DNA from: an uncultured virus (IMG/VR IMGVR_UViG_3300021373_000885)
Lineage: Duplodnaviria > Heunggongvirae > Uroviricota > Caudoviricetes
Direction: 5' to 3' (one strand)
IMG/VR virus record: IMGVR_UViG_3300021373_000885
DNA length: 64,000 bases
Shown here: positions 1 through 64,000 of the stretch, one piece after another
Numbering within the stretch: position 1 is the stretch's first letter
Layout of the letters: each line of letters opens with the position of its first letter
The notes under the pieces: model-generated
The model's database searches: none
Told to the model about the DNA's origin: nothing
What the model saw: the letters and a program-made list of their open reading frames with translations, nothing else
Made by a program: the position numbers and the translations under genes

Positions 1-96
1 GCGACTGTGACGAACGAGGATACACTACATGCCCTTCAATATATTTTAAATGACTTACCTGAACCTGACCCCAACCAATTGGAACTAGACTTATGA
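1..96 (+). CDS. 3' end of a truncated ORF, possibly a VRR-NUC-like nuclease C-terminus; ends ...PDPNQLELDL
   Basis: Frame 1 is open from the window start to TGA at 94-96, which overlaps the next ATG (ATGA). Translation ATVTNEDTLHALQYILNDLPEPDPNQLELDL. Confidence 0.5.
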   Translation, partial: ATVTNEDTLHALQYILNDLPEPDPNQLELDL

Positions 97-281
97 CCGA
101 ATTAGTATCAAACCCTGTAGTAAAAGCCGAATTAGAACCGATAGATGTAGCCATACGCAAAGAGCGTAAACGTGTGTGGGATTTAGAAGATGAGACTGGT
201 GAAGAACAATCTTCTAATTGGTTAGAGTATTTGTGTCGTGCTAAGGCGCGTGGCGTACAGCACATTGTATTAAACTTTTGA
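93..281 (+). CDS. hypothetical phage protein (62 aa)
   Basis: ORF track; ATGA coupling to the upstream ORF. Confidence 0.65.
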   Translation: MTELVSNPVVKAELEPIDVAIRKERKRVWDLEDETGEEQSSNWLEYLCRAKARGVQHIVLNF

Positions 282-292
282 GGAGAGATGAT

Positions 293-541
293 ATGGAAGA
301 TTTTAAAATAGATAAAGAAGACACTTTTACCGTGCGCGATGTGGCGGCAGTGCATAAGTTAGCAGAAAAAATATACGTGGCGGGTTTTGCAAACTCCGAT
401 GACAATGGCTACGTTTCAGCAAGCGATGCGTGGGATTTTGCTGTTGGGTTTCACTCAAACGCCCTAGCAATGTGGCAGTTATATGATTTGCCTACAGATG
501 AGCAAGGAAACTTTATAGTGGGGGAGAAAGAAAATGGTTAA
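293..541 (+). CDS. hypothetical phage protein
   Basis: ORF track 278-541. A GAGGAG SD at about 280-285 favours ATG 293. Confidence 0.7.
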   Translation: MEDFKIDKEDTFTVRDVAAVHKLAEKIYVAGFANSDDNGYVSASDAWDFAVGFHSNALAMWQLYDLPTDEQGNFIVGEKENG

Positions 542-866
542 TGCGACCCCCGAAGATTGGGATAAGTTAAGAGAGAACCACCCTAGACTTGTTAAGAAAT
601 GGGAAGAGTTTCGTGACCAATACCCAGACATGCAGGTTGATGACGTAGTGGAAGATGTTGTCAACAACCCTAGCCATTACAATACAGGTGGAATAGAGTG
701 TATTGAGGGTATCGAATCTAGTATGAGTCCTAACGCGTTTCTAGGCTACCTAAAGGGTAACTGTATGAAATACATGTGGCGTTATGAGTACAAGGGTAAA
801 CCCCTTGAAGATCTACAGAAAGCCCAGTGGTATTTGACTCTATTGATAGATAGGGTAGGAGAGTAA
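534..866 (+). CDS. DUF3310 family protein (T7 gp1.7/SaV-like)
   Basis: Signature VNNPSHYNTGGIECIE...GYLKGNCMKYMWRYEYKGKPLEDLQKAQWYL. Confidence 0.9.
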   Translation: MVNATPEDWDKLRENHPRLVKKWEEFRDQYPDMQVDDVVEDVVNNPSHYNTGGIECIEGIESSMSPNAFLGYLKGNCMKYMWRYEYKGKPLEDLQKAQWYLTLLIDRVGE

Positions 867-2698
867 TGGATTTAATTACGTTAGATTTTGAAACGTATTA
901 CGACAAAGACTTCTCATTGCGTAAGATGACTACGGAAGCATATATACGTGATCCTAGGTTTGAGGTTATCGGTGTAGGTGTTAAACTAAATGACGGGCAA
1001 ACGGAGTGGGCGAGTGGTACACATGAGCAAATTAGTAGGTACTTACATTCTTTTGATTGGAGCAACAGTATGCTCCTTTGTCATAACACTATGTTTGACG
1101 GTGCTATTATTTCTTGGCTCTTTGATATACAGCCTCGCGTCCTTGCTGATACTCTTTGCATCGCTCGCGCACTACACGGTGTCGAGGTTGGTGGATCTCT
1201 CCATGTGCTTAGTAAAAGGTATAATCTTGGAACTAAAGGCACTGAGGTTTTAAACGCGGTTGGTAAGCGTAGGGCAGATTTCACTCCAGAAGAACTTAGT
1301 AAATATGGTGACTACTGTGTTAATGACGTTGAACTTACATACAAGTTGTTCATGCGTATGGCTAAGGGATTTCCTAAACAAGAGATGCGTATCATTGATA
1401 TGACTCTGCGCATGTTCACACAACCTGTGCTTGACCTTGACTTAGGTTTACTTGAACAACACCTAGCTAACACCAAGAAAATTAAAGAAGACTTAATCGA
1501 ATCTAGCGGTGTTACACGTGAACAGTTAATGAGTAACCCCAAGTTTGCCGAACTACTAAAATCACTGGGAGTTGAACCCCCAACCAAAATTAGCCTTACA
1601 ACAGGCAAGGAAACACTAGCATTCGCCAAGAATGACGAAGGGTTTAAAGCATTACAAGAACACGAAGATGCACGTGTGCAAGCGTTGGCTACTGCACGTT
1701 TGGGTACGAAGAGTACACTGGAAGAGACTCGTACGGAGAGGTTCATAGGAATAGCTAAACGAGGATTACTACCTGTGCCTGTGAGGTATTATGCGGCACA
1801 CACTGGTAGGTGGGGCGGTGATGACAAGATCAACATACAAAATCTACCCAGTCGTGGTGTCAATGGTAAGAAGTTGAAGTCCAGTATCATCGCGCCAGTA
1901 GGTTACACTATAGTTGATTGTGATTCCTCTCAGATTGAAGCACGTGTACTAGCGTGGGTGGCGGGTCAGGACGATTTAGTCGATGCTTTTTCTAACAAGG
2001 AAGATGTATATATAAAGATGGCATCTAAGATATACAACGTCAAAGAGGAAGACGTTACCAAAGAACAGAGGTTTGTAGGTAAGAGTACGATACTTGGTGC
2101 AGGTTATGGTATGGGTGCTGTGCGATTTGCTGAGCAGTTGAAGTCCTTTGGTACTACTATATCTGTAGATGAGGCGCGTAGGATTATATCTATCTACAGG
2201 AATTCAAATTGGAAAATAGCTCAGTTCTGGCGTAACTGTCAGAACATGTTAGTAGAGATGTCACGCGGTAAAACTATTTCGTTCGGGGCTAAGAACATTG
2301 TACAAAGTGTAGAGACAACAACAGGTTACGGTATAAAGTTGCCAAGTGGTCTAGTTATGCGATACGATGGGTTAGATTACGAACAAGGTGAAAGAGGCCC
2401 AGAGTTTAGCTACAAGACTAGACGCGGGCGTACAAGAATCTACGGTGGTAAGGTTACAGAGAATGTATGCCAAGCTATCGCTAGGTGCATCATGGGTGAA
2501 CAGATGTTGGCAATAGCCAAGAGGTATAAACCCGTACTTACAGTGCATGATTCCGTGGTATGCTGTGTACCTGATGATGAGTTAGAAGAAGCTAGGTCAT
2601 ACATAGAAGAGTGTATGAACACTACACCTTCATGGGCTGAGGGTATGCCCATAACGTGTGAATCTGGCATTGGTCAATCTTATGGAGACTGTGAATAA
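866..2698 (+). CDS. polA: DNA polymerase family A with 3'-5' exonuclease domain and no 5'-3' exonuclease
   Basis: ExoI LDFET, ExoII HNTMFD, ExoIII YCVND; polymerase motif A DSSQIEARVLA, motif B RFVGKSTILGAGYG, motif C TVHDS; HTGRWGG. Confidence 0.95.
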   Translation: MDLITLDFETYYDKDFSLRKMTTEAYIRDPRFEVIGVGVKLNDGQTEWASGTHEQISRYLHSFDWSNSMLLCHNTMFDGAIISWLFDIQPRVLADTLCIARALHGVEVGGSLHVLSKRYNLGTKGTEVLNAVGKRRADFTPEELSKYGDYCVNDVELTYKLFMRMAKGFPKQEMRIIDMTLRMFTQPVLDLDLGLLEQHLANTKKIKEDLIESSGVTREQLMSNPKFAELLKSLGVEPPTKISLTTGKETLAFAKNDEGFKALQEHEDARVQALATARLGTKSTLEETRTERFIGIAKRGLLPVPVRYYAAHTGRWGGDDKINIQNLPSRGVNGKKLKSSIIAPVGYTIVDCDSSQIEARVLAWVAGQDDLVDAFSNKEDVYIKMASKIYNVKEEDVTKEQRFVGKSTILGAGYGMGAVRFAEQLKSFGTTISVDEARRIISIYRNSNWKIAQFWRNCQNMLVEMSRGKTISFGAKNIVQSVETTTGYGIKLPSGLVMRYDGLDYEQGERGPEFSYKTRRGRTRIYGGKVTENVCQAIARCIMGEQMLAIAKRYKPVLTVHDSVVCCVPDDELEEARSYIEECMNTTPSWAEGMPITCESGIGQSYGDCE

Positions 2699-2901
2699 TG
2701 GCTAAGAAAGATATTGAAGAAGCTATCAAAGAAGCACATGAAATGGCTGATGAAGCTATTGATGAGTTACAAGAAGAAATTGAGGATGCACGTACATCCG
2801 TAATGGAGTGGTTAAAAACTGAACACACGTTCACTCAAGCCGAAATACTTTTACTTTCTATCGGTGTAGTAGCGGTGATAGCAACGGTCGGTGTAATTTA
2901 A
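2698..2901 (+). CDS. small acidic protein with C-terminal transmembrane helix
   Basis: TAATG coupling on both sides; C-terminal ILLLSIGVVAVIATVGVI. Confidence 0.75.
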   Translation: MAKKDIEEAIKEAHEMADEAIDELQEEIEDARTSVMEWLKTEHTFTQAEILLLSIGVVAVIATVGVI

Positions 2902-3572
2902 TGAGCGTGACGCCTTGGTCTTTCAGTAAGATTAAATCCTTTGAACAATGTCCGAAGAAGTTTTATCATCTAAAGATAGCAAAGGATTATAAAGAGCCTG
3001 AGACTGAGGCGATGCTTTACGGTACTGCTGTGCATGAAGCCGCAGAGGAGTACATCCGAGATGGGAAGCCGTTGCCCCCTGAGTACGATTATATAAAAGC
3101 CCCATTAGATTCATTGAATATGAAACAGGGGAACAAACTTTGTGAATACGAGATGGGGTTGACGGCTGACCTTGAGCCATGTGGGTTCTGGGATGACGAT
3201 TGTTGGTATCGTGGTATAGCTGACTTAGTTATACTTGATGAAGAAAATAAAGTTGCGTGGGTGATAGATTATAAGACAGGTAAGAGTGCAAAGTATGCAG
3301 ACAAAGGGCAGTTGGAACTTATGGCACTGTGTATATTTAAACACTTTCCTGACGTAGAAACAGTGAAGGGCGGATTGTTGTTTGTTGTTTGTAATGAACT
3401 CATACGTGACAAGTATTACAAAGAAGACGAGCCTGAGATGTGGAAGAAGTGGTTAGCTGACTACAACCGTATGGAACAGGCGTGGAAGAAAGATGTATGG
3501 AATGCTCACCAAAGTGGGCTGTGTAAACGACATTGCATTGTTACAGAATGTGTACATAATGGTAGACACTGA
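2901..3572 (+). CDS. PD-(D/E)XK exonuclease, Cas4/RecB-like, probable Fe-S cluster
   Basis: WSFSKIKSFEQCP, GTAVHEAAE, GIADLVI, IDYKTG, and C-terminal LCKRHCIVTEC (1+3 Cys arrangement). Confidence 0.9.
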   Translation: MSVTPWSFSKIKSFEQCPKKFYHLKIAKDYKEPETEAMLYGTAVHEAAEEYIRDGKPLPPEYDYIKAPLDSLNMKQGNKLCEYEMGLTADLEPCGFWDDDCWYRGIADLVILDEENKVAWVIDYKTGKSAKYADKGQLELMALCIFKHFPDVETVKGGLLFVVCNELIRDKYYKEDEPEMWKKWLADYNRMEQAWKKDVWNAHQSGLCKRHCIVTECVHNGRH

Positions 3573-3823
3573 TGCCTTACAAGAACCCAAAAGATAGAAA
3601 GAAACAAAAAAACCCGCCAGTGGGTAGTAAAGCGCACGAAGCTAGGATGGAACGCCAACGTGCTAGGCGTGAGTTTGATAGGAAAAACGGCTACGCAAAA
3701 CGTAAGGGTAAAGATATAAGCCACAAGAAAATGTTAAGTAAGGGTGGCAGTAACAAGGATGGGTACAGATTAGAAAGTCCTAGTAAGAATAGATCTAGGA
3801 ATGGGCATAAGCCTAAGAAGTAA
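3572..3823 (+). CDS. small basic HNH-like endonuclease
   Basis: KGKDISHKKMLSKGGSN...SPSKNRSRN resembles a phage HNH/HNN beta-beta-alpha motif. Confidence 0.65.
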   Translation: MPYKNPKDRKKQKNPPVGSKAHEARMERQRARREFDRKNGYAKRKGKDISHKKMLSKGGSNKDGYRLESPSKNRSRNGHKPKK

Positions 3824-3831
3824 TTCACTCT

Positions 3832-4012
3832 CGGACGCTTAGTTTGATGCGTCCTAAAAGACAATGGAGTAGGGGACAATTTCCTCCCTCGTAGGACACT
3901 TCATAAAATCAAGCTAGTCCGTTGAGTTTTTGTTTGCTCATTCATACAGACCTAGCCCTATCTGCGGACGAAGTGGGGCTAATTTAATCGTAAGCGAAGA
4001 CCGCCTTACGAG
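3832..4012 (+). ncRNA. structured intergenic leader or ncRNA candidate upstream of the helicase
   Basis: About 195-nt non-coding gap with several stems: GTCCTA/TAGGAC, TAGCCC/GGGCTA, TCGTAAG/CTTACGA. Confidence 0.35.
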
Positions 4013-4020
4013 GTTAACCA

Positions 4021-5571
4021 ATGGAGAATAATAAGTTGAAGATTGTAGAGAACAAGGCCCTGCTATTGACCCTACGCTCACCGGGGCGTGTAGAGAATGT
4101 AATTCCTAAAAGCAAGAAGTTGTCCGAGCATGAAGTATTAGTTAATTGGGGAGTTGACGAAGTGCAGGTATTAAGAAATATGGGGATCAATGCGCCTTCA
4201 CCTATAGAAGGTAGGTATGAATGGACGGGCAGGTATGACCCCTACGAACACCAAAAAGCCACAGCAAGTTTTTTCACACTAAACAAGAAGTCCTTTTGTT
4301 TTAACGAACAAGGTACGGGCAAAACAGCCAGTGCTATTTGGGCATCAGATTACTTACTGGAACAGGGTAAGATAAATAGGGTGTTAGTTATATGCCCCCT
4401 ATCCATCATGGAATCAGCATGGCGTAATGATTTATTTAGCTTTGCTATGCACCGTAAAGTAGATGTAGCGTACGGTTCCGCTAAAAAACGTAAGGAGATA
4501 ATACAAAGCGATGCTGAATATGTAATCATAAATTATGATGGTGTAGAGATTGTGTCCGAAGAAGTTGCCAACGGTGGGTTTGATTTAATAATCGTTGATG
4601 AGGCGACACACTACAAAAATGTACAGACAAAGCGTTGGAAGACGTTAGCCAAACTCGTAAATAACAATACGTGGTTATGGATGATGACAGGTACACCTGC
4701 GGCGCAAAGCCCTACAGATGCGTACGGTCTAGCCAAGCTAGTAAACAAGGACAAAGTACCTAGATTTTTTGGTTCGTTCAGAGATCAAGTGATGGTAAAG
4801 GTCACTAATTTTAAATGGATACCCAAAGATGATGCTACCGAAACAGTTCACAGGGTACTTCAACCTGCAATACGTTACACAAAAGAAGAATGTCTAGACC
4901 TGCCGCCTATGGTATATGTAAAGCGTGAAGTAGATATGACTAGACAGCAAAAGAAATACTATAACGAGCTGAAGAATAAAATGATTACTCAGGCTGCGGG
5001 AGAACAAATTACGGCAGCCAATGCGGCAGTTAACATGAACAAGTTGCTACAAATATCTTCTGGTGCTGTATATGCCGATACAGGAGATGCATTAGAGTTT
5101 GATATAACTAATCGTTATAAGGTGATGCGTGAGGTCATTGATGAGTCAAGCAAGAAAGTCTTAGTGTTTGTACCCTTCAGGCATACAATACAGTTACTCA
5201 CAGAAAAGCTACGCAATGATGGTATAACTACAGAGATAATCAATGGTGATGTACCTGCACCCAAACGCACTGATATATTTAAACGCTTTCAAGAACAAGA
5301 TGACCCCAAAGTCTTAGTAATCCAACCGCAGTCTGCGGCTCATGGTGTCACGTTAACAGCCGCCAACACTGTCATTTGGTGGTCGCCCACCAGTTCATTA
5401 GAAACGTATGCGCAAGCGAACGCTAGGGTACACAGGTCAGGTCAAGATCAAAAGTGTACGGTGGTACATCTTCAAGGATCTTACGTAGAGAAACGTGTTT
5501 ACACACTATTGGACAACAGAATAGACGTTCACACAAAAATGATTGATTTATATAAAGAAGTACTTGACTAG
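4021..5571 (+). CDS. SNF2-family (SF2) DNA helicase
   Basis: Walker A NEQGTGKT, motif II IVDEATH, motif III TGTP, motif V AAHGVTLTAA, motif VI QANARVHRSGQ. Confidence 0.93.
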   Translation: MENNKLKIVENKALLLTLRSPGRVENVIPKSKKLSEHEVLVNWGVDEVQVLRNMGINAPSPIEGRYEWTGRYDPYEHQKATASFFTLNKKSFCFNEQGTGKTASAIWASDYLLEQGKINRVLVICPLSIMESAWRNDLFSFAMHRKVDVAYGSAKKRKEIIQSDAEYVIINYDGVEIVSEEVANGGFDLIIVDEATHYKNVQTKRWKTLAKLVNNNTWLWMMTGTPAAQSPTDAYGLAKLVNKDKVPRFFGSFRDQVMVKVTNFKWIPKDDATETVHRVLQPAIRYTKEECLDLPPMVYVKREVDMTRQQKKYYNELKNKMITQAAGEQITAANAAVNMNKLLQISSGAVYADTGDALEFDITNRYKVMREVIDESSKKVLVFVPFRHTIQLLTEKLRNDGITTEIINGDVPAPKRTDIFKRFQEQDDPKVLVIQPQSAAHGVTLTAANTVIWWSPTSSLETYAQANARVHRSGQDQKCTVVHLQGSYVEKRVYTLLDNRIDVHTKMIDLYKEVLD

Positions 5572-5592
5572 TACACAATAATACGCTACTTT
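5564..5592 (+). promoter_or_regulatory. sigma70-like promoter
   Basis: TTGACT-17 nt-TACTTT upstream of GAGGAG SD and ATG 5621. Confidence 0.55.
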
Positions 5593-5620
5593 TACTGTCC
5601 CTTTAGTAGAGGAGCGCAAG

Positions 5621-6019
5621 ATGAGCGAAGAAAAGTTGAACGCTGAGAAGCTAACTAGTGTTTATTTAAAGATAAAAGATAAGCGTAGTGAGTTATCAGC
5701 AGAGTTTAAAGAGAAAGATGCCGAGTTAGTTGAACAATTAGATAAGGTCAAGAAGGCTTTGTTGGATTATTGTCAAGAACAAGGTGTAGATAGTGTAAGA
5801 ACTTCTGCGGGATTGTTTTATCGTTCTGCCAGAACACGTTATTGGACGAGTGATTGGGCATCGTTGCATGAGTTTATTCTCGATAACGAGGTTCCAGAAT
5901 TGTTAGATAAGCGTGTTAACCAGAGCAACATGAAACAGTTTTTGGAAGAGAACCCAACCCTTGTACCTAAAGGGTTAAACGTAGATTCTGAATACGTTGT
6001 ATCAGTAAGGAGAAAGTAA
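5621..6019 (+). CDS. conserved phage replication-module protein with coiled-coil N-terminus
   Basis: Strong SD GAGGAG; 132-aa ORF coupled to the next gene. Confidence 0.8.
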   Translation: MSEEKLNAEKLTSVYLKIKDKRSELSAEFKEKDAELVEQLDKVKKALLDYCQEQGVDSVRTSAGLFYRSARTRYWTSDWASLHEFILDNEVPELLDKRVNQSNMKQFLEENPTLVPKGLNVDSEYVVSVRRK

Positions 6020-6264
6020 TGTCAGATAATTTTGTTCCAATCGGTGACGTAGCGGATAAGTTTAGTGTATCTAAACACACAGTTAGGCAGTGGTTACGGC
6101 AAGGTAAGATACCTGCTGACCTGTATGTTAAGATCGGTAACACTTATCGTTACAACCTTCAAGGGATTGAAAACGCTTTTTTGAGTACCAATAAAGATAC
6201 GGTAGTTGGAGAAGCTGTCAGTGACTTTGAGTTTGGCACTGATATGCTAGATGAGGATTTCTAG
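6019..6264 (+). CDS. helix-turn-helix DNA-binding protein (MerR/excisionase-like)
   Basis: IGDVADKFSVSKHTVRQWLRQGKIP...KIGNTYRY. Confidence 0.85.
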   Translation: MSDNFVPIGDVADKFSVSKHTVRQWLRQGKIPADLYVKIGNTYRYNLQGIENAFLSTNKDTVVGEAVSDFEFGTDMLDEDF

Positions 6265-6923
6265 TGAGAAGGTTAAGCATACGCGGTGGCGTGTTTACAG
6301 ACATACAAAGTGACAAACAAGAAGTCATTGGTGATTCAGTAAACGTAATCATTGTGGATGCCGCGCCTGTATCTAGATCATACTTTGGTGATAAGTTTGA
6401 CCCTAATGTGTCTACTGCACCAATATGTTGGTCGGATGATACGCAAAGACCGTCTTCAAATGTAACACAAGACAACCTGCAATCAAGTAGGTGTATGGAT
6501 TGCACACAGAATGTACGTGGTTCTGGTGATAATGGTGGCAGGGCTTGTAGGTTTCAACAGCGTCTAGCCGTTGTATTTGAAGGTGATATTGAAGAGGTGT
6601 ACCAGTTGCAGATACCTGCCAATTCTATATTTGGTAGAGCGCAAGGTGGGAACATGGGTATGCAAGAGTATGCTCGCCACCTATCTGCGCACGATACATC
6701 AGTAGTTAGTGTTGTCACAAACATTACGTTTGATAAAGACAGCGTCGTTCCAAAACTTTATTTTAAGCCTATGCGAGCCTTGGCTTCACGTGACGGGATT
6801 GCAGTTTCAAAGATGATGGTACATGAGGACACTAAGCGTGCTATCACATCATTTGTCCCCGTAACGAGAGAGCCGTCACCATTTGGTGTTGTGGCAGATG
6901 GGTTTGATATAAATGCAAATTAA
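6264..6923 (+). CDS. conserved phage protein, possibly ssDNA-binding or annealing, Cys-containing
   Basis: GTG start coupled to the upstream TAG; PICWSDD, CMDCTQN..GSG...GRACRFQQRLAV. Confidence 0.7.
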   Translation: MRRLSIRGGVFTDIQSDKQEVIGDSVNVIIVDAAPVSRSYFGDKFDPNVSTAPICWSDDTQRPSSNVTQDNLQSSRCMDCTQNVRGSGDNGGRACRFQQRLAVVFEGDIEEVYQLQIPANSIFGRAQGGNMGMQEYARHLSAHDTSVVSVVTNITFDKDSVVPKLYFKPMRALASRDGIAVSKMMVHEDTKRAITSFVPVTREPSPFGVVADGFDINAN

Positions 6924-6934
6924 GGTAAATAGTT

Positions 6935-7636
6935 ATGTCTAATGCAAATAGTAGTTATGTAATTGAAAACGTTGAGGCACTTTGGCCTCGTATAAATAAA
7001 CCGTACCGTTTTGATAACGCGGAGAATCGCACTGTACCGTGTGATGCGTTTGAAGATGGCGCTAAATACGAGATGAAGTTTCGTATGACAAAAGATCAGG
7101 CCAAGGCTTTGTTCGGTGCAATGTGTAAAGCATACGAAGGGAAGAAAGAGAAGAGTTGGCCAGAGAAGATTGAGATGCCGTTCACCAAGGATGATGATGG
7201 TATGTACTCATACAAGGCGACGTTGAAAGGTGCTTACGGTAAAGAAGCTACACTAAAGCCTGTACAATATGACTCAAAAGGAGTTAAACTACCTGACGAT
7301 TTCATGTTAACTACAGGTAGCACAGTCAACGTAGCGGTTGTGTTTATACCATATAGTATGCGTGAAGCGAACGTATCCCTACGTCTAAGAGCGGTACAGG
7401 TTATTAAGTATGTGCCTATGGAAACATCGTCACCATTCGGTAAAGTAGATGGTGGTTTTGAATTCCAAAAAGATGACAATCCGTTTGAGGTGGTAGAGCC
7501 TAAATCGGTTGATAATGTTATTGAAGCAGAATTTGGTGACACACCAGAACCAAAGAAAGTCAGTAAAAAAGCAACACCAAAACCAAAAAAGACTGACTCT
7601 GATCTTGCATCAATCGTAGACGACTGGGACGACTAA
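6935..7636 (+). CDS. single-stranded DNA-binding protein (T7 gp2.5-like)
   Basis: TTGSTVNVAV...VSLRLRAVQVIKY OB-fold-like core, acidic tail DDWDD, and position in the replication module. Confidence 0.7.
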   Translation: MSNANSSYVIENVEALWPRINKPYRFDNAENRTVPCDAFEDGAKYEMKFRMTKDQAKALFGAMCKAYEGKKEKSWPEKIEMPFTKDDDGMYSYKATLKGAYGKEATLKPVQYDSKGVKLPDDFMLTTGSTVNVAVVFIPYSMREANVSLRLRAVQVIKYVPMETSSPFGKVDGGFEFQKDDNPFEVVEPKSVDNVIEAEFGDTPEPKKVSKKATPKPKKTDSDLASIVDDWDD

Positions 7637-7716
7637 TCCCAAAAACTAGCTAGCTTTATGCGAAAAGGGGGCAACCGCCCCCCTGCTATCTCTACCCTCG
7701 GAACTAGGAATGTATT

Positions 7717-10524
7717 ATGAACACAGAAGTATTTCTGAATAAAGTATTGGGGAGCCAAGGATACTACTGTTTATTTGCATACAAACTAGGTGACGATAAG
7801 TTAACTCAAAAGTTCTATAAAACCGTACCAGAACTAGCGGATGCGGCAAAAGGCTTAGATGCTAAAGGATACAATGCATACTATGGGTTAGCTACTTTCA
7901 AGGAGTCAAACTCTAGAAAGGTCACCAATGTAAATGAATTGAAGTCTTTCTTCTTAGATTTAGACTGCGGGGAATCCAAAGACTACCCTAGTCAAAGCGA
8001 CGCACTCAAAGATCTACGTAGGTTCTGTAAAGAATTACGTTTACCTAAACCTTTACTAGTTAACTCTGGTAGGGGGGTACATGTATATTGGATATTAGAT
8101 GAGGCAATATCGGTAGACGAATGGGTTCCTATAGCGGAACGTTTTAAGAAGTTATGTAAAGAAAAAAACTTGTTGGCTGATCCTGCGGTAACAGCAGATG
8201 CGGCACGTGTGCTACGTATACCTGACACACACAACCATAAGTCAAACCCGCCTACAGAAGTTGGGTACTTTGGTACATATATACCTGAACCCATAAGCGT
8301 GGAGAAATTTTCTAACCTGATTGGTATGGATTTGATACCAGTCCCCAAGAAACTTGAACCTTTACCTGCTAGCGCAGTTATGGAAACGCTGATGGGTAAC
8401 AAACAATTTAAGTTTAAGGATATTATTACTAGAGAATCTAGCTGTGCGCAGTTGGTTGACATAGTAAAAAACCAAGAAGAGTGTAGCGAACCAATATGGA
8501 GGGCTGGGCTATCCATAGCTAAGTTTTGTTCTGATGGGCAGAAAGCGGCACACGTGATGTCCAAGAACCACCCTGAGTATTCAGCAGAGGAGACACAGGA
8601 TAAGTTTGATAAGATCAAAGGCCCTTACCTATGTTCTCATTTTGATGAATTTAAACCCGATGTATGTACAAAATGTCCTCATTGGGGGAAGATAAAATCG
8701 CCTATTACTTTAGGTGGTAGTGTCAAGCAAGCGTCTAAAGAAGATAATATAGTAGAAGCTCCTGCGTTGGATTTACCTAACACCCCAACCACTACCTATG
8801 TTATTCCGACCTATCCAAAGCCCTACATACGTGGCGCAAATGGTGGTGTATATATACGTACCACAGACGAAGAGGGCGACCCAACAGAAGACCTTATATA
8901 CCATAACGACATTTACATAGTTAACCGTATTGTAGATGTAGAACTTGGTGAGGTTGTAGTGCTACGTTTGCACCTGCCTCAAGATGGTGTACGTGAATTT
9001 ACAGTCCCACTTACAGCAATAACTTCAAGAGAAGAATTTAGAAAACAAATGTCCATGCAGGGCGTGGCAGTAACAAAGATGGATAAACTTATGACATACA
9101 TGACTACTTGGATTAACGAGTTGCAAGCTACTACAAAAGCGGACAAGGCTCGTATTCAGTTTGGTTGGACGGATGACACACATCAGTCCTTTGTTGCAGG
9201 TAATCAAGAAATAACAGCTACAGGTGTTAAGGCTAATCCACCATCAAAGGCTACAGCAGGTTTGATGAACGCATTTAAACCTAAAGGTTCTTTGGAAGCG
9301 TGGAAGGAAATGGCTAACTTCTATGATCGTGACGGGTTTGAACTACACCAATATATAGTAGCTACGGCTTTCGGCTCACCCCTGATGGCCCTAATGCCTG
9401 TCGCGTGTTCAGGGTTACATGTTCACAGTAAAGATCACGGGCTTGGTAAAACTACAGCCATGTACGTAGCGGCTTCTGTTTGGGGAGACCCTGAGCAGTT
9501 AGTAGTTAACGCGGTAGACACGCAAAATTCTCTTATGTTACGTGGTGAGGTATATAAGAACCTACCTTTCTACATTGATGAGTTAACCAATGGTGAAGGT
9601 AAAGAACTATCTAACTTAGTGTACCAACTATCTGGTGGTAAACAGCGTAACAGGATGTCAGGCAATTCTAATACAGAGAGGGTGCGTGGAGAACCTTGGA
9701 GTCTATTAGCTGTGTCTACAGGTAATACAAGTGTCATAGAAACAATTAGCACATTCAAGAACGCCCCGAAGGCCGAAGCGGCTCGCCTACTAGAAACAAA
9801 AGCGGTCAAACTGTTTGATGAAACAAAAACTAAACACCTTACAGATAAGCACCAAGCTAATTCTAAAAGCATTTTTGGGCATGCAGGCGTGCTTTACATG
9901 CAACATATCATGCAGAATATGGATAGAGTAAAGGCTCTATTAAAGGAAATACAGCATAAGGTAGATACTGGAGCGCAGTTAACAGCGCAAGATAGGTATT
10001 GGTCAGTAGGTGCTACTGTTAACATAGCAGGGTTCTTATTAGCGCGAGAGATAGGACTACTTAACTACGATAAAGAAGGGTTCTTTAGATACGCCTTACG
10101 TTTGTTAGAGGAGAACAGGAACTCCGCCAATGACATGATCTCCTCTACATCAGATGTACTTAATGACTTTGTACATGAGCATTGGGGTAGCATACTAAAA
10201 ATTAAAAGCACTGATGACTTACGTAAAGGCCACGACAATGGTATGGATGACTTGGTAATACCTGAGTTTGATCCACGTGTAAGGTTAGTTGGTAGGTATG
10301 AGACTGATGTTAAGAAGTTGTACATAGTACCCAAGGTGTTGAAGTCTTGGTGTGCGCATCAGCAAATAAACTATAGTTCTCTAATACAAGACTTCAAAGA
10401 AAACTTTAACGGCAGGACAATGAAGATACGCTTAACAAAAGGCACCCCTACTCAGATGCCCCCATCACATGTTTTGTGTATTGATTGCTCTAATGTTGAA
10501 CTAGAAGAAGATGCTGAAACTTGA
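7717..10524 (+). CDS. primase-helicase fusion (AEP/RepB-like primase plus DUF927 helicase)
   Basis: FFLDLDCG, NSGRGVHVYW, ARVLRIPDTHNHK; Cys cluster CSHF..CTKCPH; Walker A GLGKTT and Walker B FYIDE. Confidence 0.88.
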   Translation: MNTEVFLNKVLGSQGYYCLFAYKLGDDKLTQKFYKTVPELADAAKGLDAKGYNAYYGLATFKESNSRKVTNVNELKSFFLDLDCGESKDYPSQSDALKDLRRFCKELRLPKPLLVNSGRGVHVYWILDEAISVDEWVPIAERFKKLCKEKNLLADPAVTADAARVLRIPDTHNHKSNPPTEVGYFGTYIPEPISVEKFSNLIGMDLIPVPKKLEPLPASAVMETLMGNKQFKFKDIITRESSCAQLVDIVKNQEECSEPIWRAGLSIAKFCSDGQKAAHVMSKNHPEYSAEETQDKFDKIKGPYLCSHFDEFKPDVCTKCPHWGKIKSPITLGGSVKQASKEDNIVEAPALDLPNTPTTTYVIPTYPKPYIRGANGGVYIRTTDEEGDPTEDLIYHNDIYIVNRIVDVELGEVVVLRLHLPQDGVREFTVPLTAITSREEFRKQMSMQGVAVTKMDKLMTYMTTWINELQATTKADKARIQFGWTDDTHQSFVAGNQEITATGVKANPPSKATAGLMNAFKPKGSLEAWKEMANFYDRDGFELHQYIVATAFGSPLMALMPVACSGLHVHSKDHGLGKTTAMYVAASVWGDPEQLVVNAVDTQNSLMLRGEVYKNLPFYIDELTNGEGKELSNLVYQLSGGKQRNRMSGNSNTERVRGEPWSLLAVSTGNTSVIETISTFKNAPKAEAARLLETKAVKLFDETKTKHLTDKHQANSKSIFGHAGVLYMQHIMQNMDRVKALLKEIQHKVDTGAQLTAQDRYWSVGATVNIAGFLLAREIGLLNYDKEGFFRYALRLLEENRNSANDMISSTSDVLNDFVHEHWGSILKIKSTDDLRKGHDNGMDDLVIPEFDPRVRLVGRYETDVKKLYIVPKVLKSWCAHQQINYSSLIQDFKENFNGRTMKIRLTKGTPTQMPPSHVLCIDCSNVELEEDAET

Positions 10525-10726
10525 TGATATAGCACCTGATGGCGTACGTATTGTTGTACGTTGGGATAAGATGGGCGTTGGAGCGTCAGTCTTTGTGCCA
10601 TGCATCAATGCTCGTAAAGCACGAGAACAAGTTAACGTGATATTCAAAAGAAAGGGCTGGAAATACAAAGCCCTAACCACCATAGAGAGTAACAAGTTAG
10701 GTGTACGTTTTTGGAGGATCGTGTGA
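10511..10726 (+). CDS. hypothetical small basic protein
   Basis: ORF track; overlaps the primase stop; GASVFVPC...GVRFWRI. Confidence 0.7.
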   Translation: MLKLDDIAPDGVRIVVRWDKMGVGASVFVPCINARKAREQVNVIFKRKGWKYKALTTIESNKLGVRFWRIV

Positions 10727-10778
10727 TATTATAGGACAAGAAGTGGCTCATCCCCTAGTCACTTCTTTAACTCCCTTC

Positions 10779-10816
10779 ACTCCCCTTTGTTCCGAGGCAT
10801 TGGGGAGTTTTTTTTA
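10779..10816 (+). terminator. rho-independent terminator at the convergence of the replication and structural arms
   Basis: ACTCCCC...GGGGAGT stem followed by a T run. Confidence 0.7.
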
Positions 10817-13800
10817 GAACTGCTTATATTCTTTATTACTTAGATCAATAGCGTATTGCATTAGTGGTGATATAGTCACGCCTTTATACATCTCCGCACT
10901 TGTTTTAACATGTGCTTTCATAGATCTAATTATAGACTCTGGAGTGATAGCAACGTTAGGGTGTTTCTTGTTGAATTTCTCTATGTCTTGTCTGACAGCC
11001 GCTAGTTCCATGTAATCAGAGAACCTCAAAGCCAGATAGTATTTTCTAAGTAATTTACGTTGTTCGCCTGTAACTGCCTTATCCACGCGCTTGTTCCTAG
11101 AGTTCTGTTCAACTTGGAACGTATAATCTAGCGGGGCAAAACCGAAGGCTTTATATATTACTTCAGCGCCAGAAATGTCTTCGTATATATAATCACCCCT
11201 ACGTGTCGCAACTCCTTCATCTTTGTAGTATCTTGCCGCCTGTAGCAAGTTTCCAAGGCCCCCCGGAGTTATAGCTTCAAAGCCTCTATATGTTTCACCT
11301 TCGGCAAAGTCTTGCATACCTCTAAATATACGCTTACCTGTACTTAATGCCGGCCCACCAAGATAGTAACCGGCCATTTCTTCTACGCTAGGATCACGCA
11401 TGAACCTATTTTCTTGGAATAGTAAGTCTGTAAGTTTAACCCTAGCAGCTACATCGGAACCTAGAATTTCGGATAATACGCCTTTGAACCCAAGCTCCCC
11501 TATAAACTTACGTACCACCTCATCTGCGGTGTCTTCATCATCTTCCGCAAACAAGTCATATATCATTGAGACTAAGCCGTATATAGGTATACCACCTACA
11601 CCCGCAAACAATACCGCACTAAGGTGTATGCCCATCAACTGTCTTCTAGCTATCTTTCTCTGTTCCTTGTTACCTTTAAATACTAAGTTTGTAGCAGTAA
11701 GAGCTGATTTAATCATATTGTAGTACATCTGCAGGCCGTAGCCCTTATACATGAAGGCTACCCTACCAAAATTTTGTTTTGACACTGGTGCGGCTGTTTC
11801 TAATCTACCTCCTGCGTTCACAACTTGGGTTTGGTATAGCGCTTCTTCTGCCGCCATTTCTTGTATTTGAGTGTCACTAAGAGAACTAACGTTTATTTTT
11901 TGCCCTTGTATAGTACTAAAGTATAACTCACCACTTTCTTTAGCTTTGTTTATATCTTGCATGGTTAGGTCATAGGTAAACAGTAACGTAGACTGAGTAT
12001 TAAATCGCTCTGCTACCCCGAAAACATAAGCGGACAAATGCGAAATCTTATCTAAGAACCCTGCACGTTCATTAATGCCTAATTCCTGCAGGGTATTCCA
12101 CTTGGGTAGCTTGCCGCGCAGGTGCGCCATTTTTACTAAGGGTATTATGTTAGTTAGTTCTTCGATACGAGAGTCTGCTTCTTGTTTTGTGGCTGAGTTC
12201 TCACGTATGCTTTTTTTCATGTCTTCTTTCAGGGTGTATGTAGCGCCTAAACCTTCCCCGTTTACATCGTAGTACCCCATCAGACTGTTGTTTGTGGAGC
12301 CCATCATTTTTATAGCTTTAACTACTGCCGCCACAGTATTGTCAAACCCGTAACGTGGGGCTAGGTATGGTATGGCGAACAAAGGTATCTGAGTCATGTT
12401 CACAAGAGCAGACGATATGTTAAAGCCAAGAGTATATGTAAAGGCCATTTGGTTCGCTCTTTTAAAATATTCTTCTATGCCTTTAAACATGGCGCCTTGG
12501 GTGGCAAACTTAGCATGACTGTTTATGAGGGTATCAGCTATGACTGTAGCATACGGGTTGTTAGCCTCGTCCTTAGCCTGCCTTATGTCTTTCACGGTCG
12601 ATCGTATGCTAGCGGCACTTTCTATCTTAGCTGACTGAGATGCTAAAGAATAACCCTTTGACTCCATAGCAACTCTAGCGTCTTGAATATACCCGAAAGT
12701 ACCTAACCGTTGTGTTAGAGATCTAGCATAAGATGTTTCTGGCAAAGCGTTTACATACAACTGTAACACATCTTCCTGTATAGACTTATCTACTTTACCT
12801 TTTTGCATTACTTCTAATATGTCCGCAACAAAAGACCCGCTAGGCGCATCTTTATATACGCTTCTCATTTCTACATCAGTGTCATACGCTTTGATGGAGT
12901 CGTTTAAAATTTTAGGGTTGTCTTTAGCGTCCTCTATAAACGCGTCTCTTTCTGATATATTTTCAAACATCAAGAAACCTTTTTCTAAGGCTTCGGGCCT
13001 ATTATCAGGGTTAAACTTAAAAGCAACCTTAAACTTACCTTGCCTTACTAGGGGGAAGTAAACACTTAGTTCTTCTCGGGAAAATAGAACCCTATCTATT
13101 TTCTTGGCTACAGCCGCAAGTGCTTCTGGATCTGAATCCTTACCTAGAGAACCAAGTTCTATCTTTAATGCTTTGCGTAGGCGCGACCACAGTCTTTTGT
13201 ATTGATCTCTCATTTCAGTGAATTGCTCTAGCACCGCATTCCTAGCATCGGAGTCGAGCGCGTCTAACTGTTCTTGTTGGTTGTCCCACACTTCAGCCAA
13301 GTCGTTGCCGTCTATAAATTCACCTTCATAGTCGCTCCTAGGCTTTGTCGGATCTACTTGGTGTATAGTAGCCCCATAATCGTAGTTATATATGATACGA
13401 TCTAGTGTCTCCTTAGCATCTACCCCATACTCAGCAGTAAAATCGTCGTAGTCCTCAAGAACCTTTCCTACTCCTTGGGAATATTGCTCAAGCAAACCTT
13501 GTTGGTTGTCTACGTCTACTAACAATTGTTGTCCTGTATCTCCCAAACCCACAGTATCTAACTTAGCTAAGTCTGAAAGGGCCTGTAAGTTAATTATCTT
13601 AGTAATAAGTTTGACAGTGCTTACTTTAGGTCTAAAGTTTTTAAAGTAATCAGAAATACCCTTGGCGAAAGTCTTACTTTTTATCCTTACATTGTCTGGG
13701 GCCATAGCTCTACGTATACTTTTTACTAGTAGGCTTGGTTCTAACTCTAGTCTAGTTATGGCCTCTGGAGTTGGCGCCATTATGCGTGCGACGGTGTCGT

Positions 13801-16800
13801 CAAATACATCTAAGTTTATAGTCTCGCTTCTATCAACTGGCTTAGTGTCCAGACCAACAAAACTTCTTAATATGTTGGCAACGTGTCGCATGAACATGAC
13901 AAACGCGTTCGCTTCATTTATCTTCATACCAGACAAATGCGACCTAAACCGTGGGTTACTCATTGCTTCAGCTACGAACTCAAATACGTTTTCCGCGCCG
14001 TACGCTGTACCTAATTTATCTTTCGCATCTTCATATAAGCGATTTAAAAACTTAACTGCGGGCTTAGTAGGGTTATTGTGTAGAACCATGTCAACTGCCG
14101 CGTGGGTAGCTTCATGCATCACAGTATGTATTGTTAGCGGGACGTCTTCGTTGAAGGCTATTGTATTTTCTCTATGGAAAAACACCCCTGCTATTACACC
14201 ATCAACTTCCTCGCCAGAATAATCTTTGTCTCTAGCATTTATTTCTTTGGTGTTTAAGAACTGTACTTTTGTACTACCCATGTTGTCTGCGAGAGCACGG
14301 GCAATACTTTTTAGTTGAGGGGCCTTAGCCTGACTAGCTATCTCTTGTAACACACCTTTCAAGTCTCCTTTAAGCAGTAACAGATTCATTTTCTCTGTCA
14401 AAGGAGTTTCTAATGCGTTTATAAGTTGTTCGTTTGTAATGAAGGGGCTAGGTTGTTTTTGCCCTGCTTCGATGACTTCCGATTCAGTAGCCTCTTTTAA
14501 TAAGTACTTCTCTCCATACTTGTTATAAGCACGTATGACATCTACTCTTGTTATACCTTTTTTACCAACAAACTTTTTGTACGCCTTCTCTAAGCCACGT
14601 TTCCTAGCCGACTTATCAGCTTCTTTTTTACTTAGCTGGCCTTTTTCTACCTTGGTTTTTTCTAGGCTTTTAACCGATGCCTCAGTCTCAACGGCGTCTG
14701 ATATTGCTTTAGCCACCGCGCCATCTAACGCTTCTAAACTAGTTTCTGGACTATCAGTCTTTTCTGCTAAGGTCTTTAAGCGTTGGTAAGTTCTAGCATT
14801 TCTAACGTTTGTTTTGGGGTTGTTTAGAGCGTTAGTGAACTTTTCAGTAGCCTGTATAGTGGCCTTCTGTTCCGGACTTAGTTTTTGTTTACCGGCCTCT
14901 TCCTCAGCTTCCCTACTCTGTCTCGCTTCTGCTGCTGCAGCCATACGTTCTTGTCTACGCTTAACTGCGTCAGGGTCTTTTTTAGTTGCCCTAGCTTCTC
15001 TAACCAGTCTTTCTTTAGTTAGGTCTGCCTGAGTCTTATCCTTTTCTTGCTCTTGTTTAATCTTGGCAGAAAACTCTTCCCTACGTTTAGCTAGCTGTAG
15101 TTTAGTTTCTTTACTCAAGTTTTTGTTAGCCCACTGTAAAACTTTCTTAGCATTTCTTATACCAAGATGTTGCACGTAGGGTTTCATATTGTCTTTGTCA
15201 GAATATAAGCTAAGCAGGTTACCTAGTTCTTTTGCTTTAGGCGTCTTCATTTGCGTGCCGCCTTCAGCCACTTCATACACGGCGGTATATAACGCATCCA
15301 TAGGGTTGTCAAAACTAGCTATATATTTAGCCACAGCGTTTATATCAGATAAGGTGCTTTTCTGCCCTCTTACCAATTTTTGATCTTCCGCCAGCAGCTT
15401 TCTTTCTTCGGCAGTACGCTGTCTTTCGGGCTTTCTCAACACCTTTTTAGCTTCTTGCGACAACCTACCAATGTCTTTTGCCGGTTTCATACCTGCTAAC
15501 ATCTGCATAGATACAATATCTTTCTGTAGCTCGGCGTGAGAAGTTATTAATTTAGAACCGCTTTCTTTATAACGGAGCTTGTCGGTTTCAGGATTTATGT
15601 TAGGTACGGTGTCATCAGCATCGAGCTCTCTTTGTACCGCTCGCGCTGGCTTTTTAACTTTTTTACTTTCAGTTTTTGACTTAGATTGTTCTTTGAATCT
15701 TTTTTGTACTTGCTCTAGACTTACTTTTTCTCCGGGCTTAAACCCTAAAGATTTTAATGTAAAAGTTGGCTCTGCTTCTCGTCCATCAGATCTTCCAGTG
15801 TCACGCTCACTATCATCCAATCCTCTTTCGACAGCTCTTCCAGACTCCTCGGCACCATCAGCACGCTCGTCTCCCACGACTCGTGCACTACCCTGAATGC
15901 TGTCTCCAGTTGTTTCTGTGTCAGGTGCTCTAGTAGCTTGCTTTCCAACATCACCTTTCTCCTTTATTTCAGCTTCTAATGTACTAACATCTGAGTCGGA
16001 AGGCAATAATTCTTGTTCTTTTCTTTGGGTACGCAGTAGTCCTTTAAGGCGCGTATTCTCTTCATTAGTAGTCTTAGAGTCTCTATACCCTTCAGTAGCA
16101 AGAGCGTCTTCAAACTTGTTTTTTATTACATTAAAATCGCCAGAAGTATCTTCATCTAGCACGGAATCCATTATAGTTCTACGGCCCATGATAGTTTTCG
16201 TTTGCTGCCCAACGTCACGCTTACGATCTATTATTCCTGCCTTTCTTTCACGTGTTTCTTCGTCTTTAGCTTCTTGTTGTTTAGCTACTGTTTCTTGTTT
16301 TTTATCGTCTGCTATAGCTTCGTCTATAGTAATTTGCCTATCACGCTCTTCTTGCTCTTTAGCTTCTTCCTTTTCTTTTTCTTCGCGGGTTTCTTCAGCA
16401 AGAAGCATGTCAAACTCTACTTCGTCTGGGTCTTCTAAACGTTTTCTCTCCGCTTCATTTTTGCGCTGTTCTTCATCGAGCGCTGCTATCTCTGCATCGT
16501 CGAGTTCATCTGAGAACATGTCCAGCTGAGTATCACCACGTTCCGTCCGGGCACGCTCTTGTCTAGCGTCAAATTCTTCTTGTGTCTCGTCGCTATGGCG
16601 TTCGCCTACGCGTATCTTACCTTTGTTGCCTCTATCTTTACCTGTCTTAGGTACTAGTAGGTCAACTACACCTTGGAATACAGCACCTGCGCCCCCGCCA
16701 ATAGCACCTTCTTCCACCACTCCCATTTCAAACATAACTTGTTCTGGGTTGTAGCCCGCTTCGTTTAGGTTTTGTAAGATGGCAGCCGTGGCTTCCTGTG

Positions 16801-17485
16801 CGCCTTCAGCTACCCCAGTGGCAGCCATGCGTTGAAGTTTGTTTCGTATACCTTTAGTTGTTTCCGGGGTAACTTTGCCAGACAACTTATCAAGAAACTT
16901 AGGTAGTCCGGGAATCTTTAATGCGCCCGCTAACCGCCCAAGAGGTACAAGTTCTGTAGCACCGATAGCAGCACCACGTAAGCTAGCTGCGCCTCTTTCT
17001 TCTTCAGTAGCGCCATAGTCTCTAGCGCGTTCAGATGCCTCACCAGCACCAGCACCTAAAGCAATAACACCTGCAGCAGGTAGTGCAGCCTTGCCAAGCA
17101 AAGCAGTGGGTACAAACGCACCAAGCGAGCCTACGCCAGATGATAATTTATATGTTAGGGAGTCTTTGTCACCGCCTTCAGGCTTAAACTTATCTGCAAA
17201 GTCTTTTATCTTTTTGCGAGACTTCAGCTCTGCCTCTTCTTCTTGCATAGTAGCAAGACCCAAGGCGGCGGTTTCTAGTGTGCCTACAAAACCAGAAGCT
17301 AGACCTGTACCTAGGTTTCCAAAGAACCCAGCGTCTTCAGCTTCCTCTGGAGATAGTCCATACTTAGCAGAAACTTCTGCCCGTTGAAGCTCTTTAAAAG
17401 CATCAAACAGTCTTTGGGCGGCTGCGTCGTCACCTGCCAACTTAGCATTTTTAGAGGCTTGTAAAAGCTCTTGAGATGTAGGCAT
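10814..17485 (-). CDS. large internal virion / polyvalent protein (2223 aa) with a zincin-like metallopeptidase motif
   Basis: TVMHEATHA (HExxH) followed by FEFVAEAMSNPRF; Gly/Ala-rich hydrophobic N-terminus, charged coiled coil and helical C-terminus; last gene of the virion arm. Confidence 0.75.
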   Translation of the reverse strand: MPTSQELLQASKNAKLAGDDAAAQRLFDAFKELQRAEVSAKYGLSPEEAEDAGFFGNLGTGLASGFVGTLETAALGLATMQEEEAELKSRKKIKDFADKFKPEGGDKDSLTYKLSSGVGSLGAFVPTALLGKAALPAAGVIALGAGAGEASERARDYGATEEERGAASLRGAAIGATELVPLGRLAGALKIPGLPKFLDKLSGKVTPETTKGIRNKLQRMAATGVAEGAQEATAAILQNLNEAGYNPEQVMFEMGVVEEGAIGGGAGAVFQGVVDLLVPKTGKDRGNKGKIRVGERHSDETQEEFDARQERARTERGDTQLDMFSDELDDAEIAALDEEQRKNEAERKRLEDPDEVEFDMLLAEETREEKEKEEAKEQEERDRQITIDEAIADDKKQETVAKQQEAKDEETRERKAGIIDRKRDVGQQTKTIMGRRTIMDSVLDEDTSGDFNVIKNKFEDALATEGYRDSKTTNEENTRLKGLLRTQRKEQELLPSDSDVSTLEAEIKEKGDVGKQATRAPDTETTGDSIQGSARVVGDERADGAEESGRAVERGLDDSERDTGRSDGREAEPTFTLKSLGFKPGEKVSLEQVQKRFKEQSKSKTESKKVKKPARAVQRELDADDTVPNINPETDKLRYKESGSKLITSHAELQKDIVSMQMLAGMKPAKDIGRLSQEAKKVLRKPERQRTAEERKLLAEDQKLVRGQKSTLSDINAVAKYIASFDNPMDALYTAVYEVAEGGTQMKTPKAKELGNLLSLYSDKDNMKPYVQHLGIRNAKKVLQWANKNLSKETKLQLAKRREEFSAKIKQEQEKDKTQADLTKERLVREARATKKDPDAVKRRQERMAAAAEARQSREAEEEAGKQKLSPEQKATIQATEKFTNALNNPKTNVRNARTYQRLKTLAEKTDSPETSLEALDGAVAKAISDAVETEASVKSLEKTKVEKGQLSKKEADKSARKRGLEKAYKKFVGKKGITRVDVIRAYNKYGEKYLLKEATESEVIEAGQKQPSPFITNEQLINALETPLTEKMNLLLLKGDLKGVLQEIASQAKAPQLKSIARALADNMGSTKVQFLNTKEINARDKDYSGEEVDGVIAGVFFHRENTIAFNEDVPLTIHTVMHEATHAAVDMVLHNNPTKPAVKFLNRLYEDAKDKLGTAYGAENVFEFVAEAMSNPRFRSHLSGMKINEANAFVMFMRHVANILRSFVGLDTKPVDRSETINLDVFDDTVARIMAPTPEAITRLELEPSLLVKSIRRAMAPDNVRIKSKTFAKGISDYFKNFRPKVSTVKLITKIINLQALSDLAKLDTVGLGDTGQQLLVDVDNQQGLLEQYSQGVGKVLEDYDDFTAEYGVDAKETLDRIIYNYDYGATIHQVDPTKPRSDYEGEFIDGNDLAEVWDNQQEQLDALDSDARNAVLEQFTEMRDQYKRLWSRLRKALKIELGSLGKDSDPEALAAVAKKIDRVLFSREELSVYFPLVRQGKFKVAFKFNPDNRPEALEKGFLMFENISERDAFIEDAKDNPKILNDSIKAYDTDVEMRSVYKDAPSGSFVADILEVMQKGKVDKSIQEDVLQLYVNALPETSYARSLTQRLGTFGYIQDARVAMESKGYSLASQSAKIESAASIRSTVKDIRQAKDEANNPYATVIADTLINSHAKFATQGAMFKGIEEYFKRANQMAFTYTLGFNISSALVNMTQIPLFAIPYLAPRYGFDNTVAAVVKAIKMMGSTNNSLMGYYDVNGEGLGATYTLKEDMKKSIRENSATKQEADSRIEELTNIIPLVKMAHLRGKLPKWNTLQELGINERAGFLDKISHLSAYVFGVAERFNTQSTLLFTYDLTMQDINKAKESGELYFSTIQGQKINVSSLSDTQIQEMAAEEALYQTQVVNAGGRLETAAPVSKQNFGRVAFMYKGYGLQMYYNMIKSALTATNLVFKGNKEQRKIARRQLMGIHLSAVLFAGVGGIPIYGLVSMIYDLFAEDDEDTADEVVRKFIGELGFKGVLSEILGSDVAARVKLTDLLFQENRFMRDPSVEEMAGYYLGGPALSTGKRIFRGMQDFAEGETYRGFEAITPGGLGNLLQAARYYKDEGVATRRGDYIYEDISGAEVIYKAFGFAPLDYTFQVEQNSRNKRVDKAVTGEQRKLLRKYYLALRFSDYMELAAVRQDIEKFNKKHPNVAITPESIIRSMKAHVKTSAEMYKGVTISPLMQYAIDLSNKEYKQF

Positions 17486-17495
17486 CTAAGTACCC

Positions 17496-19556
17496 TTACT
17501 GTTGTCCGTATTTCGCAAAATCGCCTTGAGTTGCGGCGGGCAATTTAAAGTTACCCAACCCTGACTGCATTACATTACTGTTAGAAGTATTTGGCATCCC
17601 ACCCGTTAACGAGCCGAACCCCATACCCGCTAATTGAGGAGCTATTTCCTTCATCTTATCAACAAACATTTGGTTTATGCTTCCAGTGTCGGTGAACATA
17701 ACACCTTGTATTAGTTGTTTAAGCGACTCTAGTTGGGTTATCTCCTCCACGTTACCGCGAGCCATTATTTCCTGCGCATTTGGCACAAGTTGAGTAAGGT
17801 AGTTAGCCGCCTGTTCTTGTAACTGCCCATAATATCTAGACCAAATGTTCATCAACTCTGTCTCGGTTTTGGTCTGCATGATAAGTTTATTAAGCTCTTG
17901 CGTAGAACCAATCTCCATAGCTTTTAGTATGGAAGACTGAACTTTCCCTTCCAGATCTCCAGCTATTCTAGCCGCGCCAAGCCGTGCGTTTACATCGTTT
18001 GTGGCGAGACTTTCGACACTGCCCATAGCTGCTGCGCGTTGAGCTACCATATCTCTAAACATTTGTGACGAGCCGGCAGCTACTTTATTAACACGATCCA
18101 TTATAACTTTTTCATCTGCGAGCATATCTTCTTTTGCTCTACGTGCTCTCTTAATAGCTAATTCATCTCTGCTCTGTTGTACTTGGCGCATACCGCCTAC
18201 TCCCGCACGCCTAAACCCTTCTCTATCTCTTCTTCTTTGCGCCGCTGGGTCGTCGTATGCTCTTTGTGCATCAGTAATTTCTTTGTTAGCTGTTTTCAGT
18301 TTATTTTGTATACTATCTTTACCGGTCAAACCTTGCAGACCTTCTAATCTAGTTTGTTCTGCCGTTCTTTCTGCTTTAGGATCTACTGAAGCCATATCTC
18401 TCAAGTTGTCCATAACATTGAACCCACCTTCACCTTTAGCGTCAGCTTCCTTATTTACTAACTCGCCCATACGCTCAGATACCGGGTTACCGCCCATAGC
18501 AGTTTTGCCTGCAGCCGTTATAGCACTAGGGTCTAAGGTGCCAGCGATGCCGGGAACTTTAGGGGCAGCTTGAGGGCCAGCTTGTGTAGTAGCAGTGCCA
18601 GTTTGAGGGCCAGCTTGAGGTTTAGGGAGTTCAGGTTTAGCCCCTGTAGGAGTTGGATAGAAAGGATTCTCCTCTGGCTCTTCTTTAGGTTTCAACATAT
18701 CCATTGCTCTACCCATGCCACTGGTATCAACTTGCCCCAAATCTTCAGCAGTTACTCCAAGACGTTTAGCTCTTTCAACTGCGTCTTTTTTCATGCTGCT
18801 TTCTATACCACTACCAACAGCTTTAAAAGGCGCAGCTAAAGCCTCACGGTTTGCGGCAGTGCGTTCTTTATCAGACATATCTGCTCGAGAAGGTTTAAAA
18901 CCATAGTTATCAGTAAGGTACTTAGCCATTTCGCCGCCGTGTATTTGCACTAACGAGCGCATGGTTTCGGGAGTTAGTTTGCCGCCTTCTCTAGCGGCTA
19001 TTTCCTTTACCTGTTTTACTAGTCCCCCAGATAAGTAACCAACAATACCCCCGCTAGCCATCATCGGACGAGGAGCGCCACCCACAGCAGGTAGGCCACC
19101 CATAGGAGGACGAGGCATACCACCCATAGGGGGACGAGGCATACCACCCATAGGAGGTTTAGGAGCACCACCCATAGGAGGACGAGCCCCTGCAATACCG
19201 CCCTGTGGGGCACCACGATTCATAGCTAGGCTAGGGTTTTTACCCATCATAGGAGTACTTTGCGGCGGTCTTTTTTGCTGTTGTGCGCGTTGCGCTAATA
19301 TACCGCCAGTTTGATTAGTCATTTCACTTTGCGTCATACCCATGACTTTCTGTTCTAGCTGATCTTTGATGGTATTAGGGTTCGTTTGTTGAGCCATTTG
19401 TAGCTCTTTTAAAGCCGCATCTTTTTCTCTAGCTATTTTTTGTGTAGCCATTACATCAAGGAGGTCTTTAGATACAGTGCTAGTCTTGCCCTGCATTTGC
19501 ATACTGTCAGCTTTATCATTTATTAGCTGATCTACGTTTCCCATTATTCCTAACAT
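17496..19556 (-). CDS. putative internal virion/ejection protein (686 aa), Met/Gln/Pro-rich
   Basis: SD GGAG; low-complexity segments; lies in the internal-protein cluster. Confidence 0.65.
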   Translation of the reverse strand: MLGIMGNVDQLINDKADSMQMQGKTSTVSKDLLDVMATQKIAREKDAALKELQMAQQTNPNTIKDQLEQKVMGMTQSEMTNQTGGILAQRAQQQKRPPQSTPMMGKNPSLAMNRGAPQGGIAGARPPMGGAPKPPMGGMPRPPMGGMPRPPMGGLPAVGGAPRPMMASGGIVGYLSGGLVKQVKEIAAREGGKLTPETMRSLVQIHGGEMAKYLTDNYGFKPSRADMSDKERTAANREALAAPFKAVGSGIESSMKKDAVERAKRLGVTAEDLGQVDTSGMGRAMDMLKPKEEPEENPFYPTPTGAKPELPKPQAGPQTGTATTQAGPQAAPKVPGIAGTLDPSAITAAGKTAMGGNPVSERMGELVNKEADAKGEGGFNVMDNLRDMASVDPKAERTAEQTRLEGLQGLTGKDSIQNKLKTANKEITDAQRAYDDPAAQRRRDREGFRRAGVGGMRQVQQSRDELAIKRARRAKEDMLADEKVIMDRVNKVAAGSSQMFRDMVAQRAAAMGSVESLATNDVNARLGAARIAGDLEGKVQSSILKAMEIGSTQELNKLIMQTKTETELMNIWSRYYGQLQEQAANYLTQLVPNAQEIMARGNVEEITQLESLKQLIQGVMFTDTGSINQMFVDKMKEIAPQLAGMGFGSLTGGMPNTSNSNVMQSGLGNFKLPAATQGDFAKYGQQ
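19096..19188 (-). repeat. 24-bp coding tandem repeat, 4 copies, encoding [RK]PPMGG[MAL]P
   Basis: CCACCCATAGG recurs every 24 nt. Confidence 0.85.
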
Positions 19557-19566
19557 TTATGCTCTC

Positions 19567-21411
19567 CTAAGCTGTAGTTGCGTTAGCTGCGGCTTGGTTT
19601 TCGTCGATTACCTGACTAGCACCATCATTTTCAGATGCCTCTTCGTTACCATCACCACTAAACATACCAAGTAAAGCCTCAAGGCCCCCAACAGTACTAA
19701 AGTAGTTTTGTAACTCATTAGGCTCACTATATATAGTTTCCGATGCTTCGATTGGTAGGCCTTGTAACAACGATTGTAAGTATTGAACCATTTTCTTATC
19801 GTAATCACGCTCTTCTCTAAACTGTCCGTAGTCAGCAGCAATACCTTCAGAAGCAATGTCTCTCTGTACTTGACCTGCGGCTGCTTGAGATTCTAATACA
19901 TCAAAGCCGTATTGGTTGGCCATTTCTTTTGCAGCTTTTGCTCTGTCCATAGCCTGAGTGTAATTCAACGCTCTTTGTTCAGCGGCCATATCACCAATAT
20001 TTCTTGACAGGTTACTAGCTCTTTCGGCACGTAATAAAGCGTCTCTAGAGCCACCAAAAGCGCCAGCTTGCGTCATTGCCGTACGGTCTTGTAGGGAACC
20101 AATTTGATCTTGTCTACGCATATCAGCCGCAGTGCGGTCAATAACGTTTTGAGTGTAGGGGTTCATAAACGCATCAGCTTGGTCTGGTGTAAACGTACCC
20201 ATTTGATTAGTTACTGACTGACGGCTAAGTGGGTTATTTAGTGCAGAAATACCTGTAAATGCTTGATCTTGTAGCATGCTTGTGCCAGCAGTTAACGGGC
20301 CATAATATGCTTGATAACCTTCTTCGGCTTCTGCTTGACCTTTACCAAGCATATCAGTTACATACTCACCCGCCCAAGCAGCTAAAGATTCGTTTTGGCC
20401 TAACACTTGTCCCGGCCCCGGAGTTTGATCTTCGGGCATTTGTTCTTGTTCGGCACCGGGATCACCGCCTTCGTTTAGGTATTTAATTTTACCACCACCA
20501 GCATACTGAGCTATACCGCCTTGAGCCATCTTAGGCATGAACTGCTGTGGGTTTATTTCTTTGCCTTGTTCGGGGTTGCCGGTACGTGCTGTACGAACAT
20601 TATCCATCATACTATGTAACTGCTGTGCGCCTGCATCTGAATTACCGTTGCCTAGGTGACTTACTACATCGGCAGGTATAACAAACTCACCATCACTTAA
20701 ACGTGCTTCTTGTTTGCCGTCAATACGTGCAGGGACTTTGTCAGCCATGCCATCAGTCTTACCGCCCAAATAATAACCGTTATGTGCACCAGCAATGCCA
20801 CCCGCAGCATACTTAGGTACACGGCCACCCATAGCCATATCATTATCAGTTTCTGAGACTTCACCCATAATCTGATCTATTTCTTCTGAAGACTTGCCTT
20901 CTAATTCTAAGGCTTGACGCTTGGCTGTTTTTCTAGCTTCTTCTACAGAAGGCGCATCACTTTCTTCTTTTTTGGCAAATATAGAGTCAGAGAAATAACG
21001 TCTACCATATTGGCCCGGCCTACGTTCTTCACCTCTGTCATACCTGTCGCCTTTAAAACGTTGAGCATTTACTTCAGCTTGTGTAAAAGGTATTTTTTCG
21101 CCCTCATTCTCACCCTCTTTCATCATACCCGGGCCGCCTTTGGTAAGGTCTTGGGTAGTCATTATGCCTAAGCGTTTTCCTTGGGTAGGAGCAGAGGGCT
21201 GGGTTACCCTTTCCCTGACTTTAGTGTATTTTGGTATCTCACCCTGAAAGCCTACCGGTGGCTTTTTCGTGCCCGACAATATACCTTCATCCAAGCCAAG
21301 TTTATTATTTAAAAACATAGTGCCACCCACGGCAGCGACATCTTTAAAACTTAGGTCGGAAAAGTTAAATTCTGCACCTGTAACACGTTCAAAATAGTCA
21401 GTAAGTGACAT
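19567..21411 (-). CDS. putative DNA-ejection/pilot protein (614 aa)
   Basis: GGKTDGMADKVPARIDG...LSDGEFVIPADVV resembles a tape-measure C-terminal motif; FMNPYTQNVID and AGAFGGSR are typical of podovirus ejection proteins. Confidence 0.7.
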   Translation of the reverse strand: MSLTDYFERVTGAEFNFSDLSFKDVAAVGGTMFLNNKLGLDEGILSGTKKPPVGFQGEIPKYTKVRERVTQPSAPTQGKRLGIMTTQDLTKGGPGMMKEGENEGEKIPFTQAEVNAQRFKGDRYDRGEERRPGQYGRRYFSDSIFAKKEESDAPSVEEARKTAKRQALELEGKSSEEIDQIMGEVSETDNDMAMGGRVPKYAAGGIAGAHNGYYLGGKTDGMADKVPARIDGKQEARLSDGEFVIPADVVSHLGNGNSDAGAQQLHSMMDNVRTARTGNPEQGKEINPQQFMPKMAQGGIAQYAGGGKIKYLNEGGDPGAEQEQMPEDQTPGPGQVLGQNESLAAWAGEYVTDMLGKGQAEAEEGYQAYYGPLTAGTSMLQDQAFTGISALNNPLSRQSVTNQMGTFTPDQADAFMNPYTQNVIDRTAADMRRQDQIGSLQDRTAMTQAGAFGGSRDALLRAERASNLSRNIGDMAAEQRALNYTQAMDRAKAAKEMANQYGFDVLESQAAAGQVQRDIASEGIAADYGQFREERDYDKKMVQYLQSLLQGLPIEASETIYSEPNELQNYFSTVGGLEALLGMFSGDGNEEASENDGASQVIDENQAAANATTA

Positions 21412-24400
21412 TACTTATCTCCAATGATCTTTAATATCTCATCTGTTTTATCTTTAATAATTCCACCTTTTGCCCGTTGTTGTGGAAATAGTATATCATT
21501 CAAAAAGTTATCCCCATAAGGACTAGCAGCGCCGTAAAAACTTTCTTGTTCTTCGTCTTGGAATATACTTTCAAAATCGTATATACCTTTGATTTCTGCT
21601 TTCCTGCCGGGTTTAGTAGTAACTTTTCTTCCCGGAGCCTGTAATGCCTCCATTACTTTATCTTCTGTTTCTTGCTCCGCTTGTTGTTCTAACTGCTGCT
21701 CTATATTAGACTCTATCTCTAGCTGCATTTCTCGCTGCGCTTCAACGGCGGCCTCACGTTCTGCCGCTAAATCCAATTCATACTGTTGTTGCGCAGCTAC
21801 TAAATCTTGCTGTTGCTGCTCTATAGTAGCTTGATTTTGCTCTTGTATAGCGAACATACCCGTAGCATGACCAAAATTAGAATCGGCTATTTCGCTGTAA
21901 TCACCAGACTCAAATGCATTTCCAATGAGCCTTTCATCCTCAACGTCAAATGTACCATCATTATTGACATCATACAATGCATTATATGCAACTTCTTCCT
22001 CAGCTAGGTAAGTCGATACAAGGTTTACATCTTCTTCTGTCAACAAGTTAGTAGGTTTACCTAACAGAGCAGCTATATCATCTAAGCTAGTACCAATCTC
22101 TGATATTTCAGAAGAAACTTCGGCAGAAACTAGGCCAGCCAACTCAGCGTATATACCACTAGCGGATTGCGCAGGTTCAGTATCTGTAGCAGGTTGTGCA
22201 GGAGAACCTATGGCTGCAGTCAAGTCGTTTAATGCGTTGTTTATTGGGGTCAAGTCTGAAGCTGTAACTGCCGCACTAGTGGCATTGGTAATAGCGCTCA
22301 ACCTACCCACAATACTGGCTGGGTCATCTTCACTACCAAGCAGAGCATTTATCTCATCAAGACCTAAACCCTGATTAAACAACTCTAAACGTAGGCCACT
22401 ACCCCCGCTAAACGTGCCATCACCATTATCTGTAGGTAATTCACCGATAGTACTATCAATAGCGGCTATCTTTTCGGCGGTGCTTTCCGCTAAGGTTTCA
22501 TATCTACCAGATATATCACTGTAATTCTGCAGTAGTGTTTCGTACTTCTCAGTATTACTTGCAGTGACATTGGCTAGGTTCTGTATTTCACCGTATAAAC
22601 CTGTGCTTTGGTCGCCTTCGGTTTCTAAATCAGAATCTTTTACACCTACTATGGTAGCTAGTGTATCTAAACTACCGGTTACCGAATTTAAATCCGAGGA
22701 AGAAGCTGCGCTACTAGTTGCGTTCTGAAGAGCAGCTAACCTACCAATTATACTATTTTCATCTTCGGCACTACCAAGTACAGCATTTATCTCATCAATG
22801 CCTAAGCCTTGGTTAAACAGCTCTAAACGTAGACCACTACCCCCACTAAACGTACCATCACCATTATCTGTAGGTAGTTCACCAATAGTATTGTCTATAG
22901 CAGTAATCTTATCGGCAGTGCTATCTGCTAAGGTTTTATAGTCTTCAGCTAAAGTATTGTACTGACCAGATATATCACTGTAATCTTGCAGTAGGGTTTC
23001 ATACTTTTCAGTATTGCTTGCAGTAGTAGCAGCTAGGGTCTGTATTTCACCGTATAAACCTGTGCTTTGGTCGCCTTCGGTCTCTAAATCAGAATCTTTT
23101 ACACCTACTATGGTGGCTAGGTTGGCTATGTTCCCACTTGCTGTCTGTAAATCCGTGGAAGAAGCAGCAGAATTAACTGAAGAAATAAGGGTCTCTAATT
23201 TACCAACTATACTATTTTCATCTTCGGCACTGCCAAGTACAGCATTTATTTCATCAATACCTAAGCCTTGGTTAAACAGCTCTAAACGTAGACCACTACC
23301 ACCTTCATATTCTTGAGTCTCGTCGTTGAATGTGGGGAGCTCACCAATAGTACTGTCTATCTCAGCAATCTTATTTGCAGTGCTATCTGCTAAGGTTTTA
23401 TAGTCTTCAGTTAAAGTATTGTACTGACCAGATATATCACTGTAATTTTGCAGTAGGCCTTCATACTTTTCAGTATTGCTTATAGTGGCAGTAGCCAAAT
23501 CATCAATGGCTTTAAATATCCCGTCCGCGGCTTTTGCCGGAGTATCGCCTGTTGCGTCGTCCTCTGATACAGCGGGAGACCCTATTATTGCAGTCAACGC
23601 GGCAATGTCAGCTTGTTTAGCGAACGTGTCAGTAGACGAATCAATAGCGTTCAACCTACCGATAATGCTATTTTCGTCGTCTTCACTACCAAGTACGGCA
23701 TTTATTTGGTCTATAGTTAGACCTTGTTCATAAAGTTTTAGGGATAGTCCCGCGCCCCCTCTAAGAGATCCGTCGTCATTTATATCTGGCACATACCCCA
23801 AAATTTGCTGTATGTTGGAAACGGCTTGGGCATTTGCAAGGACTACATGCTTTGTAGCATCTAGTACTGTGGCGTATCTCTCAGTAATATCACTGTAGTT
23901 TTGCAGTAGGTCTTCATACTTTTCAGTATTGCTTGCAGTGGTAGTAGCCAGCTCATCAATAGCTTTAAATATACCATCCGCGGCTTTTGCAGGGTTATCG
24001 TCTGTTGCGTCAAACACCGACACCGCAGGAGAACCTATTATTGAAGATAGAGCTGATAAGTCAGTCTGTTTAGCGTATAGGTCGGTAGCGTCTGCAATAC
24101 TTTTTAACTTACCTACTACAGTGTCTGGATTATCTTCACTGCCGAGTATTGCGTTTATTTGGTCAATGCCTAGACCTTGGTTAAATAGTTCTAAACGCAG
24201 ACCACTACCACCTTCAAATACACCATCTCCGTCGTCATCAGTGGGTAGTTCACCAATAGTATTGTCTATAGCAGTAATTTTATTGGCAGTATTATCCGCT
24301 AAGGTTTTATAGTCTTCAGCCAAAGCATCGTATTTATTAGATACGTCACCATAGTCTTCTAGTAGGGTTTCATACTTTTCAGTATTGCTTGCAGTGGTGT

Positions 24401-27400
24401 TAGATAGCGCTTCTATCTCACCGAATATACCATCTGCGGCTTTTGCAGGGTTATCGTCTGTTGCGTCGTCCTCTGATACAGCGGGAGATCCTATTAAGTT
24501 AGATAAAACATCTAAGTCCGCTTTCTTAGCTGAGTCTTCCGTAGCACCACTAATAGTCTTTAACCTACCAAGAATGCTGTCCGCATCATCCTCACTACCA
24601 AGTACAGCGTTTACCTGATCTAGAGTCAGGCCTTGGTCAAACAACTCCTTACGTAACCCACTACCACCTTCATACGCTTTAGTCTCGGCGTTCCATGTAG
24701 GGAGTTCACCTATAGCTGTGTTTATGTTGGTTAACGTACTATCTATGCTCGTCGATAAAGTATCGTAGCTACCAGATATGTCACTATAATTTTGCAATAG
24801 TGTTTCGTACTTCTCAGTATTACTTGCAGTAGTCGCAGCTAGGTTGGCTATTTCTTTGTATATCCCAGAGGGTTGGGCACCTTCTTTTTGTTGGTTGCTA
24901 TCCGCTTTACCAATCAGATTTTTCAGTTGGGTAGTGCTAGCCTTAATATTATTAACGTCGTTCTGCACTAACTTTAATTTATACTCAGAAGCAAAGTCTG
25001 TGTTGGTAAGTTCTTCTAACGCACCTAATATACTGTCTGGGTCTTCTGCACTACCAAGCAAGGTATTTATCTGATCTAGGCTTAAACCTTGGTCAAACAA
25101 CTCCTTACGTATGCCACTACCACCTTCATATTCTTTAGTTTCGTCGTTAAACGTGGGGAGCTCGCCTATTGCGGTTTTTACTTCGCCTAGGGCAGTATTT
25201 GCTTCACCGACTGCTGTGTTATAATCGTCAACTAAGCCGGAATAGTCTTCAGATATATCACTATAGTTTTGCAGTAGGCTTTCATACTTTTCAGTGTTAC
25301 TCGCAGTAGTAGTACTTAAATCTTCTATAGCTAAAAATATACCTGAATTTTTGCTGCCTTCTAGGCTCGAATCTTTGGGTTCGCCTATAATAGTGTTTAA
25401 GGCGGCTATGTCCCCAGCTACTGTAGTTATATCCCCGGGGACTGATTTAAGCGCTTCTAGCTTACCCATAATACTAGCTTCATCGGTAGCGCTACCAAGC
25501 AAGGTATTTATTTGATCTAGGCTTAAACCTTGGTCAAACAACTCCTTACGTATGCCACTACCACCAACATACCGTTGTTGTTCGGCGTCCCATGTAGGCA
25601 GCACACCGATATTATTAGATATATCTTGGGTCTTCTTATAGTAGTTTCTGACTAAACCTTTATAGTCGTCAGCTAAGCCAGAATAGTCGTCAGATATATC
25701 CTTGTAATCTTGCAATAGGTCTTCATACTTTCCAGTATTACTTTCTGTAGCGGTTTTTAGGGCTTCTATCCTACCTATTATGCTATTTTCATCATCTTCA
25801 CTACCAAGAGTTGCATTTATAGTGTCTACATCTACACCTTGAGCTGCTAACTCACCCCTTAAAATTTCTATAGTGTTTTCAGCATCGGCAATGACTTCGT
25901 ACAACCCAGTAGGCCCATAATCCTTATAAATGTCTGAGGGGGAACCCACTAGTGAAGCATTAAGAGCATCTAGCTGGTCAATGTAGATCTGAGAAGCGTT
26001 AAGTCCCGAAAGAATTCCGTTGTCTAGAACTTCCTTTGCCAGCCCTATTCGGGGGTCATCAGATGCCACCATAGCAGCTACTCTTTCTGATTCGTTGTCT
26101 ACAAAGTATTCAAAAGCGTCTAGATCTTCGCCAGATAGGTTGTCATTTACATATTGTTCAAGAAAGTTTATGGCTTCACCTAAATCTGTGCTCCCCCCAA
26201 AATGAAACATTCCCATTCGTGGATCGGCAAAATTCTCGTATGAGCGGTCAACCATAAAACCTTCGCCCTGCCTCATGCCAGCGTATATTGTCGCAAGCAT
26301 TAGAGGAGATGCAGGCACTTCTGTGTTGGCCTGACCCACGCCAGTTATTTCGCTTTGTTCAGTTAACCTATCTAGTTGGCCAGCTAACTCTCTTATAGAT
26401 GATTGTATAGTGCCGTCTGGGCCTAGGCTAAGGGCATTAACCGCATCAGTTACCTTCTTTAACTCAGCATTAAACGTGCTTTTCAGTGTGGACTCTACGT
26501 TAGCCAAAGCCTCATATATACCACTAGCGGTTTGCGCAGGTTCAGTATCTGTAGCAGGTTGTGCAGGAGAACCTACTATAGTAGACAAGGCACTGATTTC
26601 ACCTAGCACGCCGGTTATATCTGTGGTGCTAGCGGCTTTATCAATGCCGTTTTGAAGTGCTTTTAATTTACCTACAATGCTATCTTCGTCGCCTTCACTA
26701 CCCAACAACTCATTTATCTGGTTTATATTTAACCCTTGGTTAAACAGCTCAAGACGTAGCCCGCCACCACCTGTGTATTCACCAGCATCGTTAAGTGTAG
26801 GAAATTGGCCGATAGCGTTATTAAGCAGCCCAAATTGCTCATTGGCACTTTCTAATAGGGCTGAGTAGTTACTGGACATAACTTCATAGTTGTTTGTTAA
26901 TATTTTGTAGTCGTCCACTAAACCTTTATACTGCTCCGTGTTTGCGTCTACGAGTGCATATACACCTGTGGCGGGTTTCGCAGGATTAGTATCAGTAGCA
27001 TCATCTTCGGATACTGCCGGAGAACCTAAATTAGTTTCTAAAAACGTTTTTATTTCCTGAGCGTCGAGCCCTAACAATTCTAAATTTCTAAGTACTCCAG
27101 AACCATCCTCTCCTGCACTTCCCAGTATGTCTGTTATCGAAGTGTCACCGGCTTCTATGGCTGCATATATACCTGTAGCACCAACGAGGGGGCTGCTAGG
27201 AGAACCTATAGCTAGGTTTACATTGTCGGTTATTTCTTTTTTTACATTGCTTTCTATAGACGTTAGGCGCGAATCTACAAGTTTAAATCCAGTATCTGTC
27301 TCGGCCCTTAATGTTTCTATTGCAGGGGTTATGCCTTGTTTATTAGCAGCCCAAGTATTGTAGTTATTTTCCGCTGTAGCTTCTGCACTAGTAAGCCCTT

Positions 27401-30400
27401 GAGCCCATTCTGCTAAATCGTCTGCCCCAACTTCACCATCACCATTGTAATCATACGTTAGGTCTGCAGGGATTAACCCCTCACTCATCATCAATAAATA
27501 GTCACGTTCTGCCGCGACCTCTTTACCAAGATCAAAATCCTCGGTATAAGCCGGGAAATAGACGTCTAATATGTCAGTCTTTATGGCTGCAGCTGTAGCG
27601 TTTGTAGTAAAGTTTTGCAGCTCTACAAGTTTGTCATTTATGTTAGTCTCTAATACCGCTAAAGCAAGGTCTCTATCTATACCTTGTAGTTGCATAGCAT
27701 TGTATATGTCCGCCTGAATACCGCTTGGCGCTCCCACTACTACTTCAACTTTATCAGTGCTTGGGTCATCGTCGTGGTCACGTAATTCTGTAGCAAATAG
27801 AGGCTGCCCAGTTACCTCATCTCGTAATACATTCCCATCAACGTCGTATTGGAATACAGGAGCCTTACCAAATGAATCTGCTATTCCTTGTATCTTTTCG
27901 TCAATCGTTCCTGTTAGGGCGGTCTCAAATTCTGCAAAAGTTGCATAGTCCCCTAGTATATCCTCCACTGCTTTTTTCGCATCTTGACCTGCTGCAGTAG
28001 CGTTTTCGCTAGCTGTTATAGCATCACCAACTAGCGCATATAACCCAGTGGCTACATCAGTCGCTGTTGCGGGAGTACCTAAATTAGTCGCAAGTCCCAG
28101 TAGTGTTGCTTCTAAGTCATCTGGTATCTTATTAGCTAATTCTGTTATAGCGCCTTCTAGGGCGGTTGTATCAAAATCAATATCTAGGTTACCTAGTATT
28201 TCGTATATGCCAGTTGCAGGGTTAGCATCTGTACCATCTCCCGGATCACCCACTAGGTTTTTTATTTCGGCAATCGCTACGTCTTGCAGTACGCCTTGCG
28301 CAGTTAGTTCACCTAGTAGTCCAGTGCCATCGTCTTGGTACACACCATCTTCAAAAGTTCCAGCCGTCCCAATCTTGTCTGTTATGTATGCAGTAAGGCT
28401 TTCAGGGTCTCCGTCACCAAGACCTATCTGAGTTTTTAGGTCTTCTAATATCTTAAACACACCCTCTGGAACTACAGCATCAGGGTCACCAATTATGGTT
28501 TTTAGCTCACTAGAAACTTCACTACTTATAGTCCCATCGGCTACTAATTTATCTACTATAGCCTCAGCAAAGTCAGACTGAACAGAGTCTTTCTTAAATT
28601 GGTTTGCAACAGCAGTTTCAATTTGAACTTGTAGTATGCCACTATTAGTGGGGTCGTTTATAAGCGCATCCACTACTTGTTGAGGCGTAGCGCTAGGGTC
28701 ACGCGCCAACAGCGTTTCTATATCCTGCTGCAACTTCAATAAATCTTGACTGTTCATACCTAGTGATCCACCTATTTCGTCTATTATACCCGTAGGTTCA
28801 TGTTTTGAGGCATCGTAATTTTCTAGTGCTGTCTGCTCTCTCAGCGGTAAATTAGCTATATACGCGTCTACATCGGCTTCTGATATAGCATTGTCATTGT
28901 TATAGTCAAACGTGCCAGACAAGACCGCCTCATCTCTGGCTATAGCTCTTATGTGTTCTATTATGTCATAGTGTTGGGCACTAGTGTAACCCGTACCAAT
29001 AGCTTGTTCTCCGTAGGTATACACTAAATAGTTTTCTGCCATATCTACTGGGTCTGATGAACCTGCCTCAATCGCCGCCTTTACCCAAGGAGAGTCAGAC
29101 TTACTTTGCATAAACTCGGTTACAGCACCTTCTGGTATGGCTCCCTGCATTCCCGCATCAACGAACAACTTTCTAGCTTCGTCCGCTGTAAGGTAACTAA
29201 GGTCATCTCGTTGGTTTCCTACATCTATTTTTATTATGCCAATGGCTTGCTCTATGGGGTCTGTTGAATCGGGGTCTTGAATTGTAGCCCTAGACCCGCC
29301 GAGAAAGTTTTCTAGGTACTTGTTAAAACTTGTAGTCGACGATAGTTCTCGTATGTCTGAGTTAGATAGTAGAGCCGAAGTGAATACATTTCCTGTATAC
29401 CCAGAAGTCCCCATGTCGTCAGAACCGCCGCCACCTGTAGGGTAAAATGGGGGTGGGGTAGTAAGTCCGTAAGTGACAGCCGATGTAGTGCCCCCAATCA
29501 ATGCACCTACAACACCGTTTTCTATAATGTTGCCTTCAACATCTCTATCAGTAACCCCGGCATCATATAGCATCTGTTCGGTGAAGCCCGCCACATAGGC
29601 TTCCTGTACAAACTCTGTTAAAGACTCTTTTGTAACTACAGTGGCTAAATCTTCGACCCTATCACTTAGCTCATACAATATGTCGTTAGTGCCTTTACTA
29701 AGTACGCGGTTGTCTAGTGCAAAGGCACCAAACGGTGCAGTGGCGCCTAATATGACTATTGCTTGTGTGCCAGCACGTATAGCCATTTCTTTTGCTTTAG
29801 CGTCAATATCACCTTCAAACCCGATTCTTTCTAACTCAGACGCAACTTCGTTGTATGTGCCCACGGCAGTTTCACCAAAGGCTTCCGACAATTCAAGTGT
29901 TGCGTTAGCCCCTACACTAGCAGTGGAGCCCAATGCCTCCGCTATGTCCTTGCCTAATGACTTAGCAGTTACATTAGTTACTTGTTTGCCCACAAATCCA
30001 GATAGACCAAACGTCATAAGTTGGGGAACTAGCTCATCTCCAAGGAAGTACCCCAAAAACGCATCAGGTTTATCGTAAAGTTCACCAAAAATTGCTTTAG
30101 CCTTGTCAACAGCGCCAGTCGCGGCAGCTATGTTTGCGTGCATCTCGGCGGTGTCTGCAACTAGTTCGTCGCTTAGAAAGCCCTGTGCATACTGGTCTAT
30201 CTGGTTGTGTATGTTAACGTAGTCATTATTAAATATTGCGTCTACGTCTTCCTCTGTTGTTAACAACGTTTCTTGGAATTCTTTTTGCGCGAGTTCGTTT
30301 GCTTTCTCAACGTCTTTACCCTCTGCAACCGCCCTCCTAAAAGCGCCATCCCTTGCAGCCATAGCTGGCATGGTTTTTATCCACGCTTTCATTGCAGCTA

Positions 30401-33400
30401 ACCCTGAAGCTACAAAAGAACCAATTTTTGTGGGGGCTCCTACTACAAAATTAGCTTGGAAATCTACGTTATCTTTTGCTTTCTGTATGTTGCTTACTAA
30501 CTTGTTATAGGCTTTTTGCTCACTCTCATTATCGAACGCCCTTTGGCCGGGGTTATTTTTTAGTTTCCCTGCGAAATGACCGGGTTCATGACCCTGTTCT
30601 ATTTCCCATGCAGCTAGAGCGTCTTCTGCGTCAGTTACCATTTTTTGCGCCCCTTCCATCCATGTTTCTGCAACACGTAGTGCTAGGGGTTTGTCTAAGT
30701 CTGATGGTACGTAACCATCATCCATTTTTTGTTCTAACTCTTTTAGGTAGGTTAACTCTTCCGCTTCAGGGTGGTTTTCTTCCAACATGTCAATATGTAA
30801 GGATAACGCCTGCTTATCATCTAAATTATTTAAAACTGCTAACGTAGCTGTAGGGTCTGTTTTAATACTAGACATTAAATCTAGTGCCATCCCTTTAGAC
30901 TCATAAACCCTACCACTTTCCAATGGCGCCGTGCCGTCATCATTTAATTTATATCGCTCAGTGCCTGACTCATTGTATTGATAAGTTACAAACTTTTGCT
31001 CTGAATCACTCCATTCAGTATAAGTAAAGCCATCGCCACCAAAAGTCGCTGCTCCGTCGGGGTTTATATTGAAGTTAAAACCACTTTGGTCGAATAAACG
31101 TGTGTCTGAATCATAGCCCTCGTTAATTAGGTCGTTTAGATAATCACCTATTTGGTTAATGTTAGCCTCTTGTATCTTTATATCAAGCGGGGTTATAGCT
31201 TCAGCCACAACTTCGTCAGCATGTATCCTCGGTTCAGCGAAGAAGTCAACAATACTCTTACCATCAAGCGTACCTTTGGTAAGTAATTCATCGTTATATG
31301 CTTGTAGTCTTGATAACTTGTCTGTCCCCCCAGTAGTGGCGGAGTTTGTATAGGCGAGGAAGCGCAAAAAATCTTGGCTCAACTTTTGCAAAGATTCTGG
31401 CGTGTGTCTATGTATAGTTACTCCCATAGCATCAAATACACTAGTTAGAATCTTAGTAGCTTGTGCGCTGTAAAGAGCGTTATAGTCTTCGAGGGTGGTG
31501 GGTTCCCCTGCAGCTAGATCTTCAATAAACAGCTTCGCAATATCTTCTTTTGTATCGGTTGCTTCGAGAGACGCGCCACGCGCCATTGCAAGATTGAGGT
31601 ACTCAACATAGTCAAAGTCTGGGTTTAACTGCTCTAGAGTTGCTACGTAAAGATTATCAAATTCTGGCTGTAGTCTAAGATCGCCTGCGGCAGTTTCGGC
31701 AGTTAGGGTATTTCTTGCGCTGGTAAGCTCCGCTTTTGTATTATTGTATGCTTGAGGTATAGCGTTTATTTCAGCGGTTAATGTATTTATTTGTTGTATT
31801 ATTGTGGGTGCGGCAGAGACGTATTGGCTGTTAAACGTTTCGTAGTTATTCACATCAGCTTCAGTGGCGCCCGGCTCAGTTGCTAACCTAAACAGGCGCG
31901 CACGTTCATCTTTCATGTCGTCCAAATCCTTTTGGTATTTATCTCGCTCTTTAAGTTTATCTGCGTACTGGTCGTCGTACCCATCTAACTCGTTTTGTAG
32001 GTCAACAGTTTCACCGTATTTTCCAGTTATCTTATCGCTAAAGTCTTTTATAGCATCTACAAGTGCATCCCCATCACCACTATCAACTAGCTTTTTAATC
32101 GCGGCGACTGATGCGTTGGCTATGGTGTCTAGAAATACACGTCCCGGGGCTGGCCCATCGCCTATGGCAGCGCCTACTGCGTTTCTTACAGCCTGCGTTA
32201 AAATTGGGAGTGGTATGGCATCCGTTACATCGGAGTCTACCTTACTTACAGCATCCATAGTTACTAGGTTTTTAGTAAATATGTTTTGGCGTTGTTGTAA
32301 TGTAGTGTCACCACCAGCTAGTAGCTCTAGACCTATAGCCTCTTTTAAAGAATCTTTAACGCCGTCACCTAGTTCATCCCACGTAGCTTTACCTGCTTCA
32401 CCTATGCTATCTACAAACTTATTAACTGAGTCCTCGAAATTCTCACTAACTCCGGGAATTTCACTTATGTTAGTAAATTTACTCATCCCCGATACTACGG
32501 TATCCTTTAGCGGTTTAAATACCACTTCGTTTAATTTGTCTACTGTAACATCCAATGCAGCCTGAACACTGCCTAGAGAGTCCATAACCGTATCTGTAGA
32601 TTGTTTAATTATTTCAGAAAAATTTGTTGCCTCGTCTATCTCTTCTAACATATCCATAATGTCACCGAACGCCTCTTGGAACGCAGAGTCCTCAAGGTCG
32701 ATGTCTAATATAGTGTCTAGCCCGTCTTGCAAGTCCCCTACTAGCGTTTTAATGAAGGTTTTCGCTGCAGCAAATGTATCGTCTCCCATATCCTCAAACA
32801 AATCTACGACTCGACTACCTACTGCCCCAGCGGCGGCTTCTTCAAAAGGTACGCCCCTTACTACCTGAGTTGTTACATCAAATATATCGTCCATGAGGTC
32901 GTCATTTATCTTTGACGTGTCGAGTCCCAGAGCATCCAGTCCTGATTCAAAATAGTCTTGACCAAAACCATCTAACAGTATGCCTATAGCATCATTTTCG
33001 TTCTTCGCCTTTGCAGCATTTATGACCGTCATGGTCTGTTTATAGTTAAGACTTCCAAACCCTACATCAGATATAGCCATGTCATAAGCGGTCTGGTACG
33101 CTACGTCACCCATACTAACTACAGTTGTCCCTACAAAACCATCGGCTACTGCCTCCGCCTCAGCAGCTTCACGAGCAGCCTCACCTGCTTTTTCGGCGTC
33201 TGCAGTTGTAGCGGGCTTTTTCAAGTTGCCACTAAGTTTAGCAGCGGAGACGCCTAGGCTAAGATAATCACCTAGGTGTAAAGTTTCCCCTACCGCGGCC
33301 CTAAATGCGGTAAACATAACATTTACAGCGGGGTTTATAGACGCTAATATTCTTACAAACGGGTTGTTCCATATTGCCTCCGAGGGTGGTTTTTCCCAAT

Positions 33401-35603
33401 ACATGGGCTGCTCTACCCACACCATAGTGTACGACCCCACGGGAGCATCTCCCTTAGACAGGTCGTAAAACCACCCTTCTCCCCTATTCTGCTTCTGCGT
33501 GTACGTGCCATGTGAACCCTCAAGAGTCAACTCATCGTTACCAACAGCAAAATAGTCGTACTCTGGCATTTCCCCCTCAAAATACTTTTGGCTTGTGGAA
33601 CGCGTCTGAAAGTTTTGGCCCGATATTTGGTGGCCGTTTATCGTGCCTATAGGTTCTGTCGTAAGGAAATCTTGACTAAGGTCGTTCTCCGGCATTTTCA
33701 TGTACAAGCGCGTAGGGTCAAACCAAAGGTAATGAGGCTCGTCTTCCCCCCACGCTTCGTTGCCGTTCAGCTCGTCAGGACTAAATTTTATTCTGGAACC
33801 GTTAAGTTTTACGTGTAAGTCCCACAAGTCTTTCTCTTGTGCGCTACGGGTATCATTTCCTTCGGGGGGCTCTTTTAGGGCAACGTTTTGGTTGTCCCTT
33901 AAATCGTAGTATTTATCTCTATCTGCAATAGTAAACCCTCCTATCTCAGTTTCCTGATACAGAGGTAGCTGCGCTTCTAGTAACTCTTCAAGCCATGCCG
34001 TTTGGTATATACCCCAACCTACTACTTCAGCGTCAAACTCTATACCACCTACGGGAACCCCAGTCGCGCCATTTATAAGTTCTGCATTTAGTGAACCAGA
34101 CTGAAAATAGTTCATGCCGGGAGTGTAATTGTTTCCAGCGCTGTCTCTACTCATACTACTAAGCACACTTTGGCCGTATGTATTTGAATACCCCGCCATA
34201 TCATAGTTAGGGTCACGATCCATTGAAAAATTATCGCTGTCCTTGGGGTGCGCATTCGCAATAGCATCCCTCACCCAAAGATATACCGTTTCTTTATCTG
34301 CCCAGTTATCTATTAGGTTTCGGTGACTAGCCCAATCTTTTATTTCATCTAGTACGGCATTTGCCGCCGCCTCCGCGGTGTCTTCACCAACGTCGTCAAA
34401 TGATGATTCACCCAACAATAGGGGCACTTCTGCCAATTTTAACCTATGCAAAGCGTCTCGCTGCAGCCAAGTCATATCATTAGGGTTAGCTTGATATGCG
34501 GCAAGCGCATCGGCTAGCTCGTTTAGGTAGTTTTTAGCTGAATTTTTATTGTCCCAAGTAACTCTTCCATTAACCGTTAGGTTCTTGTCCGTAGTTAAGC
34601 CACGTATTACTTCAGGGTCAACCCCAAGAATGCCTGTCTCGTGTTCTAGTATGACTTCTCTAGTTAACGCCCTAGCAAATACGTCTAGCATTTTGGGGTC
34701 AGCGCCGTATGTTTGTATTTCTTTTGTGTTCGCGTCTCGCTGCTGCCACTTCTTTCTGAGGTGGGCAGGCATACCTTGCATGATTTCGTCCGCTACGTTA
34801 AACCCACTCCTAAGCGCTATGTCCATATACAAGGCGCCAATTTCTTCTAAAGGAATGTCAGTATGTACGCCTTCTACGTATTCTGGGGGTAGGGGTTCTG
34901 GCAGACGTTCAACATCAGAGCCCTCTATAAGGGGCATACGCTTATCAAACATCTGATAGAGTGATATAGGACTTCCTACAGAATCTCGCCCCATCATAAT
35001 TTCAAAACTTTCAGATTGACTTCCGTGACCCCCGTATGCATCCCCTGTGGTATATACCCGAAGGAACCGGTCAAGAAGCACATCTATGTTGTCTGGGTCT
35101 AGGGAGAGGTGACCCTCGGAAATGCTTCCATACTGCCAATTTAGATAACCAAAGACATCTGCGCCGCCTTTAGAGTCGGGGTTAAAAGCCCAAGATGAGC
35201 TAGTCTTTCCGTCAACAGTCCAAGAGGTTCCCTCCTCTTCGTATAGTCTATGTTTCGCGGATCGCGGGTCTGTCCAAGTCCCTGTATCGCGTATAGACTT
35301 ATAACCTTCTATTATTTCGTCTTCTGTAAGAGGTAAGTTATACCCTTGAAAACGAAAAGTATCGCGGATAGTTTCTGCCCCAGTAGTATATAGAGTAGGA
35401 GATGCTGAGAATGAGGTATCATACTTATCATTACGCCACCCCATTGCGCCATCTTCTTTAATCCCTATAGTAACACCTATCCGTCTAAGAACAGGTTGGC
35501 CCAAAGCGTTTAACAGCACGTCTTCTTTATTGTTACCTTTCGTTACGTACTCAAACCCAGAAGGGGCCGATCGGATGCGATAAATTGATATTGTTTGGCT
35601 CAT
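21411..35603 (-). CDS. giant acidic virion-associated protein (4730 aa) with a ~150-aa repeat array
   Basis: Uninterrupted 14,193-nt ORF, TAATG-coupled to the next gene. Confidence 0.8.
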   Translation of the reverse strand: MSQTISIYRIRSAPSGFEYVTKGNNKEDVLLNALGQPVLRRIGVTIGIKEDGAMGWRNDKYDTSFSASPTLYTTGAETIRDTFRFQGYNLPLTEDEIIEGYKSIRDTGTWTDPRSAKHRLYEEEGTSWTVDGKTSSSWAFNPDSKGGADVFGYLNWQYGSISEGHLSLDPDNIDVLLDRFLRVYTTGDAYGGHGSQSESFEIMMGRDSVGSPISLYQMFDKRMPLIEGSDVERLPEPLPPEYVEGVHTDIPLEEIGALYMDIALRSGFNVADEIMQGMPAHLRKKWQQRDANTKEIQTYGADPKMLDVFARALTREVILEHETGILGVDPEVIRGLTTDKNLTVNGRVTWDNKNSAKNYLNELADALAAYQANPNDMTWLQRDALHRLKLAEVPLLLGESSFDDVGEDTAEAAANAVLDEIKDWASHRNLIDNWADKETVYLWVRDAIANAHPKDSDNFSMDRDPNYDMAGYSNTYGQSVLSSMSRDSAGNNYTPGMNYFQSGSLNAELINGATGVPVGGIEFDAEVVGWGIYQTAWLEELLEAQLPLYQETEIGGFTIADRDKYYDLRDNQNVALKEPPEGNDTRSAQEKDLWDLHVKLNGSRIKFSPDELNGNEAWGEDEPHYLWFDPTRLYMKMPENDLSQDFLTTEPIGTINGHQISGQNFQTRSTSQKYFEGEMPEYDYFAVGNDELTLEGSHGTYTQKQNRGEGWFYDLSKGDAPVGSYTMVWVEQPMYWEKPPSEAIWNNPFVRILASINPAVNVMFTAFRAAVGETLHLGDYLSLGVSAAKLSGNLKKPATTADAEKAGEAAREAAEAEAVADGFVGTTVVSMGDVAYQTAYDMAISDVGFGSLNYKQTMTVINAAKAKNENDAIGILLDGFGQDYFESGLDALGLDTSKINDDLMDDIFDVTTQVVRGVPFEEAAAGAVGSRVVDLFEDMGDDTFAAAKTFIKTLVGDLQDGLDTILDIDLEDSAFQEAFGDIMDMLEEIDEATNFSEIIKQSTDTVMDSLGSVQAALDVTVDKLNEVVFKPLKDTVVSGMSKFTNISEIPGVSENFEDSVNKFVDSIGEAGKATWDELGDGVKDSLKEAIGLELLAGGDTTLQQRQNIFTKNLVTMDAVSKVDSDVTDAIPLPILTQAVRNAVGAAIGDGPAPGRVFLDTIANASVAAIKKLVDSGDGDALVDAIKDFSDKITGKYGETVDLQNELDGYDDQYADKLKERDKYQKDLDDMKDERARLFRLATEPGATEADVNNYETFNSQYVSAAPTIIQQINTLTAEINAIPQAYNNTKAELTSARNTLTAETAAGDLRLQPEFDNLYVATLEQLNPDFDYVEYLNLAMARGASLEATDTKEDIAKLFIEDLAAGEPTTLEDYNALYSAQATKILTSVFDAMGVTIHRHTPESLQKLSQDFLRFLAYTNSATTGGTDKLSRLQAYNDELLTKGTLDGKSIVDFFAEPRIHADEVVAEAITPLDIKIQEANINQIGDYLNDLINEGYDSDTRLFDQSGFNFNINPDGAATFGGDGFTYTEWSDSEQKFVTYQYNESGTERYKLNDDGTAPLESGRVYESKGMALDLMSSIKTDPTATLAVLNNLDDKQALSLHIDMLEENHPEAEELTYLKELEQKMDDGYVPSDLDKPLALRVAETWMEGAQKMVTDAEDALAAWEIEQGHEPGHFAGKLKNNPGQRAFDNESEQKAYNKLVSNIQKAKDNVDFQANFVVGAPTKIGSFVASGLAAMKAWIKTMPAMAARDGAFRRAVAEGKDVEKANELAQKEFQETLLTTEEDVDAIFNNDYVNIHNQIDQYAQGFLSDELVADTAEMHANIAAATGAVDKAKAIFGELYDKPDAFLGYFLGDELVPQLMTFGLSGFVGKQVTNVTAKSLGKDIAEALGSTASVGANATLELSEAFGETAVGTYNEVASELERIGFEGDIDAKAKEMAIRAGTQAIVILGATAPFGAFALDNRVLSKGTNDILYELSDRVEDLATVVTKESLTEFVQEAYVAGFTEQMLYDAGVTDRDVEGNIIENGVVGALIGGTTSAVTYGLTTPPPFYPTGGGGSDDMGTSGYTGNVFTSALLSNSDIRELSSTTSFNKYLENFLGGSRATIQDPDSTDPIEQAIGIIKIDVGNQRDDLSYLTADEARKLFVDAGMQGAIPEGAVTEFMQSKSDSPWVKAAIEAGSSDPVDMAENYLVYTYGEQAIGTGYTSAQHYDIIEHIRAIARDEAVLSGTFDYNNDNAISEADVDAYIANLPLREQTALENYDASKHEPTGIIDEIGGSLGMNSQDLLKLQQDIETLLARDPSATPQQVVDALINDPTNSGILQVQIETAVANQFKKDSVQSDFAEAIVDKLVADGTISSEVSSELKTIIGDPDAVVPEGVFKILEDLKTQIGLGDGDPESLTAYITDKIGTAGTFEDGVYQDDGTGLLGELTAQGVLQDVAIAEIKNLVGDPGDGTDANPATGIYEILGNLDIDFDTTALEGAITELANKIPDDLEATLLGLATNLGTPATATDVATGLYALVGDAITASENATAAGQDAKKAVEDILGDYATFAEFETALTGTIDEKIQGIADSFGKAPVFQYDVDGNVLRDEVTGQPLFATELRDHDDDPSTDKVEVVVGAPSGIQADIYNAMQLQGIDRDLALAVLETNINDKLVELQNFTTNATAAAIKTDILDVYFPAYTEDFDLGKEVAAERDYLLMMSEGLIPADLTYDYNGDGEVGADDLAEWAQGLTSAEATAENNYNTWAANKQGITPAIETLRAETDTGFKLVDSRLTSIESNVKKEITDNVNLAIGSPSSPLVGATGIYAAIEAGDTSITDILGSAGEDGSGVLRNLELLGLDAQEIKTFLETNLGSPAVSEDDATDTNPAKPATGVYALVDANTEQYKGLVDDYKILTNNYEVMSSNYSALLESANEQFGLLNNAIGQFPTLNDAGEYTGGGGLRLELFNQGLNINQINELLGSEGDEDSIVGKLKALQNGIDKAASTTDITGVLGEISALSTIVGSPAQPATDTEPAQTASGIYEALANVESTLKSTFNAELKKVTDAVNALSLGPDGTIQSSIRELAGQLDRLTEQSEITGVGQANTEVPASPLMLATIYAGMRQGEGFMVDRSYENFADPRMGMFHFGGSTDLGEAINFLEQYVNDNLSGEDLDAFEYFVDNESERVAAMVASDDPRIGLAKEVLDNGILSGLNASQIYIDQLDALNASLVGSPSDIYKDYGPTGLYEVIADAENTIEILRGELAAQGVDVDTINATLGSEDDENSIIGRIEALKTATESNTGKYEDLLQDYKDISDDYSGLADDYKGLVRNYYKKTQDISNNIGVLPTWDAEQQRYVGGSGIRKELFDQGLSLDQINTLLGSATDEASIMGKLEALKSVPGDITTVAGDIAALNTIIGEPKDSSLEGSKNSGIFLAIEDLSTTTASNTEKYESLLQNYSDISEDYSGLVDDYNTAVGEANTALGEVKTAIGELPTFNDETKEYEGGSGIRKELFDQGLSLDQINTLLGSAEDPDSILGALEELTNTDFASEYKLKLVQNDVNNIKASTTQLKNLIGKADSNQQKEGAQPSGIYKEIANLAATTASNTEKYETLLQNYSDISGSYDTLSTSIDSTLTNINTAIGELPTWNAETKAYEGGSGLRKELFDQGLTLDQVNAVLGSEDDADSILGRLKTISGATEDSAKKADLDVLSNLIGSPAVSEDDATDDNPAKAADGIFGEIEALSNTTASNTEKYETLLEDYGDVSNKYDALAEDYKTLADNTANKITAIDNTIGELPTDDDGDGVFEGGSGLRLELFNQGLGIDQINAILGSEDNPDTVVGKLKSIADATDLYAKQTDLSALSSIIGSPAVSVFDATDDNPAKAADGIFKAIDELATTTASNTEKYEDLLQNYSDITERYATVLDATKHVVLANAQAVSNIQQILGYVPDINDDGSLRGGAGLSLKLYEQGLTIDQINAVLGSEDDENSIIGRLNAIDSSTDTFAKQADIAALTAIIGSPAVSEDDATGDTPAKAADGIFKAIDDLATATISNTEKYEGLLQNYSDISGQYNTLTEDYKTLADSTANKIAEIDSTIGELPTFNDETQEYEGGSGLRLELFNQGLGIDEINAVLGSAEDENSIVGKLETLISSVNSAASSTDLQTASGNIANLATIVGVKDSDLETEGDQSTGLYGEIQTLAATTASNTEKYETLLQDYSDISGQYNTLAEDYKTLADSTADKITAIDNTIGELPTDNGDGTFSGGSGLRLELFNQGLGIDEINAVLGSAEDENSIIGRLAALQNATSSAASSSDLNSVTGSLDTLATIVGVKDSDLETEGDQSTGLYGEIQNLANVTASNTEKYETLLQNYSDISGRYETLAESTAEKIAAIDSTIGELPTDNGDGTFSGGSGLRLELFNQGLGLDEINALLGSEDDPASIVGRLSAITNATSAAVTASDLTPINNALNDLTAAIGSPAQPATDTEPAQSASGIYAELAGLVSAEVSSEISEIGTSLDDIAALLGKPTNLLTEEDVNLVSTYLAEEEVAYNALYDVNNDGTFDVEDERLIGNAFESGDYSEIADSNFGHATGMFAIQEQNQATIEQQQQDLVAAQQQYELDLAAEREAAVEAQREMQLEIESNIEQQLEQQAEQETEDKVMEALQAPGRKVTTKPGRKAEIKGIYDFESIFQDEEQESFYGAASPYGDNFLNDILFPQQRAKGGIIKDKTDEILKIIGDK
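22150..27050 (-). repeat. coding repeat array, about 9-10 units of about 440-465 bp
   Basis: Recurrent GGSGLRLELFNQGLxxDxINxxLGSxxD and ASNTEKYExLLxxYSDIS. 22581-22655 and 23040-23114 are near-identical (459-nt period). Confidence 0.9.
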
Positions 35604-35611
35604 TGAAGCCC

Positions 35612-35839
35612 CTATGCTGGGTCAAGAAATGCGAATTTATTATATATTCTGTTTCCGTCTTCGTCGTCTTCCCCAACATACTGTTGCATAAATAGGGTAT
35701 CTATATCAGTTCTTCCAGATAACGAAGTTTGAAGTGTAGCCAAAGCAGCATTTGCTGCAGGCATATCATCTTCAATTGTAGAGTCTACTACATCTACAGG
35801 CTCGTTAGCCACTATTTTTGTATACCCTATTTGTATCAT
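35612..35839 (-). CDS. hypothetical protein (75 aa)
   Basis: ATGA overlap with the tail-fibre gene; SD GGAG. Confidence 0.7.
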   Translation of the reverse strand: MIQIGYTKIVANEPVDVVDSTIEDDMPAANAALATLQTSLSGRTDIDTLFMQQYVGEDDEDGNRIYNKFAFLDPA

Positions 35840-37767
35840 ACTGTGTTCTCCACATACCCACTAATACTAGTTATAACGGTGCTTAGGTTGGTTATACTAG
35901 ACACATGGTCAAACACTATTCTAGTCTCGGTAGCCGTGGTTGACCTACCAAAACTAAACACCAAAGGAAGTTCTATGGTCTGATATGCGGTAGTAGATCC
36001 TATTGTTACGTATTGGTTGTTAAATCCTAAATCGTTTACAAAGGTACCTGAACTAGCAAAATTCACAGTGCTGTAAAAAACTTCTACCCCATTGTACGCA
36101 GTGGTGGCGTCAGGAAACTTTGATACTCTAAAATATGTCCTGTCATTCACGCTATCGTAATAAACACCAACAAAAGCACCTAGGTTAGCTCCCGTAGAGC
36201 TAGTGCCTACACCACCTCGGTTGCTAGCAAAGCTCGAAGTCTTGTCCCCTGACACATAATACCAAGCGTTATAACTGGAAGGGGAAGAAGAGTAAGTTGC
36301 TGTTCCCAAAGAAAATCCAGCATTAGTTTTTGATTTTATAGCTACTTTGATATTCCACTGGTGGTTTTCTTTTATTGAACTAGAACTACTATTATAAAAC
36401 CTAACCCGTATTGCAGCGTTTAGCGATTGCGTGGCCTCATTACCCCCCGGAGGAGCTGGAATGTCTGGCTCATATATTGTAACTGCAGATGTGGTAGATA
36501 TACTTTGCGTGCCCGTAGTGCTGAAAGCATGTTTGCTACTAAACGGCCCACTTATTTTTGCAGAGGTTACAGCATCATCAGCTATCTTTGCTGTGGCTAC
36601 AGCGTTAGTTGTTAGTTTATTAGTAGTGATGATAAAATCACCTAGTTGGGTTGTGCCCACAGAGTTGTCCGCTAACTTAGTGTTAGTTACTGCGTCATCA
36701 GCTATTTGTGCTGTAGCTATAGTCCCACTTAGACTAGATGTAGGGTAGTTAGTAGCATCGCTTAGATCAAATGCAGGGGTAGCATCCGCGCCCCCAAGAG
36801 ACAGTTGAACACCACCATAAGAGACAGTGGAATTAGATAGCTTTGCATTTTCTATACTCCCAGCGAGTTGCGCATTCGTTATGGGGTTCGCGGTTATATA
36901 GTCGCCCACCTTGGTGTCAAAAGACACAGTAGTTGCTATGTTACTAGCGTCACCCATGAATATGTTGCCATTATTTAGGTTAGGTGTAGCATTTGTACGT
37001 CCTGCCCCCATTACCTTCACAGAGCCCGCTGAGGCGTGTGACCTAGTAACTTTGGCTATTTTTTGTACAGCACTAGATTCTCCTGTTGGAGCTGTAGATA
37101 CAAGTGCACCTGCTGTAGTGCCTACAAATAACTCGTCACCCTCTGAATAAGATGACGTATCTATGCCAGATAACGTACCAAACGTGTATACCTCAAGGCT
37201 GGCGTTGTTACTAACTGTTATAGCTGCTAACCCAAATGCGGGCATTTTAGCGGAATCATTGGCATCTGCCTTACTAACAACCGTAGTGTTGCCCGATATG
37301 CCTGATATATAGACTACATCGCCTTTCGTTAAATCTTCTCCTGCCTTAGCCTTGAATACTACCGCACCACGTAGGTCGCCAATAAACTCGGTGGCTTGGA
37401 CATTACCTACTACGTCTAACGCTTCTGAGGGGGTGGTTGTAAGTATCCCGACTCTATTGTTTACCGCATCAACATACAACGTGTCAGTGTCCACTACCAA
37501 CCCACCAACAGTCAGCGTATATTCTGTAGTATCGTTTTGATCTTTTCGTAGGTACCTAGCTTCTAACTTAGAATCGGGTATAGAGCCATCAATGATGTCA
37601 CTGGTATCAAATTGCAGCGCTTGACGTAACGCCTCATCAATTTCTTTAAAATACAACCTAAGAACTAAGTCTTTATTGTACATGTATGAGGCATTGTACT
37701 CAGTTGGGGGTTGTGGCAACGCAGGTACAACAAAAGTTTTTGCCGAGTTACGTATTTTGGTAGCCAC
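35836..37767 (-). CDS. tail fibre / appendage protein
   Basis: TLYVDAVNNRVGILTTTPSEALDV fibre motif; AGEDLTKGDVVYISG (DUF2190-like); 10-aa repeats such as AKIADDAVTS; Ser/Thr-rich distal domain. Confidence 0.8.
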   Translation of the reverse strand: MATKIRNSAKTFVVPALPQPPTEYNASYMYNKDLVLRLYFKEIDEALRQALQFDTSDIIDGSIPDSKLEARYLRKDQNDTTEYTLTVGGLVVDTDTLYVDAVNNRVGILTTTPSEALDVVGNVQATEFIGDLRGAVVFKAKAGEDLTKGDVVYISGISGNTTVVSKADANDSAKMPAFGLAAITVSNNASLEVYTFGTLSGIDTSSYSEGDELFVGTTAGALVSTAPTGESSAVQKIAKVTRSHASAGSVKVMGAGRTNATPNLNNGNIFMGDASNIATTVSFDTKVGDYITANPITNAQLAGSIENAKLSNSTVSYGGVQLSLGGADATPAFDLSDATNYPTSSLSGTIATAQIADDAVTNTKLADNSVGTTQLGDFIITTNKLTTNAVATAKIADDAVTSAKISGPFSSKHAFSTTGTQSISTTSAVTIYEPDIPAPPGGNEATQSLNAAIRVRFYNSSSSSIKENHQWNIKVAIKSKTNAGFSLGTATYSSSPSSYNAWYYVSGDKTSSFASNRGGVGTSSTGANLGAFVGVYYDSVNDRTYFRVSKFPDATTAYNGVEVFYSTVNFASSGTFVNDLGFNNQYVTIGSTTAYQTIELPLVFSFGRSTTATETRIVFDHVSSITNLSTVITSISGYVENTV

Positions 37768-40142
37768 TAGTTTTTGCCTCTTCTACCATCAGGGCGCATG
37801 TTTAATCTAGGAGTACCTAACTTCCATTTTGTTCCGGGACTACTGCAAGATAATTTAAGTGCCAACTGCCTGCCTCGTATACGTACATATAACAGGGGGG
37901 TGTGTTCATCAAGGTCGTATGTTTGATCTACCTCCCCAGCATTAGTACCCCCTTCAGATAGTGGGTTGTTATTGTCCAATCCGGGTTCGCTAGATGGTAG
38001 TAAGCTCATAGTAACCGTGCCTCGAGTGGTTGACCCTATAAAGGACAAATCAGGAATTATTTTGTCTATAAACGTAAAACTATCACCAGATTCTATGCCA
38101 AACTGCCCAGAGGTTATATAAGAGTTTATTGGCCTAACAGAGGCGTAGTTTTGCCCATCATTGTTACCATTTTCGTGTTCGACCAATGTGTATTGACTAG
38201 TGGCCGCAAGAGGATAATCATTTATGGGGGAGTCGAACCAAGCACTACGATCCAACTCTCCGAAATACCAAACTCCATCTAAATAGTTATATACCACATA
38301 CTTGTCAGGCGCTATTTTAGTTGTGTTGTTTGTTGACACATAAAACCACCATATTTCGTGGAACTCTTCTAGGGAGCCTGCAAACACCTGCTCATATTGC
38401 CCTATATCTAACTTACTAAACACATACTCTTGCACAGTACAATCTAAGGGCTGTACAACCCCATCATATTTATAGAACTTGCCTTTGCCCATCCAATAGG
38501 CGACTCCGTTGGCGTACGCAACGGCCTTCGATGACGCTACTGATAGATTCGACCCAACCAACTGAGAACCCCATACCACTGGTGCACCAACATATTGCAA
38601 CGAGTACAGCGCAGCATCGGTGAAAACCAATATTTCTTGTCGTGACTGTATGGCAGCTACTATTTCTGTACCTTGCGATAGTTGTAAATCTCCAGCTTGG
38701 TTAGTTGAGCGTGGGCGCCAATCATAAGCGTTTTCTTGATCCGACCAACGCAATAATAGTGGGTTTTGTACCTCTGTAGCATCTCCAAACGCGTTACACC
38801 CAAAAGCAAACACAAAACGGCTAGCATCCGATACTAATAGGTTATCTTGCACCACGGGCACCTCTGCGGATAGCTCATACTGTAAATTGACGCTATTTCC
38901 CCCACCAGTGGTTGTGCTAGTAGCTACAGTGCCTATAGATTCAGTAGTGAACGTGCCCGCTGCTTCGTCTACAGAAAATATCTTGTGTCTAGTATTTATA
39001 ATATCTGTGGTCAGGTTCCCTATGGCAGTAGCGCCAGAAATAGTTACGTGCTGTCCTGCTTTATAGACCCTACTTAAACTAGCATCTGTAACAACAAGGC
39101 TATTCGAGTCTTCAGTTACACTTATAGGGTCGGTGTTAAAGGACAACGTTTGGTTACTACCAATCCCAGTAGTCATTGCGCTTAGTCGGAACACCGTAGG
39201 GCTTTCTATCCCAGCAACAGTGGCTCCTGCCGGTATGTTAGCTCCCGATACAGTAGCGCCAACTACAATGTTAGCATTTTCTGGGTGAGTAACGCCCTTA
39301 GAGCCGCTTAAATAACCACACCCGGTCTGTTGAAAAGATGCGGGTATGGCTGCCCCATTAGTAACGTTCTTTAGTGGTGTAGCTCTTGTCCCTGTGCCTG
39401 CACTTGAATCCCAATAATATAGCTCTCCACCACGAGGGCCTATGATTAGGTCTTCACCATAATTAGCTTGGTTCCATATACGTATAGCTTCAGAACCATC
39501 ACTGTCCCCGTTATACACACCACCATTCCAAGGCAAAGAGTTCCACCCTCTAGTAGGTATTTGGAAGTCCGGCCCTACATTTATTTGGTACGCAGCAACT
39601 ACTGAACCTCCGCCCCCTGCAGGAACAGTGCTTGTAGCCGTAGTATCTACTACAACTGTGTATTTACTTGTACTAACTATTTCTGTTATGACATGCTCTT
39701 TGTTTATGTCTGTGTGTGGTATGCCACCTACATCACCATTGGGCACTCCAGATATAGTTACATAACTACCCAAAGTGGCTCCATGATTGGCATGTGTTAT
39801 TTCTATGGTAGTGGAATCGTCGGTAGTTTTTATTGGGTCGGTACCTAAAGTAGCAGTAGTACGTAAAGGCGTAATGTCATAGTAGTTAGTGCCTGTCTCT
39901 ACCATGAACTTAACATTTGTGCCTAACCCAGTGTATTTTACAAATCCAAGAGTAACCCACTGATGTAGCGATCTACAAACACCCGTAAAGGTATTTTTAC
40001 CTAGCGCTTGCCAGCCCCCTATCTGCTCAGGATAACCTTCACGAAACCGTATCCGGTTACAATCGTACCAACCCGCTTCATTAGTATATTTAGTTATTTC
40101 CCTATTAATACCCGGGTTAAACTGGACTTTATTAAATGGCAT
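37767..40142 (-). CDS. tail tubular/nozzle (DNA stabilization) protein
   Basis: PGINREIT...GWYDCNRIRFREGYPEQIGGW; LLRWSDQEN; AYWMG; EIWWFY; C-terminal RPDGRR. Confidence 0.75.
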   Translation of the reverse strand: MPFNKVQFNPGINREITKYTNEAGWYDCNRIRFREGYPEQIGGWQALGKNTFTGVCRSLHQWVTLGFVKYTGLGTNVKFMVETGTNYYDITPLRTTATLGTDPIKTTDDSTTIEITHANHGATLGSYVTISGVPNGDVGGIPHTDINKEHVITEIVSTSKYTVVVDTTATSTVPAGGGGSVVAAYQINVGPDFQIPTRGWNSLPWNGGVYNGDSDGSEAIRIWNQANYGEDLIIGPRGGELYYWDSSAGTGTRATPLKNVTNGAAIPASFQQTGCGYLSGSKGVTHPENANIVVGATVSGANIPAGATVAGIESPTVFRLSAMTTGIGSNQTLSFNTDPISVTEDSNSLVVTDASLSRVYKAGQHVTISGATAIGNLTTDIINTRHKIFSVDEAAGTFTTESIGTVATSTTTGGGNSVNLQYELSAEVPVVQDNLLVSDASRFVFAFGCNAFGDATEVQNPLLLRWSDQENAYDWRPRSTNQAGDLQLSQGTEIVAAIQSRQEILVFTDAALYSLQYVGAPVVWGSQLVGSNLSVASSKAVAYANGVAYWMGKGKFYKYDGVVQPLDCTVQEYVFSKLDIGQYEQVFAGSLEEFHEIWWFYVSTNNTTKIAPDKYVVYNYLDGVWYFGELDRSAWFDSPINDYPLAATSQYTLVEHENGNNDGQNYASVRPINSYITSGQFGIESGDSFTFIDKIIPDLSFIGSTTRGTVTMSLLPSSEPGLDNNNPLSEGGTNAGEVDQTYDLDEHTPLLYVRIRGRQLALKLSCSSPGTKWKLGTPRLNMRPDGRRGKN

Positions 40143-40143
40143 A

Positions 40144-40491
40144 TTAGTATTTCCAAGCTACTGGGGTAGTCTCCCGCGTGTCTACATGTACAAAGGTTTT
40201 AGCCACACCAATACCGTTGAACCCCATAATACAAGCATTACGTATAATAGCCATACGCTGCGCCCCACCAGTTACTTTGATGTCACAGGCGATACCCTGA
40301 CTGTGGGTGCCGGGTTTTTGCTTGCGTTTCTCTATGCTGTGATTAGGCGACCTGTACCCACTAGTTATAATAAACGGAAACCCACACACCTCACGAAGAG
40401 CATCAAGTTTCTGTAAGAAGTCAGGGCACATCTCATTCTCGCCAGTTTCCTGACAGTTAAAATCTTCTATCTTAAAATACTTTAAATTCAT
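40144..40491 (-). CDS. peptidase M15A family endolysin
   Basis: ITSGYRSPNH, HSQGIACDI and FVHVD zinc-ligand motifs. Confidence 0.9.
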   Translation of the reverse strand: MNLKYFKIEDFNCQETGENEMCPDFLQKLDALREVCGFPFIITSGYRSPNHSIEKRKQKPGTHSQGIACDIKVTGGAQRMAIIRNACIMGFNGIGVAKTFVHVDTRETTPVAWKY

Positions 40492-40859
40492 TTTCTTAGA
40501 CTCATTAGTTTGGAAACACCTTTAATACCAAAACTAGAACTTATCGCTATAAATAGCAAGTATTGGTACCACTCTGGTAAACCTGAAAGAGCATCAAAAC
40601 CTTCTTTAACTCTATCAATAACTGTAAGATCATCGACCACAATAGCATACCCCACCATAAACACGGGTATCGCTAACACAATAGTCCAAAATTCGTCTTT
40701 CCAGCTATGAGCAGAAGCATCAGCCATTTTAGCTTCCCAGTCACCATCGTTCTCAATGACCTTCATCTTGGCTTGATGTTTAGCTTGTTTCTCTTCCGCT
40801 TTATTTTTTAGGTAGCCCCCAGCTATATTAGCTATAGGGCCGATAAGATGTTGTAACAT
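40488..40859 (-). CDS. holin-like membrane protein
   Basis: WKDEFWTIVLAIPVFMVGY and LPEWYQYLLFIAISSSFG hydrophobic segments; adjacent to the endolysin. Confidence 0.7.
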   Translation of the reverse strand: MLQHLIGPIANIAGGYLKNKAEEKQAKHQAKMKVIENDGDWEAKMADASAHSWKDEFWTIVLAIPVFMVGYAIVVDDLTVIDRVKEGFDALSGLPEWYQYLLFIAISSSFGIKGVSKLMSLRK

Positions 40860-40868
40860 ATATATACC

Positions 40869-41345
40869 TCACTTTAGAGGGTTAGATAAGTAGTCCATAC
40901 CGTCCCAGAGATCTTGAATCTCTTTCTTAACTACCTTTACGTCATCCTCAAATTCTTTTATTTCTTCTGTAACTAACTCAGCTTTTTGTACTACAGTTTC
41001 CATTTGAGTTACTTTTTGTTTTAGTTCAGCTATTTCCTCTTTGAACTCTAACATCTTTGCGTAATTATCTTTGATGGTAACTAAGTTAGTACCTAATTCA
41101 GCTAGTTTACCTTGTAACTGAGATACATTGTTATCTTCTAACTGCGTCTCAATAAGAGATATTTTCTCTTCAATAGGCGCTACATCAGGTATTACTCTAG
41201 CTTCCACAGACTCTAGTCTAGAGTACAAACTACTTGCTGTCCATACACCACCACCAATAGTAGAACCAATAGCTAATACTACAGCAATCCACGCTCCTTT
41301 GAACGTCTGACCACCAATAGTTAGTTCACTATCTTCAATACCCAT
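40869..41345 (-). CDS. membrane-anchored coiled-coil protein (possibly i-spanin-like)
   Basis: N-terminal TM AWIAVVLAIGSTIGGGVW followed by a long heptad region. Confidence 0.65.
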   Translation of the reverse strand: MGIEDSELTIGGQTFKGAWIAVVLAIGSTIGGGVWTASSLYSRLESVEARVIPDVAPIEEKISLIETQLEDNNVSQLQGKLAELGTNLVTIKDNYAKMLEFKEEIAELKQKVTQMETVVQKAELVTEEIKEFEDDVKVVKKEIQDLWDGMDYLSNPLK

Positions 41346-42178
41346 TACTCACATTCTCCAGTCATAAAGCACTCATAACCTTGCGCTGTAGGGCCCGTTA
41401 GGTAGTATTCTGACTCTTGCCCAGCAACTAGTATGTCCGTACTAGTAACATATAAATCTAAACCAAAAGCATCAGTGCCGTCTAGCAATACTGCTGTACC
41501 ATTGTTTGTACCTGCCCACTGCATAGTTACCCATTTTTGGTTAGCATTGTAAGATAGGGTGGCTTGCTCAGCTGTAGTGTTGTTGTTCTCAGCACCTTGT
41601 TGTAAGAAATCTACCGCATCAGCGTTTTCGGCAACGGCAATAAAAGCACTAGCGTTGTTAGCGTGCGTCTCAATGTCATCTATAGACTGGTTATAAGTAT
41701 TAACTTCTTCTTGGGTAATAGTTAGTATTTCTTGGTTATCAGCCACAAAGTCTTGTACAGCCGCTTCTTCATCTGGAGTGGCCGCAGCTTCCGCTACCTC
41801 AGCTACTTGCACCACTTGTACCATCTCTACAACAGCTTCGGTAAACACATCCACTGCTTGATCCATAAGCTCAAGTTCAGTTTCAGCACGTTCGTTTAGG
41901 ACAGACTGGACATCACCATAAGGCATGTAACTAGCCATATTAAAAAGAGCATCATTGTATGCTTGAATCTGTTCGGTGGTGATATGCGCGGACTCTGAAA
42001 CACTGCCATCAGACATAGAAGTACCAAGATAAGAATACTCAGTGGCAGAACCAACATACGCAATTCCACTATCAATTTGATCTACAATCGCAGATGACGC
42101 ATTGATTAAATTATCCAACTCACTTGAGTGAGCTGCGGAACCTATCACTAATAGAGCTAATATCTTCTTCTTCATCAT
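41345..42178 (-). CDS. acidic exported protein with signal peptide
   Basis: MKKKILALLVIGSAAHS is Sec-type; acidic helical body. Confidence 0.7.
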   Translation of the reverse strand: MMKKKILALLVIGSAAHSSELDNLINASSAIVDQIDSGIAYVGSATEYSYLGTSMSDGSVSESAHITTEQIQAYNDALFNMASYMPYGDVQSVLNERAETELELMDQAVDVFTEAVVEMVQVVQVAEVAEAAATPDEEAAVQDFVADNQEILTITQEEVNTYNQSIDDIETHANNASAFIAVAENADAVDFLQQGAENNNTTAEQATLSYNANQKWVTMQWAGTNNGTAVLLDGTDAFGLDLYVTSTDILVAGQESEYYLTGPTAQGYECFMTGECE

Positions 42179-42749
42179 CGACGCTTTCTCCTATCTTTAG
42201 AATTGTATTGTACCACTCCTTTGTCTTTTTACCGTAGTCTGGTATGTAAGTTTCAGGATTCATTTTCATTATAAGGAAAGCTCTTTTACCTACAATCAGC
42301 TTACCATTTGACAATATAGGGCATGGCGTACCTGATATAAACATAGCTTTCCACACATCTACTGACTGACACATTCTAGCTACAGCAGCCACTTTCATGT
42401 TCAAATCAGATAATACTTTAGCGTCTCTACGTCTGTTACATTCAGGGTCAACATCATAACTACCACTACTGATTCCAACACCTACAGTCTGTAATGACCC
42501 TCCTGCACCTTTTAGACAAGTGTCCATGCCATTACTCATGTAACTAGGACTAATCGCACTTCCTACAGGCATTTCACTACTAGATCCTGCACCGTTATAT
42601 GTATTAGATACTGACTTGTCTTCCGTGTTGTTATTACTATTTACGCTACTACCATCACCATTATATGTATTTAGTGATCCATCTTGCTGGTTTGCTATAG
42701 CAACTGATGTAAATAATAGTAAACAAACTTTAAAGTAAATTCTGAGCAA
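42120..42749 (-). CDS. exported Cys-containing phage protein
   Basis: Signal-like CLLLFTSVAIA; Asn/Ser-rich N-terminus; VAAVARMCQ...AMFISGTPCP. Confidence 0.7.
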   Translation of the reverse strand: MLRIYFKVCLLLFTSVAIANQQDGSLNTYNGDGSSVNSNNNTEDKSVSNTYNGAGSSSEMPVGSAISPSYMSNGMDTCLKGAGGSLQTVGVGISSGSYDVDPECNRRRDAKVLSDLNMKVAAVARMCQSVDVWKAMFISGTPCPILSNGKLIVGKRAFLIMKMNPETYIPDYGKKTKEWYNTILKIGESVDDEEEDISSISDRFRSSLK

Positions 42750-42936
42750 TTGCGTCTGCCCCTAAAATTACTGGAAAAAGAAGCCACAACAAACGTTCAA
42801 TACTTCTAAACTTATGCATACCCTGATCTAAACGCTTGTCTACAGTATCTAGTTGATATTGTATGTTTTCCATCCTAGCCGCACACTCTCTTTCATGGGC
42901 TTCTAGTTTAAGTAGGGCTTCTTTATTCGTATCCAT
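42730..42936 (-). CDS. small coiled-coil protein with C-terminal TM (XhlA/holin-like)
   Basis: LEAHERECAARMENI...RLD...LLWLLFPVILG. Confidence 0.7.
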   Translation of the reverse strand: MDTNKEALLKLEAHERECAARMENIQYQLDTVDKRLDQGMHKFRSIERLLWLLFPVILGADAIAQNLL

Positions 42937-42938
42937 GA

Positions 42939-44300
42939 CTAGCCTCTCCTAATGTTTTTGGATGTACCAAACACTTTTCTTGCTCTGACCGTACCATTAG
43001 TTGCTTTTGCATATACTTCAAATTCCGTGGCTGCGGTATCGCTGTTTTTAACGATTGCAGTTGGGAAGTTAAACGCTTGTTCCGATGACTGTGGACTAAA
43101 AAATGAAGCGTCTGCGTCGGGATCGTAGGTAATTTGATACTCTCTTTGTATGAGAACTTCATCCCCCACCGTGTTCCAACCATCAGTAGCGTAGTACACA
43201 TTATCTCCAACACCCAAGCTAGTCAGCGTAGTATCTGGAGTAATTTGTCCAAACACTATGTCAGTGCGGTCATTTCCTGAGTCATAAGAAAAACTTTCTA
43301 TGCTTCTAGGAGTGGTAGAATTCGTGGGAGAGTTATTGCCCCATATTTTAATTGCGTGGCCCAACTTCTGACGTTGGTCTCCAGCAATAGAAAACTGATA
43401 GTAATAATTACCAGCCACACCGTTAACTTTTGCAGGAGCTACAGTTATAGCGCCCAAAACTGCGCCTGTGGCTACTTTTGACTTCTTAATTATTTTAAAG
43501 GTAATATTTGGGTTAGTAGTGGAGCTAGAGATCATTACAGTAAAAGCCACCCCCAAATCCAGAACATGAAAGTCTGTGTCACTGTTTCCCGGCACACTAA
43601 ACGAGGCTATTTTTGTGTAGCTAGAACCAGCCAATATGTAGGGGGTTTCAGTTGCTAGGCTAGCTTCGTTAACATTACTCCATTCAAGCGCCTCTATCGG
43701 GTAGAAAAATGAACCATTATTGTCTACGTATGCTTTGATTGACTGTTGTGAGGCTACTGACGTTGCAGAATTACCAGCCATGTCGTCTTGGTCAAGAAAC
43801 CCTGTTATCGCCTGACCACCTGCAGTTATCTTCAAGTTGTCTATAGTGGCAGTATGCATAAGCATTGCAGACGAAAAATTAGTCTGCTCATCAACATTAG
43901 TACCATTACAAACAACGTTATCTTGCACTGCTGTAGGTATTGTAACGCCTGTACCGCTAGCAGTTTTTACTGTTACGTCATGCCCTGTCTCGTTAATAAC
44001 ACAATACGTCTTACTGCTAGCAGGTACGATTACTATGCCCGTAGCATCCGTGGCTATCTGACTGCTAGTATCGGTTAACCTAAGTATAGCAGCTCGTGCT
44101 TCAGAAGTAGTGCCGTTTGCCTCTGTTAAAGTATGTGTGTTAGCTGCGTCACTGCCCTGACCCCAAGTGTTGATAGTAGCCATACCTGCAATGGCTTCTT
44201 CCACCATATCAGTAACTTCGTTGTTTACTGTATTACCCCAGCCAGTATCACCTGCGGCGGGCTTACCGAATTTAAGTGTGCCTGTGTATGATGTACTCAT
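42939..44300 (-). CDS. tail fibre / structural protein (453 aa)
   Basis: N-terminal PAAGDTGWGNTVN...EEAIAG anchor; LDQDDMAGNSATSVASQQSIKAYVD fibre motif. Confidence 0.75.
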   Translation of the reverse strand: MSTSYTGTLKFGKPAAGDTGWGNTVNNEVTDMVEEAIAGMATINTWGQGSDAANTHTLTEANGTTSEARAAILRLTDTSSQIATDATGIVIVPASSKTYCVINETGHDVTVKTASGTGVTIPTAVQDNVVCNGTNVDEQTNFSSAMLMHTATIDNLKITAGGQAITGFLDQDDMAGNSATSVASQQSIKAYVDNNGSFFYPIEALEWSNVNEASLATETPYILAGSSYTKIASFSVPGNSDTDFHVLDLGVAFTVMISSSTTNPNITFKIIKKSKVATGAVLGAITVAPAKVNGVAGNYYYQFSIAGDQRQKLGHAIKIWGNNSPTNSTTPRSIESFSYDSGNDRTDIVFGQITPDTTLTSLGVGDNVYYATDGWNTVGDEVLIQREYQITYDPDADASFFSPQSSEQAFNFPTAIVKNSDTAATEFEVYAKATNGTVRARKVFGTSKNIRRG

Positions 44301-44722
44301 TATGTAATCCTTATAAGTGCTGCAGTAGACGTATTAGCTGGCATACCAACTGTAAACGTACTGTTATTGCTTGTTTTATCGTCGCCAAAGTCTAATACCA
44401 TGACAGCTCTATTGTTATCGCCGGTAGTATTATATATTAATGCACCTCTAGCCGTAAAACTACTACTTGCCCAAGTAGCGTCCTCAAAACCGGTAAAACC
44501 TACACCATCACCGCTAGAAGGATTTATTCTTGTAAGCGCATACCCACCCGCAGTATACCCTGCGCCAGATACTTCATTATCTGTAGAATACACAGTAGTG
44601 TCCGCATTTAACGTAGCAGCGCTAGTATACAAGGCTATCTTAAAATTCTGAGAGCTAAAATCATGTGTGCCCTCTAGTAGCTCTTTCTTAAATGATGTAC
44701 ATAATACTTGTGTAATGGCCAT
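44300..44722 (-). CDS. virion structural protein (140 aa)
   Basis: CTSFKKELLEGTHDF...FKIALYTSAA...GYTAGG...TARGALIYN...VLDFG. Confidence 0.8.
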   Translation of the reverse strand: MAITQVLCTSFKKELLEGTHDFSSQNFKIALYTSAATLNADTTVYSTDNEVSGAGYTAGGYALTRINPSSGDGVGFTGFEDATWASSSFTARGALIYNTTGDNNRAVMVLDFGDDKTSNNSTFTVGMPANTSTAALIRIT

Positions 44723-44725
44723 TTA

Positions 44726-45460
44726 TTACCCCTCTCTCTGTGGTGGTTGTGCAGGAGCAGGTACAGTCAAAGGTTGTGCTGGAGCTGACCTCGGTCTAAA
44801 TGAATCTTGTTTTAATTTAACATTTACAGTATCAACTAATGGTTGCAGGGATACTACGAACTGTTGTTCATATAACTGAATGATGTCTGGCTCTGCTTTC
44901 ATAAACCGTGCAGCTTCCACTAAAGTAGCATTTAATAACGCTGAATCGTAGTTTACGCCTAACCAAGGTTGTTGCTGGCTTGTAGAAGGGTTAATGTCTA
45001 CTATAGAAAGTGGTTGGTATTGGTACTCGAATACAATAGTAATAGTAGCATTAAACCTAGGGGCAGTCTCTAGTTCTAAACGCGCTCCAGCTTCGTTGTT
45101 ACTGAAACTATTGGTGAGAGCGTAGTATTTTAACTTGTTGTCCGTAAGCGTGCTCTCTGGGCTTTCAGGATACGCTTCACGCATAAACTGCACCGATTTT
45201 GGGATTAATGGTACTCTAGTGCCAGAAGCAAGCTGTTGATATACAACGTGCACATACAAGCAGTCAGCCGGTAAAGTATAACTTACAGTGCCGTTATAGC
45301 TTACGGGGTTCGTCGCTTTTTTTAGTAGGGGTAAATCTTTGATAAACCCATAAATCTTTTGCTCAGCTTGTTTCGTAAACATAGATAGCTGCGCAGGAGA
45401 AAAAGTCATCTCAGTGATGTCTTGTACGTTTTCTTTTAATTCGTCGTATGTCATAGCCAT
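44726..45460 (-). CDS. head-tail adaptor / tail tubular protein A-like
   Basis: MTYDELKENVQD...QAEQKIY...WLGVNYDSALLNATLVEA; position after the head genes. Confidence 0.65.
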   Translation of the reverse strand: MAMTYDELKENVQDITEMTFSPAQLSMFTKQAEQKIYGFIKDLPLLKKATNPVSYNGTVSYTLPADCLYVHVVYQQLASGTRVPLIPKSVQFMREAYPESPESTLTDNKLKYYALTNSFSNNEAGARLELETAPRFNATITIVFEYQYQPLSIVDINPSTSQQQPWLGVNYDSALLNATLVEAARFMKAEPDIIQLYEQQFVVSLQPLVDTVNVKLKQDSFRPRSAPAQPLTVPAPAQPPQREG

Positions 45461-45461
45461 A

Positions 45462-45803
45462 TTATTCTACCGTCACCGTAACTGTACCTGTTTTAACTTC
45501 CATAGCCATATTAGGCCCTGTACCTACTGGGTTCCAACCCCAATCTACTGCTCGGGCACTGGTATCAGCTGAGTCTGCACTTAAACTTTGATCTGGGCGT
45601 GGGTTACGTAACGCCTCTGGATCATTGACTGGATACTCACCCTGAAAGTTTTGTGGGTGATCTTTATCCCAACACGAACTACAAGCCAGTAAACCTGTGC
45701 CCTGACGCTTAACTACAACTTCCTTCAAGTCTCGTAACTTTTCACGAAACCCGCATATATCACAGAAGCCAAACGCTTTTTTGCCAGTAGCAAACTTTCT
45801 CAT
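45462..45803 (-). CDS. CxxC-CxxC phage protein (113 aa)
   Basis: CDICGFR...CSSCWDKDHPQ...DPEALRNPRPD. Confidence 0.8.
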   Translation of the reverse strand: MRKFATGKKAFGFCDICGFREKLRDLKEVVVKRQGTGLLACSSCWDKDHPQNFQGEYPVNDPEALRNPRPDQSLSADSADTSARAVDWGWNPVGTGPNMAMEVKTGTVTVTVE

Positions 45804-46492
45804 TATGGGTACCCAATACGTGGTACAAATCTAGCCGCAGTCTTTTCTCTGTCTTCACCAGCAGCTAACTGGAACTGCTCATCATAAATCTGTTTTAACA
45901 TTACTACCCTGTCAGACAATTCGGGCGTCTTCATAGCAATGTAATACGCTAACCCAGCCACTAGACAAGGTAAGAATCTAAATGGCATGTCCGGGGTATA
46001 GCCACCTTCACCCGCGTCTTCTATCCGTCTTAGGTAAAAGTAATGTATTTTGTAGGTAGAGTCCTTATCTGGTACCGGCCATACGTGTGCAATAGGGCCA
46101 CCTAGCTGTCGATCAATCCAAACCTGTGTAGGTCTACCTTGTGTTAACTTGTTAGGAATACCTGCGTAAACACTCGCACTGGTACGTGTTAAGGGGAGAT
46201 CTCTTTGTTTGGCTTGCACCCCATCATCTGTACGCAAGTTTATTTCTAAAACGTCTATAGCAGTGCTATTTAGAGAGTAGTCTAAGTCCCCTTTTGCTAG
46301 GGTAGTTGTGTCTTCCGCTATAGTCCACAGATTAATACCACGGTTCGCCCACTCAATGGTAAGCAAGTTCATAGATCTTCTAGCTGTTCTTAGGTCATAC
46401 CCAGAACGCATCTCACGTCCGGCACGTTCCCACGCTTCCTCAGCAATCTCTGGGAAGTCCATGTAAAATGTTGAAGTACCTGATGTAGCCAT
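45803..46492 (-). CDS. head completion/connector protein
   Basis: EEAWERAG...GYDLRTARRSMNLLTIEWANRGINLW...PFRFLPCLVAGLAYY. Confidence 0.7.
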   Translation of the reverse strand: MATSGTSTFYMDFPEIAEEAWERAGREMRSGYDLRTARRSMNLLTIEWANRGINLWTIAEDTTTLAKGDLDYSLNSTAIDVLEINLRTDDGVQAKQRDLPLTRTSASVYAGIPNKLTQGRPTQVWIDRQLGGPIAHVWPVPDKDSTYKIHYFYLRRIEDAGEGGYTPDMPFRFLPCLVAGLAYYIAMKTPELSDRVVMLKQIYDEQFQLAAGEDREKTAARFVPRIGYP

Positions 46493-46794
46493 TACTTACC
46501 TCTACGTTTTAGTGACTTGACTCTGCGTGGAGCACCTGCAGGTTGTCCTAAATTTTTCTTTTCTCTTACCTTCTTAGCCTTCTCTGCACTAGACATTTCG
46601 CCTGATGTTTTAGGAGTCTTAGAAGATATCCGTTTGCTAGGACGACAGTATGGTGTACCGCGTCCATCGCCTTTCTTTCTACCACAAGGTTTGCCTGTAC
46701 TAACGTCTTTCCAGTCTTCCTTGAACCAACGTTTTAAGGCAGCGCCCTTCTTAGTTTTACGAACGCCACCTCCAGACTTGTAGTACCTACGCAT
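46492..46794 (-). CDS. basic protein, DUF5872-like
   Basis: LKRWFKEDWKDV..GKPCGR...YCRPSKRISSKTPKT; TAATG coupling. Confidence 0.75.
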   Translation of the reverse strand: MRRYYKSGGGVRKTKKGAALKRWFKEDWKDVSTGKPCGRKKGDGRGTPYCRPSKRISSKTPKTSGEMSSAEKAKKVREKKNLGQPAGAPRRVKSLKRRGK

Positions 46795-46934
46795 TACTTT
46801 TTACCCGCTTTCTTCTTACGGCATTTAGCAATAGCGCCGGACGCATACGCAGAAGGAAAGACCTTATATTGAGACTTAACCTTATGGTAGCATGCGTCCT
46901 TTACGGAACCACCTTTCTTATAGTATCTGCGCAT
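46794..46934 (-). CDS. small basic protein (46 aa), absent from the ORF track
   Basis: MRRYYKKGGSVKDACYHKVKSQYKVFPSAYASGAIAKCRKKKAGKK; TAATG-coupled at both ends. Confidence 0.85.
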   Translation of the reverse strand: MRRYYKKGGSVKDACYHKVKSQYKVFPSAYASGAIAKCRKKKAGKK

Positions 46935-47512
46935 TATCGCATCTTACACTTACGTACGCCTTTTTTAGCAATGCCCGCACCGCGAACCTTACCACCAGAC
47001 TTAGCCTTCTTAACCTTACCGCCTTTCTTCATCATAGGCATAGGTGGCTTCTTAGGGGGCATACCCATACCACCTGCAGCAGCGCCCGGACTAGGCATAG
47101 GAGTAGCTGCCTGTGCAGGAGTTGGTGGCTTAGGAGCACTAGTGTTGTTCATAGCGGCTTCAGGGCCTTTGCTCTTAAATCTTGACCCACCATCTGGACG
47201 AGTTTTACCTGCGGCTCGCTCTTGTGCTAGTTGGCGAGGCACAGTTCTATTGAACTTCAGTTCATCTGACGCAAACTTATCGCCTTTAGCTTCACGCTTC
47301 TTCTTGTTGGCCATGCGTTTATTCAAGTCCATTTTAACTTGTTTTTTGTTTGACGCATCAGCGGGATTAGCTATTTTATCCTTACTAGTTACTCGCTTTT
47401 TCTTCTTTTTGACATCGCCACCTTTTTTGTAGCCCATCTTATCTTTCGCTTCTTCAGCGTCTTTCATACCTTGTTTGGTATAAGGGAATTTCTTTCCGCC
47501 TACATTTGGCAT
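46934..47512 (-). CDS. Lys-rich low-complexity protein (192 aa)
   Basis: SD GGAGG; K/M/P/G-rich; ends VRGAGIAKKGVRKCKMR. Confidence 0.8.
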   Translation of the reverse strand: MPNVGGKKFPYTKQGMKDAEEAKDKMGYKKGGDVKKKKKRVTSKDKIANPADASNKKQVKMDLNKRMANKKKREAKGDKFASDELKFNRTVPRQLAQERAAGKTRPDGGSRFKSKGPEAAMNNTSAPKPPTPAQAATPMPSPGAAAGGMGMPPKKPPMPMMKKGGKVKKAKSGGKVRGAGIAKKGVRKCKMR

Positions 47513-47515
47513 TTT

Positions 47516-47842
47516 CTAACACCTCCAGCGCTTCCGCGCTTGTCTTAATCTTGAATTAGGGTCTTTTGCAGCTTTTGGAAACTTCTTCATCTGTCCAGCA
47601 GAACGTGCACAATATGACTTACGTCTAGACGCTCTCTTTCCAGTTGGCTTCTTCTCCGTTACTGCAGTTTGTAATTTACTACCGGGGTTATTTCGTCTGT
47701 ACTTCGCAACACCTTTAGCAGTCATACCAGCACCAGATTTAGTGGGGCGCTTGTCCCCACTTTTCTGGCTCATACCTTTCATACCGGTACCAACTTTACC
47801 GCCTTTCTTGTACTTGTAGCAGACTCCGTAGTCGTTACGCAT
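47516..47842 (-). CDS. basic protein, DUF6321-like
   Basis: GAGMTAKGVAKYRRNNPGSKL...RRKSYCARS...DPNSRLRQARKRWRC. Confidence 0.8.
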   Translation of the reverse strand: MRNDYGVCYKYKKGGKVGTGMKGMSQKSGDKRPTKSGAGMTAKGVAKYRRNNPGSKLQTAVTEKKPTGKRASRRKSYCARSAGQMKKFPKAAKDPNSRLRQARKRWRC

Positions 47843-48134
47843 AGAACACCACTACTTGGACAATACCTGTACCCAACGTAAAGTGTGGGTCAGCTACAGA
47901 ACGTACGCCATCCGCAGGTATGTTAACTGAGTGAATGTCTGCTGCAGCGAGAACCGTCATATCCAAAATAGTTTCGCCACCAGTACCGCCATCTTTAACC
48001 ACAACAGTGTAAGTATCAGAACCACCATCTGCATGGCTAAGAACTTGTATTTGACGTATACGAGCTGGGCCTACGCCCAACGCACCTGTGGCAGTCAGCT
48101 TCTTGGCTTTTACATCGGAACTGAATGATCCCAT
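47835..48134 (-). CDS. small beta-rich virion protein (99 aa)
   Basis: SD AGGAGG; SDVKAKKLTATG...GPARIRQI...NIPADGV. Confidence 0.75.
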   Translation of the reverse strand: MGSFSSDVKAKKLTATGALGVGPARIRQIQVLSHADGGSDTYTVVVKDGGTGGETILDMTVLAAADIHSVNIPADGVRSVADPHFTLGTGIVQVVVFYA

Positions 48135-48146
48135 GATAGCCTCCTA

Positions 48147-48356
48147 TTAAGATAATGCTGCGCCAATAGCAGTTTTCCACGCTGTTCCGTTACTTACAAC
48201 AACACAGATTTCATCGTCGCCTGAACCATTATCAGTAACAACATACACGGTTCCTGCTACAACAGAGGTAGCCGCTGGTAAATTAGCAGTAGTTACTGCT
48301 GGGATTTGAAAACCCGCGTCCGAACGGACTGGGCCTGAAAATGTAGTCTTAGCCAT
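48147..48356 (-). CDS. small virion protein, possibly head decoration or fibre
   Basis: MAKTTFSGPVRS N-terminus; SD GAGG; immediately downstream of the capsid gene. Confidence 0.75.
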   Translation of the reverse strand: MAKTTFSGPVRSDAGFQIPAVTTANLPAATSVVAGTVYVVTDNGSGDDEICVVVSNGTAWKTAIGAALS

Positions 48357-48382
48357 TATATGAGCCTCACATGTGAGTTAAA

Positions 48383-48425
48383 GTGAACTTGTCTACATGT
48401 CGTCTGTCGGGCCAGTCAAGTCCAC
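48383..48425 (-). ncRNA. structured RNA element downstream of the major capsid gene (Mu-gpT-DE-like candidate)
   Basis: Minus strand GTGGACTTGACT-GGCCCGACAGACGACATGT-AGACAAGTTCAC stem, lying 3' of a Mu gpT-like gene. Confidence 0.5.
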
Positions 48426-48449
48426 CGATAAATTTTCCCGATTTGTCAT

Positions 48450-48478
48450 AACTTATCACAGTGAAATATAAAAGACAA
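48450..48478 (-). promoter_or_regulatory. sigma70-like promoter after the capsid terminator
   Basis: Minus strand TTGTCT-17 nt-TAAGTT with a TG extension. Confidence 0.4.
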
Positions 48479-48503
48479 TAAAAAAGGGAGCCGAAGCTCC
48501 CTT
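48478..48503 (-). terminator. rho-independent terminator after the major capsid gene
   Basis: GGGAGC-TTCG-GCTCCC followed by a T run on the minus strand. Confidence 0.9.
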
Positions 48504-48519
48504 AGTAACCCAACGCAGA

Positions 48520-49428
48520 TTATGCGCCCGGTGATCCGAAGATCGCCAATGGGTCAGATACACCGAACGAGTAACGCTCACGAGCCTTATAACGGCTGTT
48601 GCCAGTATCGAAATCAGCGTCCATAGAGGTAGCCATTTTCGCACGAACAAAGTGCTTCAATCCGTTAGGAATATCAGTAGTTAAGAACCACGCATCAGTA
48701 TCTGTTAGGTAGTGATTGATTGCGTAGCCGCCCGGAATAGAACCATTGTTCGATAGGGCATTAACGTCATTGTCAGCAGTACCAACACGACCTTCAGTCT
48801 CAAGCAAACGAGTCGCTACAAACTGTAGGTTAGATGGAATAATGAGCTTCTTAGGCTGTGCAGCAATAAGAAGACCACGCTCATCTGTCCACTGACCAAT
48901 TTGAATAACAGCCGCTTCCAAAGAAGTTTCGTTAAGGTCAGCCGGAGTAGCAGGTTCGTTTGAGTTAGTTCCACCATTTACTAGTGGGTGAAGAGTAGAA
49001 CAAAGCTCTACGCCATCACCGTAAGTAAAGTTGGAATCAAAAGCGTTGTTTAGTACAGCAGCAGCTTTAACCTGCTTAGTGTACGCCATAGCGCGAGCCA
49101 ATGCTTTGGTATAACGAGCAGACAAAGAGTCATACAAGTTATCTTCAATCGCTTCTTCAGTGATTGCAAAACCCATAGCAACAGTCTCGTGCGTGTAGCG
49201 AGCTGTCCACGCTTCTTGCGCGTTGTCATACTCGATTGCCGCACCTTCTGATTTAGTTGGCGCAGTACCGAATCCTGACAATTTAGTTTCTTCTTCAAAA
49301 GAACGGTCAGAGCTTTCAGTCTCGAAAATCTCTTTGTGTTCTTCACCATATTTGGAATACTCCAAACCAAATAACGCATTCAGTCCGGGGAGTAGTTCCT
49401 TTAGCAGTTGTGATCTTGAAATAGCCAT
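48520..49428 (-). CDS. major capsid protein (Mu gpT-like, HK97 fold)
   Basis: MAISRSQLLKELLPGLNALFG...SDRSFEEE...DFDTGNSRYKARERYSFG; followed by a strong terminator. Confidence 0.9.
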   Translation of the reverse strand: MAISRSQLLKELLPGLNALFGLEYSKYGEEHKEIFETESSDRSFEEETKLSGFGTAPTKSEGAAIEYDNAQEAWTARYTHETVAMGFAITEEAIEDNLYDSLSARYTKALARAMAYTKQVKAAAVLNNAFDSNFTYGDGVELCSTLHPLVNGGTNSNEPATPADLNETSLEAAVIQIGQWTDERGLLIAAQPKKLIIPSNLQFVATRLLETEGRVGTADNDVNALSNNGSIPGGYAINHYLTDTDAWFLTTDIPNGLKHFVRAKMATSMDADFDTGNSRYKARERYSFGVSDPLAIFGSPGA

Positions 49429-49440
49429 TAGTTATACTCC

Positions 49441-50112
49441 TTATGCTAGACCGAGTGAGTTAGTGTAAGAATGTACGCCAACATTATACTTAACCAAAAA
49501 CTCAGGATAAGCGTCAGTTTCCGTACCCGGAACAACGGCAATAATACGCATTGCTAGTGTTGAAGTAGCAGCCAAGCTACCACCGTTAGTGCCAACAAGC
49601 AAAGCCATGCCTGATTTACCAGTTGCAGTGCTTCCGTCGCCCAATGTAGTTAGAGCAGCGTTCATGCCCACAGCACCAGCAGCATTAGAGCTGTTGAAAG
49701 TACCTAGGGTCTCACTTCCTTGGATTTGGAACACAGTGTTAGGGTCGTCATTTACTAAGATTTTAACGTCCGTAGCGCCACCTGAAATTAGGTTAGCTGG
49801 AAGATAGTTCTTAAATAAAAGTTGACCTTCTGCACTAATGTAACTACACCCTTGCATAACACCCATGATACCCGCAGTTGCATCAGTAGTATCTTCACTA
49901 CCACTATGATCTGACGCTAGGTCAATAGCAACTGGAGTAGTTGTAACACCCGCAGGTAAACCTGTGGTCGCAAGTTGTACAAGCTGTCCGTTATAGATAG
50001 CAGTAGCAACGTTTGCTTTTACGGGATACTCACGAAGAGTACCACCTTGATATGGCCCCCCACCAATAAGGTTTTTGGGGATTAGGCCGTTTGGAGAAGC
50101 TGTAGCAGCCAT
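49441..50112 (-). CDS. capsid cement/decoration protein
   Basis: A/T/G-rich; GVMQGCSY, VNDDPNTVFQIQ; lies between scaffold and capsid. Confidence 0.65.
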   Translation of the reverse strand: MAATASPNGLIPKNLIGGGPYQGGTLREYPVKANVATAIYNGQLVQLATTGLPAGVTTTPVAIDLASDHSGSEDTTDATAGIMGVMQGCSYISAEGQLLFKNYLPANLISGGATDVKILVNDDPNTVFQIQGSETLGTFNSSNAAGAVGMNAALTTLGDGSTATGKSGMALLVGTNGGSLAATSTLAMRIIAVVPGTETDAYPEFLVKYNVGVHSYTNSLGLA

Positions 50113-50135
50113 AATAAAACTCCTAAAAAATTAAA

Positions 50136-50582
50136 TTAGCCTTTACCGAAAGTGACCTTAGACTTTCTGTCGTTAAACAGAGGCATTCTAGGATCATTTT
50201 CCCTCATAAGGTTGTTATCCACTGCGTTCATTTGTGATTTGGTCTGTTGAGCGTAGTATTCATTACGTTCATTAGCTAACTCAATAGGCGCTTTACACAA
50301 CATCAAACCACCAATCACAATGTTATCTTTAAATTTATCGTTCTCGATAGTAACAAGTGTGATCTCAGGATGATCTGACGCTTTTACAGCAGTCCAACCT
50401 TCTCTTAGTTTTGATGAGACATTAGTGGCATCCACTTGTCCCTGATTTGCAACTCGAATCCAACGATATACATATCCCTCTTCTGGAGTGGGAGACGGTA
50501 AAACTTCTGGACGTTTCCATGCAGTTTTACGAGCAGTTTTCTCACGAGTCTCTAATTCACGGTTTAGTCTGTTCTCAGCCAT
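50136..50582 (-). CDS. conserved head-module protein (148 aa)
   Basis: GYVYRWIR...NVSSKLREGW...IGGLMLCKAP. Confidence 0.8.
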   Translation of the reverse strand: MAENRLNRELETREKTARKTAWKRPEVLPSPTPEEGYVYRWIRVANQGQVDATNVSSKLREGWTAVKASDHPEITLVTIENDKFKDNIVIGGLMLCKAPIELANERNEYYAQQTKSQMNAVDNNLMRENDPRMPLFNDRKSKVTFGKG

Positions 50583-51586
50583 TATCTTTCCCTCATCATT
50601 TCTTCAGCAACCTTTTTGGCGTATAGTTCAAGCGGTACTCCTAACTTCTTAGCGACAGCCACCTGTGAACGCGTTAATTTCACCTTCTTAGGTGATGTGC
50701 TCCGCGACGCGGGAGCGACCACATTCGACTTTCGCTTCTTAGTTTCTTGCCCTGTTTGTTCATCCTCTCCGAAATAGTCCGAAAAAGTAGAACGCATACG
50801 AGAGTCAATTCTCTCATAGTATTCATCACTGCTAGGGTCAAGGCCTTCATTTACAGCCTTGTTATGTACACCCATAGCGTATGCAGTCATCTCTTCGTCA
50901 GAACCAAACCAAGCGTTTTCTTTTGCCCAGTTTGAAGCTCTTTCGTCAGGTTGTACTGCCTCTTGTTGACTTTGTACAGGAGTTTCATCTTCTTGTAAAG
51001 ATATATCATCTAACTTACTAAGTTTGACTTTAGCGTCAGTTAATTTCTCCTGTGCGTTTAAAACTTTTTCTGCATCTCCAGCATCGTACGCTTTTTTATA
51101 CGCGAACTTAGCTAGATTAACTTCTTTCTCAGCTTCTTTCTTAGATTGCTCTAACAACGCTTCTTGCGTTTTTTGTTTAACTGAATGAAGTTTTTTGTTT
51201 TCATCAGCAAGTTGCTTAGCGTACCGCTCAAGTTCTTTACGTTCACGCTCGGCAGCTTCTTTTGCCCTGCGTTCGTCGTGGTAGCCTTTACTAAAATGCT
51301 GGATACGTTTACGAACTTTTTCAGAGTAATTTTCCAACTCTTCTTCCGTAACGTCTTCTGGTGGGGCTGATGCTTTGCGGTTACGATCAGCTTTAGGCGT
51401 ATCGTCTACAACTTCGACTTCTACGTCTTCCTTAGCTTCAACCTCAACCTCTACTTCTTTTTCTTTGTAGTCATCAGCTTCTTTTTTACCAGACAGGTCA
51501 ATTTCTACTGCACTGGAATCCTCTATCTCGAGGCCTTTTTCTTCCTTCTCATCAGGAAACTCAAACTCAACTTTTTGAAAACCCAT
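50582..51586 (-). CDS. capsid scaffolding protein
   Basis: Acidic N-terminus, long coiled coil, C-terminal VKLTRSQVAVAKKLGVPLELYAK. Confidence 0.75.
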   Translation of the reverse strand: MGFQKVEFEFPDEKEEKGLEIEDSSAVEIDLSGKKEADDYKEKEVEVEVEAKEDVEVEVVDDTPKADRNRKASAPPEDVTEEELENYSEKVRKRIQHFSKGYHDERRAKEAAERERKELERYAKQLADENKKLHSVKQKTQEALLEQSKKEAEKEVNLAKFAYKKAYDAGDAEKVLNAQEKLTDAKVKLSKLDDISLQEDETPVQSQQEAVQPDERASNWAKENAWFGSDEEMTAYAMGVHNKAVNEGLDPSSDEYYERIDSRMRSTFSDYFGEDEQTGQETKKRKSNVVAPASRSTSPKKVKLTRSQVAVAKKLGVPLELYAKKVAEEMMRER

Positions 51587-51596
51587 ATTATTCTCC

Positions 51597-51983
51597 TTAT
51601 GACGCTCGTGCTACTGCACGGGGATCTGGCACTACAGCTTCTACTGAATCATCATTCATCAGACGGAACTCTGTGTCACCAATTTTAAAACGCGTGCCAG
51701 TATTAGCACGGAACATTACATAATCACCTAACGCACACCAAGGGGTATCAAAACGTTCTTTATCAGAATACGCTTCTGTGCCCATATCTATCACTAAACC
51801 AATAGTAGATAAGACATGATCTAAGTGTTGCTCTTTGCTAGATTTAATAATACGGGTGTCACCAAAAGTCTCTTCTACTTTAGGTAAAGCAACAAGTATT
51901 CTATACCCAACAGGTTTAGGTAAGCTCTCTTCGAGCTCTTTCTCATTTTCGGGATCTCGCTGAACAATTTTTAAATCACTCAT
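51597..51983 (-). CDS. groES: phage co-chaperonin GroES (Cpn10)
   Basis: PKPVGYRILV...GLVIDMG...GDYVMF...GT...FRLMNDDSVEAVV. GGAGG SD at 51990-51994 favours start 51983. Confidence 0.85.
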   Translation of the reverse strand: MSDLKIVQRDPENEKELEESLPKPVGYRILVALPKVEETFGDTRIIKSSKEQHLDHVLSTIGLVIDMGTEAYSDKERFDTPWCALGDYVMFRANTGTRFKIGDTEFRLMNDDSVEAVVPDPRAVARAS

Positions 51984-52170
51984 CATCATCCTCCAAATGT
52001 GTTTGCATCTCTGCAATAAAGTCTTTCGCAGATTTCAGTCCTCGGATAACCCCCACGGTTTCTTTATATTGGGCGTAATCTTTGGCATTACCTGCAGCAA
52101 GATAGTATTCAGTGTTTTTAACACCGTCATCTATCTTCTCTATCAGCACGTCTAAGACGGTAGTAGCCAT
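51976..52170 (-). CDS. hypothetical protein (64 aa)
   Basis: LAAGNAKDYAQYKETVGVIRGL; lies between portal and GroES. Confidence 0.8.
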   Translation of the reverse strand: MATTVLDVLIEKIDDGVKNTEYYLAAGNAKDYAQYKETVGVIRGLKSAKDFIAEMQTHLEDDDE

Positions 52171-52173
52171 AAG

Positions 52174-54621
52174 TTATTCCTTACGTTGTTTATTCATCGC
52201 ATCAGACTCAGCCTTCATAAGATCTAAGTCCAGTTTAGTGTTAGCGGTACGTCTATCTGCCGCCAGTTTAGCCCCAGCTTTCTGGGCATCAATCTCCAAC
52301 TCCTGACGTTCAATATCCAGTTGTTGTTGGTCGATTTGGTTATCCATCTGATCTTTTTGAGCTTTACGTTGTACTTCAGCTTGTTTGATCTGACCCTCAA
52401 GTTGGTCTTTTTGAGCTTTAAGCTGCATCTCTTGTTGCTTGAGCTGCATCTCTTGTTGCTTGAGCTGGATAATAGGATCTTGTGCTTTTGCCTGCGCTTG
52501 TTGCGCTGCGGCTTGCTGTTGGTTCTGTGCTGATTGTTGTTGCCCTGCTTCCATCGCTAGACGTGATAGTTCCACTTCTATCTCTGGTACCATTTCTTCG
52601 TTTGGTAGTGGCAACGGTGCACCTAGTTTCTTCTCTAGCTGTGCTCTGTAACGGAACCCAACGTGTTCTGCTATATGCGCCTGCAATGCTTGCATCATCT
52701 GCTGTGCCGCAGGGGTTTTACCCAATGCACCCACAACCATAGGATCTTGTAAGAACGCTTGGTGGGTAGCAATATGAGCTTCATGGTCTTGGTTCAAGAA
52801 CGCTTTTATGGGGGTGCCCGTTAGCGCGTTCATGTTCTCGCTGATCGGATCTGTTGGTTTTACATCGTCTTTCGTAGGTACCAACTTGTCCGCGTTTTTC
52901 ACACCCAACACCTCAATCATCTGACGGTGTAACTGGGGAAGGTTATAAATCTGTGGTGCTTGCTGTGACATCTGCAATACAGTCTGATACTGAACTACAC
53001 GCTGTGCCATAGTTGTACTATTAGGGTCACTTACTGGTATCACTTCGACCATCTCATAGTCTTGTCTACGAGCAGTAACTTCACCCCTAGTAGGTTCGTA
53101 CCCATATTCCTCTGGCGCATTCTCTGCCATGATCTCTTTGAGCATGCGGAACTCTAACTTCATCGCATAATGCACACGAGCCTGTACAGCAGCCATAGGC
53201 TTCAATGTACGCTCTAATAAAGCTAGTGTAGTACCAACTGGCGCGTTCGCAGACATATCAGAGATGTCCATATCAGCCACTGCACCTAGTTTGCGGCCTT
53301 CTGTAGTAATCTGATTAAGTAGCGCTAGTAGGGTTTGGCTAGGCTCTTTATATGGTAGCGGCATAATGTTGTCACGTATGCTACCTGATGGCACATCTAC
53401 GTCTTTAAACTCACCCGGCTCGATAGGCTCATCATCACCTTTAATGCGTAAACCACGTGATTTTAGACCCCCCGGAAGGTTAGATAGTGTACCAGCGTCC
53501 ACCAATTGCCGTATAATCGACGTTCCTGCTTTAGCGTACCCACCTATTATATGTATCAGTCCAAGGCCGTAGAAGCCAAATCCGGGCACATATACGTAAT
53601 GTACGAAATGCTGACGTTTCATTTCTAGTTCGTCGTCTTCTTCGTAATTACGTCTTATAGATAGTAGCTCACCTGTGCTACGCTCGATGGTGACTACGTA
53701 TGGTTTAGCTAGGTCTTCTTCATCATCAATACCTTCGATGACTAGGTTTGCATGGATTTCGTATAACGTATAGCGATCATCACTGTTTAACTGATACCCA
53801 GCTTCTTCAGCCTTACGCTCTTCAATATCAGTCTGATACGGCGCTGGGTCATCCATGTCTATATCAGAATAAAAACCATTAGCCTGCAGTCTACGTAAAT
53901 CGTTTTTAGTCTTACGCATTACATGAGTTACACGCTCGGCCTCTTCGATGTTAGATGCTCCATAAGGCACTATAACGTCTTCTGCTGGGATATAGATAGC
54001 ACACTGTCTACCCATATTAGGGTCAAAGTAAACCTTCTTAAACGCCGATCCTGCAAGTCCTAGGCTATATAGCATACGTTCATGCTCCGGACGATACTCC
54101 ACCATACGATCTGTTAGCTCGTAATTCATGTCTGCTTTTACGCGTTCAGCGGCTTCTTCTTTCTCACGAGTCTCTTTACCCAAGATTTTTACTTTTACTG
54201 GCCCCTGTGCAGGGAATGTTTCTGCCATAGCCTCTGCTTGAAAACGTATTGCAGCTTCTGCTAATACAGTGGAGTGTACCCCGCAGGCTCCTTCCCACGG
54301 TGCGGTACGCTCTTCATACTTAAATCCAAGGATGTCTAATCCCTTTACGTAAGTATCAGCCCAGTCCTTACGGCTCTGTATGTCGGATTCTACTAACCCT
54401 AATAACTCATCTACAAGGATGTTCTTGTCACGCTCGTCTAGGTCATCCGCTAGATTAGCGTCAAATTCTGATTCTTCTTCATCACCCGGCATCAAGATAA
54501 CTTCAGCACTACCGTCATCTAAAATAACCGCATCAGGGTTTATAATCTCAATCTCTAACTCTTCCCCTGTTAGGTTCTCACCTTCAGGAGCTTCAGTCTG
54601 CAAACTTTTCTCAATAGCCAT
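52174..54621 (-). CDS. portal protein (P22-like, with Gln-rich C-terminal barrel)
   Basis: PWEGACGVH...AAIRFQA, LAGSAFKKVYFD, GFYGLGLIH, LVDAGTLSNLP; follows TerL. Confidence 0.9.
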   Translation of the reverse strand: MAIEKSLQTEAPEGENLTGEELEIEIINPDAVILDDGSAEVILMPGDEEESEFDANLADDLDERDKNILVDELLGLVESDIQSRKDWADTYVKGLDILGFKYEERTAPWEGACGVHSTVLAEAAIRFQAEAMAETFPAQGPVKVKILGKETREKEEAAERVKADMNYELTDRMVEYRPEHERMLYSLGLAGSAFKKVYFDPNMGRQCAIYIPAEDVIVPYGASNIEEAERVTHVMRKTKNDLRRLQANGFYSDIDMDDPAPYQTDIEERKAEEAGYQLNSDDRYTLYEIHANLVIEGIDDEEDLAKPYVVTIERSTGELLSIRRNYEEDDELEMKRQHFVHYVYVPGFGFYGLGLIHIIGGYAKAGTSIIRQLVDAGTLSNLPGGLKSRGLRIKGDDEPIEPGEFKDVDVPSGSIRDNIMPLPYKEPSQTLLALLNQITTEGRKLGAVADMDISDMSANAPVGTTLALLERTLKPMAAVQARVHYAMKLEFRMLKEIMAENAPEEYGYEPTRGEVTARRQDYEMVEVIPVSDPNSTTMAQRVVQYQTVLQMSQQAPQIYNLPQLHRQMIEVLGVKNADKLVPTKDDVKPTDPISENMNALTGTPIKAFLNQDHEAHIATHQAFLQDPMVVGALGKTPAAQQMMQALQAHIAEHVGFRYRAQLEKKLGAPLPLPNEEMVPEIEVELSRLAMEAGQQQSAQNQQQAAAQQAQAKAQDPIIQLKQQEMQLKQQEMQLKAQKDQLEGQIKQAEVQRKAQKDQMDNQIDQQQLDIERQELEIDAQKAGAKLAADRRTANTKLDLDLMKAESDAMNKQRKE
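52421..52467 (-). repeat. 21-bp perfect tandem repeat encoding the heptad QLKQQEM
   Basis: AGCTGCATCTCTTGTTGCTTG x2 plus AGCTG. Confidence 0.85.
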
Positions 54622-54631
54622 CGTTTAACCT

Positions 54632-56173
54632 CTAATAATATCCGACACTTCTTCTTTGGAAGTATTTAGTTTCTTCTGGCTCATCTGAAGGTAGCCGTAT
54701 AAATCCGCCCTGCCTAAACCGCATAAGCGCCATAATTGTAGAATCCACCAAGTCATCATTACTCATAAATGGGAATCCCGCTATTTCTTCTATAACTTCT
54801 TCTGCCCAGCGCGTCTGTGGTACCCAAACAAGTTCAGATGCGATAATATCAGATACAGAATTTAGTCTTGCTAGTTTATCACCAGATCCACGGTGAGGGG
54901 TATACTCTTGTATAACAAGCCCCATTCTCCGCATTTCTTGATACAATGCAACACCTGAACTCTTTTTCTCTACAATAAACGCGTCAGGATCCCACATCGT
55001 ATATTGTTCCATAGCCAATTCTTTTAGCTCAGGAAACTCTAAACGCTCTTTTATACTATTTAATAGTATGATGTTATGTGCATTTGTCTCTTCATTGAAA
55101 AATACACCCCAAGTAGTTAGCGCAGTGAAGTCAGCCCTATTATGTTTTTCTGCTGCAGAATCCAGTGACATAATAATATACTCACACATAGGAGGATTTT
55201 CTTTCTCCCATATCTGCCACCACTCTCTTTTTACAATAGCCGCTTCTTCTGCTGTTGGCTGCTGCTGATACTGTGCATTCCACTGGAACAACGGCATTGA
55301 CGCTTTTGTACGTTCCAACGCCGCCATATCAAAAAACTCAGGCCACAACGGTTTCTCTATAAGTTCTCCAGTTTCACTATCTTCTACCTCAAGAACTGCA
55401 GGAAACTCCACAACTTCATACTGGTCAGATTTGTCATTCTGACTCATATCCTTAACTACACGGCCCGTTAGATCATCCATGTGCCATCTAGTTTGGATAA
55501 TTGCTACCCTACCACCGGGCATCAAACGTGTACGAGCACCAAATGTGAACCATTCGTACGCTTTTTCAAACACACTAAAGTTACCATTAATAACATCTTG
55601 CTCAGAATGTGGGTCATCTACCAATAATAGGTGTGCACCACGACCAGCTAGTGCCGATCCTACACCACATGCGTAGTATTCACCGCCCATATTGGTGTTC
55701 CAACGCCCTGCAGACTTAGAATCTGTAGCTAATTGTACTGTAGGAAATATGTCTTTATAGTCCTGTAAACCCAGTAAATTACGCACTTTTCGACCAAAAT
55801 CTACCGCTAAATCGGTCGTATGCGACACCATCATCACTTTTTTGTCTGGATTTCGCCCTAAAAACCACGCTGGGAAGAAAATTGACACTAATTGTGACTT
55901 TCCGTGCCTAGGAGGGATGTTTACACAGGTACGATCCTTGGTTCCATTCTCTAAACCCATCAACATATCCGCCAAAATGCGGTGATGTTTACCTACAATG
56001 TAATCTGGCTGCATTCTTTTGCAAAATTCTATCAAATCATCGTACGCATTCTTATTTTTTCTACGGGAAGCTAACTCATCGACCATTTTATTGATCTCAG
56101 TAACCTCTTCTTCAGTAAAACTATCAAGATTGTCCAACATTTGCTGGATGTCTTCTTGTGTGAATTCACTCAT
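54632..56173 (-). CDS. terL: terminase large subunit
   Basis: NIPPRHGKS Walker A, LLLVDDPH Walker B, IQTRWH, SLDSA, NDDLVDS nuclease motif. Confidence 0.95.
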   Translation of the reverse strand: MSEFTQEDIQQMLDNLDSFTEEEVTEINKMVDELASRRKNKNAYDDLIEFCKRMQPDYIVGKHHRILADMLMGLENGTKDRTCVNIPPRHGKSQLVSIFFPAWFLGRNPDKKVMMVSHTTDLAVDFGRKVRNLLGLQDYKDIFPTVQLATDSKSAGRWNTNMGGEYYACGVGSALAGRGAHLLLVDDPHSEQDVINGNFSVFEKAYEWFTFGARTRLMPGGRVAIIQTRWHMDDLTGRVVKDMSQNDKSDQYEVVEFPAVLEVEDSETGELIEKPLWPEFFDMAALERTKASMPLFQWNAQYQQQPTAEEAAIVKREWWQIWEKENPPMCEYIIMSLDSAAEKHNRADFTALTTWGVFFNEETNAHNIILLNSIKERLEFPELKELAMEQYTMWDPDAFIVEKKSSGVALYQEMRRMGLVIQEYTPHRGSGDKLARLNSVSDIIASELVWVPQTRWAEEVIEEIAGFPFMSNDDLVDSTIMALMRFRQGGFIRLPSDEPEETKYFQRRSVGYY

Positions 56174-56732
56174 CTACCGTCTCCGCGTCGATTACGACTG
56201 CGTCGTCATCAACTTCAGGCGGATTTATGAGCTTTTCTAGCTTTTTTCGTAGGTTTTTCTTCAAATCATCTGTTGATTGGTGTGTAACTGTAACTTCTGA
56301 CTTCTCAGCGAACAAACTTACATCAGAAATTTTACCCAATAACTCCAATGCGCGAAGCCTTATCTTAGCATCAGGGTTTTCTGTCTCTAAAATCAGCTTA
56401 TTTGTTATCAAATGTCGCACTGAGGTAGCAGATTCGACCACAGAACGGCCAAATTCACTCAAAATGTTGTTTGTAAGTACCAAAGATGCCGGTGTTAACT
56501 CTGCAACACGCGATTTTGTAGCTTTTTTGGATGTTTTTTCGGGATCTTCTGCGTATGACATGCTCAACATGCTCGCTACAGCCTCATCTTCAGCTGTAGG
56601 AGTCAAATCTAACCCTTCTTTCTCTAATTCTTTTGCCGTTACGGTAGCAGCACGCGCACGGACTGTTAAATCCACGGTAGGATCGTCGTCATACACTGGT
56701 ACGCCATTCTCTGGCTCGAGCTTTATCGTCAT
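56166..56732 (-). CDS. terS: terminase small subunit (putative)
   Basis: Directly upstream of and overlapping TerL; RLRALELLGK motif. Confidence 0.65.
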   Translation of the reverse strand: MTIKLEPENGVPVYDDDPTVDLTVRARAATVTAKELEKEGLDLTPTAEDEAVASMLSMSYAEDPEKTSKKATKSRVAELTPASLVLTNNILSEFGRSVVESATSVRHLITNKLILETENPDAKIRLRALELLGKISDVSLFAEKSEVTVTHQSTDDLKKNLRKKLEKLINPPEVDDDAVVIDAETVDE

Positions 56733-56901
56733 ATTTTAGTCGCAGGTTATTAACCGTAGGCGTATATATACCAAAAAGTTATAAAGAGCGCAAGTCATTA
56801 CCAAAAATCATACAAAAAATAAATAATATACATGTGTTGGTATGACCTGCTTTGGTATATAATGGCGGCATTCCCAAAACACACTACCAACTGGAGATTC
56901 T

Positions 56902-56991
56902 ATGTATCCGGATATGTTCCTATTGTCTGCTTGTTTAGTTACTAGCTTAGGGCTTGTTTGCATTTACTTTGAAGATGATCTTCCCTTTTAA
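56902..56991 (+). CDS. 29-aa hydrophobic micropeptide with SSB C-terminal-like tail (MYPDMFLLSACLVTSLGLVCIYFEDDLPF)
   Basis: GGAG SD at 56893-56896, TATAAT at 56858-56863, TAA at 56989-56991. Confidence 0.55.
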   Translation: MYPDMFLLSACLVTSLGLVCIYFEDDLPF

Positions 56992-57394
56992 AGGATCTAA
57001 GTAGACTCATACCTTCTAACTCTTCTTCCCTTGTAAAATCCGAGGCGGTTAACCGTAGCTGCGTTTTTCCTTCTAGCTCTGCAACAGGTTTTACAATCAT
57101 ACGTTCTATATCTAATGCCACAAATACATAGAAATCAGCAATGTGAGCAGCACGTAAGTTAAAAGCATACCCGGAAAAAGCGGGTCGTTTGTTATGTTGA
57201 TTGAAATGGCAGATGTTTGATGATTTGACTTGCACTGTGAATAACGATTGGTCTAACGATTGGCACCACAAGTCTATGCCGGATCGGTCTACATGGTGAC
57301 ACTCTATACCGTACTTCTCCAGCTTATATATGGCAAAGAACTCCCCGACACGTCCAACGTGACTCGTTTCTCCCTCTACCAAAAGCCGCCCCAT
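56942..57394 (-). CDS. PD-(D/E)XK endonuclease-like protein
   Basis: GRVGEFFA...GIDLW...VQVKSS...DFYVFVAL. Start at ATG 57394 is more plausible than 57544. Confidence 0.75.
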   Translation of the reverse strand: MGRLLVEGETSHVGRVGEFFAIYKLEKYGIECHHVDRSGIDLWCQSLDQSLFTVQVKSSNICHFNQHNKRPAFSGYAFNLRAAHIADFYVFVALDIERMIVKPVAELEGKTQLRLTASDFTREEELEGMSLLRSFKREDHLQSKCKQALS

Positions 57395-57560
57395 ACGTAA
57401 CCTATTCAGATTTGGATCACTTCTAGAAAGTAACACACAAAAAATTTTTTGCAAGGCCTTTTTTAAACAAGGTGGGGGGTTTTCAGAAAAATACGATTTA
57501 TTTGAGTAAATTAGTATATATACATCTGTGGGACTCCTAAACACAAAACGCGGGGGGTGG

Positions 57561-57580
57561 GGGGTGTAGCGCTACACCCC
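57561..57580. promoter_or_regulatory. perfect 20-bp palindrome GGGGTGTAGCGCTACACCCC, first of about 6 related sites
   Basis: Perfect inverted repeat about 30 bp upstream of an early promoter; variants at 58548, 59097, 59607, 60679 and 62343. Confidence 0.7.
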
Positions 57581-57610
57581 ATAATAGAGGGAACATGTTC
57601 CTATAGGATC

Positions 57611-57639
57611 TTGTACAAATGTGTAGGATTGTGTATAAT
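57611..57639 (+). promoter_or_regulatory. sigma70 early promoter
   Basis: TTGTAC-17 nt-TATAAT. Confidence 0.75.
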
Positions 57640-57715
57640 GGTGACTATCAACAGCGCTGATGCTGTTGTGGCTATAGGGCGAGCCATTACGCCCCATTAA
57701 ATAGGAAATACTAAA

Positions 57716-58399
57716 ATGAGAAATTATACATATGATCTAGCAGGTAGAGTAAACAGCACTATCATTGATTCAATTAATAACCATGCTGATGGAATCAAAG
57801 CAGTAGAGCAAGCCACTACTGACTTACAATCCACCGCAATTGCTAACTATCAGCTATTGCAATCGCAGGGCTTTATACCTACTGATTTACTCAGCCCCGA
57901 TAAACAGTCTAAAGGTACATGTACTGAAGCTGAGTGGGTTTCTTTGATGTGCGCTAGAGCTGAGAAAATGTGGGGCAGTAATAGCGTTAAGTTTAAATCA
58001 GTGTGGCGATATATGAACGACCGCGACGGTATGACAGGCGCTGAGAAAAAGACTGCTAAGGAAAGCCACGTTAAATCAGTAAGGCGCTCACTCAAAGTAA
58101 TATCAAAGGGCTATGCTGACTGGATTGCTGGTGGTAGTAAGTCGGCTGAAGAGGTACAGTCTGCCCCGCGCCAAGTAACACCTACTGAAGAGTTCATAGC
58201 CAAGCGCTTGAAATCAATTAAGAGTCGAGCTGATAAATCGGTTGATGAATTGAAAGCCAAGTATGACGATTTTGATATAGCAGTATTTAATCAATTACTT
58301 GAGCCAGTAGCAATGTATATTGATCGACTGGGCAAAGCCAAGCCCAACAGTAAGCAGGTTAGTTTTGATTCTAAAGGTAACCGTAGAAAGAAAAAGTAA
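57716..58399 (+). CDS. early hypothetical protein (227 aa), monocistronic
   Basis: Own promoter, AGGA SD and terminator. Confidence 0.8.
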   Translation: MRNYTYDLAGRVNSTIIDSINNHADGIKAVEQATTDLQSTAIANYQLLQSQGFIPTDLLSPDKQSKGTCTEAEWVSLMCARAEKMWGSNSVKFKSVWRYMNDRDGMTGAEKKTAKESHVKSVRRSLKVISKGYADWIAGGSKSAEEVQSAPRQVTPTEEFIAKRLKSIKSRADKSVDELKAKYDDFDIAVFNQLLEPVAMYIDRLGKAKPNSKQVSFDSKGNRRKKK

Positions 58400-58412
58400 C
58401 ACTGCTACAACG

Positions 58413-58439
58413 GGAGCGCCTACGGGCGCTCCTTTTTTT
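58413..58439 (+). terminator. rho-independent terminator
   Basis: GGAGCGCC-TACG-GGCGCTCC-TTTTTTT. Confidence 0.92.
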
Positions 58440-58455
58440 GGCTTAAAAATTGGGC

Positions 58456-58540
58456 TATCGAAGCCAGTTCCCAAGCGTGGCGTTGAGTCTATGTACGACT
58501 TCAGCGTATCGAAGCCAGTTCCCAAGCGTGGCGTTGAGTC
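58456..58540 (+). repeat. 34-bp perfect direct repeat, 2 copies, 17-nt spacer
   Basis: TATCGAAGCCAGTTCCCAAGCGTGGCGTTGAGTC at 58456-58489 and 58507-58540. Confidence 0.9.
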
Positions 58541-58547
58541 CAAGCAA

Positions 58548-58970
58548 GGGGTGTAATGTTACCCCCCCAACCCGCACCGTTACTGCAATGTAACCTTTTA
58601 TGGCTCTTTTGTAACCTAATGTTACCTTTTTTTTAGGCTAAAAGTTACAAAATAGTTTTGTGTGCGATTGTTAGCAGAGGTGAAGGGTATTGATACAACG
58701 ATTGTGTGCGTTTATGTACTTTCTTACTATCTATCTATCTAAATCTTTATAATGTTACCTTTTTAAAAAAGTATATATATCCCCCTGTTCGAGGGCTCTC
58801 TGGCAGATTTCTTCCCACCATCACAACACACTTCAAAATATCACCTTTCAATTGTCGCAAAAAAGGTTACATTGTTACATTACGCACCACCAGTGGTCTG
58901 TAGCCAAAAAGCAAAAGTTACAAATGGGTTACAATACAAGGTTTTTGTAACACTCAAAAAGTTACACCTT
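58548..58970. other. AT-rich GTTAC/GTAAC iteron-like region, putative replication origin
   Basis: 13 GTTAC/GTAAC pentamers in about 410 bp of non-coding DNA with A/T tracts. Confidence 0.5.
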
Positions 58971-59016
58971 CACAATACTACACCTAAGTACAAACCCTGA
59001 CGGAAAAATATACAAC

Positions 59017-59045
59017 TTGACATGAACCCCCATAAGTGGTATAAT
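59017..59045 (+). promoter_or_regulatory. consensus sigma70 promoter with extended -10
   Basis: TTGACA-17 nt-TATAAT, with TGG immediately before the -10. Confidence 0.92.
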
Positions 59046-59134
59046 AATACTTGTTCTGGTGATACTTCCAGAGCATTGGTGACGCTGTTCCCATAGGGGG
59101 GGTAGCGGTACACCCCTTACTTACGAGGTGATAT

Positions 59135-59332
59135 ATGAAAAAGCTAGACTTCAACAACAGTCTTTATTACCTGCTAATGGATCATGCAGGTATTGCAAGT
59201 GAGACCGATGGACAGCGACTAGCAGGTTGCAGTGTCGATCAAATGTTCGATGACTTGTTACGCGATCAAGATCAGCCAGAGCCATTGGTGTTTACGGATA
59301 ACTACAGCAAGCGAGGTAATCGTGATGACTAA
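59135..59332 (+). CDS. early hypothetical protein (65 aa)
   Basis: SD GAGGTG; first gene after the consensus promoter. Confidence 0.7.
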   Translation: MKKLDFNNSLYYLLMDHAGIASETDGQRLAGCSVDQMFDDLLRDQDQPEPLVFTDNYSKRGNRDD

Positions 59333-59489
59333 CGTGAAACATGAACGTGCAATGATGTGGGTAGATGAGTTACAAAACTACATCGAATCACTTGATAGTA
59401 TGCCTAAGTTATTGCAGAAGAATCTAGTTACTGAGCTAGACCTAATTGTGGTTGACCTTATCCAATTCAAGGAGAGTGATGATGAGTGA
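59325..59489 (+). CDS. early hypothetical protein (54 aa)
   Basis: SD GAGGT, ATG 59325; MTNVKHERAMM...ESDDE. Confidence 0.7.
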   Translation: MTNVKHERAMMWVDELQNYIESLDSMPKLLQKNLVTELDLIVVDLIQFKESDDE

Positions 59490-59652
59490 TGTATACAAAG
59501 AGTGGCAAGCTGTCATGGACATGTACTGGAAAGAGCGCAAGCGTCTACACAAAGAGTATGTGTTGGGTAAATTAGATGGTGACTTAGCGTTGCCTGAAAT
59601 AAATGAGGGGGGTAACACTACACCCCATAACGAGGAGAGTGATGATGAATAA
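59482..59652 (+). CDS. early hypothetical protein (56 aa)
   Basis: SD AGGAG; MSDVYKEW...ESDDE. Confidence 0.65.
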   Translation: MSDVYKEWQAVMDMYWKERKRLHKEYVLGKLDGDLALPEINEGGNTTPHNEESDDE

Positions 59653-60550
59653 CATAGCTAGTATGATTGATACGTCTGATGTACCGAGCCTATCGGCTTC
59701 GGGTATGTTGGTTGAGTTTAGTGCGAGTACTTGGGGTAACAACCGACAAGACAAGGAAGCGTCGAGACAGCTCGCACAGTTGAATGGTGCAGATATGGGT
59801 AGCGTATCGGCAAGTAAGAAGCTGATTGACCACCCATCACTGGACAAGATTAACAAGGTAACACGTGAGATACGTAGGTGTTTGTACAAGTGGACAGTCA
59901 AGTGGTCTGACTTCAACAGCTACTTACCAGCACCGCATTATATCCCTTGTATGGATGAGTACACAGAGTTAGCTAAGAGACACAGTGAGTATTGTGAGGA
60001 GTTCTTTGAAGCGTACGAGTTCCAGATGGCAGGTGCGCAGGGTAGGCTAGGTGCTATGTTCAAGTGGTCTGACTATCCTAGTATCGAGGAGATACGTAAT
60101 CGGTTCGGTCTACGTCTCAACGTGTTCCCTGTACCTGAGAGTGGTGACTATCGAGTTGACATAGCCAATGAGCAGAAGGAAGCTATCAAGTCCAAGTTCG
60201 CAGAGTTCTATGAGAACAAGTTGCGTGAGATAGCTACCGATGTGTACACGCAAGTAGCTACGTCAGTAGATCATATGGTAGATACGCTGACCCGCTATAC
60301 ACAGAAGAAGCGTGACGGTGAGTTGACCAAGTTGAACAGTAGTCTTATTGACAACATGTTACACCTACTGACAACGATGCGTGGGTTCAATGTCACCAAT
60401 GACCCAGAGATAGAGCGCATACGCATGGACATGGAAGATGCAGTGCGTGGGTTGACTATCGACCAGTTGAAAGTGAGTGAAGTAACACGATTGCAGACTA
60501 TCGACAAGTTCAAAGCAATCAAAGCAACATTACCTACGTTGGACATCTAG
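59645..60550 (+). CDS. DUF3150-like phage protein
   Basis: MLVEFSASTWG, SASKKLI, LGAMFKWSDYPSIEEIRNRF, PVPESGDYR, FNVTNDPEIE; SD GAGGAG. Confidence 0.65.
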   Translation: MNNIASMIDTSDVPSLSASGMLVEFSASTWGNNRQDKEASRQLAQLNGADMGSVSASKKLIDHPSLDKINKVTREIRRCLYKWTVKWSDFNSYLPAPHYIPCMDEYTELAKRHSEYCEEFFEAYEFQMAGAQGRLGAMFKWSDYPSIEEIRNRFGLRLNVFPVPESGDYRVDIANEQKEAIKSKFAEFYENKLREIATDVYTQVATSVDHMVDTLTRYTQKKRDGELTKLNSSLIDNMLHLLTTMRGFNVTNDPEIERIRMDMEDAVRGLTIDQLKVSEVTRLQTIDKFKAIKATLPTLDI

Positions 60551-60551
60551 T

Positions 60552-60725
60552 ATGGATAACTTCGTAGAGTGTGAACGGTGGCGTGGTACGCAGTTGTATC
60601 ATGTCGCTGAACGTAGTGGGAACGTGTCCGTACGTATACTGAGGAACAAGCGTACCAAGCACGTACCCGCAAGTCTGAGGGGTGTAGCGTTACACCCCAT
60701 TAACCAAGTAAACCGAGGAAAGTAA
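60552..60725 (+). CDS. possible small protein (57 aa), absent from the ORF track
   Basis: Fills the gap exactly between flanking genes: MDNFVECERWRG...NQVNRGK. Weak SD. Confidence 0.4.
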   Translation: MDNFVECERWRGTQLYHVAERSGNVSVRILRNKRTKHVPASLRGVALHPINQVNRGK

Positions 60726-60726
60726 A

Positions 60727-61827
60727 ATGAACAATACAATTTATGATTTATCAATGACTGAGTGCTGTGACCTTATCGAGCATGTAGGTGGTAAGCGTAC
60801 CGTTGAGGTGTGTGGTGCGTTGGGTAGTGGTAAGACACAAGGTATACGTGCAGAGATGCAACGTAGATTCCCTGACCACATATACATTGAGTTCGATTGT
60901 ACCAACAAAGATATACAAGATCTGTCTGTGCCTAAGTTTATGAAAGCACTTGAAGACCATATATCTGACTACGTTGAGTTCGTACCTAACAGTGAGTTGG
61001 GTGTGCATCTGGGCAAGCCAATCATACTTAACTTCGATGAGATGGGTAAGGCATCACCTACATTGAAGAAAGGTACTAGGCGTGTGTATCACGAGCGAGC
61101 AGTCAACGGTATCAAGCTACCCGAAGGTAGCATAGTATATATGACTTCCAATCTAGGCAGTGAGGGGTTGGGTGATGGTATGCCCGCACACCAACGTAAT
61201 ACAATCATACGTGTACGTATGCGCAAGCCTAATGCAGAGGAGTGGATTGATTGGGGTATGAACAACGACATTGACCCTGCTGTACTCGGTTGGGTTCGTG
61301 AGTTCCCCCAAGTGTTACAGTCCTATGAAGATGTAGCTGACCCTGCTGACAACGAGTACATACATGACCCGCGTGTACAACGTGATGGTGTGTGTACCGC
61401 ACGTACGCTACACATGGTGAGTGATCTACTACATGTACGTGACAAGTTATCACCTACGGCTCTGACTGGTGCGATGATTGGTACTATCGGTATGCGTGGT
61501 GCGCTCGACTTACAGGCATTCGTTGCAATGGCTGACCAACTACCCACCCTTGACTCTATCAAGAATGATCCTTCCAATGCACGTGTACCTGACAGTGCTA
61601 GTGCTGTGTGTCTGGTTGTATACCGTGCATTGTCTATGCTCGAACGTGGTTGGTTCAGTGCATGGTGTAAGTACCTAGAACGTCTGAGTGCAGAGGCACA
61701 AGCGTTGTTCATTATGAATGCCACCAAAGGTACATACAAACATCAATCGTGGGTTATGACACAACCAGAGTTCGGTAAGTGGTGTATGACACATGGACAT
61801 CTAGTTCGTCGCACTGATGACGTGTAG
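60727..61827 (+). CDS. MoxR-like AAA+ ATPase
   Basis: Walker A GALGSGKT, Walker B ILNFDEM, sensor MTSN; adjacent VWA gene. Confidence 0.85.
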   Translation: MNNTIYDLSMTECCDLIEHVGGKRTVEVCGALGSGKTQGIRAEMQRRFPDHIYIEFDCTNKDIQDLSVPKFMKALEDHISDYVEFVPNSELGVHLGKPIILNFDEMGKASPTLKKGTRRVYHERAVNGIKLPEGSIVYMTSNLGSEGLGDGMPAHQRNTIIRVRMRKPNAEEWIDWGMNNDIDPAVLGWVREFPQVLQSYEDVADPADNEYIHDPRVQRDGVCTARTLHMVSDLLHVRDKLSPTALTGAMIGTIGMRGALDLQAFVAMADQLPTLDSIKNDPSNARVPDSASAVCLVVYRALSMLERGWFSAWCKYLERLSAEAQALFIMNATKGTYKHQSWVMTQPEFGKWCMTHGHLVRRTDDV

Positions 61828-61836
61828 GGGGTAATC

Positions 61837-63081
61837 ATGTTACTAAGTAAAAAGCTGACAGTCGAAGATCGTGTCAAGCGTGCGCGTATCAAAATCGTTG
61901 ACAGCACCGACTTCCCTGAGTTCCGAGCAATGGCGGGTCTTATCATGGTTGGTGATACTACGTTTGTTGATGGCGACCACAAGATCAAGACTGCGTGTAC
62001 CAATGGTCGTGATGAGTGGTACAACCGAGACTTCGTTGACACACTTAGCGATGCGCAACTACGTGGTGTGGTACTACATGAGAATTATCACATACAGTAC
62101 CGACACCTTACTACGTGGGAACATCTGTGGAAGATAGATGCGCAACTGGCTAACATGGCGGCTGACTACGTTATCAACCTACAGATATTCACACCCGAAC
62201 GTGTCAAAGCTAAGTTCGTTGATATGATTGACGGTATGCTGTACGACACCAAGTATGAGGGTCTTGACGTTGCACAAGTGTTTAGGCAACTACGCCAAGA
62301 CAAGCAAGACCAACAAGACTCTGGTGGTGATAGCGGTAATGAGGGGGGTAGCGGTACACCCTTTGACGGTGACTCGTTTGACACACACGACTGGGAAGGT
62401 GCGCAAGAGATGACCGATGCAGAGCGTGGTGAGTTAGAGCGTGAGATTGACCAAGCCATACGTCAAGGCAGTATGATGGCGGGTAAGACAGGTAGTGGTG
62501 GCAATCGAATGTTCGATGAGTTACTGAGTGCGCAAGTCAACTGGCGTGATGCACTACGTGACTTCATTACTGACACATGTTCGGGCAATGACTATTGTTC
62601 ATACGTCAAACCTGACAGACGGTTCTTGCAATACGACATGTATGTACCAAGTGGTGTATCCGATCAAGTCGATGAGTTAGTCATTGCGATTGACACAAGT
62701 GGCTCCATTGGCGGTGACGAAATCACTTGCATGCTATCTGAGGTACGCGGTATATGCGAGACAGTACCACCCAAGCGTGTACGCATACTGTACTGGGATA
62801 CTGAGGTGTGTCGTGATGAGGTGTATGAGTTACATCAGTTACCTGAACTAGTACAGTCAACCAAGCCTGCGGGTGGCGGTGGTACTGACGTTACATGTGT
62901 ACCCAAGTGGCTGACTAACAAGAACATATCACCACAAGCGACAATCATACTCACTGACGGGTATCTGTACGGTGGTTGGGGTGATTGGTCGTGTCCAACA
63001 CTGTGGTGCATACTCGACAACAAGAGTGCTGTGCCTGACTGTGGTAAAGCAATACACATTAAATCGGGAGATATGAGATGA
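61837..63081 (+). CDS. DUF2201-type metallopeptidase plus VWA domain protein
   Basis: TACTNG, VLHENYH (HExxH), NMAADYVIN; MIDAS IDTSGS, GGGGTD, ILTDGY. Confidence 0.9.
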   Translation: MLLSKKLTVEDRVKRARIKIVDSTDFPEFRAMAGLIMVGDTTFVDGDHKIKTACTNGRDEWYNRDFVDTLSDAQLRGVVLHENYHIQYRHLTTWEHLWKIDAQLANMAADYVINLQIFTPERVKAKFVDMIDGMLYDTKYEGLDVAQVFRQLRQDKQDQQDSGGDSGNEGGSGTPFDGDSFDTHDWEGAQEMTDAERGELEREIDQAIRQGSMMAGKTGSGGNRMFDELLSAQVNWRDALRDFITDTCSGNDYCSYVKPDRRFLQYDMYVPSGVSDQVDELVIAIDTSGSIGGDEITCMLSEVRGICETVPPKRVRILYWDTEVCRDEVYELHQLPELVQSTKPAGGGGTDVTCVPKWLTNKNISPQATIILTDGYLYGGWGDWSCPTLWCILDNKSAVPDCGKAIHIKSGDMR

Positions 63082-63263
63082 GTGAATCATTTGGTATGGG
63101 CATGGAAGCCGTACATCGACGCATGGAGTGGGACATTGCAGTCCAAGAAGTACAAAAGGCAGTGGAGTTTCGGTTAGATGCTATGACAACACGTTATGAC
63201 AAATCAACCGAAGAAGATAGAGAACGCCTTGCGCAAGCATGGGCAAGAATACTACAAGGGTAA
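63078..63263 (+). CDS. hypothetical protein (61 aa)
   Basis: ATGA coupling; SD GGGAG. Confidence 0.7.
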   Translation: MSESFGMGMEAVHRRMEWDIAVQEVQKAVEFRLDAMTTRYDKSTEEDRERLAQAWARILQG

Positions 63264-63302
63264 GGTACATCTTACCCCCTATTTACTACGAGGAAATATG
63301 TT

Positions 63303-64000
63303 ATGGCTTTATACTTTTACAATCTAAATACGTTTGACATGGTGGCAGACCACTACAACAACACCAAACCAATACGCACAACAGGTGAGGTGCCGTTGGG
63401 TGATCGTGCGCGTAAGTGGGAACAAGTTGTCAAGGTCAACAAGAACAAGTATGTGTTCGTTGATTGGTATCGCCCAATCCCTGATGGTGAATCTATTAAT
63501 GACAGCTTGTTCTGGGAACGGTACTTGTCCGAGTGTGTCAAGCGACCTGCTGTAGAATGGCGCAAGTTACGTAATGGTAAGGAACGTATGAAGGTGTTCA
63601 ATGAGAGTGGCGATGGTGCGCACAATGGTAGGTACTCGTTCCTGTATCGTGCCACGCCAAGAATGTTTAACTTCACTGTTGAGAATGGTAAGCAGTACGT
63701 CACTATGCCTGATGGTAACAAGCAGTACCTACCTAAGTCTAGGACAATACCCAAACGTGTTTACGATGGTACCAAAGGCTCTCAATGGTTCCAAAAGCAA
63801 AACTACACCCCTCGTTGCGATGGTGCATACTTAGAGTTCGAGCGTGACCCTGACACTAGCGAGTGGACACTAATACATGGCGACCATGCACTACCTGTTA
63901 GGCGTACACGTATCGACACCGAAGCCAAGAAACCATACCGCAAGCACATCAAGGGCTTTGTCGAGTGGGCTTGGATGGTGCGCGACTTTCTTATACCTGA
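63303..64000 (+). CDS. hypothetical early protein, truncated at the window end
   Basis: SD GAGG; frame open from ATG 63303 (MALYFYNLNTFDMVADHYNNTKPIR...) to the end of the window. Confidence 0.75.
   Translation, partial: MALYFYNLNTFDMVADHYNNTKPIRTTGEVPLGDRARKWEQVVKVNKNKYVFVDWYRPIPDGESINDSLFWERYLSECVKRPAVEWRKLRNGKERMKVFNESGDGAHNGRYSFLYRATPRMFNFTVENGKQYVTMPDGNKQYLPKSRTIPKRVYDGTKGSQWFQKQNYTPRCDGAYLEFERDPDTSEWTLIHGDHALPVRRTRIDTEAKKPYRKHIKGFVEWAWMVRDFLIP

What the first reader, a model, noticed from the sequence alone, without database searches (positions are those of the whole stretch)
56858..56991. Unannotated 29-aa hydrophobic micropeptide ending in an SSB C-terminal tail mimic (FEDDLPF)
Seen: on the + strand, against the direction of the late arm, TATAAT (56858), a GGAG SD and ATG 56902 give MYPDMFLLSACLVTSLGLVCIYFEDDLPF*. 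This is about 18 hydrophobic residues followed by an acidic Pro-Phe terminus. Known: the bacterial SSB tail (E. coli DFDDDIPF) is the docking peptide for ExoI, RecQ, PriA, RecO, Pol III chi and RNase HI. Inference: a membrane-tethered decoy that could sequester host SSB partners or tether them to the membrane. The phage's own SSB ends in DDWDD and lacks this tail. The ORF partly overlaps the 3' end of the endonuclease gene in antisense.
Basis: partly seen in the sequence, partly recalled or inferred. Interest (0 to 1): 0.72.

Follow-up and report, generated by a model that had tools for sequence, protein, structure and literature searches.

The report
Phage membrane micropeptide with SSB-like tail
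An uncultured marine phage carries a real, conserved gene for a 29-residue membrane peptide whose last six residues copy the docking tip of bacterial single-strand-DNA-binding protein, which may tether host DNA-repair enzymes to the membrane, though this is untested.

Summary
ORF 56902-56991 (+) encodes MYPDMFLLSACLVTSLGLVCIYFEDDLPF, with TATAAT 44 nt and GGAG 5 nt before the ATG, and its last 50 nt overlap the 3' end of a minus-strand gene.

It is a real gene. A 29-30 codon ORF lies at this place in 63 of 75 related viral contigs that have enough flank. In each it has a -10-like hexamer, a Shine-Dalgarno site and an ATG, TTG or GTG start at fixed spacing. Its frame has no stops in 33 distinct copies; the other five frames have 35-78.

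The tail is not a by-product of the antisense gene. Over the same 21 nt, pN/pS is 0.16 in the peptide frame and 1.79 in the nuclease frame. L-P-F never changes, and two nuclease-free loci keep it.

The neighbour folds like the PD-(D/E)xK homing endonuclease I-Ssp6803I and is patchily present.

The tail fits the SSB C-terminal tip, and DDGLPF tips occur on true SSB-family proteins. The decoy function is not shown. Docking to E. coli ExoI got only weak support. The peptide has no K, R or H, so its topology is open, and 8 loci carry tail variants without P-F. The host is unknown.

Verdict: a new micropeptide family; the SSB-tip mimicry is plausible but unproven.

The parts
56858..56863 (+). -10-like promoter hexamer TATAAT, followed by a G+C-rich stretch (GGCGGC)
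   Evidence: TATAAT or TACAAT lies 43-48 nt before the start codon in all 35 distinct upstream regions printed (33). No -35 hexamer was recognised.
56893..56896 (+). Shine-Dalgarno GGAG, 5 nt before the ATG
   Evidence: In relatives GGAG, GAGG or AAGG lies 5-8 nt before an ATG, TTG or GTG start.
56902..56991 (+). Micropeptide gene, 29 codons plus TAA
   Evidence: The frame has 0 stops in 33 distinct copies, with pN/pS 0.44 and variation at the third codon position in 25 of 25 columns. Four clusters were called as proteins in the 1.84-billion representative library.
56917..56970 (+). Hydrophobic, presumably membrane-spanning segment (residues 6-23, FLLSACLVTSLGLVCIYF)
   Evidence: Alignments A1 and A2: Cys and Gly are invariant in the 22 LPF-type peptides and nearly invariant across all 25, and no member has K, R or H. 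The membrane location is inferred from hydrophobicity only.
56971..56988 (+). C-terminal hexapeptide EDDLPF, resembling the SSB C-terminal tip
   Evidence: This is the most constrained part of the peptide: pN/pS 0.235, and pN 0 for L-P-F. L-P-F is invariant in 20 distinct tails while its codons vary synonymously.
56942..57394 (-). PD-(D/E)xK homing-endonuclease-like gene (150 aa from ATG 57394); its last 50 nt overlap the micropeptide gene
   Evidence: AlphaFold2 model from alignment A3, mean pLDDT 83. Best PDB match is I-Ssp6803I, E 1.2e-7, then SPARDA nuclease domains. Weak DUF4365 hit, E 0.089. Patchy among relatives. The C-terminal residues 142-150 have pLDDT under 50.
57045..57072 (+). 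Terminator-like hairpin (GCGGTTAACCGTAGCTGC) plus T run, about 55 nt after the micropeptide stop; function uncertain
   Evidence: Found by the pattern scan, and it is the only helix kept in the centroid fold. It lies inside the nuclease coding sequence and its conservation was not shown.
56166..56732 (-). terS-like gene, divergent neighbour, used as the anchor to fetch relatives
   Evidence: No Pfam or PHROG hit; the name rests on its position before terL.

Best explanation
SHOWN: 56902-56991 is a genuine protein-coding micro-gene. It belongs to a clade of uncultured marine tailed phages with a T7-like replication module. It has its own -10-like promoter element, a ribosome-binding site and an ATG, TTG or GTG start. 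It encodes a 29-30 residue peptide made of one hydrophobic helix-length segment followed directly by the acidic end [E/Q/D/G]-[D/E]-[D/G]-L-P-F. That end is the most strongly selected part of the peptide. Its conservation is independent of the homing-endonuclease-like gene whose 3' end reads through it on the other strand. INFERRED (leading mechanism, about 35%): the hydrophobic segment anchors the peptide in the inner membrane with the tail on the cytoplasmic face. There the tail acts as a copy of the SSB C-terminal tip. The terminal Phe with its free carboxylate, the Pro and the preceding acidic residues would dock into the tip-binding pocket of one or more SSB-interactome enzymes (such as PriA, RecO, RecJ, RecG or ExoI). 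This would hold those enzymes at the membrane and away from SSB-coated DNA. The phage's own Gp2.5-like SSB (ending DDWDD) does not use that tip, so phage replication would be spared.
For: Gene reality:
- The ORF with the LPF end is present in 55 of 79 loci fetched by terS similarity; one of these (L012) is frameshifted. Shorter-tailed homologues occur in 8 more loci. That is 63 of the 75 loci with at least 300 nt of flank.
- The -10 hexamer, SD and start codon keep fixed spacing.
- The frame has 0 stops in 33 distinct copies against 35-78 in the other five frames; pN/pS is 0.44.
- Gene callers produced 4 clusters of it, all ending in LPF.

Selection on the tail:
- pN/pS is 0.235 for the hexapeptide against 0.51 for the hydrophobic part; pN is 0 for L-P-F.
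- Five synonymous codon variants (CTA, CTC, CCA, CCT, TTC) and no non-synonymous one occur in L-P-F. Each of the five changes the nuclease residue (E to V, E to G, R to M, R to K, K to R).
- Over the same 21 nt, pN/pS is 0.157 in the peptide frame and 1.79 in the nuclease frame.
- Two nuclease-free loci (L068, L201) keep G-L-P-F. Between them the tail differs by three synonymous changes and an in-frame codon insertion.

Likeness to the SSB tip:
Sixteen are this family. Almost all the rest are ends of long soluble proteins.
- Of 85 such fragments, 19 match Pfam SSB, 16 DUF3127, 8 DUF669, 4 other families and 38 none.
- Three SSB-family fragments end in DDGLPF, so Gly before the Leu occurs in true tips.
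- This ORF carries the only [LI]PF end among the 794 ORFs of the window, and the phage SSB ends in DDWDD.

Docking test: the peptide alignment against E. coli ExoI scored ipSAE 0.52, 0.52 and 0.00 in three runs, with 0.00 as the best of 3 controls. The verdict was 'weak support'. The mark was reached by 116 of 157 solved complexes and 2 of 215 mismatched pairs. At 0.60 or under, only 18 of those 157 and both mismatches reached it. The runs agree in at least 75% of contacts, and the partner's pLDDT is 23-42. An ExoI-SSB-tip complex has been solved (recalled), so the pass may be from memory. It shows likeness, not binding.

Context from papers:
- A phage SSB-like protein with a host-like C-tip is proposed to compete with ExoI (preprint 10.64898/2026.04.29.721553; abstract and passages read).
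- Excess E. coli SSB sits at the inner membrane and may deliver PriA and RecG (10.1101/664532; abstract read).

RNA, weak: one 252-nt contig of a seawater metatranscriptome (X1) covers 56898-57102 plus 47 further letters that match relatives' 5' leader. The strand is unknown and DNA carry-over is possible.
Against: - None of the 25 aligned peptides has K, R or H. The positive-inside rule therefore gives no orientation, and the membrane potential would if anything favour export of the acidic tail to the periplasm (established principle, not tested here).
- The tip follows the hydrophobic segment with no linker. In SSB it sits on a long disordered linker.
- Eight of 63 loci with the micro-gene have tails without P-F...VEDLS in L052 and L069-L072...IAYDS in L065-L067. 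The tail is therefore dispensable or replaceable in sister lineages.
- Most members have Gly instead of the third acidic residue.
- The host is unknown. No cultured relative is closer than 46% in terL or 44% in portal. The host's tip and its set of tip readers could not be compared.
- ExoI was an E. coli stand-in and the support was weak.
- Translation and transcription of the + strand are not demonstrated.
- A conserved six-residue end could match one of many known short motifs by chance across a scan of this size.
Confidence: 0.35

Rival explanations
1. A small membrane effector whose SSB likeness is coincidental. The peptide acts through its hydrophobic helix: it depolarises the membrane, or modulates a membrane protein, as type I toxins and other small phage or bacterial membrane proteins do. 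It would serve host takeover or superinfection exclusion. The acidic end only sets topology, stability or oligomerisation.
For: The hydrophobic segment with its invariant Cys and Gly is conserved. Lineages with ...VEDLS or ...IAYDS tails keep the helix, promoter and SD but not P-F. The gene converges on, and overlaps, an oppositely transcribed gene by 26-50 nt, which resembles type I toxin loci with cis-antisense control (recalled). Some type I toxins have a helix followed by an acidic tail (recalled).
Against: The tail, not the helix, is the most constrained part: pN/pS 0.235 against 0.51, with pN 0 for L-P-F. An invariant Pro and terminal Phe, kept through synonymous codon change, point to specific recognition rather than bulk charge. 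There is no match to any Pfam family of small toxins or holins; the best is Hol_Tox at E 0.84 in 1 of 25 peptides.
Confidence: 0.3
2. The tail faces the periplasm. The peptide inserts with its N-terminus inside and its C-terminus outside, as a tail-anchored protein does. Its free hydrophobic-x-hydrophobic carboxy-terminus (L-P-F) is then read by a periplasmic PDZ-domain protease or by the outer-membrane-protein quality-control machinery. It would mimic the aromatic C-terminus of unassembled outer-membrane proteins and perturb envelope stress signalling.
For: The family has no positive residue, and the C-terminal flank carries 2-3 acidic residues plus the carboxylate. By the established effect of the membrane potential on acidic flanks, this favours export of that end (not tested). 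A terminal Phe with a hydrophobic residue at -2 is the generic PDZ class II pattern and the hallmark of proteobacterial OMP ends (recalled).
Against: PDZ ligands usually tolerate any residue at -1, whereas Pro at -1 is invariant here across three codons, as in SSB tips. The acidic residues before L-P-F are also conserved (Asp nearly invariant), which fits the basic ridge of SSB-tip pockets better. No test of topology or PDZ binding was possible.
Confidence: 0.15
3. A membrane anchor for the phage's own replisome. The acidic, Phe-ended tail is read by a phage protein, as the acidic Phe-ended tails of T7 gp2.5 and gp4 are read by T7 DNA polymerase. This would tie phage DNA replication or the incoming genome to the membrane.
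For: The phage has a T7-like module: family A DNA polymerase, Gp2.5-like SSB, primase-helicase and exonuclease.
Against: The phage's own SSB and primase-helicase do not end in Phe: they end in DDWDD and ...EDAET. There is thus no sign that this polymerase reads a terminal Phe. The L-P-F end is the bacterial-SSB form, not the T7 form.
Confidence: 0.1
4. Not a gene. The ORF would be a by-product of constraint on the antisense nuclease gene's 3' end and on the divergent promoter region.
For: Both strands are conserved at the last codon and the stop: the nuclease's invariant Phe and following K/R lie opposite the peptide's Phe codon and stop. The peptide is at the lower size limit of gene callers. 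No proof of translation exists.
Against: Over the overlap, the nuclease frame has pN/pS 1.79 and the peptide frame 0.157. The length of the nuclease tail varies (26-50 nt of overlap) and it is modelled with pLDDT under 50. The ORF, its SD and its start persist where the nuclease is absent (L068, L201, L052 group). The 40 nt of the ORF outside the overlap are also open and selected.
Confidence: 0.03

Closest known systems
C-terminal tip of bacterial SSB (SSB-Ct; DDDIPF in E. coli, as given in the abstract of PMC5872125), and phage SSB-like proteins that carry a host-like tip (Bas52_0087, FDDDIPF; preprint 10.64898/2026.04.29.721553)
   Same: Both sit at the extreme C-terminus and consist of acidic residues followed by [I/L]-P-F with a free carboxylate. 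Tips reading DDDLPF, EDDLPF and DDGLPF occur on Pfam-SSB fragments in viral contigs.
   Different: Here there is no OB fold, no ssDNA-binding domain and no disordered linker. The tip hangs directly on a hydrophobic helix in a 29-30 residue peptide. Most members have Gly in place of one Asp. Binding to any SSB partner is unproven.
SSB-tip-like ends on non-SSB proteins
   Same: The tip looks like a portable hook. In viral contigs the same end sits on DUF3127, DUF669, DUF968 and QSregVF_b fragments, and on 38 fragments with no family. Earlier unchecked notes of this scan report it on kinases, Mrr-like nucleases, a regulator and a 25-aa acidic microprotein.
   Different: All of those carriers are soluble. 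None is a membrane peptide. The earlier notes are leads, not evidence.
Type I toxins and other small hydrophobic membrane peptides (Fst/Ldr, TisB, Hok types; recalled)
   Same: The size is about 30 aa, there is one hydrophobic helix, and some have an acidic tail. The gene converges on and overlaps an antisense transcript.
   Different: No sequence family match. No positive residues. The strongest constraint is on a specific terminal motif rather than on the helix. No antisense sRNA and no toxicity have been shown.
Acidic Phe-ended C-terminal tails of T7 gp2.5 and gp4 (recalled)
   Same: An acidic tail whose terminal Phe is the docking residue, in a phage with a T7-like replication module.
   Different: Those tails sit on the phage's own SSB and helicase. 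Here those proteins end differently, and the motif has the bacterial L-P-F form.
I-Ssp6803I, a PD-(D/E)xK homing endonuclease (for the overlapping neighbour only)
   Same: Fold match at E 1.2e-7, TM about 0.6, 22% identity. A conserved D...Q-x-K signature. Patchy presence among close relatives.
   Different: I-Ssp6803I is intron-encoded (recalled), whereas this gene is free-standing. No activity or target site is known.

Membership tests
Proteins bearing a bacterial SSB C-terminal tip (SSB-Ct) | The extreme C-terminus ends in [I/L]-P-F, followed at once by the stop codon | tested here: met
   L-P-F-stop in the window and in all 20 distinct tails of the LPF-type loci. It is absent in 8 variant loci.
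Proteins bearing a bacterial SSB C-terminal tip (SSB-Ct) | A run of acidic residues directly before [I/L]-P-F | tested here: met
   The window has E-D-D. Other members have E-D-G, D-E-G, Q-D-D, G-D-G or G-D-E-G. The tip D-D-G-L-P-F also occurs on 3 Pfam-SSB fragments.
Proteins bearing a bacterial SSB C-terminal tip (SSB-Ct) | The tip is carried on a disordered linker of an OB-fold ssDNA-binding protein | tested here: not met
   The peptide is 29-30 aa and the tip abuts the hydrophobic segment. No Pfam family matches. It is therefore not an SSB; at most it carries a copy of the tip.
Proteins bearing a bacterial SSB C-terminal tip (SSB-Ct) | The tip binds the pocket of SSB-interactome proteins | tested here: inconclusive
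   against E. coli ExoI, ipSAE 0.52, 0.52 and 0.00, best control 0.00, verdict 'weak support'. The pass is possibly from memory of a solved complex, and ExoI was a stand-in host protein.
Proteins bearing a bacterial SSB C-terminal tip (SSB-Ct) | The tip is exposed in the cytoplasm | not testable with these tools
   No K, R or H in any of the 25 peptides. No topology predictor or experiment was available.
Type I toxin-like small membrane peptides | Under 60 aa with one hydrophobic, helix-length segment | tested here: met
   mean Kyte-Doolittle value of 1.9-2.9 over the 20 residues before the tail hexapeptide.
Type I toxin-like small membrane peptides | Sequence membership of a described toxin family | tested here: not met
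   A Pfam scan of 25 members gave nothing below E 0.03, and the weak hits are unrelated. PHROGs and PADLOC were not run on the peptide.
Type I toxin-like small membrane peptides | A cis-encoded antisense RNA that represses the toxin mRNA | tested here: inconclusive
   The convergent nuclease gene overlaps the ORF by 26-50 nt. No small RNA was identified and no Rfam match was found. The strand of the one RNA-library contig is unknown.
Holins | A charged, usually basic, cytoplasmic C-terminus, and a place in a lysis cassette | tested here: not met
   There are no basic residues at all. The gene lies between terS and a homing-endonuclease-like gene. The phage's lysis genes were not located.
PD-(D/E)xK homing endonucleases (the neighbour, 56942-57394) | The PD-(D/E)xK fold with a D...(E/Q)-x-K signature | tested here: met
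   Model pLDDT 83. Best PDB match I-Ssp6803I, E 1.2e-7. D41, Q55 and K57 are invariant or nearly so in 15 sequences.
PD-(D/E)xK homing endonucleases (the neighbour, 56942-57394) | Mobile, patchy distribution among otherwise collinear genomes | tested here: met
   absent in L068, in L052 and L069-L072, and in L060 and L075-L080. Present without the micro-gene in L056, L058, L059, L062 and L074.

The most novel reading that the evidence does not exclude
A phage-encoded, membrane-anchored copy of the SSB C-terminal tip. This 29-residue peptide would hijack the universal docking code of the bacterial SSB interactome. It would park replication-restart, recombination or exonuclease enzymes at the inner membrane, the place where surplus SSB itself is reported to be stored. 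The phage would replicate with a Gp2.5-type SSB that does not use that code. This would be the smallest known interactome decoy and a new class of host-takeover factor.
Probability: 0.3. Interest if true: 0.85.

Novelty: new variant of a known kind. Interest (0 to 1): 0.6.

Why it matters
The SSB tip is a six-residue code read by a dozen or more replication, repair and recombination enzymes in nearly all bacteria. It is also being pursued as an antibacterial target (abstract of PMC5872125, seen in the listing).

Phage proteins with a host-like tip have so far been SSB-like proteins (preprint). A tip hung on a bare membrane anchor would show that phages also use the code without any DNA binding, purely to relocate host enzymes.

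It would also be a minimal, easily synthesised tool to titrate the SSB interactome in vivo.

Whatever the function turns out to be, the case is a clean example of three things:
- a micro-gene under 30 codons that standard annotation mostly misses;
- how to separate selection on two overlapping antisense frames;
- a free-standing homing endonuclease whose C-terminal extension simply reads through a neighbour.

Tried and rejected
- blastn of 56500-57700 against GenBank phages: no match. tblastn of a family peptide (P0005) against the same collection: no match. There is therefore no cultured carrier and no host.
- The window's own assembly is not held. The nearest record, G001, is a 25-kb fragment without this region.
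I used the representative library instead.
- ESM Atlas: the sequence is held, but there was no usable look-alike.
- A genome-contig scan with terS found no relative in bacterial genomes, so no prophage or host clue.
- My first degenerate DNA pattern was badly designed: it required a T in a Gly codon. It found nothing, not even the family itself, so it says nothing.
- I looked for a promoter class TATAATNNCGSC in the window. There were 11 matches at up to 1 mismatch against 7.24 expected, and only the micro-gene site was exact. No promoter family can be claimed.
- Rfam: no match in 56500-57800. The RNA fold of 56868-57110 is no more stable than shuffles, z = +1.2.
- Sequencing runs: all are contigs, so they give no strand and no ends. 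In the RNA library X1 only 56898-57102 is covered. The lack of cover elsewhere proves nothing, and the contig's extra upstream letters reach to about the -10 element. A simple fit to the predicted start site is therefore not given.
- I considered that the invariant Phe and stop might be held by the nuclease's invariant Phe and K/R. This cannot be separated at those two codons in nuclease-bearing loci. The nuclease-free loci L068 and L201 keep them.
- Look-ups of this scan's earlier findings by place and by sequence returned nothing.
- PHROGs and PADLOC were not run on the peptide.
Full report
OBSERVATION. TATAAT lies at 56858-56863, GGAG at 56893-56896 and the ATG at 56902. The 29-codon ORF ends with TAA at 56989-56991 and encodes MYPDMFLLSACLVTSLGLVCIYFEDDLPF.

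The ORF lies on the + strand at the point where the two gene arms diverge.
- To its left, on the minus strand, run a terS-like gene (56166-56732), terL (54632-56173; Terminase_6N/6C), the portal and the structural genes.
- To its right, after one minus-strand gene (56942-57394), the + strand genes begin at 57716. They continue from 534 to 10524 with a family A DNA polymerase, an exonuclease, a helicase, a Gp2.5-like SSB and a primase-helicase.

The ORF's last 50 nt (56942-56991) overlap the 3' end of the minus-strand gene. It is the only one of 794 ORFs of 20 aa or more in the window that ends in [LI]PF. Shuffled windows give 0.01 acidic-[LI]PF ends each. That is rare per window but not across a large scan, so the case rests on comparative evidence.

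IS IT A GENE? I fetched relatives by the neighbouring terS-like protein: 583 stretches of viral contigs encode a relative, and the best 80 were kept.
- Of the 79 loci with the terS start, 55 have an ORF ending L-P-F-stop at the same place, 200-485 nt from terS. One of them, L012, has a 1-nt deletion in a T run.
- Eight more have a homologous micro-ORF with a shorter tail: MIVYMIYFVIISLFAVAVEDLS in L052 and L069-L072, and ...GLALIAYDS in L065-L067.
- Twelve have none, and four have too little flank to tell.
- This includes relatives whose terS is only 73-77% identical and whose intergenic DNA no longer aligns by blastn.
- In every distinct copy a TATAAT or TACAAT hexamer lies 43-48 nt before the start. 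GGAG, GAGG or AAGG lies 5-8 nt before it. The start is ATG, TTG or GTG.
- The peptide frame has no stop in 33 distinct 75-nt cores, while the other five frames have 35-78. All 25 third-position columns vary against 11 of 25 second positions. pN/pS is 0.44.
- A profile of 22 peptides found only four clusters among 1.84 billion representative proteins, all from this family and all ending in LPF.
- There is no Pfam family, no match in GenBank phages, no Atlas look-alike and no Rfam match.

So this is a lineage-restricted, previously unnamed micropeptide family.

IS THE TAIL JUST THE SHADOW OF THE ANTISENSE GENE? The antisense gene is conserved too, and its C-terminus (F-K-R-E-D-H-L...) is the reverse complement of E-D-D-L-P-F-stop.

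The neighbour is a PD-(D/E)xK protein.
- An AlphaFold2 model from 15 homologues has mean pLDDT 83.
- It best matches the homing endonuclease I-Ssp6803I (E 1.2e-7), then the nuclease domains of SPARDA systems.
- Its presence is patchy, as expected of a free-standing homing endonuclease.

Four results show that the constraint lies on the peptide frame.
- (i) In the codons for G-L-P-F all observed variants are synonymous for the peptide: GGT/GGC, CTT/CTA/CTC, CCC/CCA/CCT, TTT/TTC. Each changes the nuclease residue, often radically (D to G, E to V, E to G, R to M, R to K, K to R).
- (ii) Over the same 21 nt, pN/pS is 0.157 in the peptide frame and 1.79 in the nuclease frame. For L-P-F, pS is 0.32 and pN is 0.
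- (iii) The nuclease's read-through tail varies in length (26-50 nt of overlap), and its last nine residues are modelled at pLDDT under 50.
- (iv) Two loci without the nuclease (L068, L201) keep ...G-D-(E)-G-L-P-F. Between them the tail differs by three synonymous changes and one in-frame codon.

One reservation remains. The nuclease's invariant Phe and the following Lys/Arg lie opposite the peptide's Phe codon and stop. At those two codons the frames cannot be told apart in nuclease-bearing loci.

Within the peptide, the tail hexapeptide is the most constrained part, at 0.235 against 0.51 for the hydrophobic segment.

IS THE TAIL LIKE AN SSB TIP? I scanned viral contigs for DNA that encodes hydrophobic-x-hydrophobic-[DE]-D-[DEG]-[LF]-P-F-stop.
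- Sixteen are this family. Nearly all the others are ends of long soluble proteins with low-complexity linkers.
- Of 85 distinct fragments of 80 aa or more, 19 match Pfam SSB, 16 DUF3127, 8 DUF669, 3 QSregVF_b, 1 DUF968 and 38 nothing.
- Three of the SSB-family fragments end in DDGLPF, so the Gly of most micropeptides lies within natural tip variation.

In phage DNA, then, this end is overwhelmingly the signature of SSB-type tails, and it is portable between protein families. In this sample the micropeptide is the only carrier that is a hydrophobic peptide.

Earlier, unchecked notes of this scan also report tip-like ends on kinases, nucleases, a regulator and a soluble 25-aa peptide. I take these as leads only.

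DOES IT BIND AN SSB PARTNER? Only one test was possible. The peptide alignment was folded with E. coli ExoI.
- It scored ipSAE 0.52, 0.52 and 0.00, and the best of three controls scored 0.00. The verdict was 'weak support'.
- The mark was reached by 116 of 157 solved complexes and 2 of 215 mismatches. At 0.60 or under, only 18 of the 157 and both mismatches reached it.
- The runs agree in at least 75% of contacts, and the partner's pLDDT is 23-42.
- An ExoI-tip complex is in the PDB (recalled), so the score may reflect memory of that likeness. ExoI is also a stand-in, since the host is unknown.

I count this as a small nudge, no more.

WHAT SPEAKS AGAINST THE DECOY.
- None of the 25 aligned peptides contains Lys, Arg or His. 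There is thus no positive-inside signal, and the membrane potential would tend to drive the acidic end outward. If the tail is periplasmic, the SSB model is dead. A PDZ or outer-membrane-protein mimic becomes the natural reading, though the invariant Pro at -1 fits SSB tips better than generic PDZ ligands.
- The tip has no linker.
- Two sister lineages (8 of 63 loci) keep the promoter, the SD and the helix but end in ...EDLS or ...YDS.
- Expression evidence is thin. One 252-nt contig of a seawater RNA library covers 56898-57102 and runs on upstream into a relative's leader. Contigs carry no strand, and DNA carry-over cannot be excluded.

MECHANISM AND ODDS. That this is a translated micro-gene whose C-terminal motif is read by something specific I hold at roughly 0.9 and 0.7. 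I rank the mechanisms as follows.
- About 0.35: a cytoplasm-facing, membrane-tethered SSB-tip copy that sequesters tip-reading host enzymes. This fits the report that surplus E. coli SSB is itself stored at the inner membrane with partners such as PriA and RecG (10.1101/664532, abstract). It also fits the proposal that a phage SSB-like protein with a host-like tip competes with ExoI (10.64898/2026.04.29.721553, passages).
- About 0.3: a helix-driven small membrane effector with a coincidental tail.
- About 0.15: a periplasmic C-terminal ligand.
- About 0.1: an anchor for the phage's own T7-like replisome.
- About 0.03: not a gene.

COMPARISON AND NOVELTY. The peptide is not an SSB, because it has no OB fold and no linker. 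It is not a member of any described small-toxin or holin family. What it shares with SSB is the tip alone.

My searches of the held literature found no paper describing an SSB tip on a membrane peptide. The terms were 'SSB C-terminal' + mimic + phage, SSB-Ct + membrane + small protein + phage and SSB + C-terminal tip + decoy + bacteriophage. Papers in subscription journals are not covered.

I therefore class it as a new variant of a known kind: a new carrier for a known docking motif, and a new family of phage micropeptides. Interest is 0.6, because the gene and the selection on its tail are solid while the striking function remains untested.

Noticed in passing
window 56942-57394 (-): A free-standing PD-(D/E)xK gene that folds like the homing endonuclease I-Ssp6803I and like SPARDA nuclease domains. 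It is patchily present among collinear relatives, and its C-terminal extension reads through the neighbouring micro-gene by 26-50 nt.
   Followed up: yes
window 21411-35603 (-) and 10814-17485 (-): Two giant ORFs of 4730 aa and 2223 aa lie in the structural arm. Neither has a Pfam family above threshold; the only hit is a sub-threshold GcrA-like stretch at residues 3353-3386 of the larger one.
   Followed up: partly
window 57440-57570; also L076, L079, L052 next to terS: A conserved non-coding element: an A6T6 run, then GGTGGGGGG, and further on GGGGGGTGGGGGGTG. Similar A/T-run plus G-run elements lie directly beside terS in relatives that lack both the micro-gene and the nuclease. It may be a genome end, an origin or a regulatory region.
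   Followed up: no
window 56750-56759 and 57050-57059: The 10-mer TTAACCGTAG occurs twice, exactly 300 nt apart. One copy is in the terS leader. The other is in the terminator-like hairpin after the micro-gene.
   Followed up: no
window 57612-57639 (+): A sigma-70-like promoter (TGTACA, 16 nt, TATAAT; 10 of 12 matches) lies ahead of the + strand ORF 57716-58399, which has no family match.
   Followed up: no
window about 58440-58560: A short direct repeat: both strands' ORF translations show a repeated unit (STPRLGTGFD twice on the minus strand, SKPVPKRGVES twice on the plus strand) just after ORF 57716-58399.
   Followed up: no
loci L083-L200 (viral contigs): The SSB-tip-like end ...[DE]D[DEG][LF]PF sits not only on Pfam-SSB fragments (19 of 85). 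It also sits on DUF3127 (16), DUF669 (8), QSregVF_b (3) and DUF968 (1) fragments, and on 38 fragments with no family. The tip looks like a widely re-used module in phage proteins.
   Followed up: partly
L012:1322-1394: One relative has a single-base deletion in a T run inside the micro-gene. The deletion shifts the frame but restores ...FFEDDLPF at the end. It may be a sequencing error or a pseudogene.
   Followed up: no
window 6935-7636 (+): The Gp2.5-like SSB ends in ...IVDDWDD, an acidic tail with an internal Trp instead of a terminal aromatic residue.
   Followed up: no
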